A stretch of DNA of 64,000 bases. It comes from Thermoanaerobaculia bacterium (lineage in GTDB: Bacteria; Acidobacteriota; Thermoanaerobaculia; UBA5066). The notes under the pieces are model-generated. The model saw only the letters and a list, made by a program, of their open reading frames with translations. It ran no database searches and was not told where the DNA came from. Every line of letters starts with the position of its first letter. Within the stretch, counting starts at the first letter, position 1. This document shows positions 1 through 64,000 of this stretch, piece after piece. The DNA lies in the NCBI GenBank assembly GCA_022071945.1, contig JAJVIN010000025.1:5500-69499 (forward strand), in the 5' to 3' direction. The translations under genes and the position numbers were made by a program.

Positions 1-773
1 CGGACGGAAAGACGGTGCTCTTCTCGTCGAACCGGACGGGTAACTGGGAAATCTGGTCTCTCTCCGAGAACGGCGCCCTGACGAACCTGACGGATCACCC
101 GTCGGACGACTGGGACCCCGCCTTCTCGAACGATGGAACGCGGATCCTGTGGAGTTCAAACCGTCTGGGCTGGTTCGAGATCTGGAGCGCGAACGCCGAC
201 GGCACGGATGCCCGGCAGATCACGCACAACGGCGTCGATGCCGAGAACCCCACGGCCAGCCCGGACGCTTCCTGGATCGTCTACAACTCGACGAATCCGA
301 AGCAGCCCGGGGTCTTCAAGATCCGTCCGAATGGCACTCAAGAGGAGCTCCTGGTCGCGGGCCGGACGCTGATGCCCGAGATGTCGCCCGACGGGAGCCA
401 CGTGCTCTTCGTCGCCAGCGCCGGGCTGAGCATCCCGGTCGTGCGCGTTTGCCGCCTCCACGACGGACAGGTCCTCCCGTTCGAGATCGAGGTCCGATCC
501 GCGGCCCCGGCTGTCGCGGGCACGGGACGCGCTCGATGGATGCCCGATGGGAAGGGGATTGCCTTCGTGGGCGGCGGCCCGTCGGGAATGGTCGTTCACG
601 TGGTGCCGTTCACTCCCGATGCCCCGGCTGTTGGGCCGCGGCCTCTCGTCAATCCCCCGCCGGACGTCGACGCTTCCAGCTTCGGCATCTCCCCGGATGG
701 CACGCACGTCGTGATCGAGGGCCAGGAGGTGAACGCCAGCCTGGTCTTGGTGGAGGGCCTTCCGTCTCGCTGA
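1..773 (+). CDS. TolB-like/PD40 beta-propeller protein, 5' end outside the window
   Basis: Repeated PxxSPDG-type and SSNRxGxxEIW motifs; the frame is open to the left edge (DGKTVLFSS). Confidence 0.8.
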   Translation, partial: DGKTVLFSSNRTGNWEIWSLSENGALTNLTDHPSDDWDPAFSNDGTRILWSSNRLGWFEIWSANADGTDARQITHNGVDAENPTASPDASWIVYNSTNPKQPGVFKIRPNGTQEELLVAGRTLMPEMSPDGSHVLFVASAGLSIPVVRVCRLHDGQVLPFEIEVRSAAPAVAGTGRARWMPDGKGIAFVGGGPSGMVVHVVPFTPDAPAVGPRPLVNPPPDVDASSFGISPDGTHVVIEGQEVNASLVLVEGLPSR

Positions 774-921
774 CGTTCCCATTTCCTGGATCCGGTCGAG
801 CTATCCCGGTTCCCGGACTCTCCCGCCGGCTGCCGCCAGACCTTCCACCCGCCGGATCCATCGGTCAGCGCCCGTTTCTTTCCGCACGCTGCTCCTGACG
901 TAATCTCTGGTCACGGATTCC

Positions 922-3900
922 ATGCGCGGGACCATTGACCTCCGAGCTCCCTTCGGGCACCTTGGCGGAGCCACCCTGTCCAGGGTCCGGCGGCCTGTTC
1001 CTTCTCGCTTCTGCCTCGCCGCCGTCCTCCTCGTCCTGGCGGCACAACCGGGCCTCTCTCTCGATCCGAAGCGTCCCCTGCAGACCTATCAGCTCGATGT
1101 CTGGTCGGAGGGGCTCCCGCAGAACAGCGTGATTGCCCTCACCCAGACGCGTGACGGCTATCTGTGGCTCGGCACTTACGAGGGCCTCGTTCGCTTCGAC
1201 GGCATCGGCTTCACGGCCTTCACCGAGAAGAACACGCCCGGCCTCCGCAACCGCCGGACGCGGATCCTCCTGGAGGACCGCGCCGGCACGCTCTGGATCG
1301 GCACGCAGGGAGGAGGCCTCTCCTTCTACCGCGACGGCTCCTTCGGGACCCTCGGCAAGGCCGAGGGACTCGCGAGCGACACGATCGAATCGCTAATCGA
1401 GTCGCCGGAGGGCTCGCTCTGGATCGGCACGAGAAATGGCCTGAGCCGGCTCGTGAACGGGCGCTTCAGAACCTACGGCCGGTCCGACGGGCTCCTGAAC
1501 GAATCGGTCCGGGCGCTGGCGTCGTCTCCTTCGGGAACCGTCTGGGCCGGGACGGATGCCGGCCTGTTCCGCCTCGACGGCGACCGTTTCGTTCCCGTGG
1601 CACTTCCGGGCCGGATCGCGGACCCCGTCGTCTACTCGCTGGTGTTCACCAACGAAGGTGTTCTGTGGGCCGGCACCGAAAAGCAGGGCCTCTATCGCGT
1701 GACCAGGGAGACGATCGATCACTTCGGCGTCGAGAACGGCCTCCCCGCGGAGTGGGTCAGCTCCATCCTGGAGGATTCCCGGGGAACCATCTGGATCGCG
1801 ACGTCACCCGGGGGTCTCGCCCGTCTTCGAGGGGGCCGTTTCGAGGTCCTGGACCGGAGGCGGGGGCTGCCGAACAACTCCGTCCGATCCCTGGCCGAGG
1901 ACCGCGAAGGGAGTCTCTGGATCGGGACGAACGGCGGGCTCGCCCGGCTGCGCGATCTGAAGTTCGTCAACTACTCGGTCCGGCAGGGGCTTTCGGAGAA
2001 CAATGTCCGGGTCGTGACGCAGGCTCCCGATGGAGGAATCTGGGTCGGAACGGGAGCCGCGGGCCTGAACTTGATCCGAGATGACGCCGTCGTGGCACCC
2101 GGTGCCTGGGAGTCTCTTTCGAACCTCCCCGTGCGTGCCCTGGCGATCGGCCCCGATTCCTCCCTCTGGGTCGGGACGGGGGACGGTCTGCGCCACATCC
2201 AGGGGGACCGCGTCACCTCGGCCGGCGACTCCGACGGCCTGGCGCGGATGAAGGTGGACAGCCTTCACGTCAGCCGCGACGGCTCCGTCTTCGCCGGGAG
2301 CGAGACCGGCCTCTTTCGAGGGCGGGACGGCCACTTTTCGAAGTTCGAGTTCACGGGGACCGGGACCATCCCGAACGTGCGTGTCTTCCTGGAAGACCAT
2401 TCGGGTTCACTCTGGCTCGGCACGCAGGACAGCGGCCTTTACGAGACCCGCGACGGAACGGTGACGAGGCACCTCACCACGAGGGAAGGTCTCCCCGCAA
2501 ACGCTGTTTTCGCCCTTCACGAGGATCCTGGAGGGGATCTCCTGATCGGAACTCACGGCGGCCTCTGCCGCCTTCACGACGGGAAGCTCGCGACGGTGAC
2601 GAGGGCCTCGGGGCTCCCGGACGAGACGGTCTTCTCGATCCTCGACGACCTTCGGGGCCACCTGTGGCTCACCTCCAACAGCGGAGTCACTCGCGTCTCG
2701 CGGGCCTCGCTCTCGGCGGTGTTCGAAGGGCGGTCCTCACACCTCGAGGCCCGTCTCTTCGGCAAGGCGGATGGACTCGGAAACAACCAGTGCAACGGCG
2801 CGACCCAGCCCTCGGGCACGCGGCTCGCCGACGGGCGGCTCGCCATCCCGACCGTCGGGGGATTGACCCTGATCGATCCGGCAGACCTGCACATGAATCG
2901 CGTCCCGCCGGCGATCGTCCTCCGGCAGGTTCTCGTGGACGGGCGCCCGCTTCCTCGTCTGAGCGGAGCAGAGCTCAACTGGAGGAGCCAGAGGTTCGAG
3001 TTCCGTTACGATGGGTTGAGCCTTCTCTTCCCCGAGCTGGTCACGTTCCGGCACCGGATCGATGGCCTCGACGAGGACTGGATCGACGGCGGGACGCGGC
3101 GCGCGGCCTTCTACAACTCCCTGCCTCCCGGACGTCACGTCTTTCGGGTCCAGGCCTGCAACAACGATGGGGTCTGGAGCCTCGGCGAGGCGACCTTCAC
3201 CTTCGACCTGGCCGCGCCTCCGTGGAGAAGATCCTGGGCCTGGCTCCTCTATGCCGCGGCCCTCGCGGGAACGCTGGGCGGGATCGTGAGGCTGCGCGAG
3301 ACCGTGCACCGCAAGAGGACACGGGCTCTGGAGGAGAGAGTTCGTCAGAGGACCGCGGAGCTGGCCGACGCCCTGGCGGCCAAGGAAGCCTCCGAGGCGA
3401 GCGCGCTGGAAGCCAGCCAGGCCAAGAGCATCTTCCTCGCGAACATGAGCCACGAGCTTCGGACCCCGCTCAACGCCGTGCTCGGCTTCGCCCAGCTCCT
3501 CGAGCGCGACCCCGCCATCACGGGAGAGAGCCGCGAGGGGCTCGCGATCATCCGCCGCTCCGGCGAGCACCTCCTCGGCCTCATCAACGACGTCCTTTCG
3601 ATCTCCAAGATCGAGGCCGGCAAGCTCTCGCTGATCTCGCGCCCGTTCGATCTCGCCGAGCTCCTCGCCGCCGTGAAGGAAATGATCCAGGCACGCGCCG
3701 AGAGCAAAGGGTTGGGCCTTCACTTCGACGTCTGTTCGCCTCTGCCGCCCGGGGTGATGGGCGACGACGGGAAGCTCCGGCAAGTCCTGATCAACCTCCT
3801 CGGGAACGCGGTGAAGTTCACGGTGGCGGGCCATGTCAGCCTCTCGGCCCGATGGGAAAAGGGTCGGGCCTTCTTCGAGGTGCGCGACACGGGTCCCGGA

Positions 3901-4959
3901 ATCAGCCCGGAGGAGAGGGCGCATCTCTTCGAGGCCTTCACGCAGACGAAAACCGGACGCGAATCCACGGAGGGGACCGGCCTCGGCCTCGCCATCAGCC
4001 GGCAGATCGTCCGATTGATGGGAGGCGACATCACGGTGGAAAGCGAGACCGGGAAGGGGACCGTCTTTCGCTTCGAGGTGGATCTCCCGCAAGCAGCGCG
4101 TCCCGAGACCACCAGCGAAGGTCACGTCATGCAGCTGATCCCTTCCGAGCGGGTCCCTCTGGTCCTCGTCGCGGACGACACCGAGGAGAACCGGATCCTC
4201 CTGACCCGCCTCCTACGCGCGACGGGCTTCTCCGTGGCGGAAGCCGCGGATGGGGAAAAGGCCGTCGAAGTGTGGCGGCGCCTTCGGCCCGACGCGATCT
4301 TCATGGACTCGCGAATGCCCGTGATGAGCGGTCTGGAGGCTGCCCGGCGCATCCGGGCGCTCGAGGCGTCTCCAGAGGCCCCGGTGGCCCGCCGGACCGT
4401 GATCCTCGCCCTGACCGCGAGCGCGTTTGCACACGAACGGCAGGAGATCCTCGAGAGCGGCGCCGATGACTTCCTGACGAAGCCCTTCCGCGTGGAGACG
4501 ATTCTCGAGGCCCTCGGCCGCCACCTCGGGGTCCAGTACCGCCTCGTGTCGCAGCCGAGAATCCCTCGCACGGGTGAGATTCCGGGGCGGACGAAATCCG
4601 ATCCCGGAACGGTCCTCGACGAGAGGGACGGCTTGAGGCGTGCCGGCGGGAACGCCGCTCTGTACGGACGCCTCCTGGCAAAGTTCATCGACGACAACGC
4701 GGACCTTCCCTCCCGGGTCGCGGCCCTCCTCGAAAAGGGCTCGATGAAGGAGGCCCGAGATCTCCTTCACACGGTCAAAGGTACGGCGGCGACGCTCGGA
4801 GCCGTGCGTCTGGCGCGGACCGCGGCCTCTCTGGAATCCCGGCTGAAAGAAGGGGCGGCAGGCCCGCTTCCCCTATCCGAGCTCTCGGCCGCCGAACTCT
4901 CGGCCGCCGAACTCTCGGCCGCCATCGAGGAGCTCTCGACGATCCGTCCCGCCCGATGA
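922..4959 (+). CDS. Hybrid sensor histidine kinase (periplasmic beta-propellers, Y_Y_Y, TM, HisKA, HATPase, REC, HPt)
   Basis: Many GLPxNxV..EDxxGxLWIGT propeller repeats; FLANMSHELRTPLN H-box; NLLGNAVKFT, DTGPGI and GTGLGLAI boxes; REC (VADD, FMDSRMP, KPF); HPt LHTVKGTAA. The true start may lie slightly downstream. Confidence 0.93.
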   Translation: MRGTIDLRAPFGHLGGATLSRVRRPVPSRFCLAAVLLVLAAQPGLSLDPKRPLQTYQLDVWSEGLPQNSVIALTQTRDGYLWLGTYEGLVRFDGIGFTAFTEKNTPGLRNRRTRILLEDRAGTLWIGTQGGGLSFYRDGSFGTLGKAEGLASDTIESLIESPEGSLWIGTRNGLSRLVNGRFRTYGRSDGLLNESVRALASSPSGTVWAGTDAGLFRLDGDRFVPVALPGRIADPVVYSLVFTNEGVLWAGTEKQGLYRVTRETIDHFGVENGLPAEWVSSILEDSRGTIWIATSPGGLARLRGGRFEVLDRRRGLPNNSVRSLAEDREGSLWIGTNGGLARLRDLKFVNYSVRQGLSENNVRVVTQAPDGGIWVGTGAAGLNLIRDDAVVAPGAWESLSNLPVRALAIGPDSSLWVGTGDGLRHIQGDRVTSAGDSDGLARMKVDSLHVSRDGSVFAGSETGLFRGRDGHFSKFEFTGTGTIPNVRVFLEDHSGSLWLGTQDSGLYETRDGTVTRHLTTREGLPANAVFALHEDPGGDLLIGTHGGLCRLHDGKLATVTRASGLPDETVFSILDDLRGHLWLTSNSGVTRVSRASLSAVFEGRSSHLEARLFGKADGLGNNQCNGATQPSGTRLADGRLAIPTVGGLTLIDPADLHMNRVPPAIVLRQVLVDGRPLPRLSGAELNWRSQRFEFRYDGLSLLFPELVTFRHRIDGLDEDWIDGGTRRAAFYNSLPPGRHVFRVQACNNDGVWSLGEATFTFDLAAPPWRRSWAWLLYAAALAGTLGGIVRLRETVHRKRTRALEERVRQRTAELADALAAKEASEASALEASQAKSIFLANMSHELRTPLNAVLGFAQLLERDPAITGESREGLAIIRRSGEHLLGLINDVLSISKIEAGKLSLISRPFDLAELLAAVKEMIQARAESKGLGLHFDVCSPLPPGVMGDDGKLRQVLINLLGNAVKFTVAGHVSLSARWEKGRAFFEVRDTGPGISPEERAHLFEAFTQTKTGRESTEGTGLGLAISRQIVRLMGGDITVESETGKGTVFRFEVDLPQAARPETTSEGHVMQLIPSERVPLVLVADDTEENRILLTRLLRATGFSVAEAADGEKAVEVWRRLRPDAIFMDSRMPVMSGLEAARRIRALEASPEAPVARRTVILALTASAFAHERQEILESGADDFLTKPFRVETILEALGRHLGVQYRLVSQPRIPRTGEIPGRTKSDPGTVLDERDGLRRAGGNAALYGRLLAKFIDDNADLPSRVAALLEKGSMKEARDLLHTVKGTAATLGAVRLARTAASLESRLKEGAAGPLPLSELSAAELSAAELSAAIEELSTIRPAR
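4879..4923 (+). repeat. 15-bp tandem repeat x3 encoding ELSAA at the kinase C-terminus
   Basis: gagctctcggccgcc gaactctcggccgcc gaactctcggccgcc. Confidence 0.9.
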
Positions 4960-5109
4960 CCCTGGACGCGACGCCCTGTCCCCCGCTTGCAGGTGCTCGC
5001 TGAGCCAAGCAGGTCGCCCGGGGCCTGGCGAAGATCGACAACTTCGTCACGATGACTCCGGGCACGCCTCTTTACCGGGATGCGGCGCCGCCCCACGCCG
5101 GAGAACTCC

Positions 5110-5709
5110 TCACTTCACGAGCAAGGGCTTCTGCGGCACGATCGACCCCTCGAACTCGATTCTCGGGTCGCTCACCTTGACGAGCTCGTGCAGCTCGTAG
5201 ACGTTGTGGTAGCCGTATCCATACAGATTGACGTACGTCGGGATGTTCAACGCCATCATGAGCGGCTTCGTCTGGGCGGCGAATTGCTTCGCGATGGCAT
5301 CCCCCCGCCGGGGCCGGGGCATGGCCACTTTCGAGGCGAAGTCCGTCTCGTTGCCGTCGAAGTTGTTGTTGCAGTAGATGAGAATCTTCGTCTCGAACGC
5401 CGGGATGACTTTCGCGAGATTGTCTTGCGTGAAGTCAGTGAAGGCGAGGTGTCTCGCTCCCTTGACGTGAATGCGCTCGAACCGGAAGTCCGACCGGCTA
5501 TCGAGGATGATGACTCCTGGCTCCTTGCTCATCCTCAAGAATGTGTCGAGGTTGATGAGCCGGCTGGCGCGGTGAGCCTCCACCTTCGCGACGATTTCCT
5601 TGAAATCCTCGAAGCTCACTTTCGCCTTTGGGTACTTCAGCCCCTGCGAAAGCCCCAAGCAGGCTGGCAGGACGAGGATCGAGACAGCGAGACGTGCCGG
5701 TTTCATCAT
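5110..5709 (-). CDS. Secreted rhodanese-like domain protein
   Basis: Signal peptide; IILDSRS..F...HVKGA..L; ILIYCNNN active-site loop. Confidence 0.8.
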   Translation of the reverse strand: MMKPARLAVSILVLPACLGLSQGLKYPKAKVSFEDFKEIVAKVEAHRASRLINLDTFLRMSKEPGVIILDSRSDFRFERIHVKGARHLAFTDFTQDNLAKVIPAFETKILIYCNNNFDGNETDFASKVAMPRPRRGDAIAKQFAAQTKPLMMALNIPTYVNLYGYGYHNVYELHELVKVSDPRIEFEGSIVPQKPLLVK

Positions 5710-6146
5710 GGGCCCTCACGGTTAACACAGTCCAGGTTGATTGTCGAGAGTCTCACGATTCCCAGCGGAACCTCCGCTGAGAAAGCGAGAAGCCTTCCTC
5801 TCCGGGACCTCTGTTGCGGCAGCCGTGCTGCCGGCAGGCCGCGCTTCGTTGGCGCCGTTGCCCGGCGTGAGGCTCGCACGGCGACAACCAGGTGGGTGAG
5901 GAACTGCCCCACAGGTCCGACAGATACCGGCGCCCCGTCGTCAGGCTCGTCAGATGGGTACTGATCTGACCCGAGAGGGTCAATTGCTGAAAGTCCGACC
6001 CAGATGGCGGCCCGCATTCACCCGAAAAACAGGAAACGAGGCTCTTTCCGCCTCGGCTACCCCGGAATTCGCGGGCACCCATCTTGCTCTTCGTCATTGT
6101 CGCGCGGGTCCAGATCCGGGAAGCCCGCAGCGCGCGCGGAGGCTTG

Positions 6147-9100
6147 ATGCGCAAGATCGCCCTCACTTTCCTGATCGTTCTCCTGGCGGCGGCCCCTCTT
6201 CTCGCCGAGGAGCACGACGACTGCGACGCCAAGTTCATCAACTTCGTCGGCGCGAACGCCTACCAGTTCTCTCCCGAGCATGAGGGAGACCTGGGCGCGA
6301 TCCGGCTCTTCTCGATCCTCTCTTACCAGAGAGCCGCGCACGCGCGCCGCTTCGGCTGGGCTCTGTGGAAGCTCGAGATCGTGGACGCCCGGGACGGGAA
6401 ACCCGTCCTGACGACGGGTGGACGCGGCCGCATCGATGCCCAGGGGGCGACGATGGCGGAGTTCTACTGGGACGGGCGGGACAACAGCGGCCAGCTCGTG
6501 CCGGCCGGCACCTATCGCTACACGTTCCGAGCCCGGTACCGTTCTGATGTGAAGCCACGGGTTCCTCTCCTCGACTACGACCGAGCCACGGACGTGGAGC
6601 CGGCCGACGAGGCCATCGCCTCGACGGACGAACTCGTCGTGAACTACAGCTTGACCCCGGATCAGGCTCGCAACCTGAGGGTCAGCATCAACGCCACGAC
6701 TTGCCAGGTCCAGCAGAACTCTCCCCTCGAGTTGGGATTCGCCTACAGCTTCTTCTACGGCTCGACCCACGCGCACTCCAACTGGTCCGACGGCGGCCAG
6801 CCGACGGGCAGCTGCTCGAGCGGAAACGCGTACGGAAGCGGAACATTCTCCCCGACCGACGTCTTCGCCTTCGCGCGGGATCAGGCCGGTCTCGACTTCT
6901 GGGTCGTCAACGATCACAACCATCTGATCCAGGACGCCATCGCGACGAACGATCCCCCCGTCACCGAGGCGAAGGTGCGTCAGCGGTATCAGGACGGGCT
7001 CAGCGCCTCCAACGCCGTCACCACCTCCTCCTTCGTCGGGATCTACGGCATGGAGTGGGGTGTGACGTCCAACGCCGACCAGGGCCACGTGACCCTTCTG
7101 GAGACGCCCGTCCTCCTCGGGTGGGAGACCTGCACGACCTGCAACGGACCATCGATCGAGTGCACACCGGGCACCAACTGCTATTTCGACGTCTTCACCC
7201 CGAAGCGGTACAACTACCTGACCCTCTATCAGCGAAGCGTCGAGAACCCCTCCCCGGCCGGGGCCCTGGGCATCCTCAACCACCCGTCGTCGGGCGAGTT
7301 CGACAACCTCGCCTTCAACGCCGACGCGGACAACGCCATCCAGGGAATCGCCGTGAGGAGCGGCCTGGCCTTCTCGACCGCGACCGACTGCGGAATCGGG
7401 AACGTCGGCGCGACCGACTACTCCGGCCAGTTCCGGCAGGCGCTCAATCGCGGCTTCCACGTGGCGCCGACCGCGGACCACGACTCGCACTGCAACAACT
7501 ACGGAGTGGCGCTTCCGACCCGTACGGTCTACCTCGCTCCGTCGCTCTCCAAGGCAAACCTGCTCGCCGCGCACCGGGCACGGCGGTTCTTCGCCACCGA
7601 GGACCCCAACCTGCAGCTCGTCTTCCGGACCGGCGACAGCGCGCACGTCATGGGCGAGATCTTCAACGTGGGGTCCTCGGTCAACCTCGTGGCCAACGTC
7701 TACGATCCCGACGGCGAAGCCACATCCACGATCGAACTCTGGCGCGGCCAGGCCGGGACAGGCGCCCCGTCGACTCCGTACCAGACCTGGTCGAGCACAT
7801 CCTCCGCCTCTTTCAACGAGGCTCCCGGCACGGGCACCTACTGGTACTACGTCCGGGTCGTGCAGGCCGACGGCCACGACGCCTGGTCCGCCCCGATGTG
7901 GATCACCTTCGGCGGAGGCGGTGGCGGCGGCGACACCCAGGCCCCCACAGCCTCGATCACCGCACCCGCCAGTGGAGCGACGGTCTCCGGAACGGCGTTC
8001 GTCACCGCAACGGCGTCCGACGACACCGGCGTAACGCGGGTCGAGTTCCGCCTCGACGGCACCCTGCAGTCCACCGACACGACAGCACCCTACGAGTGGA
8101 GCTGGAACACCACGACCGCCAGTGAAGGCAGCCACACTCTCGTGGCGACGGCCTTCGACGCCGCTGGGAACTCGGGCGCTTCGGCCGGCCTGCCGGTCAC
8201 CGTCTCCAACGGCGGCGTGCCCGGAACCGGCTCCGACGTCTCCGGCTGGAAGGTCGTCCAGGCCAACTCGGCCTACGAGTACGTGATCCCCGCCGGCACC
8301 ACCATCCCGGCCGAGGGATATCTCGTCATCGCCCGCAACGCGACAAAGGCCGCCTTCGAGACCTTCTGGGGCCGTACCCTCGGCTCGAACACCGTCTTTC
8401 TCAACGCCGCCGACACGATGCCCGTCATCAACGGCAGCGAGACCTACAGCCTCTACAACGCCGCCAGCGTGCTCGTCGAGGGCCCGACGATCGCCATGGC
8501 CTCGGGCGCGGCCCAGAGCATCCGGCGCGCCGACCCGTGCGGAGCTGCCTCCGTCGCGGCCAGCTGGACCGTTGGAGCGACCTCGCTGGCCGACCCGGGC
8601 GCCGGCGCGGCCGCCGGATGCGGCGGCGGCGTGAAGATCAACGAGTTCGCCGACGCCACCGGGACCGGGAACTACATCTACGAGTTCGTGGAACTCCACA
8701 ACGACTCCGGAACGCCCGCCGACACGCAGGCACCCTCCACGTCCTTGACCGCGCCCGCCAGCGGAGCCACGGTTTCCGGAAGCATCCTCGTGACGGCGAC
8801 CGCGTCTGACAACACGGCCGTCTCGCGGGTCGAGTTCTTCCTCGACGGCACCCTGGCTTCCACCGATACCACCGCGCCCTACGAGTGGACGTGGGACACG
8901 CTCACCGCCACGAACGCCTCCCACTCCCTTCAGTCGAAGGCCTACGACGCCGCGGACAACGTGGGCAGCTCCACGATCGTGAGCGTCACCGTCTCCAACG
9001 ACACCACCGCCCCGACAACGGCCATCACCGCTCCTGCCGCCGGGGCGACCGTCTCCGGCACGGTCAGCGTGACCGCTAGCGCCTCCGACAACGTCGGCGT

Positions 9101-10046
9101 CTCTCGCGTCGAGTTCTTCCTCGACGGCACCCTGCAGTCCACCGACACCACCTCTCCCTACAGCTGGAGCTGGACGACGACGGGTGTCGCCAACGGCGCT
9201 CACACCCTGCAGTCGAAGGCCTACGACACCGCCGGAAACGTCGGCTCCTCCACGACCGTCAGCGTCACCGTTTCCAACGACACCACCGCCCCGACGACGG
9301 CCATCACCGCCCCTTCCGCCGGGGCGACCGTCTCCGGCACCGTCAGCGTGACCGCCAGCGCCTCCGACAACGTCGGCGTCGCCCGCGTCGAGTTCTTCCT
9401 CGACGGCACCCTTCAGTCCACCGACACCACCTCCCCCTACAGCTGGAGCTGGACGACGACGGGTGTCGCCAACGGCGCCCACACCCTGCAGTCGAAGGCG
9501 TACGACGCCGCCGGAAACGCCGGCTCGTCGGCGAACGTCAGCGTGACGGTGAACAACGTCACGGGCACCTCGCTGACAGGGTGGAGGATCACGCAGGCCA
9601 ACGCGACGCTTTCCTACACCTTCGGCGCGGGAATCAGCATCCCCTCGAAGGGATTCGTCATCGTGGCTCGCAACGCGACCAAAGCCCAGTTCGAGGCCTA
9701 CTGGGGCGTGACCCTGGGCGCCAACGTCGTCTTCATCAACTCGGGCGACACGATGCCCCAGATCAACGGCTCCGAGACCTACACCCTCTACAACGCGTCG
9801 GGTACAAAGGCCGACGGGGCCACCGTCGCCATGGCCTCCGCCGCGGGTGAATCGCTCCAGCGCAAGAGCGGATGCTCCACCGCCAACAAGGCCGCGAGCT
9901 GGAACCGGCTCTCCTCCAGCTCGGGAACCCCCGGGACGAGTAGCTCGACCGATTGCGGGAAGGGGATCTTCATCAGCGAGTTCTCGGACGCCGCCGGGAC
10001 GGGCAACCACATCTACGAGTTCATCGAACTGCGCAAGGACAACTAG
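6147..10046 (+). CDS. Large secreted protein: FlgD-Ig-like, PHP-fold metallohydrolase (CehA/McbA-like), Ig-like (Big) repeats and two lamin-tail-like domains
   Basis: GGAGG before the ATG at 6147; signal peptide; WDGRDNSGQLVPAGTY; HAHSNWSDG, NDHNH, NHP and DHDSH metal motifs; DTxAPT...VEFxLDG repeats; INEFAD..YEFVEL and IPAxGYLVIARN motifs. Confidence 0.82.
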   Translation: MRKIALTFLIVLLAAAPLLAEEHDDCDAKFINFVGANAYQFSPEHEGDLGAIRLFSILSYQRAAHARRFGWALWKLEIVDARDGKPVLTTGGRGRIDAQGATMAEFYWDGRDNSGQLVPAGTYRYTFRARYRSDVKPRVPLLDYDRATDVEPADEAIASTDELVVNYSLTPDQARNLRVSINATTCQVQQNSPLELGFAYSFFYGSTHAHSNWSDGGQPTGSCSSGNAYGSGTFSPTDVFAFARDQAGLDFWVVNDHNHLIQDAIATNDPPVTEAKVRQRYQDGLSASNAVTTSSFVGIYGMEWGVTSNADQGHVTLLETPVLLGWETCTTCNGPSIECTPGTNCYFDVFTPKRYNYLTLYQRSVENPSPAGALGILNHPSSGEFDNLAFNADADNAIQGIAVRSGLAFSTATDCGIGNVGATDYSGQFRQALNRGFHVAPTADHDSHCNNYGVALPTRTVYLAPSLSKANLLAAHRARRFFATEDPNLQLVFRTGDSAHVMGEIFNVGSSVNLVANVYDPDGEATSTIELWRGQAGTGAPSTPYQTWSSTSSASFNEAPGTGTYWYYVRVVQADGHDAWSAPMWITFGGGGGGGDTQAPTASITAPASGATVSGTAFVTATASDDTGVTRVEFRLDGTLQSTDTTAPYEWSWNTTTASEGSHTLVATAFDAAGNSGASAGLPVTVSNGGVPGTGSDVSGWKVVQANSAYEYVIPAGTTIPAEGYLVIARNATKAAFETFWGRTLGSNTVFLNAADTMPVINGSETYSLYNAASVLVEGPTIAMASGAAQSIRRADPCGAASVAASWTVGATSLADPGAGAAAGCGGGVKINEFADATGTGNYIYEFVELHNDSGTPADTQAPSTSLTAPASGATVSGSILVTATASDNTAVSRVEFFLDGTLASTDTTAPYEWTWDTLTATNASHSLQSKAYDAADNVGSSTIVSVTVSNDTTAPTTAITAPAAGATVSGTVSVTASASDNVGVSRVEFFLDGTLQSTDTTSPYSWSWTTTGVANGAHTLQSKAYDTAGNVGSSTTVSVTVSNDTTAPTTAITAPSAGATVSGTVSVTASASDNVGVARVEFFLDGTLQSTDTTSPYSWSWTTTGVANGAHTLQSKAYDAAGNAGSSANVSVTVNNVTGTSLTGWRITQANATLSYTFGAGISIPSKGFVIVARNATKAQFEAYWGVTLGANVVFINSGDTMPQINGSETYTLYNASGTKADGATVAMASAAGESLQRKSGCSTANKAASWNRLSSSSGTPGTSSSTDCGKGIFISEFSDAAGTGNHIYEFIELRKDN
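9000..9557 (+). repeat. Two near-identical 279-bp tandem units (93-aa Ig-like domains)
   Basis: gacaccaccgccccgac recurs at 9000 and 9279 with near-identical downstream sequence; more diverged copies start near 7930 and 8720. Confidence 0.9.
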
Positions 10047-10101
10047 GGCTCCGAAACGTCTCTCTGGGGAGATGGCTCGAGGAGGGCGGATAATCCCGCC
10101 C

Positions 10102-10452
10102 GTGCCGCCAGCCTCTCCCCGTCTCGTCTTCTCGTCCGATTCCGGCCGGGTCTGCCCTGACTGCGGCCGGCCGAAAGACGTTTGTTCCTGCAAGGCCAAG
10201 ATAGAGGCTCAAGTCCCGGGTAAGATCACCGCGAAACTCAGGCTCGAGAAGAAGGGCCGCGGAGGGAAGACTGTCACGGTGATCGATGGCCTGCCCAACA
10301 ACGAAGCCTTTCTCGAGGACCTGGCCAAGGAGTTGAAAAAGGCTTGCGGTTCGGGCGGCGCCGTCAAGGACGGAACCGTCGAGATCCAGGGCGATCACCG
10401 CGAGAAGCTGAGAGCGCTTCTGTCCTCGAAGGGCTACACGGTCAAGGGGTAG
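10102..10452 (+). CDS. yciH: SUI1/YciH translation initiation factor family protein
   Basis: RLVFSSDSGRVCPDC..C.C; KKGRGGKTVTVIDGL; LKKACGSGGAVKDGTVEIQGDHR. Start codon uncertain (10072 or 10102). Confidence 0.92.
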   Translation: MPPASPRLVFSSDSGRVCPDCGRPKDVCSCKAKIEAQVPGKITAKLRLEKKGRGGKTVTVIDGLPNNEAFLEDLAKELKKACGSGGAVKDGTVEIQGDHREKLRALLSSKGYTVKG

Positions 10453-10459
10453 CCCCCTC

Positions 10460-11233
10460 GTGGTGTCCGGTATCTCCTCGAAACTGAGACGCCTCCTGAG
10501 CCCGCTGCGCCGGCGCCTGAGGCGTTCCCGGGTCGCCCTTCGCTACCTCCGGGGCGACGGCATCGAGATCGGAGCCCTGCACGAGCCAACGGCTCTGCCG
10601 TTCGTCGCCCGAGTGAGGTACGTCGACCGTCTCCCGAAGGACGATCTGTGCCGGCGGTTCCCTTCCCTCCCCCGGCACCGGATCGTCGAGACGGACATCG
10701 TCACCGATGGATTCCTCCTCGACGGAATCGAAGACGCCTCCCAGGACTTCGTCATCGCCAACCATGTTCTCGAGCACGCACCGGAGGCCCTCGGAACGGC
10801 CCTCAGATGGTTTCGCGCCGTTCGGGCCGGCGGACACCTCCTCATCACCGTTCCCATCGCCGACCGGTGCTTCGACCGCGGCCGTCCCATCACCGAGACA
10901 ACCCACTTCCTGGAAGACCACCGCCTCCTCGGCGCGGGCCAGACCGAGGCCTTCTGGGAGAAGAGCCGGCTGCACTACGCCGAGTGGGTGAGAATCTCGG
11001 TGCCCGCCATCCTCCTCGAGGAGGCGGGATCGGCCGGACTGCCCGCTCCGGCTGACGAGGAGATCGAGCGCCGGTTCACCCTGCGCGAGGACATCCACTT
11101 CCACACCTTCACGGCTGCCTCCTTCAAAGGGTTTCTGGAACTCCTCCCTTCGATGGCGCCGGAGGCCGAGGTCGTCGAGGTCCGTCCGGCGGGAGCCGAG
11201 GTCATCGGGGTGGTGCGCAAGCGGAAGCCCTGA
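10460..11233 (+). CDS. Class I SAM-dependent methyltransferase
   Basis: GIEIGALH; SQDFVIANHVLEH; GGHLLITVP. Confidence 0.8.
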   Translation: MVSGISSKLRRLLSPLRRRLRRSRVALRYLRGDGIEIGALHEPTALPFVARVRYVDRLPKDDLCRRFPSLPRHRIVETDIVTDGFLLDGIEDASQDFVIANHVLEHAPEALGTALRWFRAVRAGGHLLITVPIADRCFDRGRPITETTHFLEDHRLLGAGQTEAFWEKSRLHYAEWVRISVPAILLEEAGSAGLPAPADEEIERRFTLREDIHFHTFTAASFKGFLELLPSMAPEAEVVEVRPAGAEVIGVVRKRKP

Positions 11234-11661
11234 CAGTTGATTCCATGTCTCATTTGCGCCGAGGAGTGGGTGGCGGCAGCGACACCACCTCGCCACGAGA
11301 ATGGAGGCACGGGCGGGCCCTGACTGGTAAGGCCGCGTCAGCGGCTCGCCTTCACAACCTCGGTCTTCGGTGCGATGATGTCCTTTGCGCCTGATGAGAT
11401 GGAGAGCGGGATCGCGCCGATTCGTGTGTGTCTTGATGAGCGCGACACGCGACTGTCTTGCACCAAGAAGGCTCAACCCCGCGCGTAATCGCTTACACGG
11501 AAAATGCAACGGCACCGCTCAGCCTCATCGCGCCCTCAACCCTTGCAGGTAGTTGTTTGACAGTGACCAAAATGCGGTATGCCGGAGGTCCAGGCTCCGG
11601 CGTCCCGCGGGAACCCTTGTTTGGACGATGACCGAGATACCCAAGAGAAGGAGAACCGAAG

Positions 11662-12228
11662 ATGTCTTCTAGACCAATCCTCCACTTCCTGCTGTCCCTC
11701 ACCGCGGCTTCGTTCGTTGCCTCGGCCCAGACTCCGCCTCCGGCCCAGCAGCCGGCTCCTCAGCAGCCGGCTCCTCAGCAGCAGGCGGCACCGACAGGCC
11801 AGCAGCCAATTGCCGCGAGCCTTGGTGTCATCGTCTATCCCGCAAAGGGACAGCCTGCCGCCACGCAGTCGAAAGACGAGAACGAGTGTTACGGCTGGGC
11901 GAAGCAGCAAACGAACATCGATCCCGCCAAGCCCCAGCAGGTCGTCGTTGCCACTCCTCCCCCGGTCCAGGGGGGCGCCGTGAAGGGTGCCGCGAAGGGT
12001 GCCGCCGGCGGTGCCGCGATCGGAGCGATCGCGGGCGACACCGGAGAAGGAGCGGCGATCGGTGCAGTTGTCGGGGCGGCGAAGGGCCGCAAGGCCCAGA
12101 AGCAGGCGAACGCTGCCGCCCAGCAGCAATCCCAGCAGCAGGCACAGCAGATCAGCCAGGCCCAGAAGGACCAGTTCAAGAAGGCCTTCTCGGCTTGCAT
12201 GGAAGGGCGCGGGTACTCGATCAAGTAG
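11662..12228 (+). CDS. Secreted glycine-zipper protein with a Cys pair
   Basis: AAGGAG RBS; signal peptide; YPAKGQ...D..ECY.WA; GAAGGAAIGAIAG; ACMEGRGYSIK. Confidence 0.8.
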   Translation: MSSRPILHFLLSLTAASFVASAQTPPPAQQPAPQQPAPQQQAAPTGQQPIAASLGVIVYPAKGQPAATQSKDENECYGWAKQQTNIDPAKPQQVVVATPPPVQGGAVKGAAKGAAGGAAIGAIAGDTGEGAAIGAVVGAAKGRKAQKQANAAAQQQSQQQAQQISQAQKDQFKKAFSACMEGRGYSIK

Positions 12229-12313
12229 TGGACCCCGGGGCGCCTCGATTCCAGGCGAGGGGGCAGGTGCCGTTTTCGGGAGGGCCGCCTTCCCAGACAG
12301 GTCGGAGGAGTCG

Positions 12314-12982
12314 ATGCAGCAAGAAGGAACCCTCACGCGGGCAAGCCTGAGGGCACCCCGCGCCGGCGCGATTGCGGGCATCATTTTCTCTATCTTGCTC
12401 ATCGCCAGCATCGTCCTCATCCGGACGGCCGTGCCTGCCAATCCGGATGAGGCCGGGATGTGGCTATCCGGCGGGTGGAAGGGCGTCCAGATCGCACTGA
12501 ACCTCCTCCCGTTCGCCGGCGTCGCGTTCCTGTGGTTCATCGGTGTGATGCGTGACCGGATGGGCGAACTCGAGGACCGCTTCTTTGCAACAGTCTTCCT
12601 CGGGAGCGGCATCCTCTTTCTCGCCATGCTCTTCGCCTCGTCGGCGGTGGCGAGCACTGTCTTGATCCTGCACGGGACCATCCGAGGACGGCTGATCGAT
12701 TCGGGCCTGTACGCCTTCGGCCGGACCCTGGCCTACCTGATCATGAACGTCTATGCGATGAAGATGGCAGGGGTCTTCATGATCTCGAGCTGCACGATTG
12801 GGCTCAGAATCAGCATCCTTCCGAAGTGGATGTCCTACATCGGGTATGCGTTGGCCGTCGTCCTCCTACTGACCAGCAGTCACTTTCACTGGAGTCCGCT
12901 GCTGTTCCCGCTGTGGGCGCTCATGGTCAGCTCCTACGTTCTCTTCGCGAATCTCCGGTCCAGGGAAGAGATTGGGGGCTGA
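12314..12982 (+). CDS. Multi-pass membrane protein, function unknown
   Basis: GGAGGAG RBS before the ATG at 12314; about 6 hydrophobic helices (PRAGAIAGIIFSILL, PFAGVAFLWFIGVMRD). Confidence 0.75.
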   Translation: MQQEGTLTRASLRAPRAGAIAGIIFSILLIASIVLIRTAVPANPDEAGMWLSGGWKGVQIALNLLPFAGVAFLWFIGVMRDRMGELEDRFFATVFLGSGILFLAMLFASSAVASTVLILHGTIRGRLIDSGLYAFGRTLAYLIMNVYAMKMAGVFMISSCTIGLRISILPKWMSYIGYALAVVLLLTSSHFHWSPLLFPLWALMVSSYVLFANLRSREEIGG

Positions 12983-12990
12983 CGGACTTT

Positions 12991-15450
12991 TCATTTGGCG
13001 AGGGTCCGAACGTGGATATCGAGCTGCGGGAAGGGGACTTCGATTCGCGCCTTCTCCAGTTCCTCGGCCACGGCGCGTTTCAGGGCGCTGAGAACCCTCG
13101 GAGAATCCTCCATCCGCGCCCAGAGCCGGATTCGCCACACGAGGGCACTGTCGCCAAAGCTCTCGAAGAACGCTTCGGGTGCGGGTTCCGGGACGACACC
13201 TTCTGTACGGCGTGCCGCTGCAAGGAGCGACTGTGCCGTCGCCTCCAGGGGAGAACCGTACGCAACGCCCACGGGAACGTCAAACCGGCGGTTGGGGTTT
13301 GAGAGGGTCCAGTTCGTGACGGGCTTGGAAATGAGGTCGGAGTTCGGGACGACCACCTCGGCGCCGTCGAACGTCGATACGGTCGAGGAACGGATGCCGA
13401 TGCGGGTGACCTGACCCGTCGTGCCCGAAACCTCGATGGCGTCACCGATCTGGACAGGACGCTCGGAAAGGAGGATGAGGCCGGAAATGAAGTTGCTGAC
13501 GACGTTCTGGAGGCCAAACCCGATTCCGACGCCGAGCGCGCCGGCGAAGAACCCCATCTTTGTCAGGTCGAGTCCAGCGGCTCCGGCGGCGAAAACGAAA
13601 CCCAACAGAAGCACCAGGTAGCGCGCGGTGACGGCGATGGAGAAGGCCACTCCGCGCTTGAGGCTGAGATGCGGGAGGAACTCCTCGGCGAGGACGAAGG
13701 AGACGATCCGAGAGAGGAACGACGCGAGCGCGAGGATCGCCGTGAACGCGATGATGGAGCCTGCCGACAAGGACACCGAGCCCAGGGTGAGCTTCGCGTC
13801 GAACAATCCCAGGAGCGCCCGGCCCGCCGGGGTCGCGACCTCGAACGCGCTGAACCCGATGAACATTCCAGTCCCGATCGCGAGGAGTCTGAGCACTTTG
13901 ACCCCGGTCGCCGTGACCGTGTGAGGGTAGAGGCGGACCATCCGTAGGGCTTGCGCCGGAGCAGACGCGATCAGGGTTTTGAGGAGTTCGACCAGGACGA
14001 GGTAGCTGGCCATGATGAGAATCGCCCCGCCGAGAGTACTGAGGGCGGCCGTGCTGATGAAGGATGCGAGAGTGACCCATCCCCCGATGCTGCCAGCTGC
14101 CGCGATGCCGAGGGCGCCGACGAGGAACCATGCCGCGATGGCAAGGAGCCGCGAGCGAGTGCCGTTCGCCAGGCGCCCCGACCAGCGTTGCCCGCGCAAG
14201 AGGTCTCGGGCTAGGACAAGGGCCAGAGGGGCTGTCTGGAGAATGAGGGTGATCCGTTCGGTCAGCAGGGAGAGATCGAGCGTGTTACGAAAAGGGAAGA
14301 GCGCAAGGGAGGCGGCCAGGACCCAGATGGAGTTGCTCTCGGCCGGCCCGAGGATCTTCACGACGATCCAGGCCGCCGTCGGGGCGGCGGGAATCCACGC
14401 GAGCTGGTAGACGACGGACGGTGCCGGCGGGGCGAGAAGGATGAGCGCGAGAACCGTGAAGGGGATCGAGGCCACCCACGGGCTCTCCATGATGCGCAGA
14501 GCCGCTGCCTCGTCTGGGTCCGTCGCGGCACGCCGCGCCGCCCCGGGCCGGAGCTTCTTCAGAAGGGTCACCAAGCTGCCGAGGACGGTGGCTGCCACGA
14601 GCGCAAGCCATCCCGCATTCACCTTGGCGTAGTGGCTCACCCGCGAGGCCTCGCGGGCGATGCGGTCCGCGGTGACGGCGATGGCCTCGCGGCCTGTCAA
14701 GTGGAGGCGCCAGATCGGTTCTCCGGACTGCTCGGCGACACGTTCCCGAGCCTCGAGAATCTGCGCCTCGTTCTCCGCCTCGAGGGAGGCGAGCCGGCCA
14801 CGGACATCCGCGAGCCTGCTCAGATCAACGAGGATCTCCCGGCGGCGCCCTGCCAGGCGGGTACCGAGTTCTGCCAGATCGTCCTGGCAACGCCGGACAC
14901 GTTCCTGTAACTCTGGCGGCGTTGCCCCTTCCTCGAGAAGGCGCGCATGGGCCTGAAGTTCCTCCTGCAGGTCCGAGGCCTCTCGCTGCCACTTCTCGAC
15001 GGCCCTGAGTCGATCTGTCACAGCTTCCCCTATGGGAACGACTTGGCGCTCCGCCGCGGCGATGCGGCGCGTCTTCTCCACGAACTCATCGAACGGGACG
15101 GTCCCACCCGGTTTCGTCTCGACGATCCCGGCGAGGACATTTCCGAGTGCGCTCGACGCGTACCTCTCCGCAACGTCGGGGGCGAGGGCACGAAGTGCCC
15201 TCTGCCGGAGCGCCTCCACTCTGGCGACGAGATCCGGCAAGACCGCGACGGAGAGGGGCGCCGTCTCGGTCTCGCTGACGGCAGCAGCTCCTTGCTGAGG
15301 GCCCGGCTTCTCCGGCACGGTTTCGCTCTTCTGGACGGGACGCGTCGACGGTTCCCCGCCGCCGCAGGACCCGAGGAAGATCGTCGCCGCGACGAGGAGT
15401 GCCGCGACGAGGCCGTGCCCTGAGCGGGGTGGCTCTGTGCGAGCGGGCAT
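12991..15450 (-). CDS. Large MscS/MscK-type mechanosensitive channel
   Basis: GALGVGIGFGLQNVVSNFISGLILL.ERP.QIGD; VVVPNS; VGVAYGS; IEVPFPQ. N-terminal lipobox-like LGSC and coiled coil. Start approximate. Confidence 0.9.
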   Translation of the reverse strand: MPARTEPPRSGHGLVAALLVAATIFLGSCGGGEPSTRPVQKSETVPEKPGPQQGAAAVSETETAPLSVAVLPDLVARVEALRQRALRALAPDVAERYASSALGNVLAGIVETKPGGTVPFDEFVEKTRRIAAAERQVVPIGEAVTDRLRAVEKWQREASDLQEELQAHARLLEEGATPPELQERVRRCQDDLAELGTRLAGRRREILVDLSRLADVRGRLASLEAENEAQILEARERVAEQSGEPIWRLHLTGREAIAVTADRIAREASRVSHYAKVNAGWLALVAATVLGSLVTLLKKLRPGAARRAATDPDEAAALRIMESPWVASIPFTVLALILLAPPAPSVVYQLAWIPAAPTAAWIVVKILGPAESNSIWVLAASLALFPFRNTLDLSLLTERITLILQTAPLALVLARDLLRGQRWSGRLANGTRSRLLAIAAWFLVGALGIAAAGSIGGWVTLASFISTAALSTLGGAILIMASYLVLVELLKTLIASAPAQALRMVRLYPHTVTATGVKVLRLLAIGTGMFIGFSAFEVATPAGRALLGLFDAKLTLGSVSLSAGSIIAFTAILALASFLSRIVSFVLAEEFLPHLSLKRGVAFSIAVTARYLVLLLGFVFAAGAAGLDLTKMGFFAGALGVGIGFGLQNVVSNFISGLILLSERPVQIGDAIEVSGTTGQVTRIGIRSSTVSTFDGAEVVVPNSDLISKPVTNWTLSNPNRRFDVPVGVAYGSPLEATAQSLLAAARRTEGVVPEPAPEAFFESFGDSALVWRIRLWARMEDSPRVLSALKRAVAEELEKARIEVPFPQLDIHVRTLAK

Positions 15451-15807
15451 TCGTGTTCCACCTCGGGGCACGGGATCAGCAACAACCTTCTTTCGAGCGC
15501 CCTGAGGCTCCCGGTTCAGCGCCAGGCCCGGACATTCACGCGAGTCGTAGACGGTCATGGTGTGCTCCTACCGCGGGTCGCTTGCCCTGCTGACGCGCAC
15601 AGGACGGGCAGAGTTTACGATCGAGACGAGACGCCATGCGTTCTGGTAGGCGAAGGCGGGAGAGCTCGTGAACATGCTCATGGTGCATGACGGTTCCAGC
15701 ATCGCTCCGTGCCCTTCGGGACGAGACAGACCGTGACCTGCCAGGACATCACTCTTAGACTAAACGACGCGCCGTCGGCGCCACCCTGCCAACGAGCCTG
15801 GAGGAAA

Positions 15808-16821
15808 GTGTTGAAGCGTTTCAGGGACTTGATGGTTGTCTCCCTCGTGCTCGTCGTGGGGCTTGCCCCGGCCGCTCTCGCGCAGTCGCCGGCCGAGATC
15901 GAAGCCGCACTGAAGTCAGCCCACGCCAGGTACAAGGACCTCAAGGAGGGCGCCAACGCCGACTACATTCCCGCGCTCGCGAAGGTCGATCCCAACATCT
16001 TCGGGATCGTCGTCGTCACGACGGACGGGAAGGTCTACACGGTTGGCGACGTCACGTCGGAAGTCTCGATCCAGTCGATCTCGAAGGTCTTCACGATGGC
16101 CCGTGTCATGGAAGAGCAGGGGCCAGAGGCCATCGCCAGCAACATGGGGGTCGATGCCACGGGGCAGGTCTTCAACTCGATCGTTGCCGTGGAACAGCAC
16201 AAGGGCGCCGAGATGAACGCGATGGTCAACCCGGGTGCGATCACCGCGACGAGCATGGTAAAGGGGGCGACCTCCGAAGAGATCTGGGGAAGCATCATCG
16301 GGACCTACAGTGACTTCGACGGAAGGAAGCTCTCGGTCAACCAGGAAGTCTACAAGCCGGAGGCCGAGACGAACCAGCGCAACCAGGCGATCGCGATGCT
16401 GATGTACGCCTATGGCCACATCAAGGCCGAGCCTCTCCGGGCGACGGACATCTACACCAGACAGTGCTCGGTGAACGTGAACGCGAAGGACCTCGCCGTC
16501 ATGGCGGCGACGCTCGCCAACGGTGGAAAGAATCCGTTGACCGGCAAGCAAGTCATCAACACCCAGAATGTTCCCGAGATCCTTGCCGTCATGGCGACCG
16601 CGGGGCTTTACGACGACAGTGGAAAGTGGCTCTTCTCGACCGGGCTCCCCGCCAAGAGCGGTGTCGGTGGAGGAATCCTCGCCGTCTCGCCAGGAAAGTT
16701 CGGGATCGCGGCCATCGCTCCTCCCCTGGACAAGGCGGGGAACAGTGTCAAGGCGCAGAAAGCCATCGCTGACGTCTCGAACGCACTGGGAGGGAATCCG
16801 TACGCGCCGAAGCCCCGGTGA
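15808..16821 (+). CDS. glsA: Glutaminase A with N-terminal signal peptide
   Basis: ADYIPALA; IQSISKVF (catalytic SxxK); NPGAI; GLYD.SG; PAKSGVGGGI; PLD.AGNSV. GGAGG before the GTG at 15808. Confidence 0.93.
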   Translation: MLKRFRDLMVVSLVLVVGLAPAALAQSPAEIEAALKSAHARYKDLKEGANADYIPALAKVDPNIFGIVVVTTDGKVYTVGDVTSEVSIQSISKVFTMARVMEEQGPEAIASNMGVDATGQVFNSIVAVEQHKGAEMNAMVNPGAITATSMVKGATSEEIWGSIIGTYSDFDGRKLSVNQEVYKPEAETNQRNQAIAMLMYAYGHIKAEPLRATDIYTRQCSVNVNAKDLAVMAATLANGGKNPLTGKQVINTQNVPEILAVMATAGLYDDSGKWLFSTGLPAKSGVGGGILAVSPGKFGIAAIAPPLDKAGNSVKAQKAIADVSNALGGNPYAPKPR

Positions 16822-16834
16822 ACCCTGAGGGAAA

Positions 16835-18541
16835 TCAGAAGAGGTAGCGGGCCCGGAGCTGGAACTGGCGGGCCTGGCCGGATGCGTCGTTCTTGTTGAC
16901 TCGCTCGCCCCAGATGTACTGTGCGCCGACCTCGCTGTTGCGGAATGGGGTCCACGCGAGGTTCAGGCTGAGCCGGTTCGTCCTCTTGTAGGCACTCGCG
17001 GGCTGGAAGTCCAGATTGTCAACCCGGACAGTGCCCCAGATGAGCGACGAGCGGAGGTAGCCGGGCATTCCCGCCGCGCCGCTCCAGCGGTGAAGGTAGG
17101 AGCCGAACCAGCCCCAGTGCCGGAGAAGGACGAGATCCCCGGTCGCGGGGTCGAAGGCGCCGTCCTGCCCTCCCGCCGAATTCAGGTCACTGATGAAACG
17201 CGCGATTCCTTCTCCGGCATTGACCTGGAACGTGAAGATGTCACCCTTGGCCCACGAGAGTTCCGAGACGGTTCCACTCGCGGAGAGTCCCCAGCCCGTC
17301 TCGTGTCCGATCTCGTTCGGACGGCTCGCCGACTCGCCTCGGATGTTCCGGAGGACGGCTGATCCCTGGAGACGCGCGGCGCTCGATGGGGTCCACGTTC
17401 CGCGGACCATCAGGTCGGGGATCTGGTTGACACTTCGAACCGTCTTCCCGTCGGTGTCCGTCAGCGAGGCGTTGGGGTACTCGACCGAGGCCGCCAGGCG
17501 GAACGCCTGGCTCAGGCGCTGCGTGTAACGGAACTGTGCCTGGCGCTGGACGTTCTCGGCGTTCACACCCTCGAAGTCGATGTCGCCGGAATCCGCGTCC
17601 GGGTCCGAGAAGGTCGACCAGGTCTGGCCAGCGAGAAGCCCGCCGACCTGAACGTACGCGTGTCTCAGGCGAAAGCCGTCCGAGGCGCCCGCGAAGTCGC
17701 CCTCGACGAAGGCTCGGATCGCCCGGTCGCCGGGTCCCTTCGTTCTCACGTCGAAATTCAGCGCGCTCGGCTTTGCCCAGAAGGACGTGCGGGGCCCCTT
17801 CTCGGCGCCGGGGTCGCCCACGACAGGGATGGAGAAGGTCAGGAAGCGGTCGTCGGAACCGAGGGCGTCCAGGGTGTTCACCGCGCTCACCCAGACGGAT
17901 CCCCCGAACTTGATGGCCGCGGGGGAGCCCGGAATCCGGATCGAGCCCGGAAAGTCTCCGGCCGAAACGATGTCTGCCGGCAGGTCGGGCTTCTTCTTGT
18001 TTGCATCCTCGAGGCGCGCGAGCCTGTCGACGAACTCCTTCGATGGCTGTGAGAGCACCGGGAGTGACTGCTCCATCTCGTCCAGGCGGATCCGGTGCCG
18101 CTCGACTTCCTTGACAAGCGCGTCGAGCTTCATCGCTCGCTCTTCGTTCTGAACTCGCTGTGCCTCGACTCCGGCCTTCTCCCGCTCCAGCTTCTCTCGC
18201 TCGGCCTGAAGCTCTTTCGCGGCGGCCTCGAGCGTCTCCCTCTGCGCCGCGAGAACCCGGCGTTCCTCGTCGAACAGCTTCTCGATCTCTCGCCTCTGGG
18301 CAGCCGTGAAGGGGTCCTTGGGCCTCTTCTTCGCCGGGACCGGCTTTTTCGCGCTGGACGGGTCAGTCGTGTCAGTTGGAGAAGGGGTGTTCTGGGCGTG
18401 GAGAGGGCTGGCGAGAAGGACCAGAAGGCAGGCCGCGAGGCCGAACTGACCAGGGCACCCGGCGCGAGGGATTCCGCTCGTCCTCTGGCGCTTCTCCGCG
18501 TCACTCTCTCGAACTCGATTGTCGTGGGAGCCGTGTCTCAT
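16835..18541 (-). CDS. DcaP-family outer-membrane porin with N-terminal coiled coil
   Basis: FVEGDFAG...FRLRHAY....LLAGQTWSTFSD; QRQAQFRY; SVEYP; C-terminal aromatic residue (RYLF). Start approximate. Confidence 0.85.
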   Translation of the reverse strand: MRHGSHDNRVRESDAEKRQRTSGIPRAGCPGQFGLAACLLVLLASPLHAQNTPSPTDTTDPSSAKKPVPAKKRPKDPFTAAQRREIEKLFDEERRVLAAQRETLEAAAKELQAEREKLEREKAGVEAQRVQNEERAMKLDALVKEVERHRIRLDEMEQSLPVLSQPSKEFVDRLARLEDANKKKPDLPADIVSAGDFPGSIRIPGSPAAIKFGGSVWVSAVNTLDALGSDDRFLTFSIPVVGDPGAEKGPRTSFWAKPSALNFDVRTKGPGDRAIRAFVEGDFAGASDGFRLRHAYVQVGGLLAGQTWSTFSDPDADSGDIDFEGVNAENVQRQAQFRYTQRLSQAFRLAASVEYPNASLTDTDGKTVRSVNQIPDLMVRGTWTPSSAARLQGSAVLRNIRGESASRPNEIGHETGWGLSASGTVSELSWAKGDIFTFQVNAGEGIARFISDLNSAGGQDGAFDPATGDLVLLRHWGWFGSYLHRWSGAAGMPGYLRSSLIWGTVRVDNLDFQPASAYKRTNRLSLNLAWTPFRNSEVGAQYIWGERVNKNDASGQARQFQLRARYLF

Positions 18542-18841
18542 GGCGCTCGCGAAGGGTAGCACCCGTGGCGCGAGCGGAGGAGCTGCCCCCGGAGTCTGCT
18601 CACGACCGGCCTGGCATTGCTACTGCCGCCCCCGAGGCCCGGGCGCCATCACGCGCGAAGTCGACGAAAGCACAGATGGAGTTTTGTTACAATCCGACCT
18701 TCGTTTGTGAACCAGCGCGATCAGTAGAAGACAATGAAAGCAGCTCACAGCGTTCAGCGCTGGTGGCGAGGCGCCTGCGATGACGGCGCATCCGGATTGA
18801 CAGCCTGTGCGTTCCGAACGACGCACAAGCAAGGAGGCATC

Positions 18842-19543
18842 ATGAACATCCACAGGCCGATGACGGTCATCTCGTTTGCTCTGCTTTTCGCGGCGCCGCT
18901 GGTCGCCCAGCAGCCCGCGGCGCCTGCGACCGATCCCGTCACTGTCATCAAGCAGTCGCTCCAGAAGAGTGCGGCCTCGATTCGCCAATACCAGTGGGTC
19001 GAATCGACGACGGTCTCCATGAAAGGCGAGGTGAAGTCGCAGACGCAGGCCACCTGCTACTACGGCGCCGACGGCAAGGTCCAGAAGGTCCCGGTCACCG
19101 CGCCTCCGGCCGAAGACAAGAAACGGGGCCTCCGGGGAAAGATCGTCGAGAACAAGAAGGAGGAGATTTCCGCTTCGATGAAGGAGGCGGTGGCCCTCGT
19201 GCACCAGTACATCCCGCCCGACCCGGCCCGCATCCAGGCCGCGAAGGACGCCGGCCGGCTGACCCTGACGCCGCCTGACCAGAAAGGGAGCGTCGTCGTC
19301 GTCGTCAAGGACTACCTCAAGGCCGGGGACTCGCTGACGATCAACCTGAACGCCGCGGCGGGTCTCCTGACGGGGGTGGCCGTCTCAACGTTCACGGACG
19401 CGAAGGAAGCGGTCGGCCTGAAGGTGACGACGGCGACGCTTCCAGATGGCACGGTCTACGCGTCGCAGACGAACCTCGATGTCGCCGCGCAGAACCTCGC
19501 CGTGGCGATCGCAAACTCCGGGTACCGCAAGGCTGGAAGCTGA
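18842..19543 (+). CDS. Secreted hypothetical protein (beta-rich)
   Basis: AAGGAGG RBS; signal peptide ending PLVA-Q; strong coding codon pattern. Confidence 0.8.
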   Translation: MNIHRPMTVISFALLFAAPLVAQQPAAPATDPVTVIKQSLQKSAASIRQYQWVESTTVSMKGEVKSQTQATCYYGADGKVQKVPVTAPPAEDKKRGLRGKIVENKKEEISASMKEAVALVHQYIPPDPARIQAAKDAGRLTLTPPDQKGSVVVVVKDYLKAGDSLTINLNAAAGLLTGVAVSTFTDAKEAVGLKVTTATLPDGTVYASQTNLDVAAQNLAVAIANSGYRKAGS

Positions 19544-19566
19544 GCACGAGACCAGCCATTTCAACA

Positions 19567-21336
19567 GTGGCGGGACCTATTAAGAGCCCGGCCACTGATC
19601 CAACGGCGGCGTCCACGTCGTGGCGCAGCCATAGAGGATTCCGATCGTCCAGTGGCGCCTCTCCGCGTCTATCTCCCGACCAGGATTGTCGCGGGAGAAT
19701 TTCCCGGACGGCCCTGCTGGCGCTGGTGCTCGTCGCCGTTGCCACGGGCCGATTCGCCAGTGGCCAGGACGCGACGGCGTCCAGGACCTCGGAGAACCCC
19801 GAGGTCGTCACGCCAACAGCTGACGTCGAGATCGACGGCACCGTTCTCTTTCGGGTCCGCGGTTTCTCTTCTCTCCCCGCTGAACAGAGGGCCGCGGGGA
19901 TCGTCTCCCGGATCGAGGCGATCGCCAGCGACCAGGCATTCGATCCTGGCACCCTTCGAGCCGTGGACCTCGACGGCATGCTCCAGATCAGGGCTGGCGA
20001 ACGATTTGTGATGTCTGTTTTCGACTCGGACGGGCGGCTCGAGGGCGTGTCGAAGATTGTGCTGGCGAACGCACACGTGAAGCGGATTGGCGAGGCCATC
20101 CTTCAGTACCGGGAGGCACGGAAGCGGCCAGCGCTGGTCCGTGGGGCGGCCATCAGTGCTGGCGTGCTCGTCGCCTTCGTTTTCGCGGCCTGGCTGGTGA
20201 TCCGGTCCTTCCGCAAGCTCTCGGCACTTCTCGAGGGTCGCTACCGGCAGCGCCTCCGCTCGGTCGGCGTGCAGTCTTTCGAGATCGTGAGGGTGGAGCG
20301 CGTCTGGGAAGCGCTGAACGGGGCGCTGAGATTGATCAAGACGGTGGCGCTCGTCACGCTCGCGGTCCTGGCCCTCGACGCGGTGCTCGGTCTCTTTCCA
20401 TGGACGCGTCCGATCGCCCAACGCCTCACGGGTGTCCTGGTACGGCCTCTTGGAGTTCTGTTCCACTCCTTTCTGGCGACCCTCCCGGACCTCATCTTCC
20501 TGTCGGTCCTGTTCTTTGTCGTCCGCTACCTCTTGAGGCTGCTGCGCCTCTTCTTCGAGGCGATCGAGCGGAAGACGGTTTCCTTCGCGGGCTTCGAGCC
20601 GGAGTGGGCACTGCCGACCTACAAGATCGCTCGGGTCGCCGTTGCCGCCTTCGCGATCGTGGTCGCCTACCCCTACATTCCGGGTTCGGGTTCCGCGGCG
20701 TTCAAGGGAGTGTCCCTCTTTCTGGGCATCGTCTTCTCGCTCGGGTCTACCTCCTTCATCTCGAATACGGTTGCCGGCTATTCGATGACGTACCGGCGGG
20801 CCTTCCGGGTCGGTGATCGCGTGCGGATCGGTGATGTGGTCGGAGACGTGACCGAGGTCCGCTTGCAGGTGACACACATCCGTACGCCCAAGAACGAGGA
20901 AGTCACGGTTCCGAACTCGCAGATCCTGGGTTCGAACGTGGTGAACTACAGCAGGCTCGCGAAGGAGCCTGGATTGATCCTTCACACGACGGTCGGCATC
21001 GGGTACGAGACTCCATGGCGCCAGGTGGAAGCGATGCTGTTACTCGCCGCGGAGAGGACTCCCGGCTTGCTGAAGGAGCCGCCGCCCTTCGTCTTGCAGA
21101 CCGCCCTGGGCGACTTTTGCGTCACCTACGAGATCAACGTCTATTGTGACGCCCCGCACAGGATGCCGGCCCTCTACGCCGAACTCCACCGGCAGATTCT
21201 TGACGTTTTCAACGAATACGGCGTCCAGATCATGACCCCTGCCTATGAAGGCGACACGGCGCAGCCGAAGGTCGTCCCAAAGGATCAGTGGTTCCTCGCG
21301 CCGGCGCACTCTTCTCACGCGGGAGATCGGCAGTGA
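19567..21336 (+). CDS. MscS-family mechanosensitive channel with periplasmic N-terminal domain
   Basis: YPYIPGSGS.AFKG.S.F.G..FSLGS; RAFRVGDRV; VTVPNS; VGIGYETPWRQV; GVQIMTPAYE. True start probably downstream of 19567. Confidence 0.88.
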   Translation: MAGPIKSPATDPTAASTSWRSHRGFRSSSGASPRLSPDQDCRGRISRTALLALVLVAVATGRFASGQDATASRTSENPEVVTPTADVEIDGTVLFRVRGFSSLPAEQRAAGIVSRIEAIASDQAFDPGTLRAVDLDGMLQIRAGERFVMSVFDSDGRLEGVSKIVLANAHVKRIGEAILQYREARKRPALVRGAAISAGVLVAFVFAAWLVIRSFRKLSALLEGRYRQRLRSVGVQSFEIVRVERVWEALNGALRLIKTVALVTLAVLALDAVLGLFPWTRPIAQRLTGVLVRPLGVLFHSFLATLPDLIFLSVLFFVVRYLLRLLRLFFEAIERKTVSFAGFEPEWALPTYKIARVAVAAFAIVVAYPYIPGSGSAAFKGVSLFLGIVFSLGSTSFISNTVAGYSMTYRRAFRVGDRVRIGDVVGDVTEVRLQVTHIRTPKNEEVTVPNSQILGSNVVNYSRLAKEPGLILHTTVGIGYETPWRQVEAMLLLAAERTPGLLKEPPPFVLQTALGDFCVTYEINVYCDAPHRMPALYAELHRQILDVFNEYGVQIMTPAYEGDTAQPKVVPKDQWFLAPAHSSHAGDRQ

Positions 21337-21417
21337 GGCCCCCTCATTCGTGACGTCATCCAGCGATTCCGGTCCCACTCTTCTCCACCGCGGCCCTTCT
21401 CCGATGCCGCCTCCGCC

Positions 21418-21752
21418 CGGGTGTTCATCGCCATCCGCGCATGCGCGAAGGGGCTCGAGATGATTCACGGCGCCGAGGTCACAAACGCGCCCGGGTACCG
21501 GTGCGCCCTGGTGGATTCCTCGGTTGCTGCGAATGCCGCCCTGGCGGCGCTCACACGCTCGCCGTGCCGGAGTCCGGCCACGGCCCTGAAGCCATGGTCG
21601 GGGTCTACGACCTCTCGAGCCGGATTGTCCACGACCTGATGTCCGGGCAGCCCGGGCTAGGGAAGCCTCCCGGTAACGAGGAGGAGTTCCGCTCGATGCC
21701 GGAGAAAATGCTGGACAGCGATGCCATTCGCGCACGGCTCGGAGCCGGCTGA
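21418..21752 (+). pseudogene. Frameshifted gene remnant resembling the C-terminal part of a beta-carbonic anhydrase
   Basis: One frame reads ...PGYRCALVDSSVAANAALAALT and the next frame continues ...MVGVYDLSSRIV..GL..PP...F. The resemblance is from memory of the family; no N-terminal Cys/His zinc ligands are visible. Confidence 0.4.
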
Positions 21753-21784
21753 TCCAGCTATCATTGTTCTTTGGAGGTTCGTGC

Positions 21785-23716
21785 ATGCGCCCATTCCGTC
21801 CCGGTTCCGTGATCCTCGGGCTCGGTCTCCTCTTCTTCGCAACCCCTGCTGTTCTCGCGCAGGATGCCGGCTACCACGATCCGGTGGCTTCCGAGAAGGC
21901 CTTCCCGAAGAAGCCGTACTCGCCTTACGCCGGCCGCGACTTCCCGATCCGTCCATTCTTCGGAGACACGCATCTCCACACTTCATTCTCGATGGACGCC
22001 GGGGCGGCTGGCGCACGGCTCGGCCCGGGCGACGCCTACCGCTTCGCTCGGGGCGAGGAGATCACGGCCTCCTCCAACCAGCCCGTGAAGCTCTCCCGTC
22101 CGCTCGATTTTCTCGTCGTCGCCGACCACTCGGACGGCTTCGGCTTCTTCCCCCTCCTGATGTCCGGCGACCCGACCCTGCTCTCCACGGAGAAGGGCCG
22201 CTTGTGGTACGAGCAGATCAAGGGGGGCAAGGGTGCCGAGGCGGCCTTCGACATCATCCAGGCCTTCAGCGCCAATAAGATGCCCAAGGGGTTCCCTGTA
22301 CCCGGCGCGCCCGCCTATCGCTCGGCCTGGCAGGAGGTCATAAAGGCCGCCGAGACCTACAACGATCCCGGCCGCTTCACGACCTTCATCGGGTTCGAAT
22401 GGACCGTCAACACGGGCGGCAACAACCTGCACCGGAACATCATCTTCCGGGGCAACGGCACCCAGGCGGCCCGGGTCGAGCCGTACACCACCATCCCTCC
22501 GCTGGGAAGCGACAACCCCGTGGACCTCTGGAAGTGGATGGCAGTGGCGGAGGAGAAGACCGGGAGCGATATCCTGGCCATCGCGCACAACGGAAACCTC
22601 AGCAACGGAACGATGTTCCCGGTTGTCGAGGCCTTCGGGAAGAAGATCGACAAGGAATACGTGGAGACGCGCGCGAAGTGGGAGCGGCTCTACGAGGTGA
22701 CGCAGATGAAGGGGGACGGCGAGACACACCCCCTCCTTTCCCCCACTGACGAGTTCGCCGACTTCGAGATCTGGGACAAGGCCAACCTCGCCGTCACCCA
22801 GGCAAAGAAGAAGGAGATGCTCGAGTTCGAGTACGCGCGCGCGGCGCTCAAGAACGGCCTCTCACTCGAGGCGAAGCTCGGCACCAACCCGTACAAGTTC
22901 GGCATGATCGGGAGCACCGACGCTCACACGGGTCTTCCCGCGGTGGAAGAAGAAAACTTCTTCGGCAAGGTCACCGTCAGCGAACCGAATCCCGAACGGC
23001 TCACGGCCAACTTCATGACGAACCCCAAGATCGGGGTCACCATCAAGGACTGGGAGGTCTCTGCCTCCGGCTACGCGGCGGTCTGGGCCAAGGAGAACAC
23101 CCGCGAGTCGATCTTCGACGCGATGCAGAGGAGAGAGACCTACGCCACGACGGGATCACGCATGATCGTCCGTCTCTTCGGCGGTTTCGACTTCGAGCCG
23201 AAAGACGCACACGACCGCCTGATCGCGCGGGTCGGCTACAGCAAGGGCGTTCCCATGGGTGGCGACCTCGAGAAGGCACCGAAGGGGAAGGTCCCATCCT
23301 TCCTGGTCGGAGCGCTCAAGGACCCCATCGGCGCCAATCTCGATCGCATCCAGATCATCAAGGGCTGGATGGACGCCAAGGGTGAACTCCACGAGAAGGT
23401 CTACGACGTCGCCTGGTCCGACGGCCGCAAGCCCGACCCGAAGACAGGGAAGTTGCCCTCTGTCGGCAACACCGTCGATGTCGCCAACGCCACGTGGACG
23501 AACTCGATCGGCGCCCCCGAGCTGATCACCGTCTGGAAGGACCCGTCTTTCGACCCGGCGCAGCGCGCCTTCTACTACGCCCGCGTCATCGAGATCCCGA
23601 CGCCCCGCTGGACGGCTTATGACGCCCAGCGCTTCGGCACGAAGGCTCTTCCCGGAACCCGCATGACCATCACGGAGCGGGCCTACACGTCGCCGATCTG
23701 GTACACGCCCAACTGA
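21785..23716 (+). CDS. DUF3604 family secreted PHP-like metalloprotein, copy 1
   Basis: GGAGG RBS; signal peptide; GDTHLHT, VADHSD, FEWT, NLHRN, AHNGNLSNG, GSTDAH; ends ERAYTSPIWY. Confidence 0.92.
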   Translation: MRPFRPGSVILGLGLLFFATPAVLAQDAGYHDPVASEKAFPKKPYSPYAGRDFPIRPFFGDTHLHTSFSMDAGAAGARLGPGDAYRFARGEEITASSNQPVKLSRPLDFLVVADHSDGFGFFPLLMSGDPTLLSTEKGRLWYEQIKGGKGAEAAFDIIQAFSANKMPKGFPVPGAPAYRSAWQEVIKAAETYNDPGRFTTFIGFEWTVNTGGNNLHRNIIFRGNGTQAARVEPYTTIPPLGSDNPVDLWKWMAVAEEKTGSDILAIAHNGNLSNGTMFPVVEAFGKKIDKEYVETRAKWERLYEVTQMKGDGETHPLLSPTDEFADFEIWDKANLAVTQAKKKEMLEFEYARAALKNGLSLEAKLGTNPYKFGMIGSTDAHTGLPAVEEENFFGKVTVSEPNPERLTANFMTNPKIGVTIKDWEVSASGYAAVWAKENTRESIFDAMQRRETYATTGSRMIVRLFGGFDFEPKDAHDRLIARVGYSKGVPMGGDLEKAPKGKVPSFLVGALKDPIGANLDRIQIIKGWMDAKGELHEKVYDVAWSDGRKPDPKTGKLPSVGNTVDVANATWTNSIGAPELITVWKDPSFDPAQRAFYYARVIEIPTPRWTAYDAQRFGTKALPGTRMTITERAYTSPIWYTPN

Positions 23717-23730
23717 TGCCATCCGCCGGC

Positions 23731-23758
23731 GCCTCTCCTTGCGCGAGCAGGGAGAGGC
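23731..23758 (+). terminator. Intergenic GC-rich stem-loop after DUF3604 copy 1 (terminator or mRNA stabiliser)
   Basis: gcctctccttgc-gcga-gcagggagaggc; a near-identical hairpin lies at 26332-26359. No U-tract. Confidence 0.5.
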
Positions 23759-23795
23759 CCAGCCCCTTCCCCTTGAAACAGGCGACGTTCCTACC

Positions 23796-24392
23796 GTGAA
23801 GACGGTTCTGCGCGAGCCTCTGCTCCACTTCCTCGCCCTCGGCGCCCTTCGGTTCGCATGGTTCGAGTGGAAGGGCGGGGCCTCCGGACCGGGCACCAAC
23901 CGTATCGTCGTCACGCCGGGACAGGTGGAACACCTGGTCTCGGGCTACACACGCACCTTCGGGCGCCCGCCGGCGGAGGCTGAACTCGAGGGCTTGATCG
24001 ACGACTACGTCAAGGAGGAGATCGCCACGCGGGAGGCGACGGCCATGGGCCTCGACCGCGACGACACGGTCATCCGCCGCCGGCTCCGCCAGAAACTGGA
24101 ATTCCTCGCGGAGGAAGCGGTCGGCACCGCCACTCCCACCGATGCCGAGATCCAGGCTTGGGTCGATGCTCACCCCGAGTCCTTCGGCGGCGATGTCCGG
24201 CTTTCCTTCCGGCAGGTCTACATCAAGAAGGCAGGCAAGGGTCCCGCCGTCAAGGGAGAGGCTGAAAAGCTCCTCGCCCAGCTGCGGGCGGCTGGTCCCA
24301 AAACAAACACGGAGACCCTCGGGGACTCAACCATGCTCCCGTCGTGCTGGACCGACTATCATGGGCTCATGGAGGTACGTGCGTGCGCCTAA
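23796..24392 (+). pseudogene. Truncated copy of the peptidyl-prolyl isomerase gene
   Basis: Near-identical to 26397-26942 up to nt 24341 (LGDSTMLP), then unrelated sequence and a stop; Leu-to-Arg change in the N-terminal TM segment. Confidence 0.85.
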
Positions 24393-26317
24393 CCCGTTCC
24401 ACGTCCTGGATCCTCGGGCTCGGTCTTCTCGTTTCCGCCAGTTCGTCCAGCCTCGCACAAGATGCCGGGCAGGCAGACAAGGCGACACTGGAAAAGGCCC
24501 AGCCCAAGCCCCTGTACTCACCCTACGCGGGCAGGGACTACCCGACGCGGCCCCTTTTCGGCGACACACACCTTCACACGGCGTTGTCCTTCGACGCAGG
24601 CATCTTCGGAGCCCGCGTCACGCCTGAAGACGCCTACCGATTCGCCCGCGGTGAGGAGATCACCTCCTCGACCGGGCAGCGGGTCAAACTGTCCCGGCCG
24701 CTCGACTGGCTCGTGGTGGCAGACCACTCCGACAACATGGGACTCATCACAGACCTCATGGCCGGGAAACCGGAGTTGCTCGCGGTCCCGAAGGGGCGCC
24801 GCTGGTACGACATGATGCAGGAGGGAAAGGGAGCCGACGCGGCGATCGAGATGATCATGTCCTTCGGCGAAGGTACCTTCCCGAAGGAGATGGTCTACGC
24901 GCCCGGCACCCCTGCCTATCGGTCGGCCTGGCAGGCGGAGATCAAGGCGGCCGAGACCTACAACGACCCCAAGCGGTTCACCGCGTTCATCGGCTTCGAG
25001 TGGACCTCCAACACGGGCGCCAACAACCTGCACCGCAACATCATTTTTCGCGGTAACGGGGCACAAGCCATCCTGGTCGAGCCGTTCGTCACCTTCAAGC
25101 CGTGGGGTAGCGACAACCCCGAGGACCTCTGGAAGTGGATGACGGCCACGGAAGAGAAGACAGGGAGCCCGGTTCTCGCGATTGCGCACAATGGCAACCT
25201 GAGCAACGGGATCATGTTCCCGATGGTCGAGGCATTCGGCAAGAAGCTCGACCGCCAGTACGTTGAGACGCGGGCGAAGAGAGAACGGCTCTACGAGGTT
25301 ACCCAGACAAAGGGGACCGGCGAGGCCCACCCGGTTCTCTCGCCCAATGACGAGTTCGCCGACTTCGAGATCTGGGACAAGGGCAACCTCGACGGCAGTG
25401 TTGCCAAGAAGAAGGAGATGCTCGAATACGAGTATGCACGCTCCGCTCTGAAGAACGGCCTGAAGCTCGAGCAGCAGCTCGGCGTGAACCCCTACAAGTT
25501 CGGGATGATCGGCAGCACCGACGCGCACAACGGACTCGCCGCCGTGGAAGAGGACAACTTCTTCGGAAAGACAGCACCACAGGAGCCCAGCCCGGAACGG
25601 TTGACGAAGACCTTCGTAACCAACCCGAAGAGCGGCGTGAAGATCATGGACTGGGAAGTCGGGGCTTCGGGCTACGCGGCGGTCTGGGCGATGGAGAATA
25701 CGCGCGAGTCGATCTTCGACGCCATGCAGAGGCGGGAAACCTACGCCACGACGGGATCGCGCATGATCGTCCGCTTCTTCGGCGGCTTCAACTTCGAGCC
25801 GAGAGACGCGCAGGACCGTATGCCAGCGAGAATCGGCTACAGCAAGGGCGTGCCGATGGGAGGGGATCTCGAGAAGGCGCCCAAGGGCAAGTCTCCGGCC
25901 TTTCTGGTCGCGGCCCTCAAGGACCCCATCGGCGCCAATCTCGACCGGATCCAGATCATCAAGGGCTGGATGGACGCCAAGGGTGAACTCCACGAGAAGG
26001 TCTACGACGTCGCCTGGTCCGACGGCCGCAAGCCCGACCCGAAGACAGGGAAGTTGCCCTCTGTCGGCAACACCGTCGATATCGCAAGTGCAACATGGAC
26101 CAACTCGATCGGATCTCCCGAGCTGATCGCCGTCTGGAAAGACCCGTCTTTCGACCCAACCCAGCGCGCCTTCTACTACGTCCGCGTCATCGAGATCCCG
26201 ACGCCCCGCTGGACGGCGTACGACGCCCAGCGCTTTGGCATCAAGCCACACCCCGAGACCCGCATGACCGTGACGGAGCGGGCCTACACGTCGCCGATTT
26301 GGTACACGCCCAACTGA
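24383..26317 (+). CDS. DUF3604 family secreted PHP-like metalloprotein, copy 2
   Basis: GGAGG RBS context matches copy 1; same His/Asp motifs; signal peptide. Confidence 0.92.
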   Translation: MRLTRSTSWILGLGLLVSASSSSLAQDAGQADKATLEKAQPKPLYSPYAGRDYPTRPLFGDTHLHTALSFDAGIFGARVTPEDAYRFARGEEITSSTGQRVKLSRPLDWLVVADHSDNMGLITDLMAGKPELLAVPKGRRWYDMMQEGKGADAAIEMIMSFGEGTFPKEMVYAPGTPAYRSAWQAEIKAAETYNDPKRFTAFIGFEWTSNTGANNLHRNIIFRGNGAQAILVEPFVTFKPWGSDNPEDLWKWMTATEEKTGSPVLAIAHNGNLSNGIMFPMVEAFGKKLDRQYVETRAKRERLYEVTQTKGTGEAHPVLSPNDEFADFEIWDKGNLDGSVAKKKEMLEYEYARSALKNGLKLEQQLGVNPYKFGMIGSTDAHNGLAAVEEDNFFGKTAPQEPSPERLTKTFVTNPKSGVKIMDWEVGASGYAAVWAMENTRESIFDAMQRRETYATTGSRMIVRFFGGFNFEPRDAQDRMPARIGYSKGVPMGGDLEKAPKGKSPAFLVAALKDPIGANLDRIQIIKGWMDAKGELHEKVYDVAWSDGRKPDPKTGKLPSVGNTVDIASATWTNSIGSPELIAVWKDPSFDPTQRAFYYVRVIEIPTPRWTAYDAQRFGIKPHPETRMTVTERAYTSPIWYTPN

Positions 26318-26396
26318 TGTCATCCGCCGGCGCCTCTCCTTACGTGAGCAGGGAGAGGCCCAGCCCCTTCCTCTTGAATCAGGCGACGTTCCTACC

Positions 26397-27275
26397 GTGA
26401 AGACGGTTCTGCGCGAGCCTCTGCTCCACTTCCTCGCCCTCGGCGCCCTTCTGTTCGCATGGTTCGAGTGGAAGGGCGGGGCCTCCGGACCGGGCACCAA
26501 CCGTATCGTCGTCACGCCGGGACAGGTGGAACACCTGGTCTCGGGTTACACACGCACCTTCGGGCGCCCGCCGGCGGAGGCTGAACTCGAGGGCTTGATC
26601 GACGACTACGTCAAGGAGGAGATCGCCACGCGGGAGGCGACGGCCATGGGCCTCGACCGCGACGACACGGTGATCCGCCGCCGGCTCCGCCAGAAACTGG
26701 AATTCCTCGCGGAGGAAGCGGTCGGCACCACCACTCCCACCGATGCCGAGATCCAGGCTTGGGTCGATGCTCACCCCGAGTCCTTCGGCGGCGATGTCCG
26801 GCTTTCCTTCCGGCAGGTCTACATCAAGAAGGCAGGCAAGGGTCCCGCCGTCAAGGGAGAGGCTGAAAAGCTCCTCGCCCAGCTGCGGGCGGCTGGTCCC
26901 GAAACAAACACACAGACCCTCGGGGACTCAACCATGCTCCCGGCGGAGATATCGCTCCTGCCCCTCTTCGAGGTCGGCCGGACGTTCGGGGACGGATTCG
27001 CAAAGAAGCTCCTCACGATCGAGCCGGGGACCTGGTCCGGCCCGATCGAGTCCTCGTATGGACTGCACATCGTCCTCGTTCGTGAACGCACCGAGGCCGA
27101 AAAGCCGAGCCTCACCCTGGTCCGTCCGCTCGTCGAACGCGAGCTGGCCGCCGAGCGCGGCAGACGAGAGCTGGAGAAGCTCTACGAACGGCTCCTCACC
27201 CGGTACACCGTCACGATCGAGATGCCGAAAGCGGTGCCGGACTCCGGCGAGGGGAAAGCGGAGGGCAGGCCGTGA
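26397..27275 (+). CDS. Membrane-anchored PpiC/rotamase-type peptidyl-prolyl isomerase
   Basis: LREPLLHFL..G; GLDRDD..IRRRL.QK; FG..FA..L; W.GPIES.YG.HIV. Confidence 0.88.
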   Translation: MKTVLREPLLHFLALGALLFAWFEWKGGASGPGTNRIVVTPGQVEHLVSGYTRTFGRPPAEAELEGLIDDYVKEEIATREATAMGLDRDDTVIRRRLRQKLEFLAEEAVGTTTPTDAEIQAWVDAHPESFGGDVRLSFRQVYIKKAGKGPAVKGEAEKLLAQLRAAGPETNTQTLGDSTMLPAEISLLPLFEVGRTFGDGFAKKLLTIEPGTWSGPIESSYGLHIVLVRERTEAEKPSLTLVRPLVERELAAERGRRELEKLYERLLTRYTVTIEMPKAVPDSGEGKAEGRP

Positions 27276-28276
27276 GAAGGGCACCCCGCTCGACGGTGGC
27301 AGCCCTCCTTCTCCTCCTGTCCCTACCGGCGCTCGCCCACGAGATGCGCCCCGGCTTCCTCGAGCTGAGAGAGACCGGACCGGAGACCTACTCGTTTCTG
27401 TGGAAGAAACCGAGCGGAGGCGAGGTAGAGATCCAGATCGCGCCGGTCCTTCCGGAAGACTGCCGGCTCGTCACACCCGACCGCCAGCAACTCTCTCCGG
27501 GCGCCGTGATCGTGCGCGGAACACTGACGTGCCGGGGCGGGCTCGGAGGGAAGAGGATCGTGGTGGCGGGTCTCGAGGCGACCGTGACGGACGTCCTGGT
27601 CCGTCTGCACCATGCGGACGGCCGGCTGGAGAGCCACATCCTGCGCCCGGCGACTCCCTTCGTCTCTCTCGGCGAGGTCACGAGCACCGCGCGGCGAGCA
27701 CTCGGCTACGTGCAACTCGGAATCCAGCACATCGTTCTCGGCGTCGACCACTTGCTGTTCGTCCTGGGGCTCCTGCTCATCGTGTCGGACCGCTGGATGC
27801 TCGTGAAGACGATCACCTCGTTCACTCTGGCCCACAGCATCACCCTCGCGATCGCGACGCTCGGATACGCGAGCGCGCCGCTGCCACCGCTCAATGCCGC
27901 CATCGCGCTCTCGATCCTGTTCCTCGGCCCAGAGATCGTTCGCGTCTGGCGGGGCGAGTCGAGCTTCACGATCCGGCACCCCTGGGTCGTGGCCTTCGCG
28001 TTCGGGCTCCTTCACGGGTTCGGCTTCGCGAGCGGCCTGACGGCCATGGGACTCCCGAAGGCCGAGATTCCCCTGGCGCTCTTGCTGTTCAACGCCGGCG
28101 TTGAACTCGGCCAGGTCGCCTTCGTCCTGCTCGTGATCCTCCTCGAGAAGTCGTTCCGGGTGCTGGAGGTGCAATGGCCCCGCTTCGTCGCGCAACTTCC
28201 GGGGTACGCGGTGGGGACGCTCGGAGCGTACTGGACGATTCAGAGGACACTCGTCCTTCTCGTGGGGGCAAGATGA
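27272..28276 (+). CDS. HupE/UreJ family protein (long form, with periplasmic N-terminal domain)
   Basis: ALAHE; LGIQHI..G.DHLLFV; TSFTLAHSITL; FGLLHGFGFA; FNAGVELGQ. GTGA overlap with the upstream gene. Confidence 0.9.
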   Translation: MRRAPRSTVAALLLLLSLPALAHEMRPGFLELRETGPETYSFLWKKPSGGEVEIQIAPVLPEDCRLVTPDRQQLSPGAVIVRGTLTCRGGLGGKRIVVAGLEATVTDVLVRLHHADGRLESHILRPATPFVSLGEVTSTARRALGYVQLGIQHIVLGVDHLLFVLGLLLIVSDRWMLVKTITSFTLAHSITLAIATLGYASAPLPPLNAAIALSILFLGPEIVRVWRGESSFTIRHPWVVAFAFGLLHGFGFASGLTAMGLPKAEIPLALLLFNAGVELGQVAFVLLVILLEKSFRVLEVQWPRFVAQLPGYAVGTLGAYWTIQRTLVLLVGAR

Positions 28277-28911
28277 GACAAACGAACGCGGGCCGATGGA
28301 GCCTTCCTGAAGCGGGGGCCACTCGCGGTGCATTGGCGAAGTCCTTCACAGTGGCCACCGCTCTCTGGCCAGCCCTCGCCTGGGCACACGTCGGCCAGGG
28401 CCGCGCGGAGGGCTTTCTCGCGGGCCTCAGCCATCCCGTCAGCGGCCTGGACCACGTGCTGGCGATGGTGGCTGTCGGCCTCTGGGGTGCCCAGCTCGGG
28501 GCGCCCGCGATCTGGCTCTTGCCGGTGACGTTCCCCATGGTGATGGCCTTCGGCGGGATGCTCGGGCTGGCGGGAGTGCCCCTGCCCGGCGTGGAGGCCG
28601 CCATCGCGCTCTCTGGCGTCCTGCTCGGCCTTGCGGTTCTTGCCGAGTTCCGGCCTCCCCTTCCGGTCGCGGCCGCAATCGTCGGTTTCTTCGCCGTCTT
28701 CCACGGCCATGCCCACGGAGTCGAGCTGCCGGCGGGGGCCAGCGGCCTCACGTACAGCATTGGCTTCGTCGTTGCCACGGGGTTGCTCCACGCAGGCGGC
28801 ATCGGGATTGGTCTGATTCACCGGTGGACCTGGGGACGCCTGCTCCTGAGGGGAGCGGGCGCCTGCGTCGCGGTGGCTGGTGGCTACTTCCTCTGGAGAG
28901 CGTTCGCGTGA
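28273..28911 (+). CDS. HupE/UreJ family Ni/Co permease
   Basis: AWAH..; G..HPVSGLDH.LAMVAVGLW; FHGHAHGVE; AT..LH. ATGA overlap. Confidence 0.92.
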   Translation: MRQTNAGRWSLPEAGATRGALAKSFTVATALWPALAWAHVGQGRAEGFLAGLSHPVSGLDHVLAMVAVGLWGAQLGAPAIWLLPVTFPMVMAFGGMLGLAGVPLPGVEAAIALSGVLLGLAVLAEFRPPLPVAAAIVGFFAVFHGHAHGVELPAGASGLTYSIGFVVATGLLHAGGIGIGLIHRWTWGRLLLRGAGACVAVAGGYFLWRAFA

Positions 28912-29513
28912 CTGTCGCGACGCGGGTGCGCCGCTCACTCGTTGTGGCGGCAACGCTGTTGCTGCCCGCGACGGCACACGCTCACCTGGTCAACACCGGC
29001 CTCGGTCCCTTCTACGACGGCGTCTCCCACTTCGCCCTCACCCCGGAGGACTTTCTCCCGGCCCTGGCTCTGGCATTTCTCGCCGGTCAGCGCGGATCGC
29101 AGCCCGGTCGTGCCCTTCTCTTCGCTCTCCCCGGAGCGTGGCTCGCCGGCGGCGTCGCCGGCCTGCTCTTTCCGGCGATCAGTTCGGCCATCGCCCTCAC
29201 GACGGTCTCCTTCATCCTCCTGGGCGTTCTCGTGGCCGCCGAGGCTCGCTTGGGGACCGGCGTGGTTCTCAGCCTGGCGGTCGTCATCGGTGGATTCCAC
29301 GGCTACCTCAACGGAGCCGCGATGTCGGAGGCGAAGCTGGGGGCCCTTGGATTGACGGGAATCGTCACGACGCTGTTCGTCCTGGTCTCCCTGGCCGCGG
29401 CGATGGTGGTGGCGATCCGGGTTCCGTGGGGACGTATTGCCGTTCGCGTGGCCGGCAGCTGGATTGCGGCCATCGGCTTGCTTCTTCTCGGATGGTCCTT
29501 GCGACCGGGCTGA
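28908..29513 (+). CDS. HupE/UreJ-like protein, divergent
   Basis: AHAHL..TG.GPFYDG.SH...TPED; FHGYLNG; RVAGSWIAA.G. GTGA overlap. Confidence 0.8.
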   Translation: MTVATRVRRSLVVAATLLLPATAHAHLVNTGLGPFYDGVSHFALTPEDFLPALALAFLAGQRGSQPGRALLFALPGAWLAGGVAGLLFPAISSAIALTTVSFILLGVLVAAEARLGTGVVLSLAVVIGGFHGYLNGAAMSEAKLGALGLTGIVTTLFVLVSLAAAMVVAIRVPWGRIAVRVAGSWIAAIGLLLLGWSLRPG

Positions 29514-29654
29514 AGGATCCGGCGGGACAATCCGAGACTCACGCCCAGATGACAAAGAGCCGCGAGCACCCGAAGGCGCCCGCGGCTCAAACTCAATGTT
29601 TCTCCGGGATCATGGGACTGCGGGAAAGGACTGGCTCCTCGCCGGCCCGAGCGG

Positions 29655-29972
29655 TCAGCGAACCCCGACCCGGTTCACGGGACCGCCCGCGTTGACAGGA
29701 GCGACGCCGGGACCCGGAGCGACGCCGACTCCCGGTGCTCCGACTCCGACGCCAGGGGCGACTCCCACTCCGGGTGCCCCGACACCGACACCCGGCGTCA
29801 CACCGACTCCTGGCGCCCCGGCGCCCACCGTCGAGCGACGTGCGACGCCCGCGTAACTGACTGGAGTCGCCGGTGCGCCAACCACTGCAAGCGCCACCGG
29901 TGCTCCGCTCAGAACCCAGCCGAACGCAACGAGACCGAGGATTCGAAGAAAACGAGGAGGGGCGAGTGTCAT
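29655..29972 (-). CDS. Small secreted Gly/Val/Pro-repeat protein
   Basis: GGAGG RBS and ATGA overlap with DUF2092; signal peptide; TPVSYAGVARR followed by PGVGV(G)A repeats. Confidence 0.75.
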   Translation of the reverse strand: MTLAPPRFLRILGLVAFGWVLSGAPVALAVVGAPATPVSYAGVARRSTVGAGAPGVGVTPGVGVGAPGVGVAPGVGVGAPGVGVAPGPGVAPVNAGGPVNRVGVR

Positions 29973-30817
29973 TTGCTTCCTCCAAGAGGCAGGCCCTGCG
30001 GGAGTTCGTCCAGATCGATCAGGGCGTCGGACCGCACTTTCTGAGCCCCAGCAGGCGGGACAAACGCGAAGGCTTCCGCCGCGGGCTTGAGATCGGTCTT
30101 CCAGGCCTTGATGCGAACCGTGTACTGGGGCGCGCCAGCAAGGGTCTTGCTCGTGATCACGAACTTGCGGGGCATCGGCCTGGCACCCACCTCGATCCAG
30201 ATCTGCCAGTCGGTGTCGCCGTTGCGAAACGCGAGGTGCTCGCAGTCCACGCCCTCCACCACGCCCCGGCCGATGTGCTTGGATTCCTGGACATCGGCAA
30301 TCAGGACGTCGTAGGGGTTCGACACGAGGAGGTCGCCGCCGGGCATCGCGACCCCGTGACCCGCCCTCAGGGCCGCGATCAGCTGGTCCACGGTCCCCGG
30401 GAGTTCGAACTGCGTGTAGGCGTTGAGGTTCTTTCCGTAGATGTTGGCGGCCTTGCCGTCGAAGATGAGTTCCACGTCCGCGTACCCGCCAACCCGGTGC
30501 GCCCGTAGCTTGTCCGGACGAACGAGAAGGACGGTGCCAGAACTGGTGAACTGGATCTTCTCGAGCTGGGGCGTGATGACTTCGATGTCACTGTCGAAGG
30601 TCAGCTCGAGCGACTTCAGGCCGCTGATGTAGTTCGACATCGACTTGAGGATCGGTTTGGCGTCACTGGGAACCTGGGGGGTCGAGGCGGCCGCCTTGGC
30701 GGGCGTTGCGGGCTGTGCGACGAGCCGTGCTGCCGGGACGATGCCCGCCATGACAAGGGCGCAAGCCCCGAGAACGATGCGCCTGTCGCGGACCCTGTTG
30801 ACGATTCTTGTTTTCAC
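29969..30817 (-). CDS. DUF2092 family periplasmic protein
   Basis: KIQF.SSG....RPDKLR; FDGK; P..DLL; CEHLAFR....DWQIWI..G..P.PRK.VIT; F.F.PP.GA. Start approximate. Confidence 0.88.
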   Translation of the reverse strand: MKTRIVNRVRDRRIVLGACALVMAGIVPAARLVAQPATPAKAAASTPQVPSDAKPILKSMSNYISGLKSLELTFDSDIEVITPQLEKIQFTSSGTVLLVRPDKLRAHRVGGYADVELIFDGKAANIYGKNLNAYTQFELPGTVDQLIAALRAGHGVAMPGGDLLVSNPYDVLIADVQESKHIGRGVVEGVDCEHLAFRNGDTDWQIWIEVGARPMPRKFVITSKTLAGAPQYTVRIKAWKTDLKPAAEAFAFVPPAGAQKVRSDALIDLDELPQGLPLGGSK

Positions 30818-30999
30818 TCTCGGTCTCCCTCCGTTCTCTTCTGGGAACACGGGAAAAGTCGAAGCTCTCATGACATTGGGAAAGCGCCGGCGTTTGCTTC
30901 CACGGTGACCTCGGCAACTCTCCTCGTGAACATGAAGGGTGGCCGGGATTCCGTACGCCTCGGCGACCGGGGTCGCGATCATCCAGACTGCGAATGAGA

Positions 31000-31017
31000 G
31001 ATGTGAAGTGTCACATC
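31000..31017. promoter_or_regulatory. Perfect inverted repeat, candidate transcription-factor site upstream of DUF2092
   Basis: GATGTGA-agtg-TCACATC in a lower-GC intergenic region. Confidence 0.4.
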
Positions 31018-31351
31018 GGACCGGGACAGATTCATTATCCTACCAACGGGCGGCAGCCACCATCCCCGATCTCGCAAGCCCGCGGCCCGCGCCTGAATTC
31101 CGATCAGACGAACTCACAGTTCCCGTCCGAATGGTCGAACCTCCAGGTATTGTCGTCTCTTCGGGCAATTGTCATTGGAGGCGCGGGAGGCTCTTGCTAC
31201 AATTAAGGGTTCTGCGGAAACCGGTCCAGCAAATCGATTTCGCGCCATCCCGGCCGGGCTCCCTGGGCCCGTCCATCTCCTTGCGGAGCTCGTGCCCGAG
31301 ACCGAACCGGCGGGCGGGCGGGCGGGCGGATTCTCCAGGCCCGCTGGCCGG

Positions 31352-32083
31352 TCAGAAGGTGAGAGACGCAGCCACCATCGGTCCCTGGCTCACGACGTCC
31401 CACTTGAAACCGCCGTCTTCCTCGTAGTCTTGGTCCAGGTAGCGATACCCGACAGAGAGAGCGAGGGATTTGGAGGCGTGCCACTTCAGCCGGGCGTCGA
31501 GGTCCCATGTGAAGTCACAACCGACGCCAAAGCCACCCATCATTCCTCTCAGAGTGAAAGAGAACGCCTCCGAAAACGGGGCCGCGACGCGCGCGCCGAA
31601 GATCGGATCGACCCAGCCGGCGGAGACCTTCGTCGTCGACACAACTCCCTGGCTCGTCCTCAGCTCGATCTGCGTGGAGAGCGACGTGTACCGCAGCCCG
31701 CCAACCGCCTCAAAAACGGGGGTGAACCTGTAAGAACCGGTGCCTTCGACGAGCCACTCGTCCACGTCCACCTCGGCGGTGACTCGCCCTCTGTCGCCCG
31801 TTCCCGTTCCGCCCAGCCCCATGTAGATGACGTCCGCCGAGACGGCCCACTTCGGCGCCTCTCCCCGATAGTCGAAGAGAGCACCGAACTGGAGGTTCTC
31901 GAGGACATCCGAAGCGGGAATGTCGATCTCGGTCGTCACCGGGCCGGATCCCGTCGTGCCGGACATCGCCGCGCCCATGAAATACGCCCCCACGGTGTGC
32001 CGGAAACTCGATTGCTGTGCCGGCGCGTCCGGGGCGCAGAGGGCGAGGATCGATGCGGCGAGGAGGGTCAAGCAAGGGCGCAT
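31352..32083 (-). CDS. Outer-membrane beta-barrel protein
   Basis: AAAGGA RBS; signal peptide; alternating beta strands; WVDP..G.R; GGFGVG; GYRYL..DY; terminal Phe. Confidence 0.82.
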   Translation of the reverse strand: MRPCLTLLAASILALCAPDAPAQQSSFRHTVGAYFMGAAMSGTTGSGPVTTEIDIPASDVLENLQFGALFDYRGEAPKWAVSADVIYMGLGGTGTGDRGRVTAEVDVDEWLVEGTGSYRFTPVFEAVGGLRYTSLSTQIELRTSQGVVSTTKVSAGWVDPIFGARVAAPFSEAFSFTLRGMMGGFGVGCDFTWDLDARLKWHASKSLALSVGYRYLDQDYEEDGGFKWDVVSQGPMVAASLTF

Positions 32084-32264
32084 GGCCGGTTTCCTTTCGT
32101 GTTGCGGCTCGACGGCGGTGCCCCTGATCCGTTGAATCGGACTGGAGGCTGAACCGGGCCGATCTTAGCGCGGCGGCCCCGCACCAGACTTCCACCGTTC
32201 CGGGCCGAGGCGCCGATACCTGGATGCCGCGGGAACCGGACCGGACGGCGCAAGGCCGTCGCAG

Positions 32265-33746
32265 TCACCAGGGCTCGCCCTGATCCTCCTGCTCTGCTCT
32301 CCCGGGCGGCGCCGGCTCCCCGAGAGACTGTGGCCGGTCGGGGGGAAGCCTCCACGCGGATTGCCGGGGCGGCCCGGGGCCAGGCGAGACGGCCAGAGGT
32401 CTGGCCGCACGGCCGTACAGCCGGTTCGCCGCGCCGAACCAGGCGAGATTGCCTGCCATCACCAGAATGACGACGATCGCCGCCACGGTCCGCCGGACCC
32501 CGGCACGCACCACCAGGAAGTCTGCGACAGCGAACGAAAGCCACGGGTACCAGCCCCACAGGTACCAGCCTCCGACGCCACCCCACGTGCCCCAGTATGC
32601 TCGGTGGGAGAGAAACCAGTACGTCGTACTCCCCAGAGCGAGGCCCGCGGCCAGGATGTGGCCTCCCGCCCGATCGGCCGGCCAAACGGGCTTGACGGCG
32701 GGAACGAGACAGATCGTGCCGATCAGGGCAGCTGCCAGTAGCCAGTGTGGCGGCCGAAAGAAGCTCCACTCGCCCAGCCAGAAGGCAGTCTTGATAAAGG
32801 TAAGGGCGCTATGGAGCATCCCTGCAGCCATCTCTGGAAAAAGTCCACTCAAGGGGGCTCGCAGGCCGTTCAGTTCGACGGTTCCGCCCCACCGGTAGCC
32901 CCGGAGCGCCTGGATGGGCAAGAACAACAGAGAGAAGCTGCCGAGTGCCAAGGCCGACCTCCAGTCGCTCTTGCGCCAGATCTTGACCACTAGAAGCACT
33001 GAGAGCGGCAGACAAGTCAGCTTGATGAAAGGCCCAAGAGCCGCTAGCGCGGTCAAGAGTGGCCGGCCCGACTCCCGTCTTACGGCCCAGACCGCCACCG
33101 CGGCGAAGGCGAACACGCCCGCGTCGTTGGCGCATCGAGCCAGCGACTCTGGCGCGCCCGGCACCAGGAGGAGGAAGAGGGCGAGGCCTTTTTGGTAGCC
33201 GCTCCACTCTGCGGTCGCGACCCTCATCGGAAAGGCGATGGAGGCCGCGACCAAGAACACGGAATAGAGGCGCATCAGGAGAAGCTGCATGAAGGGGTTG
33301 CTCGCGGCATCTGCACAGCCTAGAGCGCCCGCCAGCTTCAGGAGGATCATGCCGGCCATGTAGTAGACCGGCGGCTGGTGGCTTTCGTAGTTCGGCTGTG
33401 AATTCGCAGCCGGTTTCCACCGAGGCGGCCTTAGGATGTTGAACGTCGCGCTCCGGCCCGCGAAGTCAGGGCAGCCGTACGCCCACCCAAGGGCCGGGCA
33501 GCACGGCGCTGCGTGCACCGCGCCGCAGATCTCGGGGCTGATCGAGAGCCCAAGGAGACCTTGGATCATCCCGCCGTCAAGAAAGAGAACCGCACGCGCA
33601 AGATGGGCGGGCTCGTCCGGACCTTCGAACGCCGGAAGGTAGACGGCGTGGAGGATCAAGCGACCCACGACCGCGGCAAAGAGCAACCCGATCACGAAGC
33701 GGTTGCCTCGAGCCGGGTGGATCGTCGCGGATGTAATCACCACCAC
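32265..33746 (-). CDS. Polytopic membrane protein, DUF2142/GT-C glycosyltransferase-like
   Basis: P.FEGPDEPAH after the first TM; HQPP.YY; ND in a mid loop; many TM helices. Confidence 0.65.
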   Translation of the reverse strand: MVVITSATIHPARGNRFVIGLLFAAVVGRLILHAVYLPAFEGPDEPAHLARAVLFLDGGMIQGLLGLSISPEICGAVHAAPCCPALGWAYGCPDFAGRSATFNILRPPRWKPAANSQPNYESHQPPVYYMAGMILLKLAGALGCADAASNPFMQLLLMRLYSVFLVAASIAFPMRVATAEWSGYQKGLALFLLLVPGAPESLARCANDAGVFAFAAVAVWAVRRESGRPLLTALAALGPFIKLTCLPLSVLLVVKIWRKSDWRSALALGSFSLLFLPIQALRGYRWGGTVELNGLRAPLSGLFPEMAAGMLHSALTFIKTAFWLGEWSFFRPPHWLLAAALIGTICLVPAVKPVWPADRAGGHILAAGLALGSTTYWFLSHRAYWGTWGGVGGWYLWGWYPWLSFAVADFLVVRAGVRRTVAAIVVILVMAGNLAWFGAANRLYGRAARPLAVSPGPGPPRQSAWRLPPDRPQSLGEPAPPGRAEQEDQGEPW

Positions 33747-34082
33747 ATTCTCGACCTTGAAGGCCGAAAACCGACAGCGCCACGTGAATCGGCTCCGAAC
33801 GCCTTGACGAGGAACCGCAATACGCTAGATGAACGAGCCGGCGCCCTGACAGGGCTTTCGGCGATCTGACCGCGGTAGGTCTTGACGCCGGTCCCGGAAG
33901 ACGCACCAGGAGGCGCGCCGAGCTGATTGAGACCTGAGTCTTACCTGTCGCCATATCAGCATTCTCTGGCCTGATCTCGTTTGGACCGCGGCAATACTAA
34001 ACAAAGGTTCGTAGTGTCATCTTCATGATAATTACCTGTCCCTGCGCCCACGCCTACGCAGGGTGGAGACGAGAATAGGCCG

Positions 34083-34868
34083 ATGACGAAACGCTTCCAC
34101 GGAAGGACCGCCCTCGTGACCGGCGCTGCATCCGGAATCGGCGCCGCGACCGCCCGCATGCTGGCCTTGGAAGGCGCCGCCGTCTTCTGTGCCGACCGGA
34201 ACCAGCAGGGCACGGAGGCGGTGGTCCACGAGATTCGCGAGAGGCTGGGTTCGGCGGAGACTGCCCTTCTGGACGTGACCGACGAGGCTGGCTGGATCGC
34301 CCTTTTCGCCAGGATCCGAGACTCCCACGGAAGGCTGGATATCCTGGTGAACTCGGCCGGCATCTCGATGGCCGCCGCCACGAGCGACATGGAGTACTCG
34401 AGCTGGCGCCAGGTTCTCGCCGTCAACCTCGACGGCGTCTTTCTCGGGACCAAGCACGCCATCCGCGCGATGCGCGACGGGGGAGGCAGTATCGTGAACG
34501 TCTCCTCCGCCTCCGGCCTCAAGGCGGCACCCGGCGCCGCCGCATACTCGGCCAGCAAGGCCGCCGTCTGCATGTTCGGGAAGGCCGTGGCCAAGGAGTG
34601 CGCCGGCTCGGGAATCCCCATCCGCGTCAACACGGTCTGCCCGGCTGGGGTCAAGACTCCGATGTGGTCCTCGATGCCCTTCTTCAAGGACCTCGTGGCC
34701 AGCCTGGGCTCGGAGGACGCCGCCTACCTGAGTCTCTCGGAATCCGCACCGGGCAGCCGATTCTCCGAGCCGGAGGAGATCGCACGCGCGATCCTCTTCC
34801 TCGCTTCGGACGAGGCGGCCCAGATCACCGGCCTCGACTTGGTCATCGACGGCGGCTACACGCTTTAA
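34083..34868 (+). CDS. Short-chain dehydrogenase/reductase
   Basis: TGAASGIG; NSAG; NVSS; YSASK; IDGG. Confidence 0.95.
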   Translation: MTKRFHGRTALVTGAASGIGAATARMLALEGAAVFCADRNQQGTEAVVHEIRERLGSAETALLDVTDEAGWIALFARIRDSHGRLDILVNSAGISMAAATSDMEYSSWRQVLAVNLDGVFLGTKHAIRAMRDGGGSIVNVSSASGLKAAPGAAAYSASKAAVCMFGKAVAKECAGSGIPIRVNTVCPAGVKTPMWSSMPFFKDLVASLGSEDAAYLSLSESAPGSRFSEPEEIARAILFLASDEAAQITGLDLVIDGGYTL

Positions 34869-35081
34869 CCAAGGGACGCCATGGCCGGCGGCCTGGCGAG
34901 GCGTTCGGCGATCTGTCCGCAATCGACGGCATGCCCGCCAATCAGTCGATCTCCGAGGAGCTCACAGACGAACCGAATAGAAGGACCGCGGTTCGGACGG
35001 ATCGGGAAAGGACGCGCCCGTCGAGATCCAGCGATCGCCACGTGAAGCTGAAAGGGCACCTGGGCTCGAAGGGCTGGACAG

Positions 35082-35954
35082 TCAGAGAGGAGTCCGGCCA
35101 TCCGCGGTCAGGAGCGCGCGGTAGAGGTCCGGACGCCGGTCGCGGAAGAATCCCCACGAGGCCCGGGTCTTCCGGATCTCGGCAAAGTCGACCGTCGCGA
35201 CCGCCACCCCCTCCTCGTTCCGGGAGAGCTCCGCCAGCTTCTCGCCCCGGTGGTCGGTGATGAACGACGATCCGTAGAAGACCTGCCCGTTCTCGTTACC
35301 GATCCGGTTCGCGGCCGCCACGGGAACCACGTTTGAAACCGAGTGCCCGATCATCGCCCGCTGCCATCTGTCCCGCGTGTCGACTCCGGGCGCCTCGGGC
35401 TCTGACCCGATCGCCGTCGGGTAGAGCAGGAACTCGGCCCCCTTCAGCATCAGAATCCGTGCGCACTCCGGATACCACTGGTCCCAGCAAATGGCCGCCC
35501 CGGCCTTCCCCGCTTTCGTGTCGAAGACCATGAAGCCCGTGTCCCCGGGCCGAAAGTAGAACTTCTCCTCGTAGCCGGGTCCGTCCGGGATGTGGCTCTT
35601 CCGGTAGATGCCGAGGATCGCGCCGTCCGCATCCACCATCGCGAGGCTGTTGTAGTAGGAGTGCCCAGCTTTCTCGAAGAACGAGACGGGGATCACGACC
35701 CCGAGCTCGCGCGCCACGTTCTGAAAGCGGCCGATGGTCGGGTGGCCCTCCGCCTCTCTCGCCCACTCGAAGAACTCGTCCTTCTCCTCGCGGCAGAAGT
35801 AGGGTCCCTCGAAGAGCTCGGGAGGCAGGACGAGACGGGCGCCACGGCGGACCGCCTCGCGAACGAGCCGCTCGACTCTCGACACGTTCGTCTCGAGATC
35901 GTCGCCAAGCGCGCACTGGATAACCCCGATCGTCAGCGTGTTCCCCATCGTCAT
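35082..35954 (-). CDS. aguB: N-carbamoylputrescine amidase
   Basis: PELF.GPYFC; YRKSHIPDGPGYEEKFYF; ICWDQWYPE; YPTAIGSEP; immediately downstream of agmatine deiminase. Confidence 0.95.
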   Translation of the reverse strand: MTMGNTLTIGVIQCALGDDLETNVSRVERLVREAVRRGARLVLPPELFEGPYFCREEKDEFFEWAREAEGHPTIGRFQNVARELGVVIPVSFFEKAGHSYYNSLAMVDADGAILGIYRKSHIPDGPGYEEKFYFRPGDTGFMVFDTKAGKAGAAICWDQWYPECARILMLKGAEFLLYPTAIGSEPEAPGVDTRDRWQRAMIGHSVSNVVPVAAANRIGNENGQVFYGSSFITDHRGEKLAELSRNEEGVAVATVDFAEIRKTRASWGFFRDRRPDLYRALLTADGRTPL

Positions 35955-37021
35955 CACCCCTTCGCCCTGGCGGGCTGCTGCTGGCTGATGCAGTGAAACG
36001 CCCCGCCGCCTGTCAGGACATCCTTCGCGTACACCCCGACTGTCCGGCGAGCCGGGAAGAGCTTCGCGATCGTCTGGACAGCCCTGTCGTCGTTGTTCGA
36101 CCCGTACACCGGAACGGTCACCGTCGTGTTGGCGATGTAGAAGTTGACATAGCTCGCCGGCATGAGCTCGCCTTCCTCGTCGAGGATCTCGCCAGGAGAA
36201 GGAACGGTCACGACCGAGAGGCGCCGGCCGGACGCATCCCGCATCTCCGAGAGGTCGCGGATGATGGTCTCCAGGGCATCCCGGTTGGGGTCGCCCGGCA
36301 CCGGTTCCATGCAGACCACCACCCCCGGCGCCACGAACCTCGCCACGGTGTCGATGTGGCCATCGGTGTGATCGTTCAAGAGCCCGTCCCCGAGCCAGAG
36401 GACCTTCTCGGCGCCCAGCGCCTCGAGAAGGCCGGCCTCGATCTCCTCCCGAGAGAGGCCGGGATTCCGGTTGGGGTTCAAAAGGCACTGCCTCGTCGTG
36501 AGGATCGTCCCCTCTCCGTCTGGTTCGACCGAGCCGCCCTCGAGCACCCAGGGGAAGGCAAACCCGGGCAGCCCGGACGCCTCCGCGATGGCGGCCGAGA
36601 CCGCGTCATCGCCGGGGAGGCTCCACTTTCCGCCCCAGCCGTTGAAGCCAAACGAGACGGGTGACACGCCCCCGGGTGAACGGACGAAGACGGGGGCGGT
36701 GTCTCTGAGCCAGATGTCACCGAAGGGGATCGTGTGGAACCGGCACGGAAGGCCCGCGAGGCGCTGCCGCGCCTCGGCCTCTCGAGCGTCGCCGGGCACC
36801 AGGATCTCGAGCCTCTCGCCGTCAGGCGAGCCGCCCAGCGAATCGATACCGGCAATGTTCCTGGCGAAGGTCACGAAAGCTTCTTGAACGGGCGCCAGGG
36901 ACTCTCGCCAGAGCTCCACGTGGCTGGGCCAGGCGAGCCAGCAAGCGTCGTGCGGCTCCCACTCGGCGGGCTGGCGAAGATCAGGATTTCGGTTCTGTCG
37001 CAAGATGCCGGGTCCGGACAT
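35954..37021 (-). CDS. aguA: Agmatine deiminase
   Basis: PAEWEPH; WLRD; FNGWG; EGG; DHTDGHID; SYVNF; GGGAFHCISQQQP. Confidence 0.95.
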   Translation of the reverse strand: MSGPGILRQNRNPDLRQPAEWEPHDACWLAWPSHVELWRESLAPVQEAFVTFARNIAGIDSLGGSPDGERLEILVPGDAREAEARQRLAGLPCRFHTIPFGDIWLRDTAPVFVRSPGGVSPVSFGFNGWGGKWSLPGDDAVSAAIAEASGLPGFAFPWVLEGGSVEPDGEGTILTTRQCLLNPNRNPGLSREEIEAGLLEALGAEKVLWLGDGLLNDHTDGHIDTVARFVAPGVVVCMEPVPGDPNRDALETIIRDLSEMRDASGRRLSVVTVPSPGEILDEEGELMPASYVNFYIANTTVTVPVYGSNNDDRAVQTIAKLFPARRTVGVYAKDVLTGGGAFHCISQQQPARAKG

Positions 37022-37046
37022 GAGCCGGATCATAAAGGCCCTCTTC

Positions 37047-38321
37047 TCAGCCCGGAGGCAGCTTCATCTCGGGCACGAGGCAATACTCGGCCGAACCGAG
37101 CCCGGCCGAGAAGCCGGTCGCCCACGCCCACTGGAAATTGAATCCGCCGATCGGCCCGAACGCGTCGAGGATCTCTCCGGCGAAGAAAAGACCGGGAGAG
37201 AGCCGGCTCTCCCCCGTCGCGGGCTCGATCTCCTCGAGGGAGACACCTCCGCCCGTGACTTCCGCCGTCCGGTAGCCCTCCGTGGCCTGGACCGGCAGCG
37301 AGAACTCCTCGAGCGCCAGGAGGAGATTCCGGCGCTTTTCTCTCGTGAGCTGGGAGAGGCTGACGTCCTCGACGGAAGCGGTCTGCATCAGAAGCGAGAC
37401 CAGCCGGTCCGGAAAGTGCCGTTCGAGAAGCCGGCTCACCTGGCCGGGTCCCGGATTGAGGAGGGTGTTCCAATCCACGGCCCCCTCGCCCTGGGAGAGG
37501 AACCGGGCGGTGACCCGAAAGGCCGAGCCCGAGAGCCGAGCCTTCTCCAACACGTGGGAGATGTTCAGAACCGATGGACCGCTGTATCCGCGATGGGTGA
37601 AGAGAAAGCCCCCGGTCGACTGCGCCTCCGCCCCGACCGTCCTGGCCTGCAGACGCGCCGTCAGGCTGAGCCCGGAGAGATGGGCGTGCGGAGCGGAGGC
37701 CGAGACGAGGGGAACGAGCGCCGGATACGGCGGATGAACGCGGTGGCCGAAGGCAGCGGCCCAGTGGAGACCGGCCCCGTCGACCCCGGCCGGCAAGACA
37801 GAGAACCCTCCCGTGGCGACGACGACGGCACGCGCCGCGACATCCGACCGGTCGAGGCGCAGGCGGAAGGAACCATCGGCGGCCCTCGCGAGATCACGAA
37901 TCCGCGCGACGGTCCGGACCTCGACGCCGCTCTCGGCGACCCGTTCGAGGAGCCTGTCCCTCACGTCCTTGGCCCGGTTCGTCGGGGGAAACAGCTTGGC
38001 GGACTCCCGCTCCTCGCGAAGGACCCCGCCGAGGAGCTCCTCGAAAAACGATCTCTGGGCGGGGAGGCGGAACTGCTCGAGAAAGCGCCTCACGATGTAG
38101 GGCTTCGATTCGGAAACGAAGACCTCGGGAGCCGCCCGCATCGGCAGGATGTTGCAGCGGCCGCCGCCCGAGATCAGGATCTTGCGCCCCGCCTCTCGAA
38201 ACGCCTCGTAGACGGTGATCGGGAACGAGGCCCCCGCCCGGCGCCGGATGTCCGCCGCGCGCAGGGCCGAGACGAGGCCCGCCGCTCCCGCGCCGACGAT
38301 CACGAGGCCCTCCGGATTCAC
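37047..38321 (-). CDS. HI0933/BaiN-family flavoprotein
   Basis: GAGAAG; GRKILISGGGRCN; ATGG; LFTH.G.SGP; VTGGGV; GEILD..G..GGFN.Q.A. Confidence 0.92.
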   Translation of the reverse strand: MNPEGLVIVGAGAAGLVSALRAADIRRRAGASFPITVYEAFREAGRKILISGGGRCNILPMRAAPEVFVSESKPYIVRRFLEQFRLPAQRSFFEELLGGVLREERESAKLFPPTNRAKDVRDRLLERVAESGVEVRTVARIRDLARAADGSFRLRLDRSDVAARAVVVATGGFSVLPAGVDGAGLHWAAAFGHRVHPPYPALVPLVSASAPHAHLSGLSLTARLQARTVGAEAQSTGGFLFTHRGYSGPSVLNISHVLEKARLSGSAFRVTARFLSQGEGAVDWNTLLNPGPGQVSRLLERHFPDRLVSLLMQTASVEDVSLSQLTREKRRNLLLALEEFSLPVQATEGYRTAEVTGGGVSLEEIEPATGESRLSPGLFFAGEILDAFGPIGGFNFQWAWATGFSAGLGSAEYCLVPEMKLPPG

Positions 38322-38419
38322 GCCGGCAACGATACGGCGAAACCGGGCCCGAAAGGCGTACTATCGGGGGTTACATCCCGCAGAATGAGAAGGTGCGGAG
38401 TTCAACCCCAGGAGATGCA

Positions 38420-39637
38420 ATGGCATCACAACCCGTAGAGGCCCCTTCCCACCCCACCCTCAGACCCGCCGCGGTGTTCGGATTCGCGCTCGTGCACGTC
38501 GCGGCCCTCGGTGTCTTTTTGGCCGGGTTCTCGTGGAAGGGCGTCCTGCTCTGCGTCGCTTCGTACTACGTGAGAATGTTCGCCATCACCGCGGGCTTCC
38601 ACCGCTACTTCGCGCACCGGACCTACAAGCTCGGCCGCATTCCCCAGTTTCTCCTGGCCTTCCTCGGTCAGACCGCGGCCCAGAAGGGCGTCCTCTGGTG
38701 GGCCTCCCTCCACCGCCACCACCACAGGTATTCCGATCAGCCCGAGGACATCCACAGCCCCATCCAGAGAGGCTTCTGGTGGAGTCACATGGGGTGGATC
38801 CTCGCGAAGGACTACGAAGAAACCGACCTGTCTCGAGTTCAGGACCTCGCGAAATTCAGAGAGCTCGTCTGGCTCGACCGGAATCAGTTCCTGGCCACGT
38901 TCGTCTACGCGCTCGGCTTCTACTTCGCCTTCGGCGCCACCGGACTCTTCTGGGGCTACTTTCTCTCCACCGTCCTCCTGTGGCACGGCACCTTCACGAT
39001 CAACAGCGTGATGCACGTGTTCGGACGCCGCATCTGGAAGACTCCGGACCAGAGCCGGAACAGCTTCATCTTCGCGCTCGTCACGATGGGCGAGGGCTGG
39101 CACAACAATCACCACCACTACCCGGGTTCCGCGTCGCAGGGCTTCCTCTGGTGGGAGTTCGACGCCACCTACTACCTCCTCTGGCTCGGCGAGAAGATCG
39201 GCTTCGTGAAGGGGCTGCGCCGGGTTCCCGAGAACATCCGGGAGATGGCCCGGTTCCTGAACTCCAGGAAGGCCCGGATCTCCGCCGCGGTGTCCAACGC
39301 CTTCGAATCCGCCTCCGGCCTCATGAACAACCGGATGGACGCGATGAACGAGCGAATCGAGAAGCTGACCCAGGAGTGGGCGGGCATGCAGGCCAGCCTG
39401 AAGCAGGCCGTCATTCAGAAACGCTCGGACCTGGAGCTCTCGTACGAGCGAGCGGCCCTCCGCCTGCAGGAGCTCCAGGCCGATTACCAGGCCGCGATGA
39501 CGCGGGCCGGAGAAGCCGCGGGAAAGCGTATCGACGAGATCACAGCCGAGATGGAACGAACCCGTCTGCAACTCCTCGAGTCGCTCGAGGCCCTGGTCGC
39601 CGCCGCCCACAGCCTGGCGGAGCCTTCACCCGCCTGA
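38420..39637 (+). CDS. Delta-9-type acyl-CoA/acyl-lipid desaturase with C-terminal coiled-coil extension
   Basis: His boxes HRYFAH, HRHHH and GEGWHNNHH. Confidence 0.92.
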   Translation: MASQPVEAPSHPTLRPAAVFGFALVHVAALGVFLAGFSWKGVLLCVASYYVRMFAITAGFHRYFAHRTYKLGRIPQFLLAFLGQTAAQKGVLWWASLHRHHHRYSDQPEDIHSPIQRGFWWSHMGWILAKDYEETDLSRVQDLAKFRELVWLDRNQFLATFVYALGFYFAFGATGLFWGYFLSTVLLWHGTFTINSVMHVFGRRIWKTPDQSRNSFIFALVTMGEGWHNNHHHYPGSASQGFLWWEFDATYYLLWLGEKIGFVKGLRRVPENIREMARFLNSRKARISAAVSNAFESASGLMNNRMDAMNERIEKLTQEWAGMQASLKQAVIQKRSDLELSYERAALRLQELQADYQAAMTRAGEAAGKRIDEITAEMERTRLQLLESLEALVAAAHSLAEPSPA

Positions 39638-39653
39638 TCCGCAGGAGAAACTC

Positions 39654-40973
39654 ATGGACGCGACGACTCTCTACAACGACCACGTTTCCGAACGCCAGCG
39701 CAGGGCCGAGAAGGCTCTCGGCGAAACCGGGTATGACCGGCTCGTCCTTCACTCGGGCCGGCCGTTCACCTACTTCAGCGACGACCAGGACGCTGCGTTC
39801 CGGCGAACTCCGCACTTTGCGCACTGGACTCCCGTCGACGGTCCCGGCCACCTTCTGGCGATCGTGCCGGGAAAGCGGCCGCGGCTGATTCGTGTGAGTC
39901 CCAAGGACTTCTGGTACGCGCCGCCCGCGCCGGTCCCCGCCTTCGCGGCCGAGCCGTTCGAGATCGTCGATGTTTCGACCTCCGACGAGGCCTGGAAGGC
40001 CCTGGGGAATGGTTCCCCGCGGACCGCCTTCATCGGCGAGGCCGTCGACGAGGCCACCGCCCACGGAGTCCCCGCGGCGGACCTCAACCCGAAGCCCCTG
40101 GTTGCCCGCCTCGACTGGGACCGCTCCTACAAGACGGCCTACGAGGTCGAATCGCTTGCCGAGGCGGCCGTCATCTCGGTTCGCGGGTTCAAGGCGGCCG
40201 AGGCCTGCTTTGCAAGCGGCGGCTCCGAACGAGACGCCCATCTCGCCTATATCACCGCCTGTCAGGCCCTGGAAGCGGAGCTCCCCTACGTGACGATCGT
40301 CGGCTTCGACGACCGCTCCGCCACCCTCCACTACCAGGACAAGAGGAGCCGGGAGGCAGCTCCGGGCAAGGTCATGCTCGTCGACGCGGGCGTGACCGTG
40401 CGCGGATACGGATGCGACATCACCCGGACGTACACGAACCCGGACGCGGACCCCGTCTTCGTCGAGATCATCTCCCGGCTGGATGCCCTCCAGCAGCACC
40501 TCTGCGTGGCCGGACGCCCCGGACGGCCCTATCTCGATCTTCACGTGGAGGCCCACAGGAAGATCGCGGAGATCCTCGCCGAGACGGGCATCTTCAGCGT
40601 CCCGGCCGCCGAGGCCTTCGAGAAGGGCCTGACGCGGCCGTTCCTGCCCCACGGGCTCGGCCACTTCCTCGGAATCCAGGTGCATGACGTCGCGGGCCGG
40701 TACCGCGACCGGGAAGGCAACCTCAACCCGCCGCCGCCGGAGTACCCCTACCTCAGGACGACGCGAACGATCGAAGAGGGGATGGTCTACACGATCGAGC
40801 CGGGCATCTATTTCATCCCGATGCTCCTGGCACCGTTCCGGTCGGGCCCTCACGCGGGCGCCTTCAACTGGACCCTCATCGACCGGCTCACCCCGTGCGG
40901 GGGCATCCGGATCGAGGACGACATCCACGTCACGGCCACCGAAAACCGGAATCTGACCCGGCCTGCCTTCTGA
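39654..40973 (+). CDS. pepQ: Xaa-Pro dipeptidase (prolidase)
   Basis: DAG....Y.CDITRT; PHGLGH.LG.QVHDV; TIEPG.YF; GGIRIEDD; AGGAG RBS. Confidence 0.93.
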   Translation: MDATTLYNDHVSERQRRAEKALGETGYDRLVLHSGRPFTYFSDDQDAAFRRTPHFAHWTPVDGPGHLLAIVPGKRPRLIRVSPKDFWYAPPAPVPAFAAEPFEIVDVSTSDEAWKALGNGSPRTAFIGEAVDEATAHGVPAADLNPKPLVARLDWDRSYKTAYEVESLAEAAVISVRGFKAAEACFASGGSERDAHLAYITACQALEAELPYVTIVGFDDRSATLHYQDKRSREAAPGKVMLVDAGVTVRGYGCDITRTYTNPDADPVFVEIISRLDALQQHLCVAGRPGRPYLDLHVEAHRKIAEILAETGIFSVPAAEAFEKGLTRPFLPHGLGHFLGIQVHDVAGRYRDREGNLNPPPPEYPYLRTTRTIEEGMVYTIEPGIYFIPMLLAPFRSGPHAGAFNWTLIDRLTPCGGIRIEDDIHVTATENRNLTRPAF

Positions 40974-41065
40974 AGCCGGTTTTCCAGGAGTCCGGGGCCC
41001 TCTTCGCGGGGCCTGCCGTGGAGTGGGCCTCGCGGGAGGTGGAAGCCGGCGGGCCCCTCCAGCCT

Positions 41066-41803
41066 TCAGGGTGAAGGCGTCGGAGTGACCTCGGCCTCGC
41101 CCGGTCCCCGGACCTCGGCCTCCCCCACGAAGGGAACGAACCGGACCGGCAGGACGCTCCGCTCCTTCACCCCCGTCGGAGTCTTCTCGATCACCTTCAG
41201 CTCCTGGTAGAAACCCCCGACCGGAATCACCATCCTCCCTCCCGGGGCGAGCTGATTCAGGAGCGGCGGGGGCACGTACTCCGGAGCCGCCGTGACGATG
41301 ATGCCGTCGAAGGGGGCGTCCTCGGGGAGGCCGTGGTAGCCATCCCCGACTCGAACCGTCACGTTCGTCAGACCGAGGGCCCTCAGCCTGTCCTCGGCCC
41401 CCTTCGCCAGCTCGGGCCGGATCTCCATCGTGTACACGTGCTTGGCCAGGAGGGCCAGCACCGCGGCCTGGTATCCCGATCCGGTCCCGATCTCGAGGAC
41501 CTTCTCGGTTCCCTTCAGCTGGAGCTGTTCGGTCATGAACGCGACGATGTAGGGCTGGGAGATCGTCTGGCCGCTGCCGATGGGCAGGGGGTGGTCCTCG
41601 TAGGCAAAGGGCGCCTGGCCGGCCGGGACGAAGAGGTGACGGGCGGTCTGCCGCATGGCGGAAAGGACCCGTTCGTCCTTCACCCCCCTGGCGACGATCT
41701 GGGTCTCCACCATCTGGTTCCGGGCCTTCTGGGTCGGATCCCCCCCGGCCTCGCGGTCGCATCCTCCCGAGAAGACGGTTGCAAAGATCGACATAGAGAG
41801 CAT
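41066..41803 (-). CDS. pcm: Protein-L-isoaspartate O-methyltransferase
   Basis: GQTISQPY; VLEIGTGSGYQAA; GDG..G; PFD.IIVTAA; VRFVP. Start uncertain. Confidence 0.95.
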   Translation of the reverse strand: MLSMSIFATVFSGGCDREAGGDPTQKARNQMVETQIVARGVKDERVLSAMRQTARHLFVPAGQAPFAYEDHPLPIGSGQTISQPYIVAFMTEQLQLKGTEKVLEIGTGSGYQAAVLALLAKHVYTMEIRPELAKGAEDRLRALGLTNVTVRVGDGYHGLPEDAPFDGIIVTAAPEYVPPPLLNQLAPGGRMVIPVGGFYQELKVIEKTPTGVKERSVLPVRFVPFVGEAEVRGPGEAEVTPTPSP

Positions 41804-41938
41804 CACCCCCCATCCCCCTCCGCGCCCTCGCGGACCGGCACCTGTGAAGGACATCACAACTCCATTCTAGCGAGGGGCATGCCGGAGGGCGGGAAAAGCA
41901 GCGGTCTTCTGCCCACAACGGCGTTTAGAATCCGGCAA

Positions 41939-44467
41939 ATGCTGCCGGGAAACGGTGAAGCGTCACACCCGCGACTCATCGCGGGCCGGTTCCGCCTCGA
42001 GAACCGTCTCGGGCAAGGCGGTTTCGGGGCGGTCTACCGCGCCTCGGACGAGCTGTTGAGACGGCCCGTCGCCGTCAAGATGCTCCCGATTCCCGAATCC
42101 TGGCAGGAAGAGGACTATCAGCGCTTCCTCAGAGAAGCGAGGATTCTGGCCTCCCTCGAGCACCCCCACATCATCCGGATCTACGACGCGGGACAGACGG
42201 AAGCGGGTCCCTTCATCGTCATGCAGCTCGCAGCCGGTCCCTCCCTCTCCGCGCTCTGCAAGAACGGCCCCCTGGCTTTTTCGGTCGTCGCGGAGGTTCT
42301 GAAGCAGATTCTCGACGCTCTCACCTTCGCGCACTCCCGGGGCGTCATCCACCGCGACATCAAGCCCGGAAACGTCTTGTCAGAGAACGACGGACACTTC
42401 TACCTCGCCGATTTCGGCCTCTCCTCTGCCCGGGACCTTTCCTCCATCGTCCCTTCCGGAGGGGCGGCCGGGACGCTCAACTACATGGCTCCCGAGTGTC
42501 TTCGAGGAGAGGTCTCCTCGGCGTCGGACATCTACTCCCTGGGCGTCCTCGCCCACCGGATCCTCCTCGGCCGGGAACGCTTTACGCCCTCGCCCGGCCA
42601 GCTGCCGGGCGTGACGCCAGCCGGCTTCGGATCAGCAGCCGCGGGGCTGCCGGCGCCGTTCGCCGGCCTCCTGACGTCGATGATGGCGCCTTTCCCCTCC
42701 GATCGTCCCACCCCGGAGGAAGCACTCCGTGTCCTCCGATCGCTCCCGGTCCACGAGCAGGCCGGAGGCGAACTCGAGGAGAAGACCGTATCCCTGGGCG
42801 GCCCCCTCTTCCCCTCTTCCCAGCCGCGTTCCGCCGCCCCCAGCTCTTTCCTCGATCTCGGCGAGTCGGTCTTCGCGGTGGAACGGCTGGCGGAGGAACT
42901 GGAGTCCTGCCTGTCTTCCGGCGGCCCGCTGGACGCCGCCTTTCTCGAGAAGTTCGCACGGCTCCAGGATGGCTGCCAGAAGATCACGGCCAGCCTCGGG
43001 CAGCGAGAGGGCGACTCCGGCCGGCCTCCGGTTGAGGATCCCGCCTTCACCCAGGCGATTGTTCTCGAGACGAGCCGTTCCGTCCTGGATCTCCTCGAGC
43101 GCCTCACCGCCGCGTTCCAGAGGCACACGGACTCGCTCTCCGAGACCGGTGTCGCAGGTGGCATCCTGGCCCTCCAGCTCCACCGATTGCTGATTCCGAG
43201 GCTTTCCCGCAAGGGCCGCGACGCGCAGCCCGCGACGGAAAGCGAGGAGTTCTTCTTCGACGAAGGACCGGAGCAGGACGAGGAAGCCCGCCACGTGGAC
43301 GACCTTCGCTCGGGGCTGCTCTCCCCCGACGAGCTGACCCGGATCGACACGCTCCTCTCACTATCGGCAAAAGGGGCGGAGGCGCTCTTTCAGGTTCTCG
43401 GTTCGGCTCCGGCACAGGATCGTGCGCGGCTCCTGGCCTCGCTCTGGAGCCGGTGCGACATCCTGCTGATGCGGATGCGGACGGCAAGCCGTGCCTTTCT
43501 CGAGAGCATTCCATTCCTGACGCAGGACCCCGAATCCCGGAAGAAGTGGAGGCTTCTCTACGCGCTCTTCAAGAGGACGCCTTCGGGCGACTTCTGGGAC
43601 ATCGACGCCGTGAGGTCCACGGTCGAGGACCTTGACGGGGCGGACCGCCGGGTCTTCTCGCGGTGCTTCCTTCTTCACCCGCACCCGGGGTTCAGGACCT
43701 ACGCGATCGAGGCGCTCGATCCAGGAGACGTCTGGGACTTCGTCCTCGAGGACTCGACCCCTCTCCCACGCCTTCTCGAACTCTGGAATGCCTTCGGGAA
43801 GCGGCTGCCGACGGGGTTCCGGAAGATCTTCTTCGTCTGCCTCAAGCACAGGATCGCCAGCCCCAGGTCCCCCGTGGATGCCCGCGCGGCATTCGAGTTC
43901 CTCGAGTCGTTCTACCGGCTCCCCTTCTTTCACGAGGACAGCTACTTCAGGATGCTGGAACAGGTGCAAGAGGAGCTCCAGAAGGCAGCCTCGGGGCTCG
44001 GAGTGGAAAGAGACCTCGACTCGGAATACTCGACGCTGATGAAGGAGTTCTTCTCGGCGCCGCGGAGCCGGGACGTTCCCGTCGAGGACTGGGCCACCGT
44101 CCCCCTTCCGATCCAGCGCCGGATCGCGCGGAAGGGGCACTTCCTCCGTCACTTCGTCTGCCATCCGGTCGATCCGATCGCCCTGGAGTGCCTGCCCCAC
44201 CTCTTGAGGCTCGAGAGCGTGGCCCCCTACATCTCGATCTTCTCGATCAACTCCCGGGTCCTTCTCGAGCTCGCGCGCGACAGGCGGCTCTTCCAGTGGG
44301 AGGAGGCGCGATTCGCCCTCGTCTCCAACCCGAAGACGCCGTCCTCCGTCGTGGTCCAGTACATCTCGTTTCTGAGGCGCGACAACCTGAAGAAGCTCTC
44401 GGAATCACGCGAGAGCAACCAGTTCGCCCGCCAGTTCGCGGCCAAGCTCCTGGCCCGGCCAGGGTAG
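41939..44467 (+). CDS. Hanks-type Ser/Thr kinase with a long unassigned helical C-terminal region
   Basis: GQGGFGAV; VAVK; HRDIKPGN; DFG; YMAPE; SDIYSLG. No obvious TM helix. Confidence 0.88.
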   Translation: MLPGNGEASHPRLIAGRFRLENRLGQGGFGAVYRASDELLRRPVAVKMLPIPESWQEEDYQRFLREARILASLEHPHIIRIYDAGQTEAGPFIVMQLAAGPSLSALCKNGPLAFSVVAEVLKQILDALTFAHSRGVIHRDIKPGNVLSENDGHFYLADFGLSSARDLSSIVPSGGAAGTLNYMAPECLRGEVSSASDIYSLGVLAHRILLGRERFTPSPGQLPGVTPAGFGSAAAGLPAPFAGLLTSMMAPFPSDRPTPEEALRVLRSLPVHEQAGGELEEKTVSLGGPLFPSSQPRSAAPSSFLDLGESVFAVERLAEELESCLSSGGPLDAAFLEKFARLQDGCQKITASLGQREGDSGRPPVEDPAFTQAIVLETSRSVLDLLERLTAAFQRHTDSLSETGVAGGILALQLHRLLIPRLSRKGRDAQPATESEEFFFDEGPEQDEEARHVDDLRSGLLSPDELTRIDTLLSLSAKGAEALFQVLGSAPAQDRARLLASLWSRCDILLMRMRTASRAFLESIPFLTQDPESRKKWRLLYALFKRTPSGDFWDIDAVRSTVEDLDGADRRVFSRCFLLHPHPGFRTYAIEALDPGDVWDFVLEDSTPLPRLLELWNAFGKRLPTGFRKIFFVCLKHRIASPRSPVDARAAFEFLESFYRLPFFHEDSYFRMLEQVQEELQKAASGLGVERDLDSEYSTLMKEFFSAPRSRDVPVEDWATVPLPIQRRIARKGHFLRHFVCHPVDPIALECLPHLLRLESVAPYISIFSINSRVLLELARDRRLFQWEEARFALVSNPKTPSSVVVQYISFLRRDNLKKLSESRESNQFARQFAAKLLARPG

Positions 44468-44661
44468 CGGGCCCTCTCGAGAGCCGCACCTCCAGCCCGA
44501 AGGCCCTCTCGCGCAGACGCCGGGCCCCCCGAAAGCCGCCGCTCTCGAGGGTGGCCTGCCCGGCCACGCGGGAGAGCCGGGCCGGGTCGATTCCGACGGG
44601 GGTTTTCCCAAGGAACTCGAGGACCTCCGGCACCTACCTCCCGGCGAGGCCCGGACTCACG

Positions 44662-46359
44662 TCACAAGACCCGGGCGGTCAGGACGGTCTGATCGTCGTA
44701 CTGGGGAACTCCGCGGGTGAAGTCCGAAACGGCGTCGAAGATCTTCTGGGTGATCTCGACCGGCGGAGCCGCTCCGGCTTCGCGGACGCAAGCGATCAGG
44801 CGCTCCATCCCGAACTCCTCGTCGGTCGCGGTGTGCGCCTCGGTGATGCCGTCGGAGTAGAAAACGACGAGGTCGCCGCGCAAGAGCCGGACGCTCTCCT
44901 CGCGGTGCGTGACCTTCGGGAGCATCCCGATCGGCACGCCCGAGCTCGGCAGGAGCTCGAAGCCGTCGTCTCTCCAGAGAATTCCGGGGTTGTGCCCCGC
45001 GTTGACATACCGGAGGGTCCGGCTTTCGGGATCGAACATGCCGATCACGACCGTCACGAACTTCCGGGTGGAGCTGAACTGGATCAGGTGCTGGTTGATT
45101 CGCGAAACGAGCGCGGTCAAGGAGATTTCCGGGGTGTCGAGGAGCAGGTGGAGACAGGCGTGGAGCGTCGACACGAGAAGGGCGGCCGGCACCCCTTTTC
45201 CCGCCACGTCGGCCACGCAGAAGGCCGACTGCCCGTTGGGCAGGAAAAAGACGTCGTAGTAGTCGCCGCCGACCTGCCGCGTCGGCCGGTTGCCCCCGGA
45301 AAGCTCCAGACCCGAGAGGGGAGGCAGGTACTCGGGCAGAATCGCCCTCTGGATGGAGGCCGCGAGCTCGATCTCGCGCTCCATCCGCTCCTTCTCGACC
45401 GCCTGCCGGTGCAGGCGGGCGTTCTCCAGGGCGATCGCCGCCTGGTTCCCGAAGAGGGAGAGCGTGCGCGAGTCGGTCTCGCCGAAATCGTCCACGCCTC
45501 CCTGCCGGTTCTCCTTGTCGGCCACGACGAGAACCCCGATCAACTGGTTGTCGGACTCGATCGGAACCGAGAGGAGCTTCTCCGCCGGTGCCGAGGCGAA
45601 GGGCTCCGGACGTTCCTCGGGCTGGTTCGCCACGACGATCTCGCCGGGCAGAAGAAAGGCCTTTTCGGGAGTGATGAGAGGGCTGCCGAAGTGCTTCTGC
45701 AGGACGTGCTCCTCGAGCCGCCCTGGTTCCCAGACGATGAGCGTCCCGCTGCGAGCGTTCAGGAGCGAGATCGACTTGAGCAAGATGTCATCCGCGAGGG
45801 ACTCGAGGTCGAGCGTGCCGGCGATGGAGAGGCCGACGTCGTAGAGGCTCTCGAGCTCCCAGACGCGGTACTTCAGCTCGAAATCGGTCTGTCTCACCCT
45901 CTCCGCGCTTCTCACCCAGGCGAGGATCGAGGCGGCGTGGGCGACGACGGAGGCAAAGCCGGCGGGGTCCTCGGGTTCCGACTCCATGATCGAAAGCGCC
46001 AGGGTCTCGTCCCCCGCGATGAGGGGCACGACGCAGGCGTTTTCGCGGGCGCGGTCGGAACCGAAGAGCTGGGCTCCGACGTCGAGCGGCAAGACGTCCG
46101 CGTCGAGCTTTCCATCCGACAGAGGACGCGTGAGCGCGCGGAGAACCTCCGGCCGCGGGGCAAAACCCGCGGCCAGGGCCCGGGGAGACCGGCCCGACCC
46201 CAGGATGACACCCCGGGCCGCTCCCGCTCCCTCCAGCAGGGCCTTGAGAACCTCTCGAAGAAGAGAGTCGCCGCTCCCCTGCGGATCGATCGAGGCGAGG
46301 TGTCCGTGGGCCCCGATGATGTCCGCTCTCATGGCGGGGACTTCATTCCGCTTCGCCAC
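44662..46359 (-). CDS. GAF-PP2C (SpoIIE/RsbU-like) phosphatase
   Basis: VGGDYYD; ADVAGKG; NAGH; YSDGITE; DDQT; a GAF domain and coiled coil precede the catalytic domain. Alternative start at 46332. Confidence 0.92.
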   Translation of the reverse strand: MAKRNEVPAMRADIIGAHGHLASIDPQGSGDSLLREVLKALLEGAGAARGVILGSGRSPRALAAGFAPRPEVLRALTRPLSDGKLDADVLPLDVGAQLFGSDRARENACVVPLIAGDETLALSIMESEPEDPAGFASVVAHAASILAWVRSAERVRQTDFELKYRVWELESLYDVGLSIAGTLDLESLADDILLKSISLLNARSGTLIVWEPGRLEEHVLQKHFGSPLITPEKAFLLPGEIVVANQPEERPEPFASAPAEKLLSVPIESDNQLIGVLVVADKENRQGGVDDFGETDSRTLSLFGNQAAIALENARLHRQAVEKERMEREIELAASIQRAILPEYLPPLSGLELSGGNRPTRQVGGDYYDVFFLPNGQSAFCVADVAGKGVPAALLVSTLHACLHLLLDTPEISLTALVSRINQHLIQFSSTRKFVTVVIGMFDPESRTLRYVNAGHNPGILWRDDGFELLPSSGVPIGMLPKVTHREESVRLLRGDLVVFYSDGITEAHTATDEEFGMERLIACVREAGAAPPVEITQKIFDAVSDFTRGVPQYDDQTVLTARVL

Positions 46360-46705
46360 GCAACCAGATCAGCGCCGGCTCGGAGGACGGGAACAACCTC
46401 GCGTACTGGGCCAGGCCCATGATGTGGAAGGTCTTCTCGATCGTCGGCGTCAGGTGGCAGAAGGCGAGCCGCCCCTCCTTCTCGAGGACCTTCTCGAGGA
46501 TGTCGAGGAGGATGGAGATCCCGATGGAATTGACGATCTTGGTCTTCTCGAGATCGAGCAGCAGCCGGGTGACCCCCTCGTCCATGAGCGTGTAGGCGCG
46601 GCGGGCAATCTCCTCGCCACCCGTGTTGTTGATGTAGCCGTCGGTCTTGAGCACCGCGATCGATGGACCTGGCCTCTCGACAGAGACCTTGAGCGTCTCA
46701 CTCAT
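46343..46705 (-). CDS. STAS-domain anti-sigma antagonist (RsbV/SpoIIAA-like)
   Basis: LLDL....VNSIGI with the phosphoacceptor Ser; F.IMGL; 120 aa. Confidence 0.92.
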   Translation of the reverse strand: MSETLKVSVERPGPSIAVLKTDGYINNTGGEEIARRAYTLMDEGVTRLLLDLEKTKIVNSIGISILLDILEKVLEKEGRLAFCHLTPTIEKTFHIMGLAQYARLFPSSEPALIWLRGEAE

Positions 46706-46709
46706 TGCG

Positions 46710-47144
46710 TCACCGGTACTTCCTCATGAGGATCCTGGTTCCACGGTCGTTGCTTTCAATCTTCACGTCGTCCATCAGGCTCTCGATGATCTTCAGGCCC
46801 CAGCCCCGCTTGCGGTCGGATTTCAGCTTGGCCGCCAGATCCGGCAGCGGGATCTTCGCCGGATCGAATCCTCGACCTCCGTCGAGGACCGCGATCTGCA
46901 GGAAAAGGCGCCCGTCGTCCTCGTCGGCGACGAAATCCAATTCCACCCGCCGGTCCGGGGTGTGACTGTGCTCGAAAGCATTGATGCAGGCCTCGACAAC
47001 GGCCATCTTCATCTCGTCGATCTTGTCGCGTCCCATGTCGAGCCACTCGCCCAGGGCTGTCACCTGGGCGGTCGCCGCGATCTCCATGTCTGGAGCGACT
47101 GGAATCGAGAGATGCAGTTCTCTCCGCTCGAACCCTTCCATCAA
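46710..47144 (-). CDS. GHKL anti-sigma factor/Ser kinase (RsbW-like)
   Basis: AVVEACINAFEH; D.GRGFD; RGWGL.II..LMD. Confidence 0.92.
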   Translation of the reverse strand: MMEGFERRELHLSIPVAPDMEIAATAQVTALGEWLDMGRDKIDEMKMAVVEACINAFEHSHTPDRRVELDFVADEDDGRLFLQIAVLDGGRGFDPAKIPLPDLAAKLKSDRKRGWGLKIIESLMDDVKIESNDRGTRILMRKYR

Positions 47145-47158
47145 AAGACGGACCCCGC

Positions 47159-47365
47159 TCAGAAAGTCAGTAAAGCCCGGAATACCCTGAAGACAACCGG
47201 GGGGATCTTACCTGACGCGGAGAGCGCGCCCAAAAAGAGCGCCTGAGAGGAAACCACGGCGAGGAGACCCCACGGGGCAGCCTCGAGGACAGCGGAGTCC
47301 CGCCAGGACCTCACGCTCCCTTCAGCAATGTCGGTTCCGTGTGCCACGCTCGCGGACGCTCTCAT
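47159..47365 (-). CDS. Putative 68-aa small membrane protein
   Basis: GGGAGG 6 nt before the ATG at 47365; hydrophobic stretch WGLLAVVSSQALFLGAL; lies just downstream of a sigma-54 motif and stops 14 nt before the rsbW-like gene. Confidence 0.6.
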   Translation of the reverse strand: MRASASVAHGTDIAEGSVRSWRDSAVLEAAPWGLLAVVSSQALFLGALSASGKIPPVVFRVFRALLTF

Positions 47366-47388
47366 CTCGTTCCTCCCACGCCTGTGTC

Positions 47389-47405
47389 CGCAAGTCTCAG
47401 GCCAA
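47389..47405 (-). promoter_or_regulatory. Sigma-54 -24/-12 promoter
   Basis: Minus strand TTGGCCTGAGACTTGCG matches TGGC-N7-TTGC (GG-N10-GC). Confidence 0.8.
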
Positions 47406-47432
47406 CGGGGGAATCCCCCACAAAATTGATCA

Positions 47433-47445
47433 CAAACACTTGATA
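47433..47445 (-). promoter_or_regulatory. IHF-binding site
   Basis: Minus strand TATCAAGTGTTTG is an exact match to WATCAANNNNTTR, in a conspicuously AT-rich patch between the enhancer-like sites and the promoter. Confidence 0.72.
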
Positions 47446-47495
47446 TGGAATAGCTTAGTGTGATGAGGACCCGGAAGGACACGGAAGCCACGCAG

Positions 47496-47612
47496 TGTGA
47501 CAATTCGCCACATTTCCCGGCGAGCCGAGAAAGGAGGCCGGATGAAGCCCTCTCCCCATGCGTTCCCCGGGCACAAGCGCGGCAGAATGCCACACTGTGT
47601 CTCTATGTCACG
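47496..47612. promoter_or_regulatory. Three candidate upstream activator sequences (TGTGRC-N5-GYCACA-like)
   Basis: TGTGAC-aattc-GCCACA (47496-47512), CGCGGC-agaat-GCCACA (47578-47594), TGTGTC-tctat-GTCACG (47596-47612). Confidence 0.62.
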
Positions 47613-49096
47613 TTCTTTCGGTAGAGGGTCCGGCGATTGATGCCCAGCATCCGGGCCGCGCGGCTCTTGTTCCCCCCGACCGAGACGAGCACCTGGCGGA
47701 TGTGCTCCCTCTCGATCGAGGCCAGGTCGTGCGCGGCCAGCCCCGCCGCCGCCACGGGCGCCAGACTGAACTGCAGGTCCCCGGCATCGATCAGGTCCCC
47801 CGCAACGAGTGCCGCCGATCCCTCCAGGAGGTTCTCGAGCTCCCGGACGTTGCCCGGAAAGGAGTAGCGCAGAAGCTCGGCGACGGCCGAACGGGTCAAC
47901 GAGAGGTGCCGCCCTTCCCTTTCCGCGATGCGGGCCAAGAAGTGAGCGGCCAGCCTCGGAATGTCTTCCTTGCGCTCCCGCAGGGGAGGCAGCTGGATCT
48001 CGACGACTCGAAGGCGGAAGAAGAGGTCCTCTCGAAAGCGCCTCCTGCGGATCTCCTCCATCAGGTCGGCGTGCGTGGCCGCCACGACCCGGACGTCGAC
48101 AGGAACTGGCTGCCTGCCTCCCAGCCGCTCCACGACCCTTTCTTGCAGGACCCGCAGGAGCTTGGCCTGTATGGGAAGCGGCGTGTCGCCGATCTCGTCG
48201 AGGAAGATCGTCCCCCCCGAGGCGAGCTCGAACTTTCCGAGCCGCTGCTCCACTCCCGTGGCGACCCCCCGTTCAATGCCGAACAGCTCGCTCTCGAGGA
48301 GGCTTTCCGGGACGGCGGCGCAGTTGATGGCGATGAAGGGTCCCTCGCGGCGCGGGGATCCCGCGTGGAGGAGCTTGGCGGCGAGCTCCTTGCCCGTGCC
48401 GCTCTCGCCCCGTATCAGGACGCTGGCTCGCGAGGCCGCCGCCCGTCCGATCAGCTCCTTGGCCCGGCGCATCGGGGCCGAGTCGCCGACGAGCAGGTCT
48501 CCGGCCCGAAGCGACCCCTTGAGGGCGCGGTTCTCTTCCCTGAGCCGATCCACGTCCTCGGCGAGGGCCCGAATCTGCCTGAGCGCGCCCAGTGCCGGGG
48601 AAACGAGGGCCGCGACAGAGGCCAGAAACCTCAGGTCCTCGACCTCGAAGGAGGCGGACCCACCCCCTCGCGACTCCTTGTCGAAGACCGATAGGACGCC
48701 CAGGACTTCACCCGAAGGGGCCCGGAGCGGGATCCCCGCTGCACTCCTGACCTCGACGTTGAGGAGCCGGGTTTCCCCTCGCCGGACCGGGTCGTTCGTC
48801 CGGCAGACATCCAGGACAAACGGGTCGGACAGGACGGAGACGATCGCGGGAGGCGGGTGGAGGCCGACGGCGGAAACGGACCCGGACTGCCCCCGGTCCT
48901 CGAAGACCGCGCAGAACCCGCCGCCGGCGTCGAGGACCGGTACGGTCCTCGAGAGAGCTTCTTCTGCCAGGACGGTCTCGTCGCGGGCGTTGGCCACCGA
49001 CCTGCTGATGTCGTACAGGGCCTCGAGCCTGAGGACTTTCTTCTTGAGGTCGAACGCCGAGACCGACGCGTTGGAGACGGTCCGCGGATCGCTCAT
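47603..49096 (-). CDS. GAF-AAA+-Fis HTH sigma-54 enhancer-binding protein
   Basis: GESGTGKE; INCAA; ESELFG; FLDEIG; QAKLLRVLQ; FREDLFFRL; PGNVREL; C-terminal NKSRAARMLGI.R.TLYRK. Confidence 0.95.
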   Translation of the reverse strand: MSDPRTVSNASVSAFDLKKKVLRLEALYDISRSVANARDETVLAEEALSRTVPVLDAGGGFCAVFEDRGQSGSVSAVGLHPPPAIVSVLSDPFVLDVCRTNDPVRRGETRLLNVEVRSAAGIPLRAPSGEVLGVLSVFDKESRGGGSASFEVEDLRFLASVAALVSPALGALRQIRALAEDVDRLREENRALKGSLRAGDLLVGDSAPMRRAKELIGRAAASRASVLIRGESGTGKELAAKLLHAGSPRREGPFIAINCAAVPESLLESELFGIERGVATGVEQRLGKFELASGGTIFLDEIGDTPLPIQAKLLRVLQERVVERLGGRQPVPVDVRVVAATHADLMEEIRRRRFREDLFFRLRVVEIQLPPLRERKEDIPRLAAHFLARIAEREGRHLSLTRSAVAELLRYSFPGNVRELENLLEGSAALVAGDLIDAGDLQFSLAPVAAAGLAAHDLASIEREHIRQVLVSVGGNKSRAARMLGINRRTLYRKNVT

Positions 49097-50514
49097 CCGT
49101 TCCTGGGTCTGGAGGGGGCGCGCGCCGTTTGTGCCTCGGCCTGGAGCTTCTTCTCGAGATCGACGGCCGCCTTGAAATTCGGGTCGATCGCCGTCACGGT
49201 CGCGAGAAGCGCCTGGGCATCGTCGGGGTAGCCGGCGTCCAGGAACTGGGAGGCGAGGTCGACCCTGAGAACCTTGTGGGAGGGGAAGTAACCCGAGGCG
49301 TTAAGGCTGAGGGGAGCACCCGGCTCACCCAGCTTCTTGACCAGGGCGCGCGCGGGCTCGGGCTCGTGCCGCTGCAGGGCCTGCCGGGCCTCGATGAACT
49401 GCCGGATGAGGGCGAGAGCCTCCTGGTCGTGCTTGGGCAAGTCCCGCCAGCGGCCGAGCTCGGCCAGGATCTCCAGGCCCGCCGGGTACTGACCCTGCCG
49501 GGCCAGTATCGAGGCCCTCATCGTCTTCATTCCGAAGTCGATGCGCGGGCGGTACTTCTCTCCAACTTCCGGCAGCCGCGTGGACAGGGTATCGAGCCGC
49601 TGCATGGCGGCGGTGAGATCCCCCCCGGCGATCCGGGCGCCGATGGCGGCGAAGGTGAGCTCGAACTGGGCGAGCGGCGTATCCATGACCTCGGCCGCCC
49701 TCTCGTAGTGGGCCACGGCCGCGGCATAGTCACCCCGTCCCATGGCGACGACACCCAGGTGTCCGACAAGGGGAGGGAAGTCTCCCTTGATCGCGAGGGC
49801 CTTCTTCAGGTTCTCCTCCGCCTCGTCGTACCGGCCGACCTGGCAGAGAAGCTCCGCTAAGGAGTCATACGGATTCGCCTGTTCGGGGGCGAGGAACCGG
49901 TAGCGGGTGAAGTAGTCCTCGGCCCGCGCGTAGTCGCCCTGCTCCATCGCGTAGTAGCCCAGGAAGTTGTAGGCCAGGGCGTTGTTCGGGTTGCGGGAGA
50001 TCAGGATCTCGAAATCGGCCATCGCCTTGGCGATGTCGCCGGACTTCCGCAGGAGGAGGGCTCGCTCCCGGTAGCCATCCGGGTCGTTCGGGAACTCCTC
50101 GATGTAGCGATCCACGGCCTTGCGGACGAGGTCGCGATCCTTCTTGATGAAACGGGCCTCGAAGATCTCGAGGGAGAGCTTCTCTCTCTTGGTCAGGCCT
50201 TCCCGGCACTGCGAGATCTTCCGGACGAGGGACTCGGCCCGGGCCGGTTCGCGTTCCCACATCAGGTTGGCGAGCCGCACCGTCGCCATGACGAAGTAGG
50301 GATCGCGGGAGAGGGCTTCCGCGTAGGCCGTCATCGCCTCGCGGTGGTAGAGCTTTTCCTCGTTTTCGAGCCCGAGCCGGTAGGAACGCAAGGCGTCGCG
50401 CGAGGTCGTGGTCACCTCGCGTTGGGAGCTGACGAGGAAAGCGGCCGCGGAGCCCGCCACGAGCACGATGGCCACTCCCGCGAGCCAGGTCTTCCAGTTT
50501 CCGGGGAACTTCAT
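49093..50514 (-). CDS. Membrane-anchored TPR protein
   Basis: N-terminal hydrophobic helix; VTT.S..A...Y..G; TPR repeats (AYNFLGY, NPYDSLAE); ATGA overlap with the activator gene. Confidence 0.85.
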   Translation of the reverse strand: MKFPGNWKTWLAGVAIVLVAGSAAAFLVSSQREVTTTSRDALRSYRLGLENEEKLYHREAMTAYAEALSRDPYFVMATVRLANLMWEREPARAESLVRKISQCREGLTKREKLSLEIFEARFIKKDRDLVRKAVDRYIEEFPNDPDGYRERALLLRKSGDIAKAMADFEILISRNPNNALAYNFLGYYAMEQGDYARAEDYFTRYRFLAPEQANPYDSLAELLCQVGRYDEAEENLKKALAIKGDFPPLVGHLGVVAMGRGDYAAAVAHYERAAEVMDTPLAQFELTFAAIGARIAGGDLTAAMQRLDTLSTRLPEVGEKYRPRIDFGMKTMRASILARQGQYPAGLEILAELGRWRDLPKHDQEALALIRQFIEARQALQRHEPEPARALVKKLGEPGAPLSLNASGYFPSHKVLRVDLASQFLDAGYPDDAQALLATVTAIDPNFKAAVDLEKKLQAEAQTARAPSRPRNG

Positions 50515-50613
50515 GGCACATGCTCCCAGGGAACGGCCCGCGGAAGGCGGGCAGCCCCTCCTTTCATGTTACGTCCAGGTCTGGACTCGGGTTTCGGTCT
50601 CTTCATGGGCGTC

Positions 50614-53202
50614 TCAGGCGTTTCCGACCCGCATCAGGATGAAGGTCTGGTCGTCGTACTGGTCGGCGGCTCCCGTGAAGGCCCGGATCTCTTCCAGGAG
50701 AGCGTGCGAGAGGTCCGGCAGCGGCAGGCCGGCATGTCTCACGAGCGACTCCTTGAGCCTGTCATCCCCGTAGAAGTCGCCCCCGATGGACATCGCCTCG
50801 CTCAACCCGTCCGTGTAGAAGAGAAGGAGGTCGCCGCGCTTGAGGTAGATCACCCTCGAGTCGTAGTCGGTTTCGCGGAACGCGCCGAGAGGGAGCCGGA
50901 CCTCGGGCACCGGAATCTCGACCGCCTCCCTCGCCCCCTTTCGCAGGAGCAAGGGAACCGGCTGACCGCCGATCGAGTACTGCATCGAGAGGCTCTCGGG
51001 GTCGATCAGGAAGTACCCCAGGGAGACGAACATCCGCCTCTTGATCTCGTAGATCCGGCGGTTCGCCTCGCGGAAGACGACGGCAGGATCCGGGTTGGCC
51101 GTCGCCTTGGCATAGACGATCTCCTTGGCGGCGACCATGAGGAAGGACGCCGGGATCGACTTTCCCGAGACATCGCCGAGAACCAGTCCCGAACGCGACG
51201 TCCCGTCGAGCTCGAGGAAGTCGAAGAAGTCGCCGCCCACGACCTTGGCGGGCCGGCTGACGCCGAAAAACTCCATGCCCGGCAAACTCGGCATCTCCCT
51301 GGGGAAGAGGCTCGTCTGGATGTCCCGGGCAATCTCCAGATCACGCTGGACCTCGGCCTGTCTCGTCAGCTCGGCATGGAGGTTGGCCGCCTCGAGCCCG
51401 AGCGCCCCTTGATTGGCGATCATCGCCAGGTGGTCGAGATCTTCCCGCGTCCACTCCTCCTCGGACTTCTTCTCGCCGGCCGCCAAAAGGCCGAGGAGCC
51501 GCCCCCGCGTCGCCACGGGAACGAGCACCCGGATCCCGCGCTCCGAGATCTCGTCCAGAAACCCCCTCGAGACGGCGTCCACGTTGAGACGTTCGACCTC
51601 GGCCACGCGCAGGGGCCCCGCCTTCTCGATGACGATGCGGGCCAGGGAGCTCCCCAGGGGCAGCACGCCGCTCGCATCGCTCTCGGGCTCGCTCAGGGCG
51701 AGGGATCCATCCTCGGGCCTCGGCGTGAAGAGCTCCAGGCGCTCGAGCTTGAGGAGTTCGGCCGTCTTCTTGGTCAGGAGCTCGTGGAGCTTCTCGCGCT
51801 CGAGCTGGGAAACGACCTCGCGGCTCACGTCGAGGATCGCCCTCTGGAAGTCGGTCCGGTCCCGGAAGAAAACGCGGTCCACGGCGCTCTGGAGACGGCG
51901 CCTCAGGGGGTCGATGATCACGACGATGAGGAGACCGAAAACGAACGCGAACAGCGGTGAGGAGAAGAACGGCGAGGAGGTCGCCAGGCGGCTCCCCGTC
52001 ACGATGGCCAGCGCGTAGATCCCCGTCACAACCGCCGTGAGAAAGCCGTAGACGATCGACTTCCTCACGAGGAACTTCACGTCGAACAGACGGAAGCGGA
52101 CGATCGCGTAGGCAAAGGTCACCGGGATCAGCGCCATCGGAACGACGCCCCACGCCAGGTATCTCTCGTTCCGGAAAAACGACGGGAAGGAAACCGCGAA
52201 GACGACGAAGGGGATCGTGCCCGAGAGCGTCCCGATTAGGAGGAAGAGGGTCTGGCGCCTCGCCTTGCGGTCCTCCGCGGTCCACCAGCTGTGGAAGAGC
52301 GCCAGGATCCCGAGCACGAGATAGTCCGCGAGCAGGATCCAGTTCAGAACCGGCGCCCCGTAGATCAGCCGGACCCCCTTGCCGGACCGCATGGCGGGCA
52401 TCTGGAGCATGTAGACGGCCGGCGGAAGCGTGTAGAGGACCGTCAGGAGCGCCGGAGAGGCATTGAGGAAATTCTGGAGCTTCAGGAGAGCCTGCCCGGA
52501 ACCCTCGGAGACCTTCTCGGGATCCAGGAGCCGGAAGACTTTCTTTTTCGGGAAGAGCAGGAAGAAGTGGAGAAAGACCGCCGGCAGCAGGAAGAGCGCG
52601 AGCGTCCCGGCGAGCTGGACGAAGTAGTCGATCCAGTAGTAGCTGAGAGGCCGGAGCCGGCAGACGAAAAAGAGCATGAAGAGGACGGAGAGGAGGTAGA
52701 AGACCGCGACCGCCGGGTCGTCCGGACCCTTCGAGAGGACGAAGCTCCCGAGGGCAAAGAAGGCGGCCCCGAGAAGGACGAAGGAGAAGTACGAAAGGGA
52801 GCCCGCCCGGTAGGGCGACATGCGCACCGAGGTCTCGAAGAGATGGTCTCCCCTCCGGACGAGGTACCTCACCTCCTGCCCCACCTCGTGGCGCAGGAGC
52901 TCGGGCGGAGCGTCGGCCGGCCCCCTCAACATCCGGTGCCCGATCCCGAGGATCACGTCGCCGGGCCGGATCCCGGCCGTGTCGGCGGCCCCGCCCGGAA
53001 CGAGGTCCCGAACCGCGATTCCGCCCCGGGAGTAGGGGTCGGGAACGACGCCGTCATACGGCTTCGGCAAGAACATGTCCACGACGGACATGCCCGCGAT
53101 CAGGCACCCCACGACCCCGATCACGAGGACGGCCCGCCTCTTGGCGGCCAACTGGGCACGCGTCAACCGGCCTTCTTCTAGGATCGCGGGCAGCTTCGGC
53201 AC
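50614..53202 (-). CDS. Membrane sensor phosphatase: PDZ, multi-TM, GAF, PP2C (SpoIIE)
   Basis: PGGAADTAGIRPGDVI PDZ; about 8-9 TM helices with YAIVR.RLFD; GAF; VGGDFFD, GDVSGK, YTDG..E and DDQT. Start approximate. Confidence 0.9.
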   Translation of the reverse strand: MPKLPAILEEGRLTRAQLAAKRRAVLVIGVVGCLIAGMSVVDMFLPKPYDGVVPDPYSRGGIAVRDLVPGGAADTAGIRPGDVILGIGHRMLRGPADAPPELLRHEVGQEVRYLVRRGDHLFETSVRMSPYRAGSLSYFSFVLLGAAFFALGSFVLSKGPDDPAVAVFYLLSVLFMLFFVCRLRPLSYYWIDYFVQLAGTLALFLLPAVFLHFFLLFPKKKVFRLLDPEKVSEGSGQALLKLQNFLNASPALLTVLYTLPPAVYMLQMPAMRSGKGVRLIYGAPVLNWILLADYLVLGILALFHSWWTAEDRKARRQTLFLLIGTLSGTIPFVVFAVSFPSFFRNERYLAWGVVPMALIPVTFAYAIVRFRLFDVKFLVRKSIVYGFLTAVVTGIYALAIVTGSRLATSSPFFSSPLFAFVFGLLIVVIIDPLRRRLQSAVDRVFFRDRTDFQRAILDVSREVVSQLEREKLHELLTKKTAELLKLERLELFTPRPEDGSLALSEPESDASGVLPLGSSLARIVIEKAGPLRVAEVERLNVDAVSRGFLDEISERGIRVLVPVATRGRLLGLLAAGEKKSEEEWTREDLDHLAMIANQGALGLEAANLHAELTRQAEVQRDLEIARDIQTSLFPREMPSLPGMEFFGVSRPAKVVGGDFFDFLELDGTSRSGLVLGDVSGKSIPASFLMVAAKEIVYAKATANPDPAVVFREANRRIYEIKRRMFVSLGYFLIDPESLSMQYSIGGQPVPLLLRKGAREAVEIPVPEVRLPLGAFRETDYDSRVIYLKRGDLLLFYTDGLSEAMSIGGDFYGDDRLKESLVRHAGLPLPDLSHALLEEIRAFTGAADQYDDQTFILMRVGNA

Positions 53203-53271
53203 TCCTCTCGTTTCGACAGGTTCAGTATACGAACGCCATGCCGGAAGTTCCCTGTGCGAGAATCCTTCGTC

Positions 53272-53940
53272 ATGAGTCAGCTCCGACCGGTGCAACACCG
53301 GGGGCTTTTCATTACATTCGAGGGGATCGAGGGCTCGGGAAAATCAACTCAAATGGCTCGGACGGCCGAAATCCTCAGAAAGAGGGGGTTGCCCGTCGTC
53401 AGCACGCGTGAGCCAGGCGGCACGCCGCTCGGCCTCCAGCTGCGGCGGCTCCTGCTCGAGGTGGACGGTGTGATGGACCCCCGCACCGAGCTCCTACTGA
53501 TGGTGGCGGACCGCCGGCAACACCTCACCGAGAGCATCGAACCGGCCCTCTCCCGCGGCCAGATCGTGCTGTGCGACCGGTACTCCGATGCTTCCCGCGC
53601 TTACCAGGGGGGCGGCCGCAAGCTCGGCGAGGACCTCGTCGACATCCTTCACGAGCACCTCTGCCCCCTCTCGCCAGACCGGACCATCCTCCTGGACTGT
53701 CCGCCAGACGTCGCGCTCGCCCGGGTCCTGGCCCGAAACGCCGGCGACCGGGACCGGATGGAGCGGGAGGACCTGGAGTTCCACGAACGGGTCCGTGCGA
53801 GCTACAAGAAGCTCGCACGCAAGGAATCGAGCCGCTTTCTCGTCATCGACGGGACACAGGATCCGGACAGCATCTCGAGCGAGATCCTCTCGGAGATCGA
53901 GAACCTGATCCCGGTCTTCCAGAAACGCTCTCAGAAGTGA
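53272..53940 (+). CDS. tmk: Thymidylate kinase
   Basis: FITFEGIEGSGKSTQ; REPGG; CDRY..AS.AYQG. Confidence 0.96.
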   Translation: MSQLRPVQHRGLFITFEGIEGSGKSTQMARTAEILRKRGLPVVSTREPGGTPLGLQLRRLLLEVDGVMDPRTELLLMVADRRQHLTESIEPALSRGQIVLCDRYSDASRAYQGGGRKLGEDLVDILHEHLCPLSPDRTILLDCPPDVALARVLARNAGDRDRMEREDLEFHERVRASYKKLARKESSRFLVIDGTQDPDSISSEILSEIENLIPVFQKRSQK

Positions 53941-54923
53941 AGGCCTCGCCCCCGGTTCTCCTGCTGACCGGCCCGGGCAGCCGCCGGCTCGAGGAGACCG
54001 CCCTGGCGCGCGCCACGGGAATCCTCTGCCGGACGGGCGAGGGGCACTCCCGGGCCTCGGCCGAGTCTTGCCAGGACTGCCGGCGGGTCTTTCGCCGCGA
54101 ACACCCCGACCTCCTCATCGCCGCCCCCGAGAGCCGGCGCCGCGCCAACACCCCGGCTGGGACCGAGAACCCCGCGAGCAAGGAAACCACGATTCCGGCC
54201 GCCCTCGTCCGGGCGGTTGCCGCGGATGCTTCTCGCCTCCCGTACGAGGGCGGGCTGAGAGCCGTCATCTTTCTCGACGTCGACAAGACCGAGGACGCCG
54301 CTTTCAGCGCGCTCCTGAAGGTCCTCGAGGAGCCGCCCCAAAAGACACGGTTCCTCTTGACCGCCGTCAAGCCTCGCCTCTTGCCCGCGACGATCCTCTC
54401 TCGTGTCGTGGAGGAAAAACAGAGTGTTCCCGGGCGCAAGAGTCTCTCGGCGGCGCTTCAGACCGAAGGGGTCAAGGAGTCCGAGGCTCTCGCCCGCGCG
54501 GCGTTCTGTCCGGAGTCCCTCGAGGAGGCCCGGTCTCTCGACCTCGACGCGGCGCGGACCGAGCGGGATTCCCTCCTCGAGGCTCTCCTGGGCACCGTCG
54601 CCGGCCCATCAACGGGATGGGCCCTCTCTCTGGCGGCCCGCCTGGACGCGGGAGACGCGGCGGCGACCGCCGCCCGGCTCAATCTCCTCGCCGTTCTCCT
54701 CAGGGATGCAGCGGCCTCCTCCATCGATCCGGCCGCCGCCATCCACCAGGAGCGCGCGCGCGAGCTCGCGCAAGCGGGCAGGGAGCTCCGACCGGTTCTG
54801 ATCCAGGCGGCCCTGGAGTGTCTCGACAGCGCCTCGCTCGTGACGGAGGCGCGTCTGAACGGACGGATGGTGTGCGAGACCCTCGCCATCAGGATCCTCC
54901 GCGCCGTCACGGCCGGAGCCTGA
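53937..54923 (+). CDS. holB: DNA polymerase III delta' subunit
   Basis: C...CxxC zinc module; HPD; ALLK.LEEPP; LLPATILSR; GTGA overlap with tmk. Confidence 0.8.
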   Translation: MKASPPVLLLTGPGSRRLEETALARATGILCRTGEGHSRASAESCQDCRRVFRREHPDLLIAAPESRRRANTPAGTENPASKETTIPAALVRAVAADASRLPYEGGLRAVIFLDVDKTEDAAFSALLKVLEEPPQKTRFLLTAVKPRLLPATILSRVVEEKQSVPGRKSLSAALQTEGVKESEALARAAFCPESLEEARSLDLDAARTERDSLLEALLGTVAGPSTGWALSLAARLDAGDAAATAARLNLLAVLLRDAAASSIDPAAAIHQERARELAQAGRELRPVLIQAALECLDSASLVTEARLNGRMVCETLAIRILRAVTAGA

Positions 54924-54941
54924 GGCGCTTGCTCCACACGT

Positions 54942-55160
54942 TCAGAGATCTTCGGGCGTGAGCCCGGTGTCTTTTGCGATCCTCGCCAGCATGCGCGGGC
55001 CGATCTCTTCCGCATCGTGAAACGCCCATGTGTAGTCGCGCCACCCAGGACGCGACAACACCTTGTGAGAAGAGGCCGTCTCGCGCTTCACACCCCACCC
55101 GATACGGAGAAGAGCCGCCAGGACTTCGCGCGCCTTCTTGGACGGCCAGCGGCTCATCAA
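54942..55160 (-). CDS. hicA: HicA-family mRNA interferase toxin
   Basis: L...GW...R...SH......; H...EIG..ML..I.K..GL; 72 aa. Confidence 0.9.
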   Translation of the reverse strand: MMSRWPSKKAREVLAALLRIGWGVKRETASSHKVLSRPGWRDYTWAFHDAEEIGPRMLARIAKDTGLTPEDL

Positions 55161-55372
55161 GCCGCGGCTGGAATGACGAAGGAAACGGTGATGGCTTCCG
55201 GCACCGCTTCTCCGTGCTCGAGCCGGTCTGCCAGGACTCTCAGCGCGAGGGCTTCCACGCGTGACAGCGCTTCTTCACGCGTCCGCCCGTATGCCAGACA
55301 GCCTGGAATCGCGGAGATCTCCGCGATCCATCTCCCATCTTCTTCGCGGTCGAGTTCCACCAGGAGCGTCAT
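55157..55372 (-). CDS. hicB: HicB-family antitoxin, short form
   Basis: EEDGRWIAEI..IPGC.AYG.TREEA; GGAGG upstream of the ATG at 55372; overlaps hicA. Confidence 0.88.
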   Translation of the reverse strand: MTLLVELDREEDGRWIAEISAIPGCLAYGRTREEALSRVEALALRVLADRLEHGEAVPEAITVSFVIPAAA

Positions 55373-55637
55373 TGCAGAAGGATACCTCCGCGTGGGATTT
55401 CCTGGAGCGCCTCGCGTGACCGGGCCGGATCCCAGGGCTTCAGCGGCGGTCCGGTACACGGCTCCCCTGCAACCGTCTCAGTCCCTGACAGCCAGAACCA
55501 GGCAGCCCGGCGATGATTCGCTGGGTCACGGAACGGCACCCCCTGAAGGGGGCTTTGTGGTGCAGACCCAGAGGACCGCATCTTCGTAGCACCAAGAGTC
55601 ATTTCGGGCGTTCCTGCCACACGATTCCGGAACCACC

Positions 55638-57431
55638 CTACTCGTTCTGGCCCTGCCCGAATGAGACCGGGTAGGCCCAGACCTCGGCCAGACAGCTGCC
55701 CGGCGGCATCTCGATTTCCACCGACTCGATCTCCTGATCGCCCAGCCCGTAGAGGCTGAGGCCGTCCTGGTGGAGCGACCAGGCTGGTCCGCCAGTCCCA
55801 CGGGCAGAGCGCAGGCGAACGTTCGCTGGCTTCTGCAGAGCCGCATCGACGACCACGAAGCTACGAAAATGGCTCCCCCGCGGAAACGGAACTGTCAGCC
55901 GGCCCGGTTTGGGGAGCGCACAGTCGCGGACGTTCCTGTCGCTCAACCCCGGTGGCGACATGATGAGGCGACTTTGCGGCGGAGCGAAGTGGAGCGTCTG
56001 TGCACCGTTTCGGCGCTGCGCGATCCGAAGGTGGACGATCGACGCGGAGTTCACACTAGGGATATCGCGCCTTTCGCTCTCGATCCTTGGCGTCTCTGCC
56101 ACGACCAGACTGCCTTCGACAAACCATCGCTCGTCGAAGCCGGGGGTCAGCCGCCCACTCGCCACATAGCCCTCAAGGTAGTCCGCGGCGACCGAAGCCC
56201 TCACTGGAAGGCCTGCCGGGAAGATGCGTTCGATCCAGACGCCGGTCTCCTTCCAGGTCTCGATTGGAACGAACTCGAACCGGAGTGCCTTGACGATTCC
56301 AGCCGGTATCGCGAGGAGAACAAGAGTCGCGGCCAGCAGACGCCGAATCCCGTGGCGTTCCCTGTAGGCTGGCTCCATCGCCATCGCGCAGCCGATCAAG
56401 ACTGGCATGCAGATGAAGGATGTCGTCCGGACGAGCGGGGTCCGCAGCGTGAGACAGAAGACCAGGAAGAGGCCCGCTGACAACAGGAGGGCTCTCGGGG
56501 CCCGGGTGGCCGCCCGCTCCGTGTCCGTCTGAACCATGAGGACAGCGAGAAAGCCCAGGGAAAGCGCCGCGGCGAGCCCGTCCGCTCTCGGCCCCATACT
56601 GCCGAGCGCTCCCAGAATGTAGAGCCTGGCGGTCTCCGCGACCGAGGCCCAGTTTCCATACTGGTACCCGAACCGCTCGCCATAGCCCGCCAGCTGCAAC
56701 GCGATCATCTGGTCCAGCACCCCGGCGTGAAACACCAGGACGCCCGCTCCGACGAGCAGAGCGGCGATCACCACCCGAGAGTCTCGACACCTCAGCAACA
56801 AGATCGCCCAGAGGGGCGCGGCCCAGAAGCCGAACGTTACGATCGAGACACTACCGAGGATGCTCGTCCCGGCCAACATTAGAAGGTTGGTCTGTGAAGG
56901 GGCCTCGTACGCATCGAGGAATGCGGCAGTTGCCCCGAGCGCCAGGAGGAGGGCCAGCCCGTACCCGCGGCCCTGCAGGCAGAGGTCCAGGAGGTCCCGG
57001 TTGAGCCCGACAGCGACGAATACCGCGGCCCCGGGAAGATAGAGCCGCCGACGCCAGAAGAACCTGAGGATTCCCGCCAGCGTGAATGTCACCGCGAGAA
57101 GTGAGATTCCTCTCATTCGCAGGGGATCGAACGAGGTCCGGCCTGGAAAGAGGGAGTTGAGCAGATTGATGAGCAGGTGGTTGTTGCTCGAGTAGTCCGT
57201 CAGGACCGAGACCGGACCCTTCCCCGAGTGATTCAGGATTGTGTAGATCTCGTCGTTCCACAGCGAGGTCGTCGCCATCGCCCGCATGTACTGAAAGACG
57301 AAGGGAACGGCCGAAAGGACGACCACCCAGAAGGAGACGATCTCGAACAACGCCGGGCCGTCTGGCCGGCCCGCCTTCGCTCCTCGCCTCTCAGGCGTTA
57401 GAGTAGCGGACCGCGAATTCGCGCCTTCCAT
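55638..57431 (-). CDS. Polytopic membrane protein, GT-C (ArnT/PMT-like) glycosyltransferase candidate
   Basis: SLWNDE after TM1; NNH; Q.RGY; about 10 TM helices plus a soluble C-terminal domain. Start uncertain. Confidence 0.7.
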   Translation of the reverse strand: MEGANSRSATLTPERRGAKAGRPDGPALFEIVSFWVVVLSAVPFVFQYMRAMATTSLWNDEIYTILNHSGKGPVSVLTDYSSNNHLLINLLNSLFPGRTSFDPLRMRGISLLAVTFTLAGILRFFWRRRLYLPGAAVFVAVGLNRDLLDLCLQGRGYGLALLLALGATAAFLDAYEAPSQTNLLMLAGTSILGSVSIVTFGFWAAPLWAILLLRCRDSRVVIAALLVGAGVLVFHAGVLDQMIALQLAGYGERFGYQYGNWASVAETARLYILGALGSMGPRADGLAAALSLGFLAVLMVQTDTERAATRAPRALLLSAGLFLVFCLTLRTPLVRTTSFICMPVLIGCAMAMEPAYRERHGIRRLLAATLVLLAIPAGIVKALRFEFVPIETWKETGVWIERIFPAGLPVRASVAADYLEGYVASGRLTPGFDERWFVEGSLVVAETPRIESERRDIPSVNSASIVHLRIAQRRNGAQTLHFAPPQSRLIMSPPGLSDRNVRDCALPKPGRLTVPFPRGSHFRSFVVVDAALQKPANVRLRSARGTGGPAWSLHQDGLSLYGLGDQEIESVEIEMPPGSCLAEVWAYPVSFGQGQNE

Positions 57432-59607
57432 GAGTCAGGACACCTCCGAGAACATCGAAGACCTCAAACGCGAGCTGGAACGGACCCGGGCGGAGCTCGA
57501 ACGGGCCCGGCTCCGGATCGTCTTCATGGAGACGAGCAAGTTCTGGAGAGCCAGGAACTTCTGGTGGTCCATCAAGGAGCGGCTCCAGAATCCCAGGTTG
57601 CTCCTGGCGCCACCGGCCAAAGAGGCCGCCCTCCCCCTCGACCTCGACGTGGCGGGCGTGCCGGGCCCGGATCCCATTTCTCCTCCCATTCCAGATCGTC
57701 CCACCGACATCATCGTCTGCATTCACAACGCCCTTCCGGACGTAAAGAGGTGTCTGGCCAGCCTCGAGGCTCACACCCGGCCCCCTCACCGCCTCATCCT
57801 GGTCGACGACGGCAGCGGCGAGGAGACTCGGGATTTCGTCGCCGAATCCGCCTTGCGCCTCGGCGCCACGCGAATCCGGAACGAGACGGCCCGGGGCTAC
57901 ACGCTCGCCGCCAACCAGGGCCTGCGGGCGTCGAGAGCTCCCTACGCCGTCCTCCTCAACAGCGACACCCTCGTGACCGATGGATGGCTCGAACGCCTCA
58001 TCGCCGCCGTCGAGTCGGACCCCAAGGCCGGGATCGCCGGCCCCTTGAGCAACTGCGCCTCGTGGCAGTCGATCCCTGAATTCGTGAACGCCGAGGGTGA
58101 CTGGTCCGAGAACCCGCTCCCCGAAGGCCTCGACGCCAACGGGATGGCGGCCCTCATCGCCCGGGACGCCGCGCCCATCCGGCCCGAGTTGCCGTTCCTC
58201 AACGGGTTCTGCCTCTTGATCCGCCGGGAGCTCATCGACGCGATCGGCATCTTCGACGAGGAGACCTTCGGCCGCGGGTACGGCGAGGAGAACGACTACT
58301 GCCTCAGGACTCGAAAGGCCGGCTGGAAGCTCCTTCTGGCCGACGACGCCTACGTCTTTCACGCCCAGTCCAAGAGCTACTCGCCGGAGAAGAGGCGGGA
58401 ACTCTCCCGCCTCGCTCACGAGGCGCTCCTGAAGAAACACGGATCGGCGGACGTGGAGAGCGGCGTCACTCTCCTGCGGCACGGCCGCGTTCTCGAGGGA
58501 CTTCGCGTAAGGGCCCGTGAACGCATCCACCGGTTCCGCCTCATCGAGCAGGGAAAGGCCCGCTTCTGCGGGAGGAAGGTCCTGTTCGTCCTGCCGGTTC
58601 AGGAACGCGGCGGCGGGGCCAACGTCGTCCTCTCGGAAGCGAAGGCCATGCGCCGGATGGGTGTGGACGTCAGGGTGCTCAACCTGCCCGAGCTCGCTCC
58701 CTCCTTCTCGCAGGCCTACTCGGACTCGGACGTTCCCGTCTTGACGGCCGCGCCGAGGGACTTCCCGCGGGTGACCTCTGGATTCGACGCCGTCATCGCC
58801 ACGGCCAACACGTCCGTGGCGTGGCTCGAACCGCTCGCCGGGAAGGGACCCGTCCTCGGCTACTACATCCAAGACTACGAGCCTCACTTCTACGAAGAGG
58901 GCTCTCCCAGCTACCTGGAAGCGAAGGCCTCGTACAACAGAATCCCGGGGCTCGTCACCTTCACGAAGACCGAGTGGAACCGCGCCGAGGTCGAGCGGCA
59001 CACGGGCGTTTCGCCCGCCGTGATCGGAGCGAGCTTCGACATCGACCGGTTCCGGCCGTTTCGCGAGCCCCCGAAGCCACCATCCGTCAGATTCGGGGCG
59101 ATGATCCGGCCGAGCAGCCCGAGGCGCGGCCCGGACATCACCATGCAGGCCTTCGCCGAGGTCTCGCGGCGTTATGGCAGGGATGTGGAGTTCTACATCT
59201 ACGGAGTCGATCCACACGATCCGGCTTTCATGCGCCTGGAACGGGGATTTCCCCACCGGCATCTCGGGTTCGCCGATGGCCCGGCCCTGGCGGCCCTCTT
59301 CAACCAGGTCCACGCCTTCGCGGACTTCTCGACCTACCAGGCCATGGGGCTGAGCGCCCTGGAGGCAATGGGTTCGGGGGCCACCGCGATCCTCCCCGTC
59401 CGGGGCGGGGCCAGAAGCTTCGCTTCGCCGGAAGAGAACGCGGTCTTCTGCGACACCACCCTGCTACCGGCGTGCGTGGCGGCTCTCTCGGGCCTGATCG
59501 AGGATTCCAATCGCCGGTCGCGCCTGATGGAGAGGGCCTTCCGGGACGTCTCGCGTTTCTTCCCGGAAGGCCCCGCCTTCAAGATCCTGTCGGTCCTCTT
59601 TCCCTGA
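57430..59607 (+). CDS. Two-domain glycosyltransferase (GT2 plus GT4-like)
   Basis: ILVDDGS; LLNSD; GYGEENDYC; C-terminal GGA..V, YYIQDYE and GL.ALEAMGSG; N-terminal coiled coil. Confidence 0.9.
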   Translation: MSQDTSENIEDLKRELERTRAELERARLRIVFMETSKFWRARNFWWSIKERLQNPRLLLAPPAKEAALPLDLDVAGVPGPDPISPPIPDRPTDIIVCIHNALPDVKRCLASLEAHTRPPHRLILVDDGSGEETRDFVAESALRLGATRIRNETARGYTLAANQGLRASRAPYAVLLNSDTLVTDGWLERLIAAVESDPKAGIAGPLSNCASWQSIPEFVNAEGDWSENPLPEGLDANGMAALIARDAAPIRPELPFLNGFCLLIRRELIDAIGIFDEETFGRGYGEENDYCLRTRKAGWKLLLADDAYVFHAQSKSYSPEKRRELSRLAHEALLKKHGSADVESGVTLLRHGRVLEGLRVRARERIHRFRLIEQGKARFCGRKVLFVLPVQERGGGANVVLSEAKAMRRMGVDVRVLNLPELAPSFSQAYSDSDVPVLTAAPRDFPRVTSGFDAVIATANTSVAWLEPLAGKGPVLGYYIQDYEPHFYEEGSPSYLEAKASYNRIPGLVTFTKTEWNRAEVERHTGVSPAVIGASFDIDRFRPFREPPKPPSVRFGAMIRPSSPRRGPDITMQAFAEVSRRYGRDVEFYIYGVDPHDPAFMRLERGFPHRHLGFADGPALAALFNQVHAFADFSTYQAMGLSALEAMGSGATAILPVRGGARSFASPEENAVFCDTTLLPACVAALSGLIEDSNRRSRLMERAFRDVSRFFPEGPAFKILSVLFP

Positions 59608-59619
59608 GACGGCTCCCGG

Positions 59620-60690
59620 TCAGTTCGGTGCCTTCTCCAGAGTCACGGCCACATCGGCCTTCTCACCCGCCTTCGGGGTGATCTTGATGGACTTCGGAAC
59701 GAATCCGGGGCGCGTCACGATCACGGTGTGAGGTCCTGGCTCCGTCACCATCCCTCTCATCGCGAAGGAGTTGAGGTCTTCGGCCACACCGACGTAGCGG
59801 TCATCGAGATAGACGGCCGCATCCTTCGGCTCGACTTTCCAGAGGATGTAGGCCACGTCAGGTCGAGTCCCGCTGGGCTGCTTGACCGGTGGGGGCTGTT
59901 CCTGACCGCTGTCGGGCCGTGCTTCCAGCGAGTAGCGGGGATCGCCCTCCACGGACTCACCTCCGACCGCGGGAGCATCCCCCTCTCGCCAGGCCTCCGT
60001 CTTCTCGGCGGCTCCGCCCGGTCCGAAGACCCGGCCGTACGGAGTCCCGCGGTCCGGCGGATCGAAGTAACTCAGCTTGCCTTTGCCTGGCAGGAGCTTC
60101 AGATCCTGCTCAAGCGTCATTCTCTGACCTCGGCGGGCGTTGATCGGCACGGACAACGTCTCGTAGGCCGGATGCCGGAACTCGAGGGTGTACTTGCCCG
60201 GCCTCAGGTAGAGGTAGTCCGGGAATCCATCGAAGTCGTCGGCCGTGCCGATGTAGCGGCCATCGAGATAGAGCTCGGCTTCCTCGGGAGAGACGTCGGT
60301 GTCCACGGTCGCGTAGCGAGAGGGATCGACGGTGCTTCCGCCCGAGTAGACGACCGTCCCTCCCCAGTACGGGCCCCAGTAACCGCCCCAGCCCCAGTAC
60401 GGACCCCAGTAGCCACCGTAGTAGCCGTAGTACCCGCCGTAATGGCGGCCTCCGTGATGGTGGCCTCCGCCCCCGTGGTGACCGCCACCGTTGTGGCCGC
60501 CGCCCCCGCTCGGAGGCCGGCCCCCCCCGCCCCCTCCGCCGCCGGGCGGGCGGCCGCCACCAGAGCCGCCGGAGCCGCCCCCTCCGCTTCTCTGGGCTTC
60601 GGCCGGAAGGGCCGAGAGCGTCATCCCGGCCACCGTGAAGAGGGCGATCGTGAGTGTCAAGGTTCGAATCAGTTTGATGGGAGTTCTCAT
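59620..60690 (-). CDS. Secreted PEGA-domain protein with Gly/His/Tyr-rich low-complexity N-terminus
   Basis: GGAGG RBS; signal peptide; two V.P.DA..YLD.RY.G repeats. Confidence 0.85.
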   Translation of the reverse strand: MRTPIKLIRTLTLTIALFTVAGMTLSALPAEAQRSGGGGSGGSGGGRPPGGGGGGGGRPPSGGGGHNGGGHHGGGGHHHGGRHYGGYYGYYGGYWGPYWGWGGYWGPYWGGTVVYSGGSTVDPSRYATVDTDVSPEEAELYLDGRYIGTADDFDGFPDYLYLRPGKYTLEFRHPAYETLSVPINARRGQRMTLEQDLKLLPGKGKLSYFDPPDRGTPYGRVFGPGGAAEKTEAWREGDAPAVGGESVEGDPRYSLEARPDSGQEQPPPVKQPSGTRPDVAYILWKVEPKDAAVYLDDRYVGVAEDLNSFAMRGMVTEPGPHTVIVTRPGFVPKSIKITPKAGEKADVAVTLEKAPN

Positions 60691-60760
60691 GGCAACCTCC
60701 CCCCTCGAGAGGGCTTCGTGTCCCGGGGCCTGTCTGTCGCCCCGTTCCACCCTCGAATGA

Positions 60761-60777
60761 TGCAAGAGAGTTGCCGT
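60761..60777 (-). promoter_or_regulatory. Candidate sigma-54 promoter for the PEGA gene
   Basis: Minus strand ACGGCAACTCTCTTGCA (GG-N10-GC with TTGCA), intergenic, about 70 nt above the start codon. Confidence 0.55.
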
Positions 60778-60806
60778 CAGGGGTGTCCCCACCTTCGGAC
60801 GGCCAG

Positions 60807-61685
60807 CTATCTCCCGAGGAGCGTCCGCAGGAACGCGCCAGCCTTCACCCAGATTCGCTCGTTCTCCAGGCTCCGGACCTCGCCCAGCTCAGCCGGAGAA
60901 AGGGAGGGACCCAGGACCCTGAGGATCCGCTCGGCCGCAACGACCCGGCAAACGGAAACCGGGAGGACGAAATAGCCCTCCGCGAACCGGACGTGAGGCC
61001 CGAGCGTCATCCGCCGGTACGCCGTCAAGGCAAGGACGAGACTGGGGTAGTCCTTGCCTCCAATCTGGGACACGTAGGCCTGCATGGCCTGCTCCTTCTT
61101 TTCCTGATACGGGGTCGCATCGAGAAGGAAGTTCGGCCGGATGGGCTGCGAGATCTCGAAGAAGGCGAGGTGAGCCTCGGGCAGGGCCTCGAGGGTGTCC
61201 GCCTCGGGAAGACCCCGCACGACCGAGAGGAACGCCTGAGCGACGGCCCTGTGATCCGGGTGGACCTCGGCGGGCGAGGGCAGGAACACCAGGTCGGGTC
61301 TGATCTCGCGGATCAGGCGTTCGAATTCCTCCGCCAGGCGGCCAGGGTCGACGAGCAGGTTCCTGTCGTAGAACCCGCCCTGCCTGACCTTGGTGATCCC
61401 GATATGCCGGAGAGCCTGCCGGCTCTCCGCCGCCCGGCGCTCCCCGATCTCACGGCGCCGGGCGTGGTCCGGCTCGCTCCCGGCGCCATCGGTCACGAGG
61501 TAGACGGTGACGTCTGCTCCCGACTCCGAAAGAGACGCGAGAGCGGCACCGCACCCGAAGACCTCGTCATCCGGATGGGGAGCGAGAACCAGGACCCGCC
61601 GGGCGGAGAACGTGGAGGCGCGATACGGGATCAACTCCTCCTCGGGAGTCCGCTGGGGCCGGGCAGCAGAGGGCGGATCAGCCAT
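60807..61685 (-). CDS. PIG-L family deacetylase
   Basis: APHPDDE; VTDG; R..E; HPDH. Confidence 0.92.
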   Translation of the reverse strand: MADPPSAARPQRTPEEELIPYRASTFSARRVLVLAPHPDDEVFGCGAALASLSESGADVTVYLVTDGAGSEPDHARRREIGERRAAESRQALRHIGITKVRQGGFYDRNLLVDPGRLAEEFERLIREIRPDLVFLPSPAEVHPDHRAVAQAFLSVVRGLPEADTLEALPEAHLAFFEISQPIRPNFLLDATPYQEKKEQAMQAYVSQIGGKDYPSLVLALTAYRRMTLGPHVRFAEGYFVLPVSVCRVVAAERILRVLGPSLSPAELGEVRSLENERIWVKAGAFLRTLLGR

Positions 61686-61941
61686 TGGATCGAGATTCTA
61701 GGAGACTGGTGTCCAACGCCCGTTTTCGAGCGCTCGGTGGAGTTTAGGGTTTCCGTGGAGGACCTTGACAGGTTGGCGCGCAACGGGAACGGCCGAAGAG
61801 GCACAACAACGCTGATCGGATAGGTCGCTCTCCCTGCGACCTGATCGATGTCAAAGGCGTCCCGAGAGAACAGTCCCTTGTCCACCCAGGCCGTGTACAC
61901 GAAGGCACGATGATCAAACTCCAAAGCCCCTGCCGGGTCTC

Positions 61942-64000
61942 CTAGGGCCGGGTGCCGCGGGCGCGGGTCGCCAGCCGCCCGCCTGCGAGTTCGAGACACT
62001 TCCGGGCGGGCTCCAGACTGGCGTTGATCGCGAGCGCCGCCTGTGCCGACGTCACCGCCCCCTGCAGGTGTTCCCGAGGGTCCTTTCCGAGCCTCTCGGC
62101 ATTGTCCGCGAGGAGAAGGAAGGCGTTCGCGATGGCGGCGAGGGGATGTGCGAACTTGGGGTTGATCGCGGCCGCTTGCCTGTTGTGCTCCATCGAGGTC
62201 TGGATGAGCGGCACGGGATCCCGGCCGGCCATCATCTCCGTGCGCGCCAGGGCGAGGCAGGACTCGGCCAGATTGAAACGAGCGATGTGGCTCTTCGGAT
62301 TGAGCTCGATCGCCTTCTGGTAGTTCCGGATGGCTTCCTTCAGGTAGGCCGAGGAGTCGCGCCCCGCCTCGAGTTCATAGTCGGCCGTCAGCTTCGAGAT
62401 GTTGCCGATGTTGCTGTGGAGCCGGGAATCGTCCGGGATGAGCCTGAGGGCCGCCTCATAGGTCGTCCGGGCTGCCGCAAAGGAAGGGCGCGGGTCCTTC
62501 TGTCCCTTCATGAGGGCCCGGCCCGTCTCGAGCTGAACGCTCCCGAGGTCCATGAGATGCGCACCGGTCGGTTCGAGAGCCTCCGCGCGAGCGAGGGCCT
62601 CGGCCGCCTTCGACAGGAACGGGATCGGGTCCTTCGACTTGCGATCCTCGGACTCCGACCGTGTCCAGAACGTGATTCCGAGATTGGCCCAGGCCTCGCC
62701 GCTCTTGGGATCGATCGCGATGGCCCTTTCGGCGGCCTCCTGGGCGCTCAGGAGTGCTGGATCCGCATCCTTGCCGCCCAGGCCGAGCGCGTCCCCGCGC
62801 TGCCACTCGTAGCGCGAAATCGTCGTGAGAGGCTCGGAGAGTCCCGGATCGAGCAAAGAGGCGGTCTGGCAGGCCCGTTTTCCGCGCTCGTAGGATTCCG
62901 CCGCGTCCTTTCCGATCCTCAGTTCCAGCTCGAACGTGAAGAGGAGACGGTGGCATTCGGAAAGAAAGACGGCCGGGTCGCTCCGCCCGATCTCCGCGGC
63001 GCGACGGTATGCGGCCCCTGCTTCTGCCCAGGCCGAAAACGCAAGGTCGTACTCACCCTTGTCTTTTGCTTTCTTTCCCTTCAGGACCTCGGCGTCTCCC
63101 TTCAGCTTCAGCGCCTCGTACAGGGCGGGATCGTCCTCGAACGCCTTCTCCGCGAACGCTCTCGCTTCATCGAGCTTGTCCTCCAGGTAGGCGAGGCTTC
63201 CCTCCAAGAGCGCCGTGTCCGGGCCGGCTCTCGCCGCGCGCAGCGCCGCCAGTGCCGGCTGTCTGAGATCCGATGCGATCTTCTTCAACCGGGCCGCCTT
63301 CGTGGCCGGGCTCTGGATTTGCTCGGCCTTCGCCCATTCCTTCTGGTAGAGCTGGAAGAGCGCGTTTCCCATGAGCCTGGCGGTCTCCGGAGTCCGGTAG
63401 CCCGCGGAATGCGCCCGCTCGATCTCGCGCCGGGCCTCCTCCGGACGGCCCAGCTCCAGGTTGCCCCGGCCCAGCGCGTAGTGACCGGGGCCCTCGCCGA
63501 GGCGTCCCCTGAGCCGGATCGCTTCCTCGAGCCCTCGCATCTGGGTCTCGACTTTTCTCCGCGCGGGCCGGATGTCGTGAGCGGGAAGAAGCCGGGCCTG
63601 CCGCATCGTCCACTCCATCCGTTCCACGGCCTGTCCGAACTCCTGCGCGGCCGCCTGCCGGCGTACGCTCTCGACGGACGTGACGACCGCCGCTCCGCCG
63701 AATCCCAGAACCGCCAGGGTCGCGACCGCGACGGCCGCGGTGATCGTGCGGTGCTTCCTGGCCCGCCGCGCAAGCCTTTCGAGAACGCCCACCGGCCGGG
63801 CCGCGATCGGGTCGCCGTCCAGGAACCGGCCCAGGTCGTCGGCGAGAGCGCGCGCCGAGTCATACCGCCTCTCGGGCGCCTTCTCGACGCACTTCATCAC
63901 GATCGTGGCGAGATCCTTCGGGATCCCGGGCCGGGCCTTCTCGATCGAGACTGGGACCTTGTCGATGACCTTCAGGAGAATCTCGTAGACCGAGCTTCCG
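61942..64000 (-). CDS. Ser/Thr kinase with TM and TPR repeats, 5' part outside the window
   Basis: Kinase C-lobe tail DL.TI..KC.EK.PERRY.SA..LADDL.RFL.G.PI.ARP, followed by a TM helix and TPRs. Confidence 0.85.
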   Translation of the reverse strand, partial: GSSVYEILLKVIDKVPVSIEKARPGIPKDLATIVMKCVEKAPERRYDSARALADDLGRFLDGDPIAARPVGVLERLARRARKHRTITAAVAVATLAVLGFGGAAVVTSVESVRRQAAAQEFGQAVERMEWTMRQARLLPAHDIRPARRKVETQMRGLEEAIRLRGRLGEGPGHYALGRGNLELGRPEEARREIERAHSAGYRTPETARLMGNALFQLYQKEWAKAEQIQSPATKAARLKKIASDLRQPALAALRAARAGPDTALLEGSLAYLEDKLDEARAFAEKAFEDDPALYEALKLKGDAEVLKGKKAKDKGEYDLAFSAWAEAGAAYRRAAEIGRSDPAVFLSECHRLLFTFELELRIGKDAAESYERGKRACQTASLLDPGLSEPLTTISRYEWQRGDALGLGGKDADPALLSAQEAAERAIAIDPKSGEAWANLGITFWTRSESEDRKSKDPIPFLSKAAEALARAEALEPTGAHLMDLGSVQLETGRALMKGQKDPRPSFAAARTTYEAALRLIPDDSRLHSNIGNISKLTADYELEAGRDSSAYLKEAIRNYQKAIELNPKSHIARFNLAESCLALARTEMMAGRDPVPLIQTSMEHNRQAAAINPKFAHPLAAIANAFLLLADNAERLGKDPREHLQGAVTSAQAALAINASLEPARKCLELAGGRLATRARGTRP

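What the first reader, a model, noticed from the sequence alone, without database searches (positions are those of the whole stretch)
44662..53202. Sigma-54 enhancer circuit wired to a partner-switching module that lacks a sigma factor
Seen: seven co-oriented genes (membrane PDZ-GAF-PP2C, TPR, GAF-AAA+ activator, small ORF, RsbW-like, STAS, GAF-PP2C) with an internal sigma-54 promoter and no sigma factor gene anywhere in the window. Established: RsbU/V/W modules normally control a sigma-70-family factor (SigB/SigF), and enhancer-binding proteins activate sigma-54. Inference: an envelope signal (PDZ/TPR) feeds two phosphatases acting on one STAS protein, and the output may be the activator itself, making a feedback loop because the activator would transcribe the switch genes. 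I do not know of a described system with this layout.
Basis: partly seen in the sequence, partly recalled or inferred. Interest (0 to 1): 0.82.

Follow-up and report, generated by a model that had tools for sequence, protein, structure and literature searches.

The report
Sigma-54-driven partner switch without sigma
A gene cassette kept across a whole class of uncultured sludge and soil bacteria puts a phosphorylation-controlled protein switch under a dedicated sigma-54 activator, yet the genome has no sigma factor of the kind such switches normally control, so what the switch acts on is still open.

Summary
On the minus strand lie PDZ-membrane-GAF-PP2C, TPR, a GAF-AAA+-HTH activator, a small ORF (real, but 68 aa rather than 144), an RsbW-like kinase, a STAS protein and a GAF-PP2C. 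A sigma-54 promoter (47390-47404) with three upstream palindromes sits between the activator and the small ORF. The genome (Acidobacteriota, Thermoanaerobaculia MAG) has RpoN but nothing reaching the SigB/F cut-off. All six Pfam-typed genes kept their order in 20 of 20 loci of the same order. The core (activator, promoter, small ORF, RsbW, STAS, GAF-PP2C) was kept in 18 of 20 loci from other families of the class, and the promoter in 41 of 41 loci. A motif scan found no other intergenic promoter-plus-palindrome site in the genome, so the activator looks dedicated to the switch operon. Related RsbW-STAS-PP2C modules outside the class lack both activator and promoter. That argues the activator is an added upstream control, not the switch's output. 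Verdict: a real, strongly conserved new variant of a known kind. The output is unknown.

The parts
50614..53298 (-). PP2C_A: membrane sensor phosphatase. Order of parts: TM1, PDZ (residues 91-158, probably periplasmic), about 8 hydrophobic segments, GAF, SpoIIE-type PP2C.
   Evidence: Pfam hits; hydropathy. Orthologue present in 20 of 20 same-order loci but only 2 of 20 loci from other families of the class.
49093..50514 (-). TPR protein with one N-terminal hydrophobic anchor. Its stop overlaps the activator's start by 4 nt.
   Evidence: Present in 20 of 20 same-order loci. No tblastn match in 20 loci of other families, although small TPR proteins lie upstream of the activator in L143 and L153, and of the promoter region in L142.
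47603..49096 (-). Enhancer-binding protein: GAF, AAA+ (Walker A GESGTGKE, Walker B-like DEIGD), lid, HTH_8. The sigma-54 contact loop reads GVATGV instead of GAFTGA.
   Evidence: The loop is invariant in 39 of 39 orthologues. An orthologue of the GAF region is in 144 of 151 class genomes.
47578..47612 (-). Distal pair of enhancer-like palindromes. CGTGACATAGAGACACA overlaps the activator's stop codon; TGTGGCATTCTGCCGCG follows. They start 208 and 190 nt upstream of the TGG of the promoter.
   Evidence: Comparable sites sit at about -180 to -215 in most same-order loci.
47496..47512 (-). Proximal enhancer palindrome TGTGGCGAATTGTCACA. It matches TGTGNC-N5-GNCACA exactly and starts 108 nt upstream of the promoter.
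   Evidence: Palindromes with 2 or fewer mismatches: 1.56 per locus in the -230 to -70 window, against 0.029 per 160 nt elsewhere in the same loci.
47390..47404 (-). Sigma-54 promoter TGGCCTGAGACTTGC (GG-N10-GC). The expected start of transcription is near 47378.
   Evidence: Conserved in 41 of 41 loci. RNA-library contigs of two studies stop at 47368 and 47371, which is only a weak hint.
47159..47365 (-). Small ORF, 68 aa: variable N-terminus, moderately hydrophobic helix, a G/D/N-x-(I/V/L)-P turn, and a conserved C-terminal tail (RALLTF). It is the first gene behind the promoter.
   Evidence: found in 41 of 41 loci at 47-90 aa. No Pfam or NCBIfam hit and no Atlas hit. Its hydrophobic stretch stays below the 1.6 threshold for a membrane helix.
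46710..47144 (-). RsbW/SpoIIAB-like GHKL serine kinase. Invariant N-box (EAC.N..E), G1 (D.G.GF) and G2 (KRG.G).
   Evidence: The profile matches solved RsbW (6m36, 1.6e-18) and SpoIIAB (1th8, 1.5e-14). An orthologue is in 138 of 151 class genomes at E<=1e-20, and in 5 of 5 re-tested misses.
46343..46705 (-). STAS-only protein. Its invariant IVNSIGISIL holds Ser60, which aligns with the first Ser of DSSG in SpoIIAA. It is the most conserved protein of the cassette.
   Evidence: Across the class its identity to the window protein is 52-66%, against 39-54% for RsbW, 44-48% for the activator and 33-48% for PP2C_B.
44662..46359 (-). PP2C_B: cytoplasmic GAF plus SpoIIE-type PP2C, overlapping the STAS stop by 17 nt. 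Its GAF is the reciprocal closest paralogue of the activator's GAF in this genome.
   Evidence: Present in 20 of 20 same-order loci and 19 of 20 class loci.

Best explanation
The cluster is two transcription units.

Unit 1 (PP2C_A, TPR, activator) supplies a one-component, GAF-gated enhancer-binding protein. On its cue this protein binds three palindromic enhancers that begin at its own stop codon. Together with sigma-54 RNA polymerase it fires the promoter at 47390-47404.

Unit 2 is the only intergenic promoter-plus-enhancer site of this kind found in the genome. It encodes a small hydrophobic protein, an RsbW-like serine kinase, a STAS protein and a GAF-PP2C phosphatase.

Inside the module the kinase phosphorylates STAS on Ser60. 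PP2C_B removes the phosphate. In this order of bacteria the membrane PDZ-PP2C_A does so too, helped by the periplasmic TPR protein as an envelope input. The GAF of PP2C_B is the activator's closest paralogue, so one cue may both induce the module and activate its phosphatase.

The output is not a SigB/F-type sigma factor. Most likely unphosphorylated STAS, or the kinase it frees, acts on a target encoded outside the cassette, as in the sigma-less switches SypE/SypA, BtrUVW and HmpUVW. The activator is an upstream transcriptional control added in Thermoanaerobaculia.

Shown here: domain content, motifs, synteny, promoter and enhancer conservation, and absence of a SigB/F-type sigma factor. Inferred: every binding and phosphorylation step, the cue, and the output.
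For: - Domains and motifs.
- Synteny: 20 of 20 same-order loci carry all six Pfam-typed genes in the same order. In one of them (L041) both phosphatase genes are broken into several frames. In another (L033) PP2C_A runs off the fetched stretch.
- Across other families of the class, of 20 loci each: the activator is directly upstream in 18, STAS is present in 20 and PP2C_B in 19.
- The promoter is conserved in 41 of 41 loci and the small ORF in 41 of 41.
- Enhancer palindromes are about 54-fold enriched upstream of the promoter and sit at fixed distances.
- Co-occurrence in 151 class genomes: RsbW 138, activator GAF region 144. There are 7 with neither and 0 with RsbW alone. Five of the 6 'activator only' genomes do have RsbW when searched with a profile, and in 3 of them it lies beside the activator hit.
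- In the two loci where the activator is not adjacent (L139, L142) the promoter is still there, and an activator GAF homologue lies elsewhere in those genomes.
- Unrelated genes are inserted between the activator and the enhancers in L033 and L034. This fits action in trans.
- Dedication: of 717 promoter-like sites in the genome, only this one is intergenic with 2 or more palindromes. The other candidates lie inside ORFs.
- RpoN is present.
- A GVATGV loop was reported in DVUA0100, for which sigma-54 promoters were predicted (PMC4641369, passages).
- No SigB/F-type sigma factor. The 295-aa sigma factor on C2 scores best as RpoD/RpoS-like and sits beside hspR-dnaK.
- STAS is the most conserved protein of the cassette. 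That fits a protein with several partners.
- Out-of-class modules have no activator.
- RNA-library contigs cover all the genes. In two studies they stop 7-10 nt inside the expected transcription start. This is only a weak hint.
Against: - No binding, phosphorylation or transcription step was measured.
- The output is unidentified, so 'acts on a target outside the cassette' is a statement by exclusion.
- The GVATGV loop lacks the phenylalanine of GAFTGA, which from recalled mutational work on PspF is needed to engage sigma-54. The only support for function of this variant is predicted regulons, here and in PMC4641369.
- The dedication claim rests on one genome and on my own palindrome pattern. 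Targets with diverged enhancers would be missed. The pattern already fails in 13 of 41 orthologous loci at 2 or fewer mismatches.
- A sigma-70-family partner is not excluded. There are 30 region-4 matches in the genome, including the RpoS/RpoH-like factor on C2.
- The small ORF's hydrophobic helix does not reach a standard threshold for a membrane helix.
- The RNA libraries may contain DNA, and no DNA run was laid beside them.
Confidence: 0.5

Rival explanations
1. Feedback, or anti-activator, model. The RsbW-like protein sequesters the GAF activator, or sigma-54 itself. Unphosphorylated STAS releases it. The activator therefore takes the place that SigB holds in the Bacillus sigB operon, and the internal promoter makes the loop autoregulated.
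For: - The layout mirrors the sigB operon as I recall it: upstream sensors and a phosphatase, an internal promoter that depends on the regulated factor, then kinase, antagonist and a trailing phosphatase.
- The activator and RsbW are adjacent in 38 of 40 relatives' loci and co-occur class-wide.
- The activator appears to have no other target, as recalled for PspF, whose inhibitor PspA is encoded in its only operon.
- From recall, a GHKL-domain protein (NifL) inhibits a GAF-bearing activator (NifA).
Against: - Related RsbW-STAS-PP2C modules in other Acidobacteriota lineages have no adjacent activator (0 of 9). Eight of the 9 have no sigma-54-type promoter within 700 nt; the ninth has one weak site at -606. 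So the kinase had a role before the activator arrived.
- A loop whose only product is its own regulators needs an effector. The small ORF would have to be that effector.
- No direct evidence of contact exists.
Confidence: 0.17
2. Canonical model with a distant partner. RsbW is a true anti-sigma factor for a sigma-70-family factor encoded elsewhere, for example the 295-aa RpoS/RpoH-like factor on C2 or an ECF-type factor. The sigma-54 activator only sets how much of the switch is made.
For: - RsbW matches solved RsbW and SpoIIAB and the NCBIfam anti-sigma B/F models, though below their cut-offs.
- The genome holds 30 Sigma70_r4 matches, including a three-region 295-aa factor.
- A search listing (abstract start, PMC6482189) reports a partner switch acting on RpoS in Pseudomonas aeruginosa.
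Against: - No match reaches the SigB/F/G cut-off.
- No sigma gene lies in the window.
- tblastn with the nine window proteins, which include no sigma factor, and the Pfam scans of selected flanking ORFs turned up no sigma gene in the fetched loci. The loci were not searched with a sigma model.
- The second RsbW-STAS pair of the genome (C35) also has no sigma gene among the neighbours scanned.
Confidence: 0.15
3. The activator and the switch are neighbours without a functional link, and the promoter-like site is a chance match.
For: The bare promoter pattern is not above chance in the window: 3 found against 2.0 expected.
Against: - The promoter is conserved in 41 of 41 loci, down to about 40% RsbW identity.
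- The enhancers are enriched about 54-fold.
- The genes are adjacent in 38 of 40 loci and co-occur class-wide.
Confidence: 0.02

Closest known systems
Vibrio fischeri syp locus: SypG (sigma-54 activator), SypE (RsbW-like kinase plus PP2C) and SypA (STAS)
   Same: A sigma-54-dependent activator directly turns on a locus that encodes a STAS protein. That protein is controlled by serine phosphorylation and dephosphorylation. There is no sigma factor, unphosphorylated STAS is the active form, and its target is unknown (PMC4517449 abstract and passages; PMC8256260 section 6).
   Different: SypG is a response regulator in a phosphorelay; here the activator is a GAF one-component protein with a GVATGV loop. 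SypE fuses the kinase, a receiver domain and the phosphatase; here they are separate genes, with two GAF-PP2Cs. The syp locus is an 18-gene polysaccharide locus; here the operon holds only the switch and a small ORF. No polysaccharide gene is syntenic.
Bacillus subtilis sigB operon (RsbU/V/W, SigB, RsbX), from recall
   Same: An RsbW-type kinase, a STAS antagonist with the conserved serine, PP2C input phosphatases, and an internal promoter that drives kinase, antagonist and a trailing phosphatase.
   Different: There is no sigB-type gene in the locus or the genome. The internal promoter is of the sigma-54 type with enhancers, not a SigB promoter.
Sigma-less partner switches BtrUVW (Bordetella), RbaVW (Rhodobacter) and HmpUVW (Nostoc)
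   Same: PP2C, RsbW-like and STAS trios whose output is not an identified sigma factor (PMC8256260 section 6).
   Different: In the text I read, none is described with a dedicated sigma-54 activator and promoter. None has the small ORF or the paired GAF sensors.
DVUA0100 of Desulfovibrio vulgaris (an enhancer-binding protein with a GVATGV loop)
   Same: The same three substitutions in the GAFTGA loop. The authors predicted sigma-54 promoters in its regulon (PMC4641369, passages).
   Different: It was assigned to type III secretion genes. No partner-switch genes are mentioned: the terms 'anti-sigma' and 'STAS' occur 0 times in that paper.
PspF/PspA and NifA/NifL anti-activator pairs, from recall
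   Same: An activator dedicated to one operon that encodes its own inhibitor (Psp). A GHKL-domain protein that inhibits a GAF-bearing activator (NifL-NifA).
   Different: There is no PspA or NifL homology here. The activator's NifA score is below cut-off (361.8 against 528.85). These pairs are analogies for the rival model only.

Membership tests
RsbW/SpoIIAB anti-sigma serine kinases | GHKL fold with N-box, G1 and G2 ATP-binding motifs | tested here: met
   HATPase_c_2 4.7e-23. E51, N55, D88, G90, G92, K112, R113, G114 and G116 are invariant in 22 orthologues. The profile hits solved RsbW 6m36 at 1.6e-18. The motif names are recalled.
RsbW/SpoIIAB anti-sigma serine kinases | Reaches the curated equivalog score for RsbW or SpoIIAB | tested here: not met
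   57.5 against 145 (PRK04069) and 54.8 against 135 (spIIAB).
RsbW/SpoIIAB anti-sigma serine kinases | A cognate SigB/SigF-type sigma factor, usually encoded beside it | tested here: not met
   No region-4 match on contig C28. No genome match reaches the SigBFG cut-off; the best is 134.1 against 234.35.
RsbW/SpoIIAB anti-sigma serine kinases | Phosphorylates its STAS partner and binds a target protein | not testable with these tools
   This needs a kinase assay and binding assays.
STAS anti-sigma-factor antagonists (SpoIIAA/RsbV) | Single STAS domain with the phosphorylatable serine | tested here: met
   STAS 6.5e-11. Invariant Ser60 aligns with the first Ser of DSSG in SpoIIAA 1th8_B. That this serine is the phosphorylated one is recalled.
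STAS anti-sigma-factor antagonists (SpoIIAA/RsbV) | Reaches the curated TIGR00377 score | tested here: not met
   39.1 against 53.45.
SpoIIE/RsbU-type PP2C phosphatases | SpoIIE (PF07228) domain with the metal-binding aspartate motifs | tested here: met
   8.3e-40 for PP2C_A and 1.8e-45 for PP2C_B. GGD..D, DV.GK, (S/T)DG and DDQT are visible in both translations. The motif meaning is recalled.
Bacterial enhancer-binding proteins (sigma-54 activators) | Sigma54_activat AAA+ domain with Walker motifs and a C-terminal HTH | tested here: met
   1.5e-63 and HTH_8 9.1e-15. GESGTGKE and DEIGD are conserved.
Bacterial enhancer-binding proteins (sigma-54 activators) | Canonical GAFTGA loop that contacts sigma-54 | tested here: not met
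   GVATGV in 39 of 39 orthologues. The same variant is recorded in DVUA0100 (PMC4641369). In this genome, 3 of the 21 loops my pattern could read are GxATGV and 18 are GAFTGA-like. Nine of the 30 hits were not read.
Bacterial enhancer-binding proteins (sigma-54 activators) | rpoN in the genome, and a GG-N10-GC promoter with upstream enhancers as the target | tested here: met
   RpoN at 6.5e-66. The promoter and palindromes are conserved.
Syp-type circuit (SypG/SypE/SypA) | The activator is a response regulator, the kinase and phosphatase are fused with a receiver domain in one protein, and the genes sit in a polysaccharide locus | tested here: not met
   The activator has GAF and no receiver domain. 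Kinase and phosphatases are separate genes. No glycosyltransferase is in the operon or in conserved synteny. It works like Syp but is not a member.
PEP-CTERM regulators PrsK/PrsR/PrsT (considered because of weak NCBIfam hits) | Reaches the curated scores of TIGR02916, TIGR02915 and TIGR02917 | tested here: not met
   42.6 against 300, 334 against 502.6, and 63 against 312.2.

The most novel reading that the evidence does not exclude
The RsbW-like kinase is an anti-activator. It sequesters the GVATGV-type enhancer-binding protein, or sigma-54 itself, and unphosphorylated STAS releases it. That would be a sigB-operon-like, autoregulated partner switch in which an enhancer-binding protein takes the place of the sigma factor. 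It would also be the first partner switch known to gate sigma-54 transcription. The small ORF would be the effector or membrane anchor.
Probability: 0.15. Interest if true: 0.85.

Novelty: new variant of a known kind. Interest (0 to 1): 0.55.

Why it matters
Partner switches are best understood as controllers of SigB/SigF-type sigma factors. What the growing set of sigma-less switches acts on is an open question: the targets of SypA, BtrV, RbaV and HmpV are unknown (PMC8256260 section 6).

This cassette offers a compact case, conserved across a whole class, with several useful properties:
- The only promoter the activator seems to serve is that of the switch.
- The activator and one phosphatase carry sister GAF sensors.
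- A small conserved ORF arrived together with the promoter.

That gives clear, testable alternatives for both the output and the cue. It also adds 39 natural examples of the little-known GVATGV variant of the sigma-54 contact loop, each placed next to a conserved sigma-54 promoter. This makes the variant's function directly testable.

The bearers are uncultured Thermoanaerobaculia, for which DNA and RNA sequencing runs from sludge, wastewater and bioreactor samples were listed.

Tried and rejected
1. Co-folding of the activator (alignment A3) with RsbW (alignment A4) gave 'no answer', score 0.00. It counts neither for nor against binding.

2. My first promoter guess was TGGCAC...TTGC, inside what turned out to be the small ORF (near 47340-47360). 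It has 12 bases between the blocks, so the spacing is wrong. A search for TGGCAC-N5-TTGC with 1 mismatch missed the true site, because that site reads TGGCCT.

3. In one search my script picked wrong promoter matches for L042 and L043. One search gives the right ones, at -240 and -373.

4. The other promoter-plus-palindrome candidates in the genome (C16:124812, C17:89187, and C3:222525 and 222940) all lie inside ORFs and have G+C-rich spacers. I rejected them as chance.

5. The terminator scan gave 7 sites against 5.1 expected. The sigma-70 promoter scan gave 0. Rfam gave nothing in 44000-54000. Nothing can be drawn from these.

6. The Atlas search with the small ORF gave no usable hit.

7. 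In the RNA contigs, the bin 47510-47800 is without cover in 3 of 4 runs. A hole proves nothing. The depth peak at 48092-48382 is the conserved AAA+ core and comes with loose ends, so it probably includes other organisms' genes. No DNA run was laid.

8. The PrsK/PrsR/PrsT reading was rejected on scores.

9. I asked whether the GxATGV loop marks switch-linked activators. It does not: the other two in this genome are FHA-domain activators beside unrelated genes.

10. I looked for a recurrent neighbour of the out-of-class modules that could be the target. None recurred: DUF4412 twice, a Ser/Thr kinase, TPR, SPOR and GGDEF proteins.

11. The 80 named MAG loci (L055-L134) were used only for their titles, which give the taxon. 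None was analysed further.

12. Supplementary files of papers were not opened. The supplements of PMC4641369 may hold the DVUA0100 sites.

Statements about the sigB operon, PspF/PspA, NifL/NifA and the role of the GAFTGA phenylalanine are recalled, not read here. PMC3610818, PMC10120452 and PMC6482189 were seen only as search listings with the start of the abstract.

No paper in the library joined 'Thermoanaerobaculia' with sigma-54, partner-switching or anti-sigma among the 15 papers listed of 177. Searches found no paper describing a partner switch under a GAF-type sigma-54 activator. Only the Syp papers came close.

Full report
**What is there.** Between 44662 and 53298 the minus strand carries seven ORFs in a row.
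- Pfam gives, in order of transcription:
  - PP2C_A (50614-53298): PDZ, GAF and a SpoIIE-type PP2C;
  - a TPR protein (49093-50514);
  - an enhancer-binding protein (47603-49096): GAF, Sigma54_activat at 1.5e-63, and HTH_8;
  - an RsbW-like GHKL protein (46710-47144): HATPase_c_2 at 4.7e-23;
  - a STAS protein (46343-46705);
  - PP2C_B (44662-46359): GAF and PP2C.
- A hydropathy scan puts one hydrophobic segment before the PDZ of PP2C_A and eight after it, and one at the N-terminus of the TPR protein. The PDZ and TPR parts are therefore probably periplasmic. This is an inference.
- The TPR stop overlaps the activator's start by 4 nt, and STAS overlaps PP2C_B by 17 nt.
- A 458-nt gap separates the activator from RsbW.

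**The gap.**
- I aligned the gap from the window and 18 same-order relatives. L033 and L034, which carry insertions, were left out. The alignment shows three conserved things.
  1. Palindromes of the type TGTGNC-N5-GNCACA. The first overlaps the activator's stop codon. In the window they lie at 47596-47612, 47578-47594 and 47496-47512.
  2. An invariant TGGC-N7-TTGC (GG-N10-GC) block, at 47390-47404 in the window.
  3. A short ORF with a ribosome-binding site, at 47159-47365 (68 aa). Its C-terminal half (hydrophobic helix, SGK(I/M)P turn, RALLTF tail) is conserved.
- The bare promoter pattern is not above chance in the window: 3 matches against 2.0 expected. The evidence is its conservation.

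**Whose genome.** The window is part of a 6.17-Mb, 69-contig assembly that is 96% complete. Relatives found by a pattern scan are all titled as MAGs of Acidobacteriota, Thermoanaerobaculia or 'Holophagales' (288 relatives found, the best 80 listed). Listed sequencing runs that hold most of the stretch are labelled bioreactor, sludge or wastewater metagenomes.

**No sigma factor.**
- None of the 30 Sigma70_r4 matches lies on the window's contig.
- No match reaches the SigB/F/G cut-off. The best two are a 598-aa RpoD-like frame and a 306-aa frame.
- The latter, annotated here as a 295-aa ORF, has regions 2, 3 and 4. It scores best with RpoD/RpoS models and sits beside hspR and dnaK.
- RpoN is present once.
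- The genome has two short stand-alone RsbW-like frames, this one and one on C35 next to a STAS gene. It also has one PP2C-RsbW fusion, 9 STAS matches and 20 SpoIIE matches.

**Conservation.**
- An RsbW orthologue was found in 40 of 40 relatives from three families of the same order. One match was weak, in a genome 51% complete.
- In 20 of 20 loci fetched from that order the arrangement is the same. A divergent tmk comes first, then PP2C_A, TPR, the activator, a gap of 381-587 nt, RsbW, STAS and PP2C_B. Three caveats apply:
  - In L033 and L034 the gap is 4.9 and 1.5 kb. It holds a malate-synthase-like gene and a radical-SAM-like gene, placed between the activator and the palindromes.
  - In L041 both phosphatase genes fall into several frames.
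  - In L033 PP2C_A runs off the fetched stretch.
- I fetched 20 more loci from nine other families of the class.
  - The activator lies directly upstream of RsbW in 18.
  - STAS is present in 20 and PP2C_B in 19.
  - PP2C_A appears in only 2 (family f11), and TPR in none by tblastn.
  - Upstream of the activator there are housekeeping genes (uvrA, smpB) or small TPR proteins.
- A promoter of the form TGG[CT]-N7-[TC]TGC lies 179-352 nt upstream of the RsbW start in 20 of those 20. This includes the two loci without an adjacent activator.
- The small ORF is recognisable in 41 of 41 loci.
- Palindromes with 2 or fewer mismatches occur 1.56 times per locus in the -230 to -70 window, against 0.029 per 160 nt elsewhere in the same loci. 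They are present in 28 of 41 loci. In the distant families the consensus drifts towards TGGGNCA...TGNCCCA.

**Co-occurrence.**
- In a sample of 151 class genomes, RsbW is found in 138 at E<=1e-20.
- The activator's N-terminal 200 residues are found in 144 at E<=1e-8.
- Seven genomes have neither, and none has RsbW alone.
- Five of the six 'activator only' genomes were searched again with the RsbW profile. All five have RsbW, and in three it lies within 2 kb of the activator hit. The sixth, G134, was not re-tested.
- In G090 and G056, the genomes of the two unlinked loci, an activator GAF homologue lies on another contig.

**Outside the class.**
- In 251 genomes of the phylum, 47 have an RsbW orthologue at E<=1e-18. 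Of these, 25 lie outside the class.
- I fetched nine such loci.
  - RsbW is followed by STAS in 8. In the ninth (L157), STAS lies 3.7 kb away.
  - A PP2C_B-like gene is present in 6.
  - In three loci (L160, L163, L165) a large PP2C sits between STAS and PP2C_B.
  - None of the 9 has an activator hit.
  - Only one has a promoter-like site, and that is 606 nt upstream.
- In families f44 and f51 the RsbW domain is the C-terminus of a frame of 725-796 aa.
- I conclude that the kinase-STAS-phosphatase module is older than its sigma-54 control. The activator, promoter and small ORF were added in Thermoanaerobaculia. PDZ-PP2C_A and TPR were placed in front of the activator in this order. These are inferences.

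**Is the activator dedicated?**
- In the window's genome I scanned every TGG[CT]-N7-TTGC site for a palindrome with 1 or fewer mismatches lying 40-300 nt upstream. That gave 2 candidates.
- I also scanned all 717 TGG[CT]-N7-[TC]TGC sites for two or more palindromes with 2 or fewer mismatches. That gave 4 candidates.
- Apart from this locus, every candidate lies inside an ORF.
- So no second intergenic target was found with this pattern. This is one genome and my own pattern, so diverged sites would be missed.

**The activator's loop.**
- The sigma-54 contact loop reads GVATGV in 39 of 39 orthologues.
- In this genome, tblastn with the AAA+ domain gives 30 hits. My pattern read the loop in 21 of them: 18 are GAFTGA, GSFTGA or GAYTGA, and 3 are G(V/S/T)ATGV. 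The other 9 were not inspected.
- The two other GxATGV proteins are FHA-domain activators in unrelated contexts.
- The same GVATGV was noted in DVUA0100 of Desulfovibrio vulgaris. The authors argued from predicted sigma-54 promoters that it remains functional (PMC4641369, passages).
- The present family adds a conserved sigma-54 promoter next to each such activator.

**The switch proteins.**
- RsbW keeps the ATP-binding motifs in all 22 aligned orthologues. Its profile matches solved RsbW and SpoIIAB.
- STAS has an invariant IVNSIGISIL. Its Ser60 aligns with the first serine of DSSG in SpoIIAA.
- Both phosphatases show the aspartate motifs of the family.
- Neither RsbW nor STAS reaches the curated NCBIfam scores. 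They are relatives of the canonical proteins, not equivalogs.
- STAS is the most conserved protein of the cassette: 52-66% identity across the class, against 33-54% for the others.

**Paired sensors.** The activator's GAF region and the GAF of PP2C_B share 29% identity over 164 residues, including the helix that leads into the domain. In the whole genome each is the other's best non-self tblastn hit, at 2.5e-8 and 1.6e-8. One cue may therefore both induce the operon and activate its phosphatase, or the two GAF domains may pair. Both are inferences.

**Expression.**
- Contigs from four RNA libraries of three studies lie on the stretch. One library's contig runs from 45072 to 48268.
- In two other studies, contigs end at 47368 (46181-47368) and 47371 (46833-47371). 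That is 7-10 nt inside the expected start near 47378, and no loose end is listed at those places.
No DNA run was laid, and RNA libraries can hold DNA.

**What it works like.**
- The nearest described circuit is the syp locus of Vibrio fischeri. There the sigma-54-dependent regulator SypG directly activates the locus. Its first gene, sypA, encodes a STAS protein that SypE phosphorylates on Ser56 and dephosphorylates. SypA is active when unphosphorylated, and its target is unknown (PMC4517449 abstract and passages; PMC8256260 section 6).
- Other sigma-less switches (BtrUVW, RbaVW, HmpUVW) are reviewed in the same section.
- The present cassette differs in several ways. It has a GAF one-component activator with a GVATGV loop, separate kinase and phosphatase genes, two GAF-PP2Cs, a small conserved ORF and no effector genes in the operon. 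It also has an activator that seems to serve this promoter only.
- It is therefore a new variant of a known kind, not a member of the Syp family.

- That RsbW holds the activator remains possible. The layout does recall the sigB operon, and the recalled Psp and NifL-NifA systems.
- The out-of-class modules without an activator weigh against it.
- The single co-fold allowed gave no verdict (see Tried and rejected).
- I put this idea at about 0.15-0.17, and a distant sigma-70-family partner at about 0.15.
- I put the 'STAS or kinase acts on an unlinked non-sigma target' model at about 0.5.

**Limits.**
- All steps of mechanism are inferred from sequence.
- The tallies include up to three unpublished genomes (G025, G030, G155).
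- Supplementary files were not read.

Noticed in passing
own genome C1:180975-182804 and C22:37755-39674 (L051:6976-8805, L052:6756-8675): Two further enhancer-binding proteins carry the variant loop (GSATGV, GTATGV). Both have an N-terminal FHA domain. One sits beside circularly permuted ATP-grasp and Alpha-E genes, the other beside an OmpW-family gene.
   Followed up: partly
own genome C35:12493-13330 (L053:5494-6331): A second stand-alone RsbW-STAS pair lies between a 1065-aa MCP-signal/SBP_bac_5 protein and an Hvo_1808-family surface protein. No sigma gene was found among the neighbours scanned.
   Followed up: partly
own genome C2:198751-199692: One 548-aa frame joins a SpoIIE phosphatase domain to a HATPase_c_2 (RsbW-like) domain. 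This resembles the SypE-type fusion without the receiver domain. It was not examined further.
   Followed up: no
window 41918-44467 (+): An 849-aa Ser/Thr protein kinase lies convergent to PP2C_B. It is not at this position in the 20 same-order loci, where about 1.5 kb separates PP2C_B from the isoaspartate methyltransferase gene. A kinase of this type sits directly upstream of RsbW in one out-of-class locus (L161).
   Followed up: partly
L033:4436-9292 and L034:7514-9000: In two relatives, unrelated genes (malate-synthase-like on the opposite strand; radical-SAM-like) are inserted between the activator's stop and the enhancer palindromes.
   Followed up: yes
L041 (G021:C13) 2999-5554 and 10149-11496: Both phosphatase genes match in three pieces in different frames. 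The cause could be assembly indels or decay; I did not decide which.
   Followed up: no
L157:7710-9890, and frames of 725-796 aa in families f44 and f51: Outside the class the RsbW-like domain forms the C-terminus of a large protein. The N-terminal 600 residues gave only a weak AAA_16 hit.
   Followed up: partly
window 50614-53298, residues 320-646: The membrane and GAF part of PP2C_A weakly resembles the sensor part of the PEP-CTERM histidine kinase PrsK (TIGR02916, 42.6 bits against a cut-off of 300). The TPR protein weakly resembles PrsT. Both are far below membership.
   Followed up: partly
window 55638-57431 (-): A 597-aa ORF with coding-like composition has no Pfam hit. It lies next to a GT2/GT1 double glycosyltransferase (57430-59607).
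   Followed up: no
window 48092-48382: RNA-contig depth jumps (172 and 90 in two runs) over the conserved AAA+ core, and many loose ends appear there. Contigs of other organisms' activator genes probably lie on it as well.
   Followed up: no
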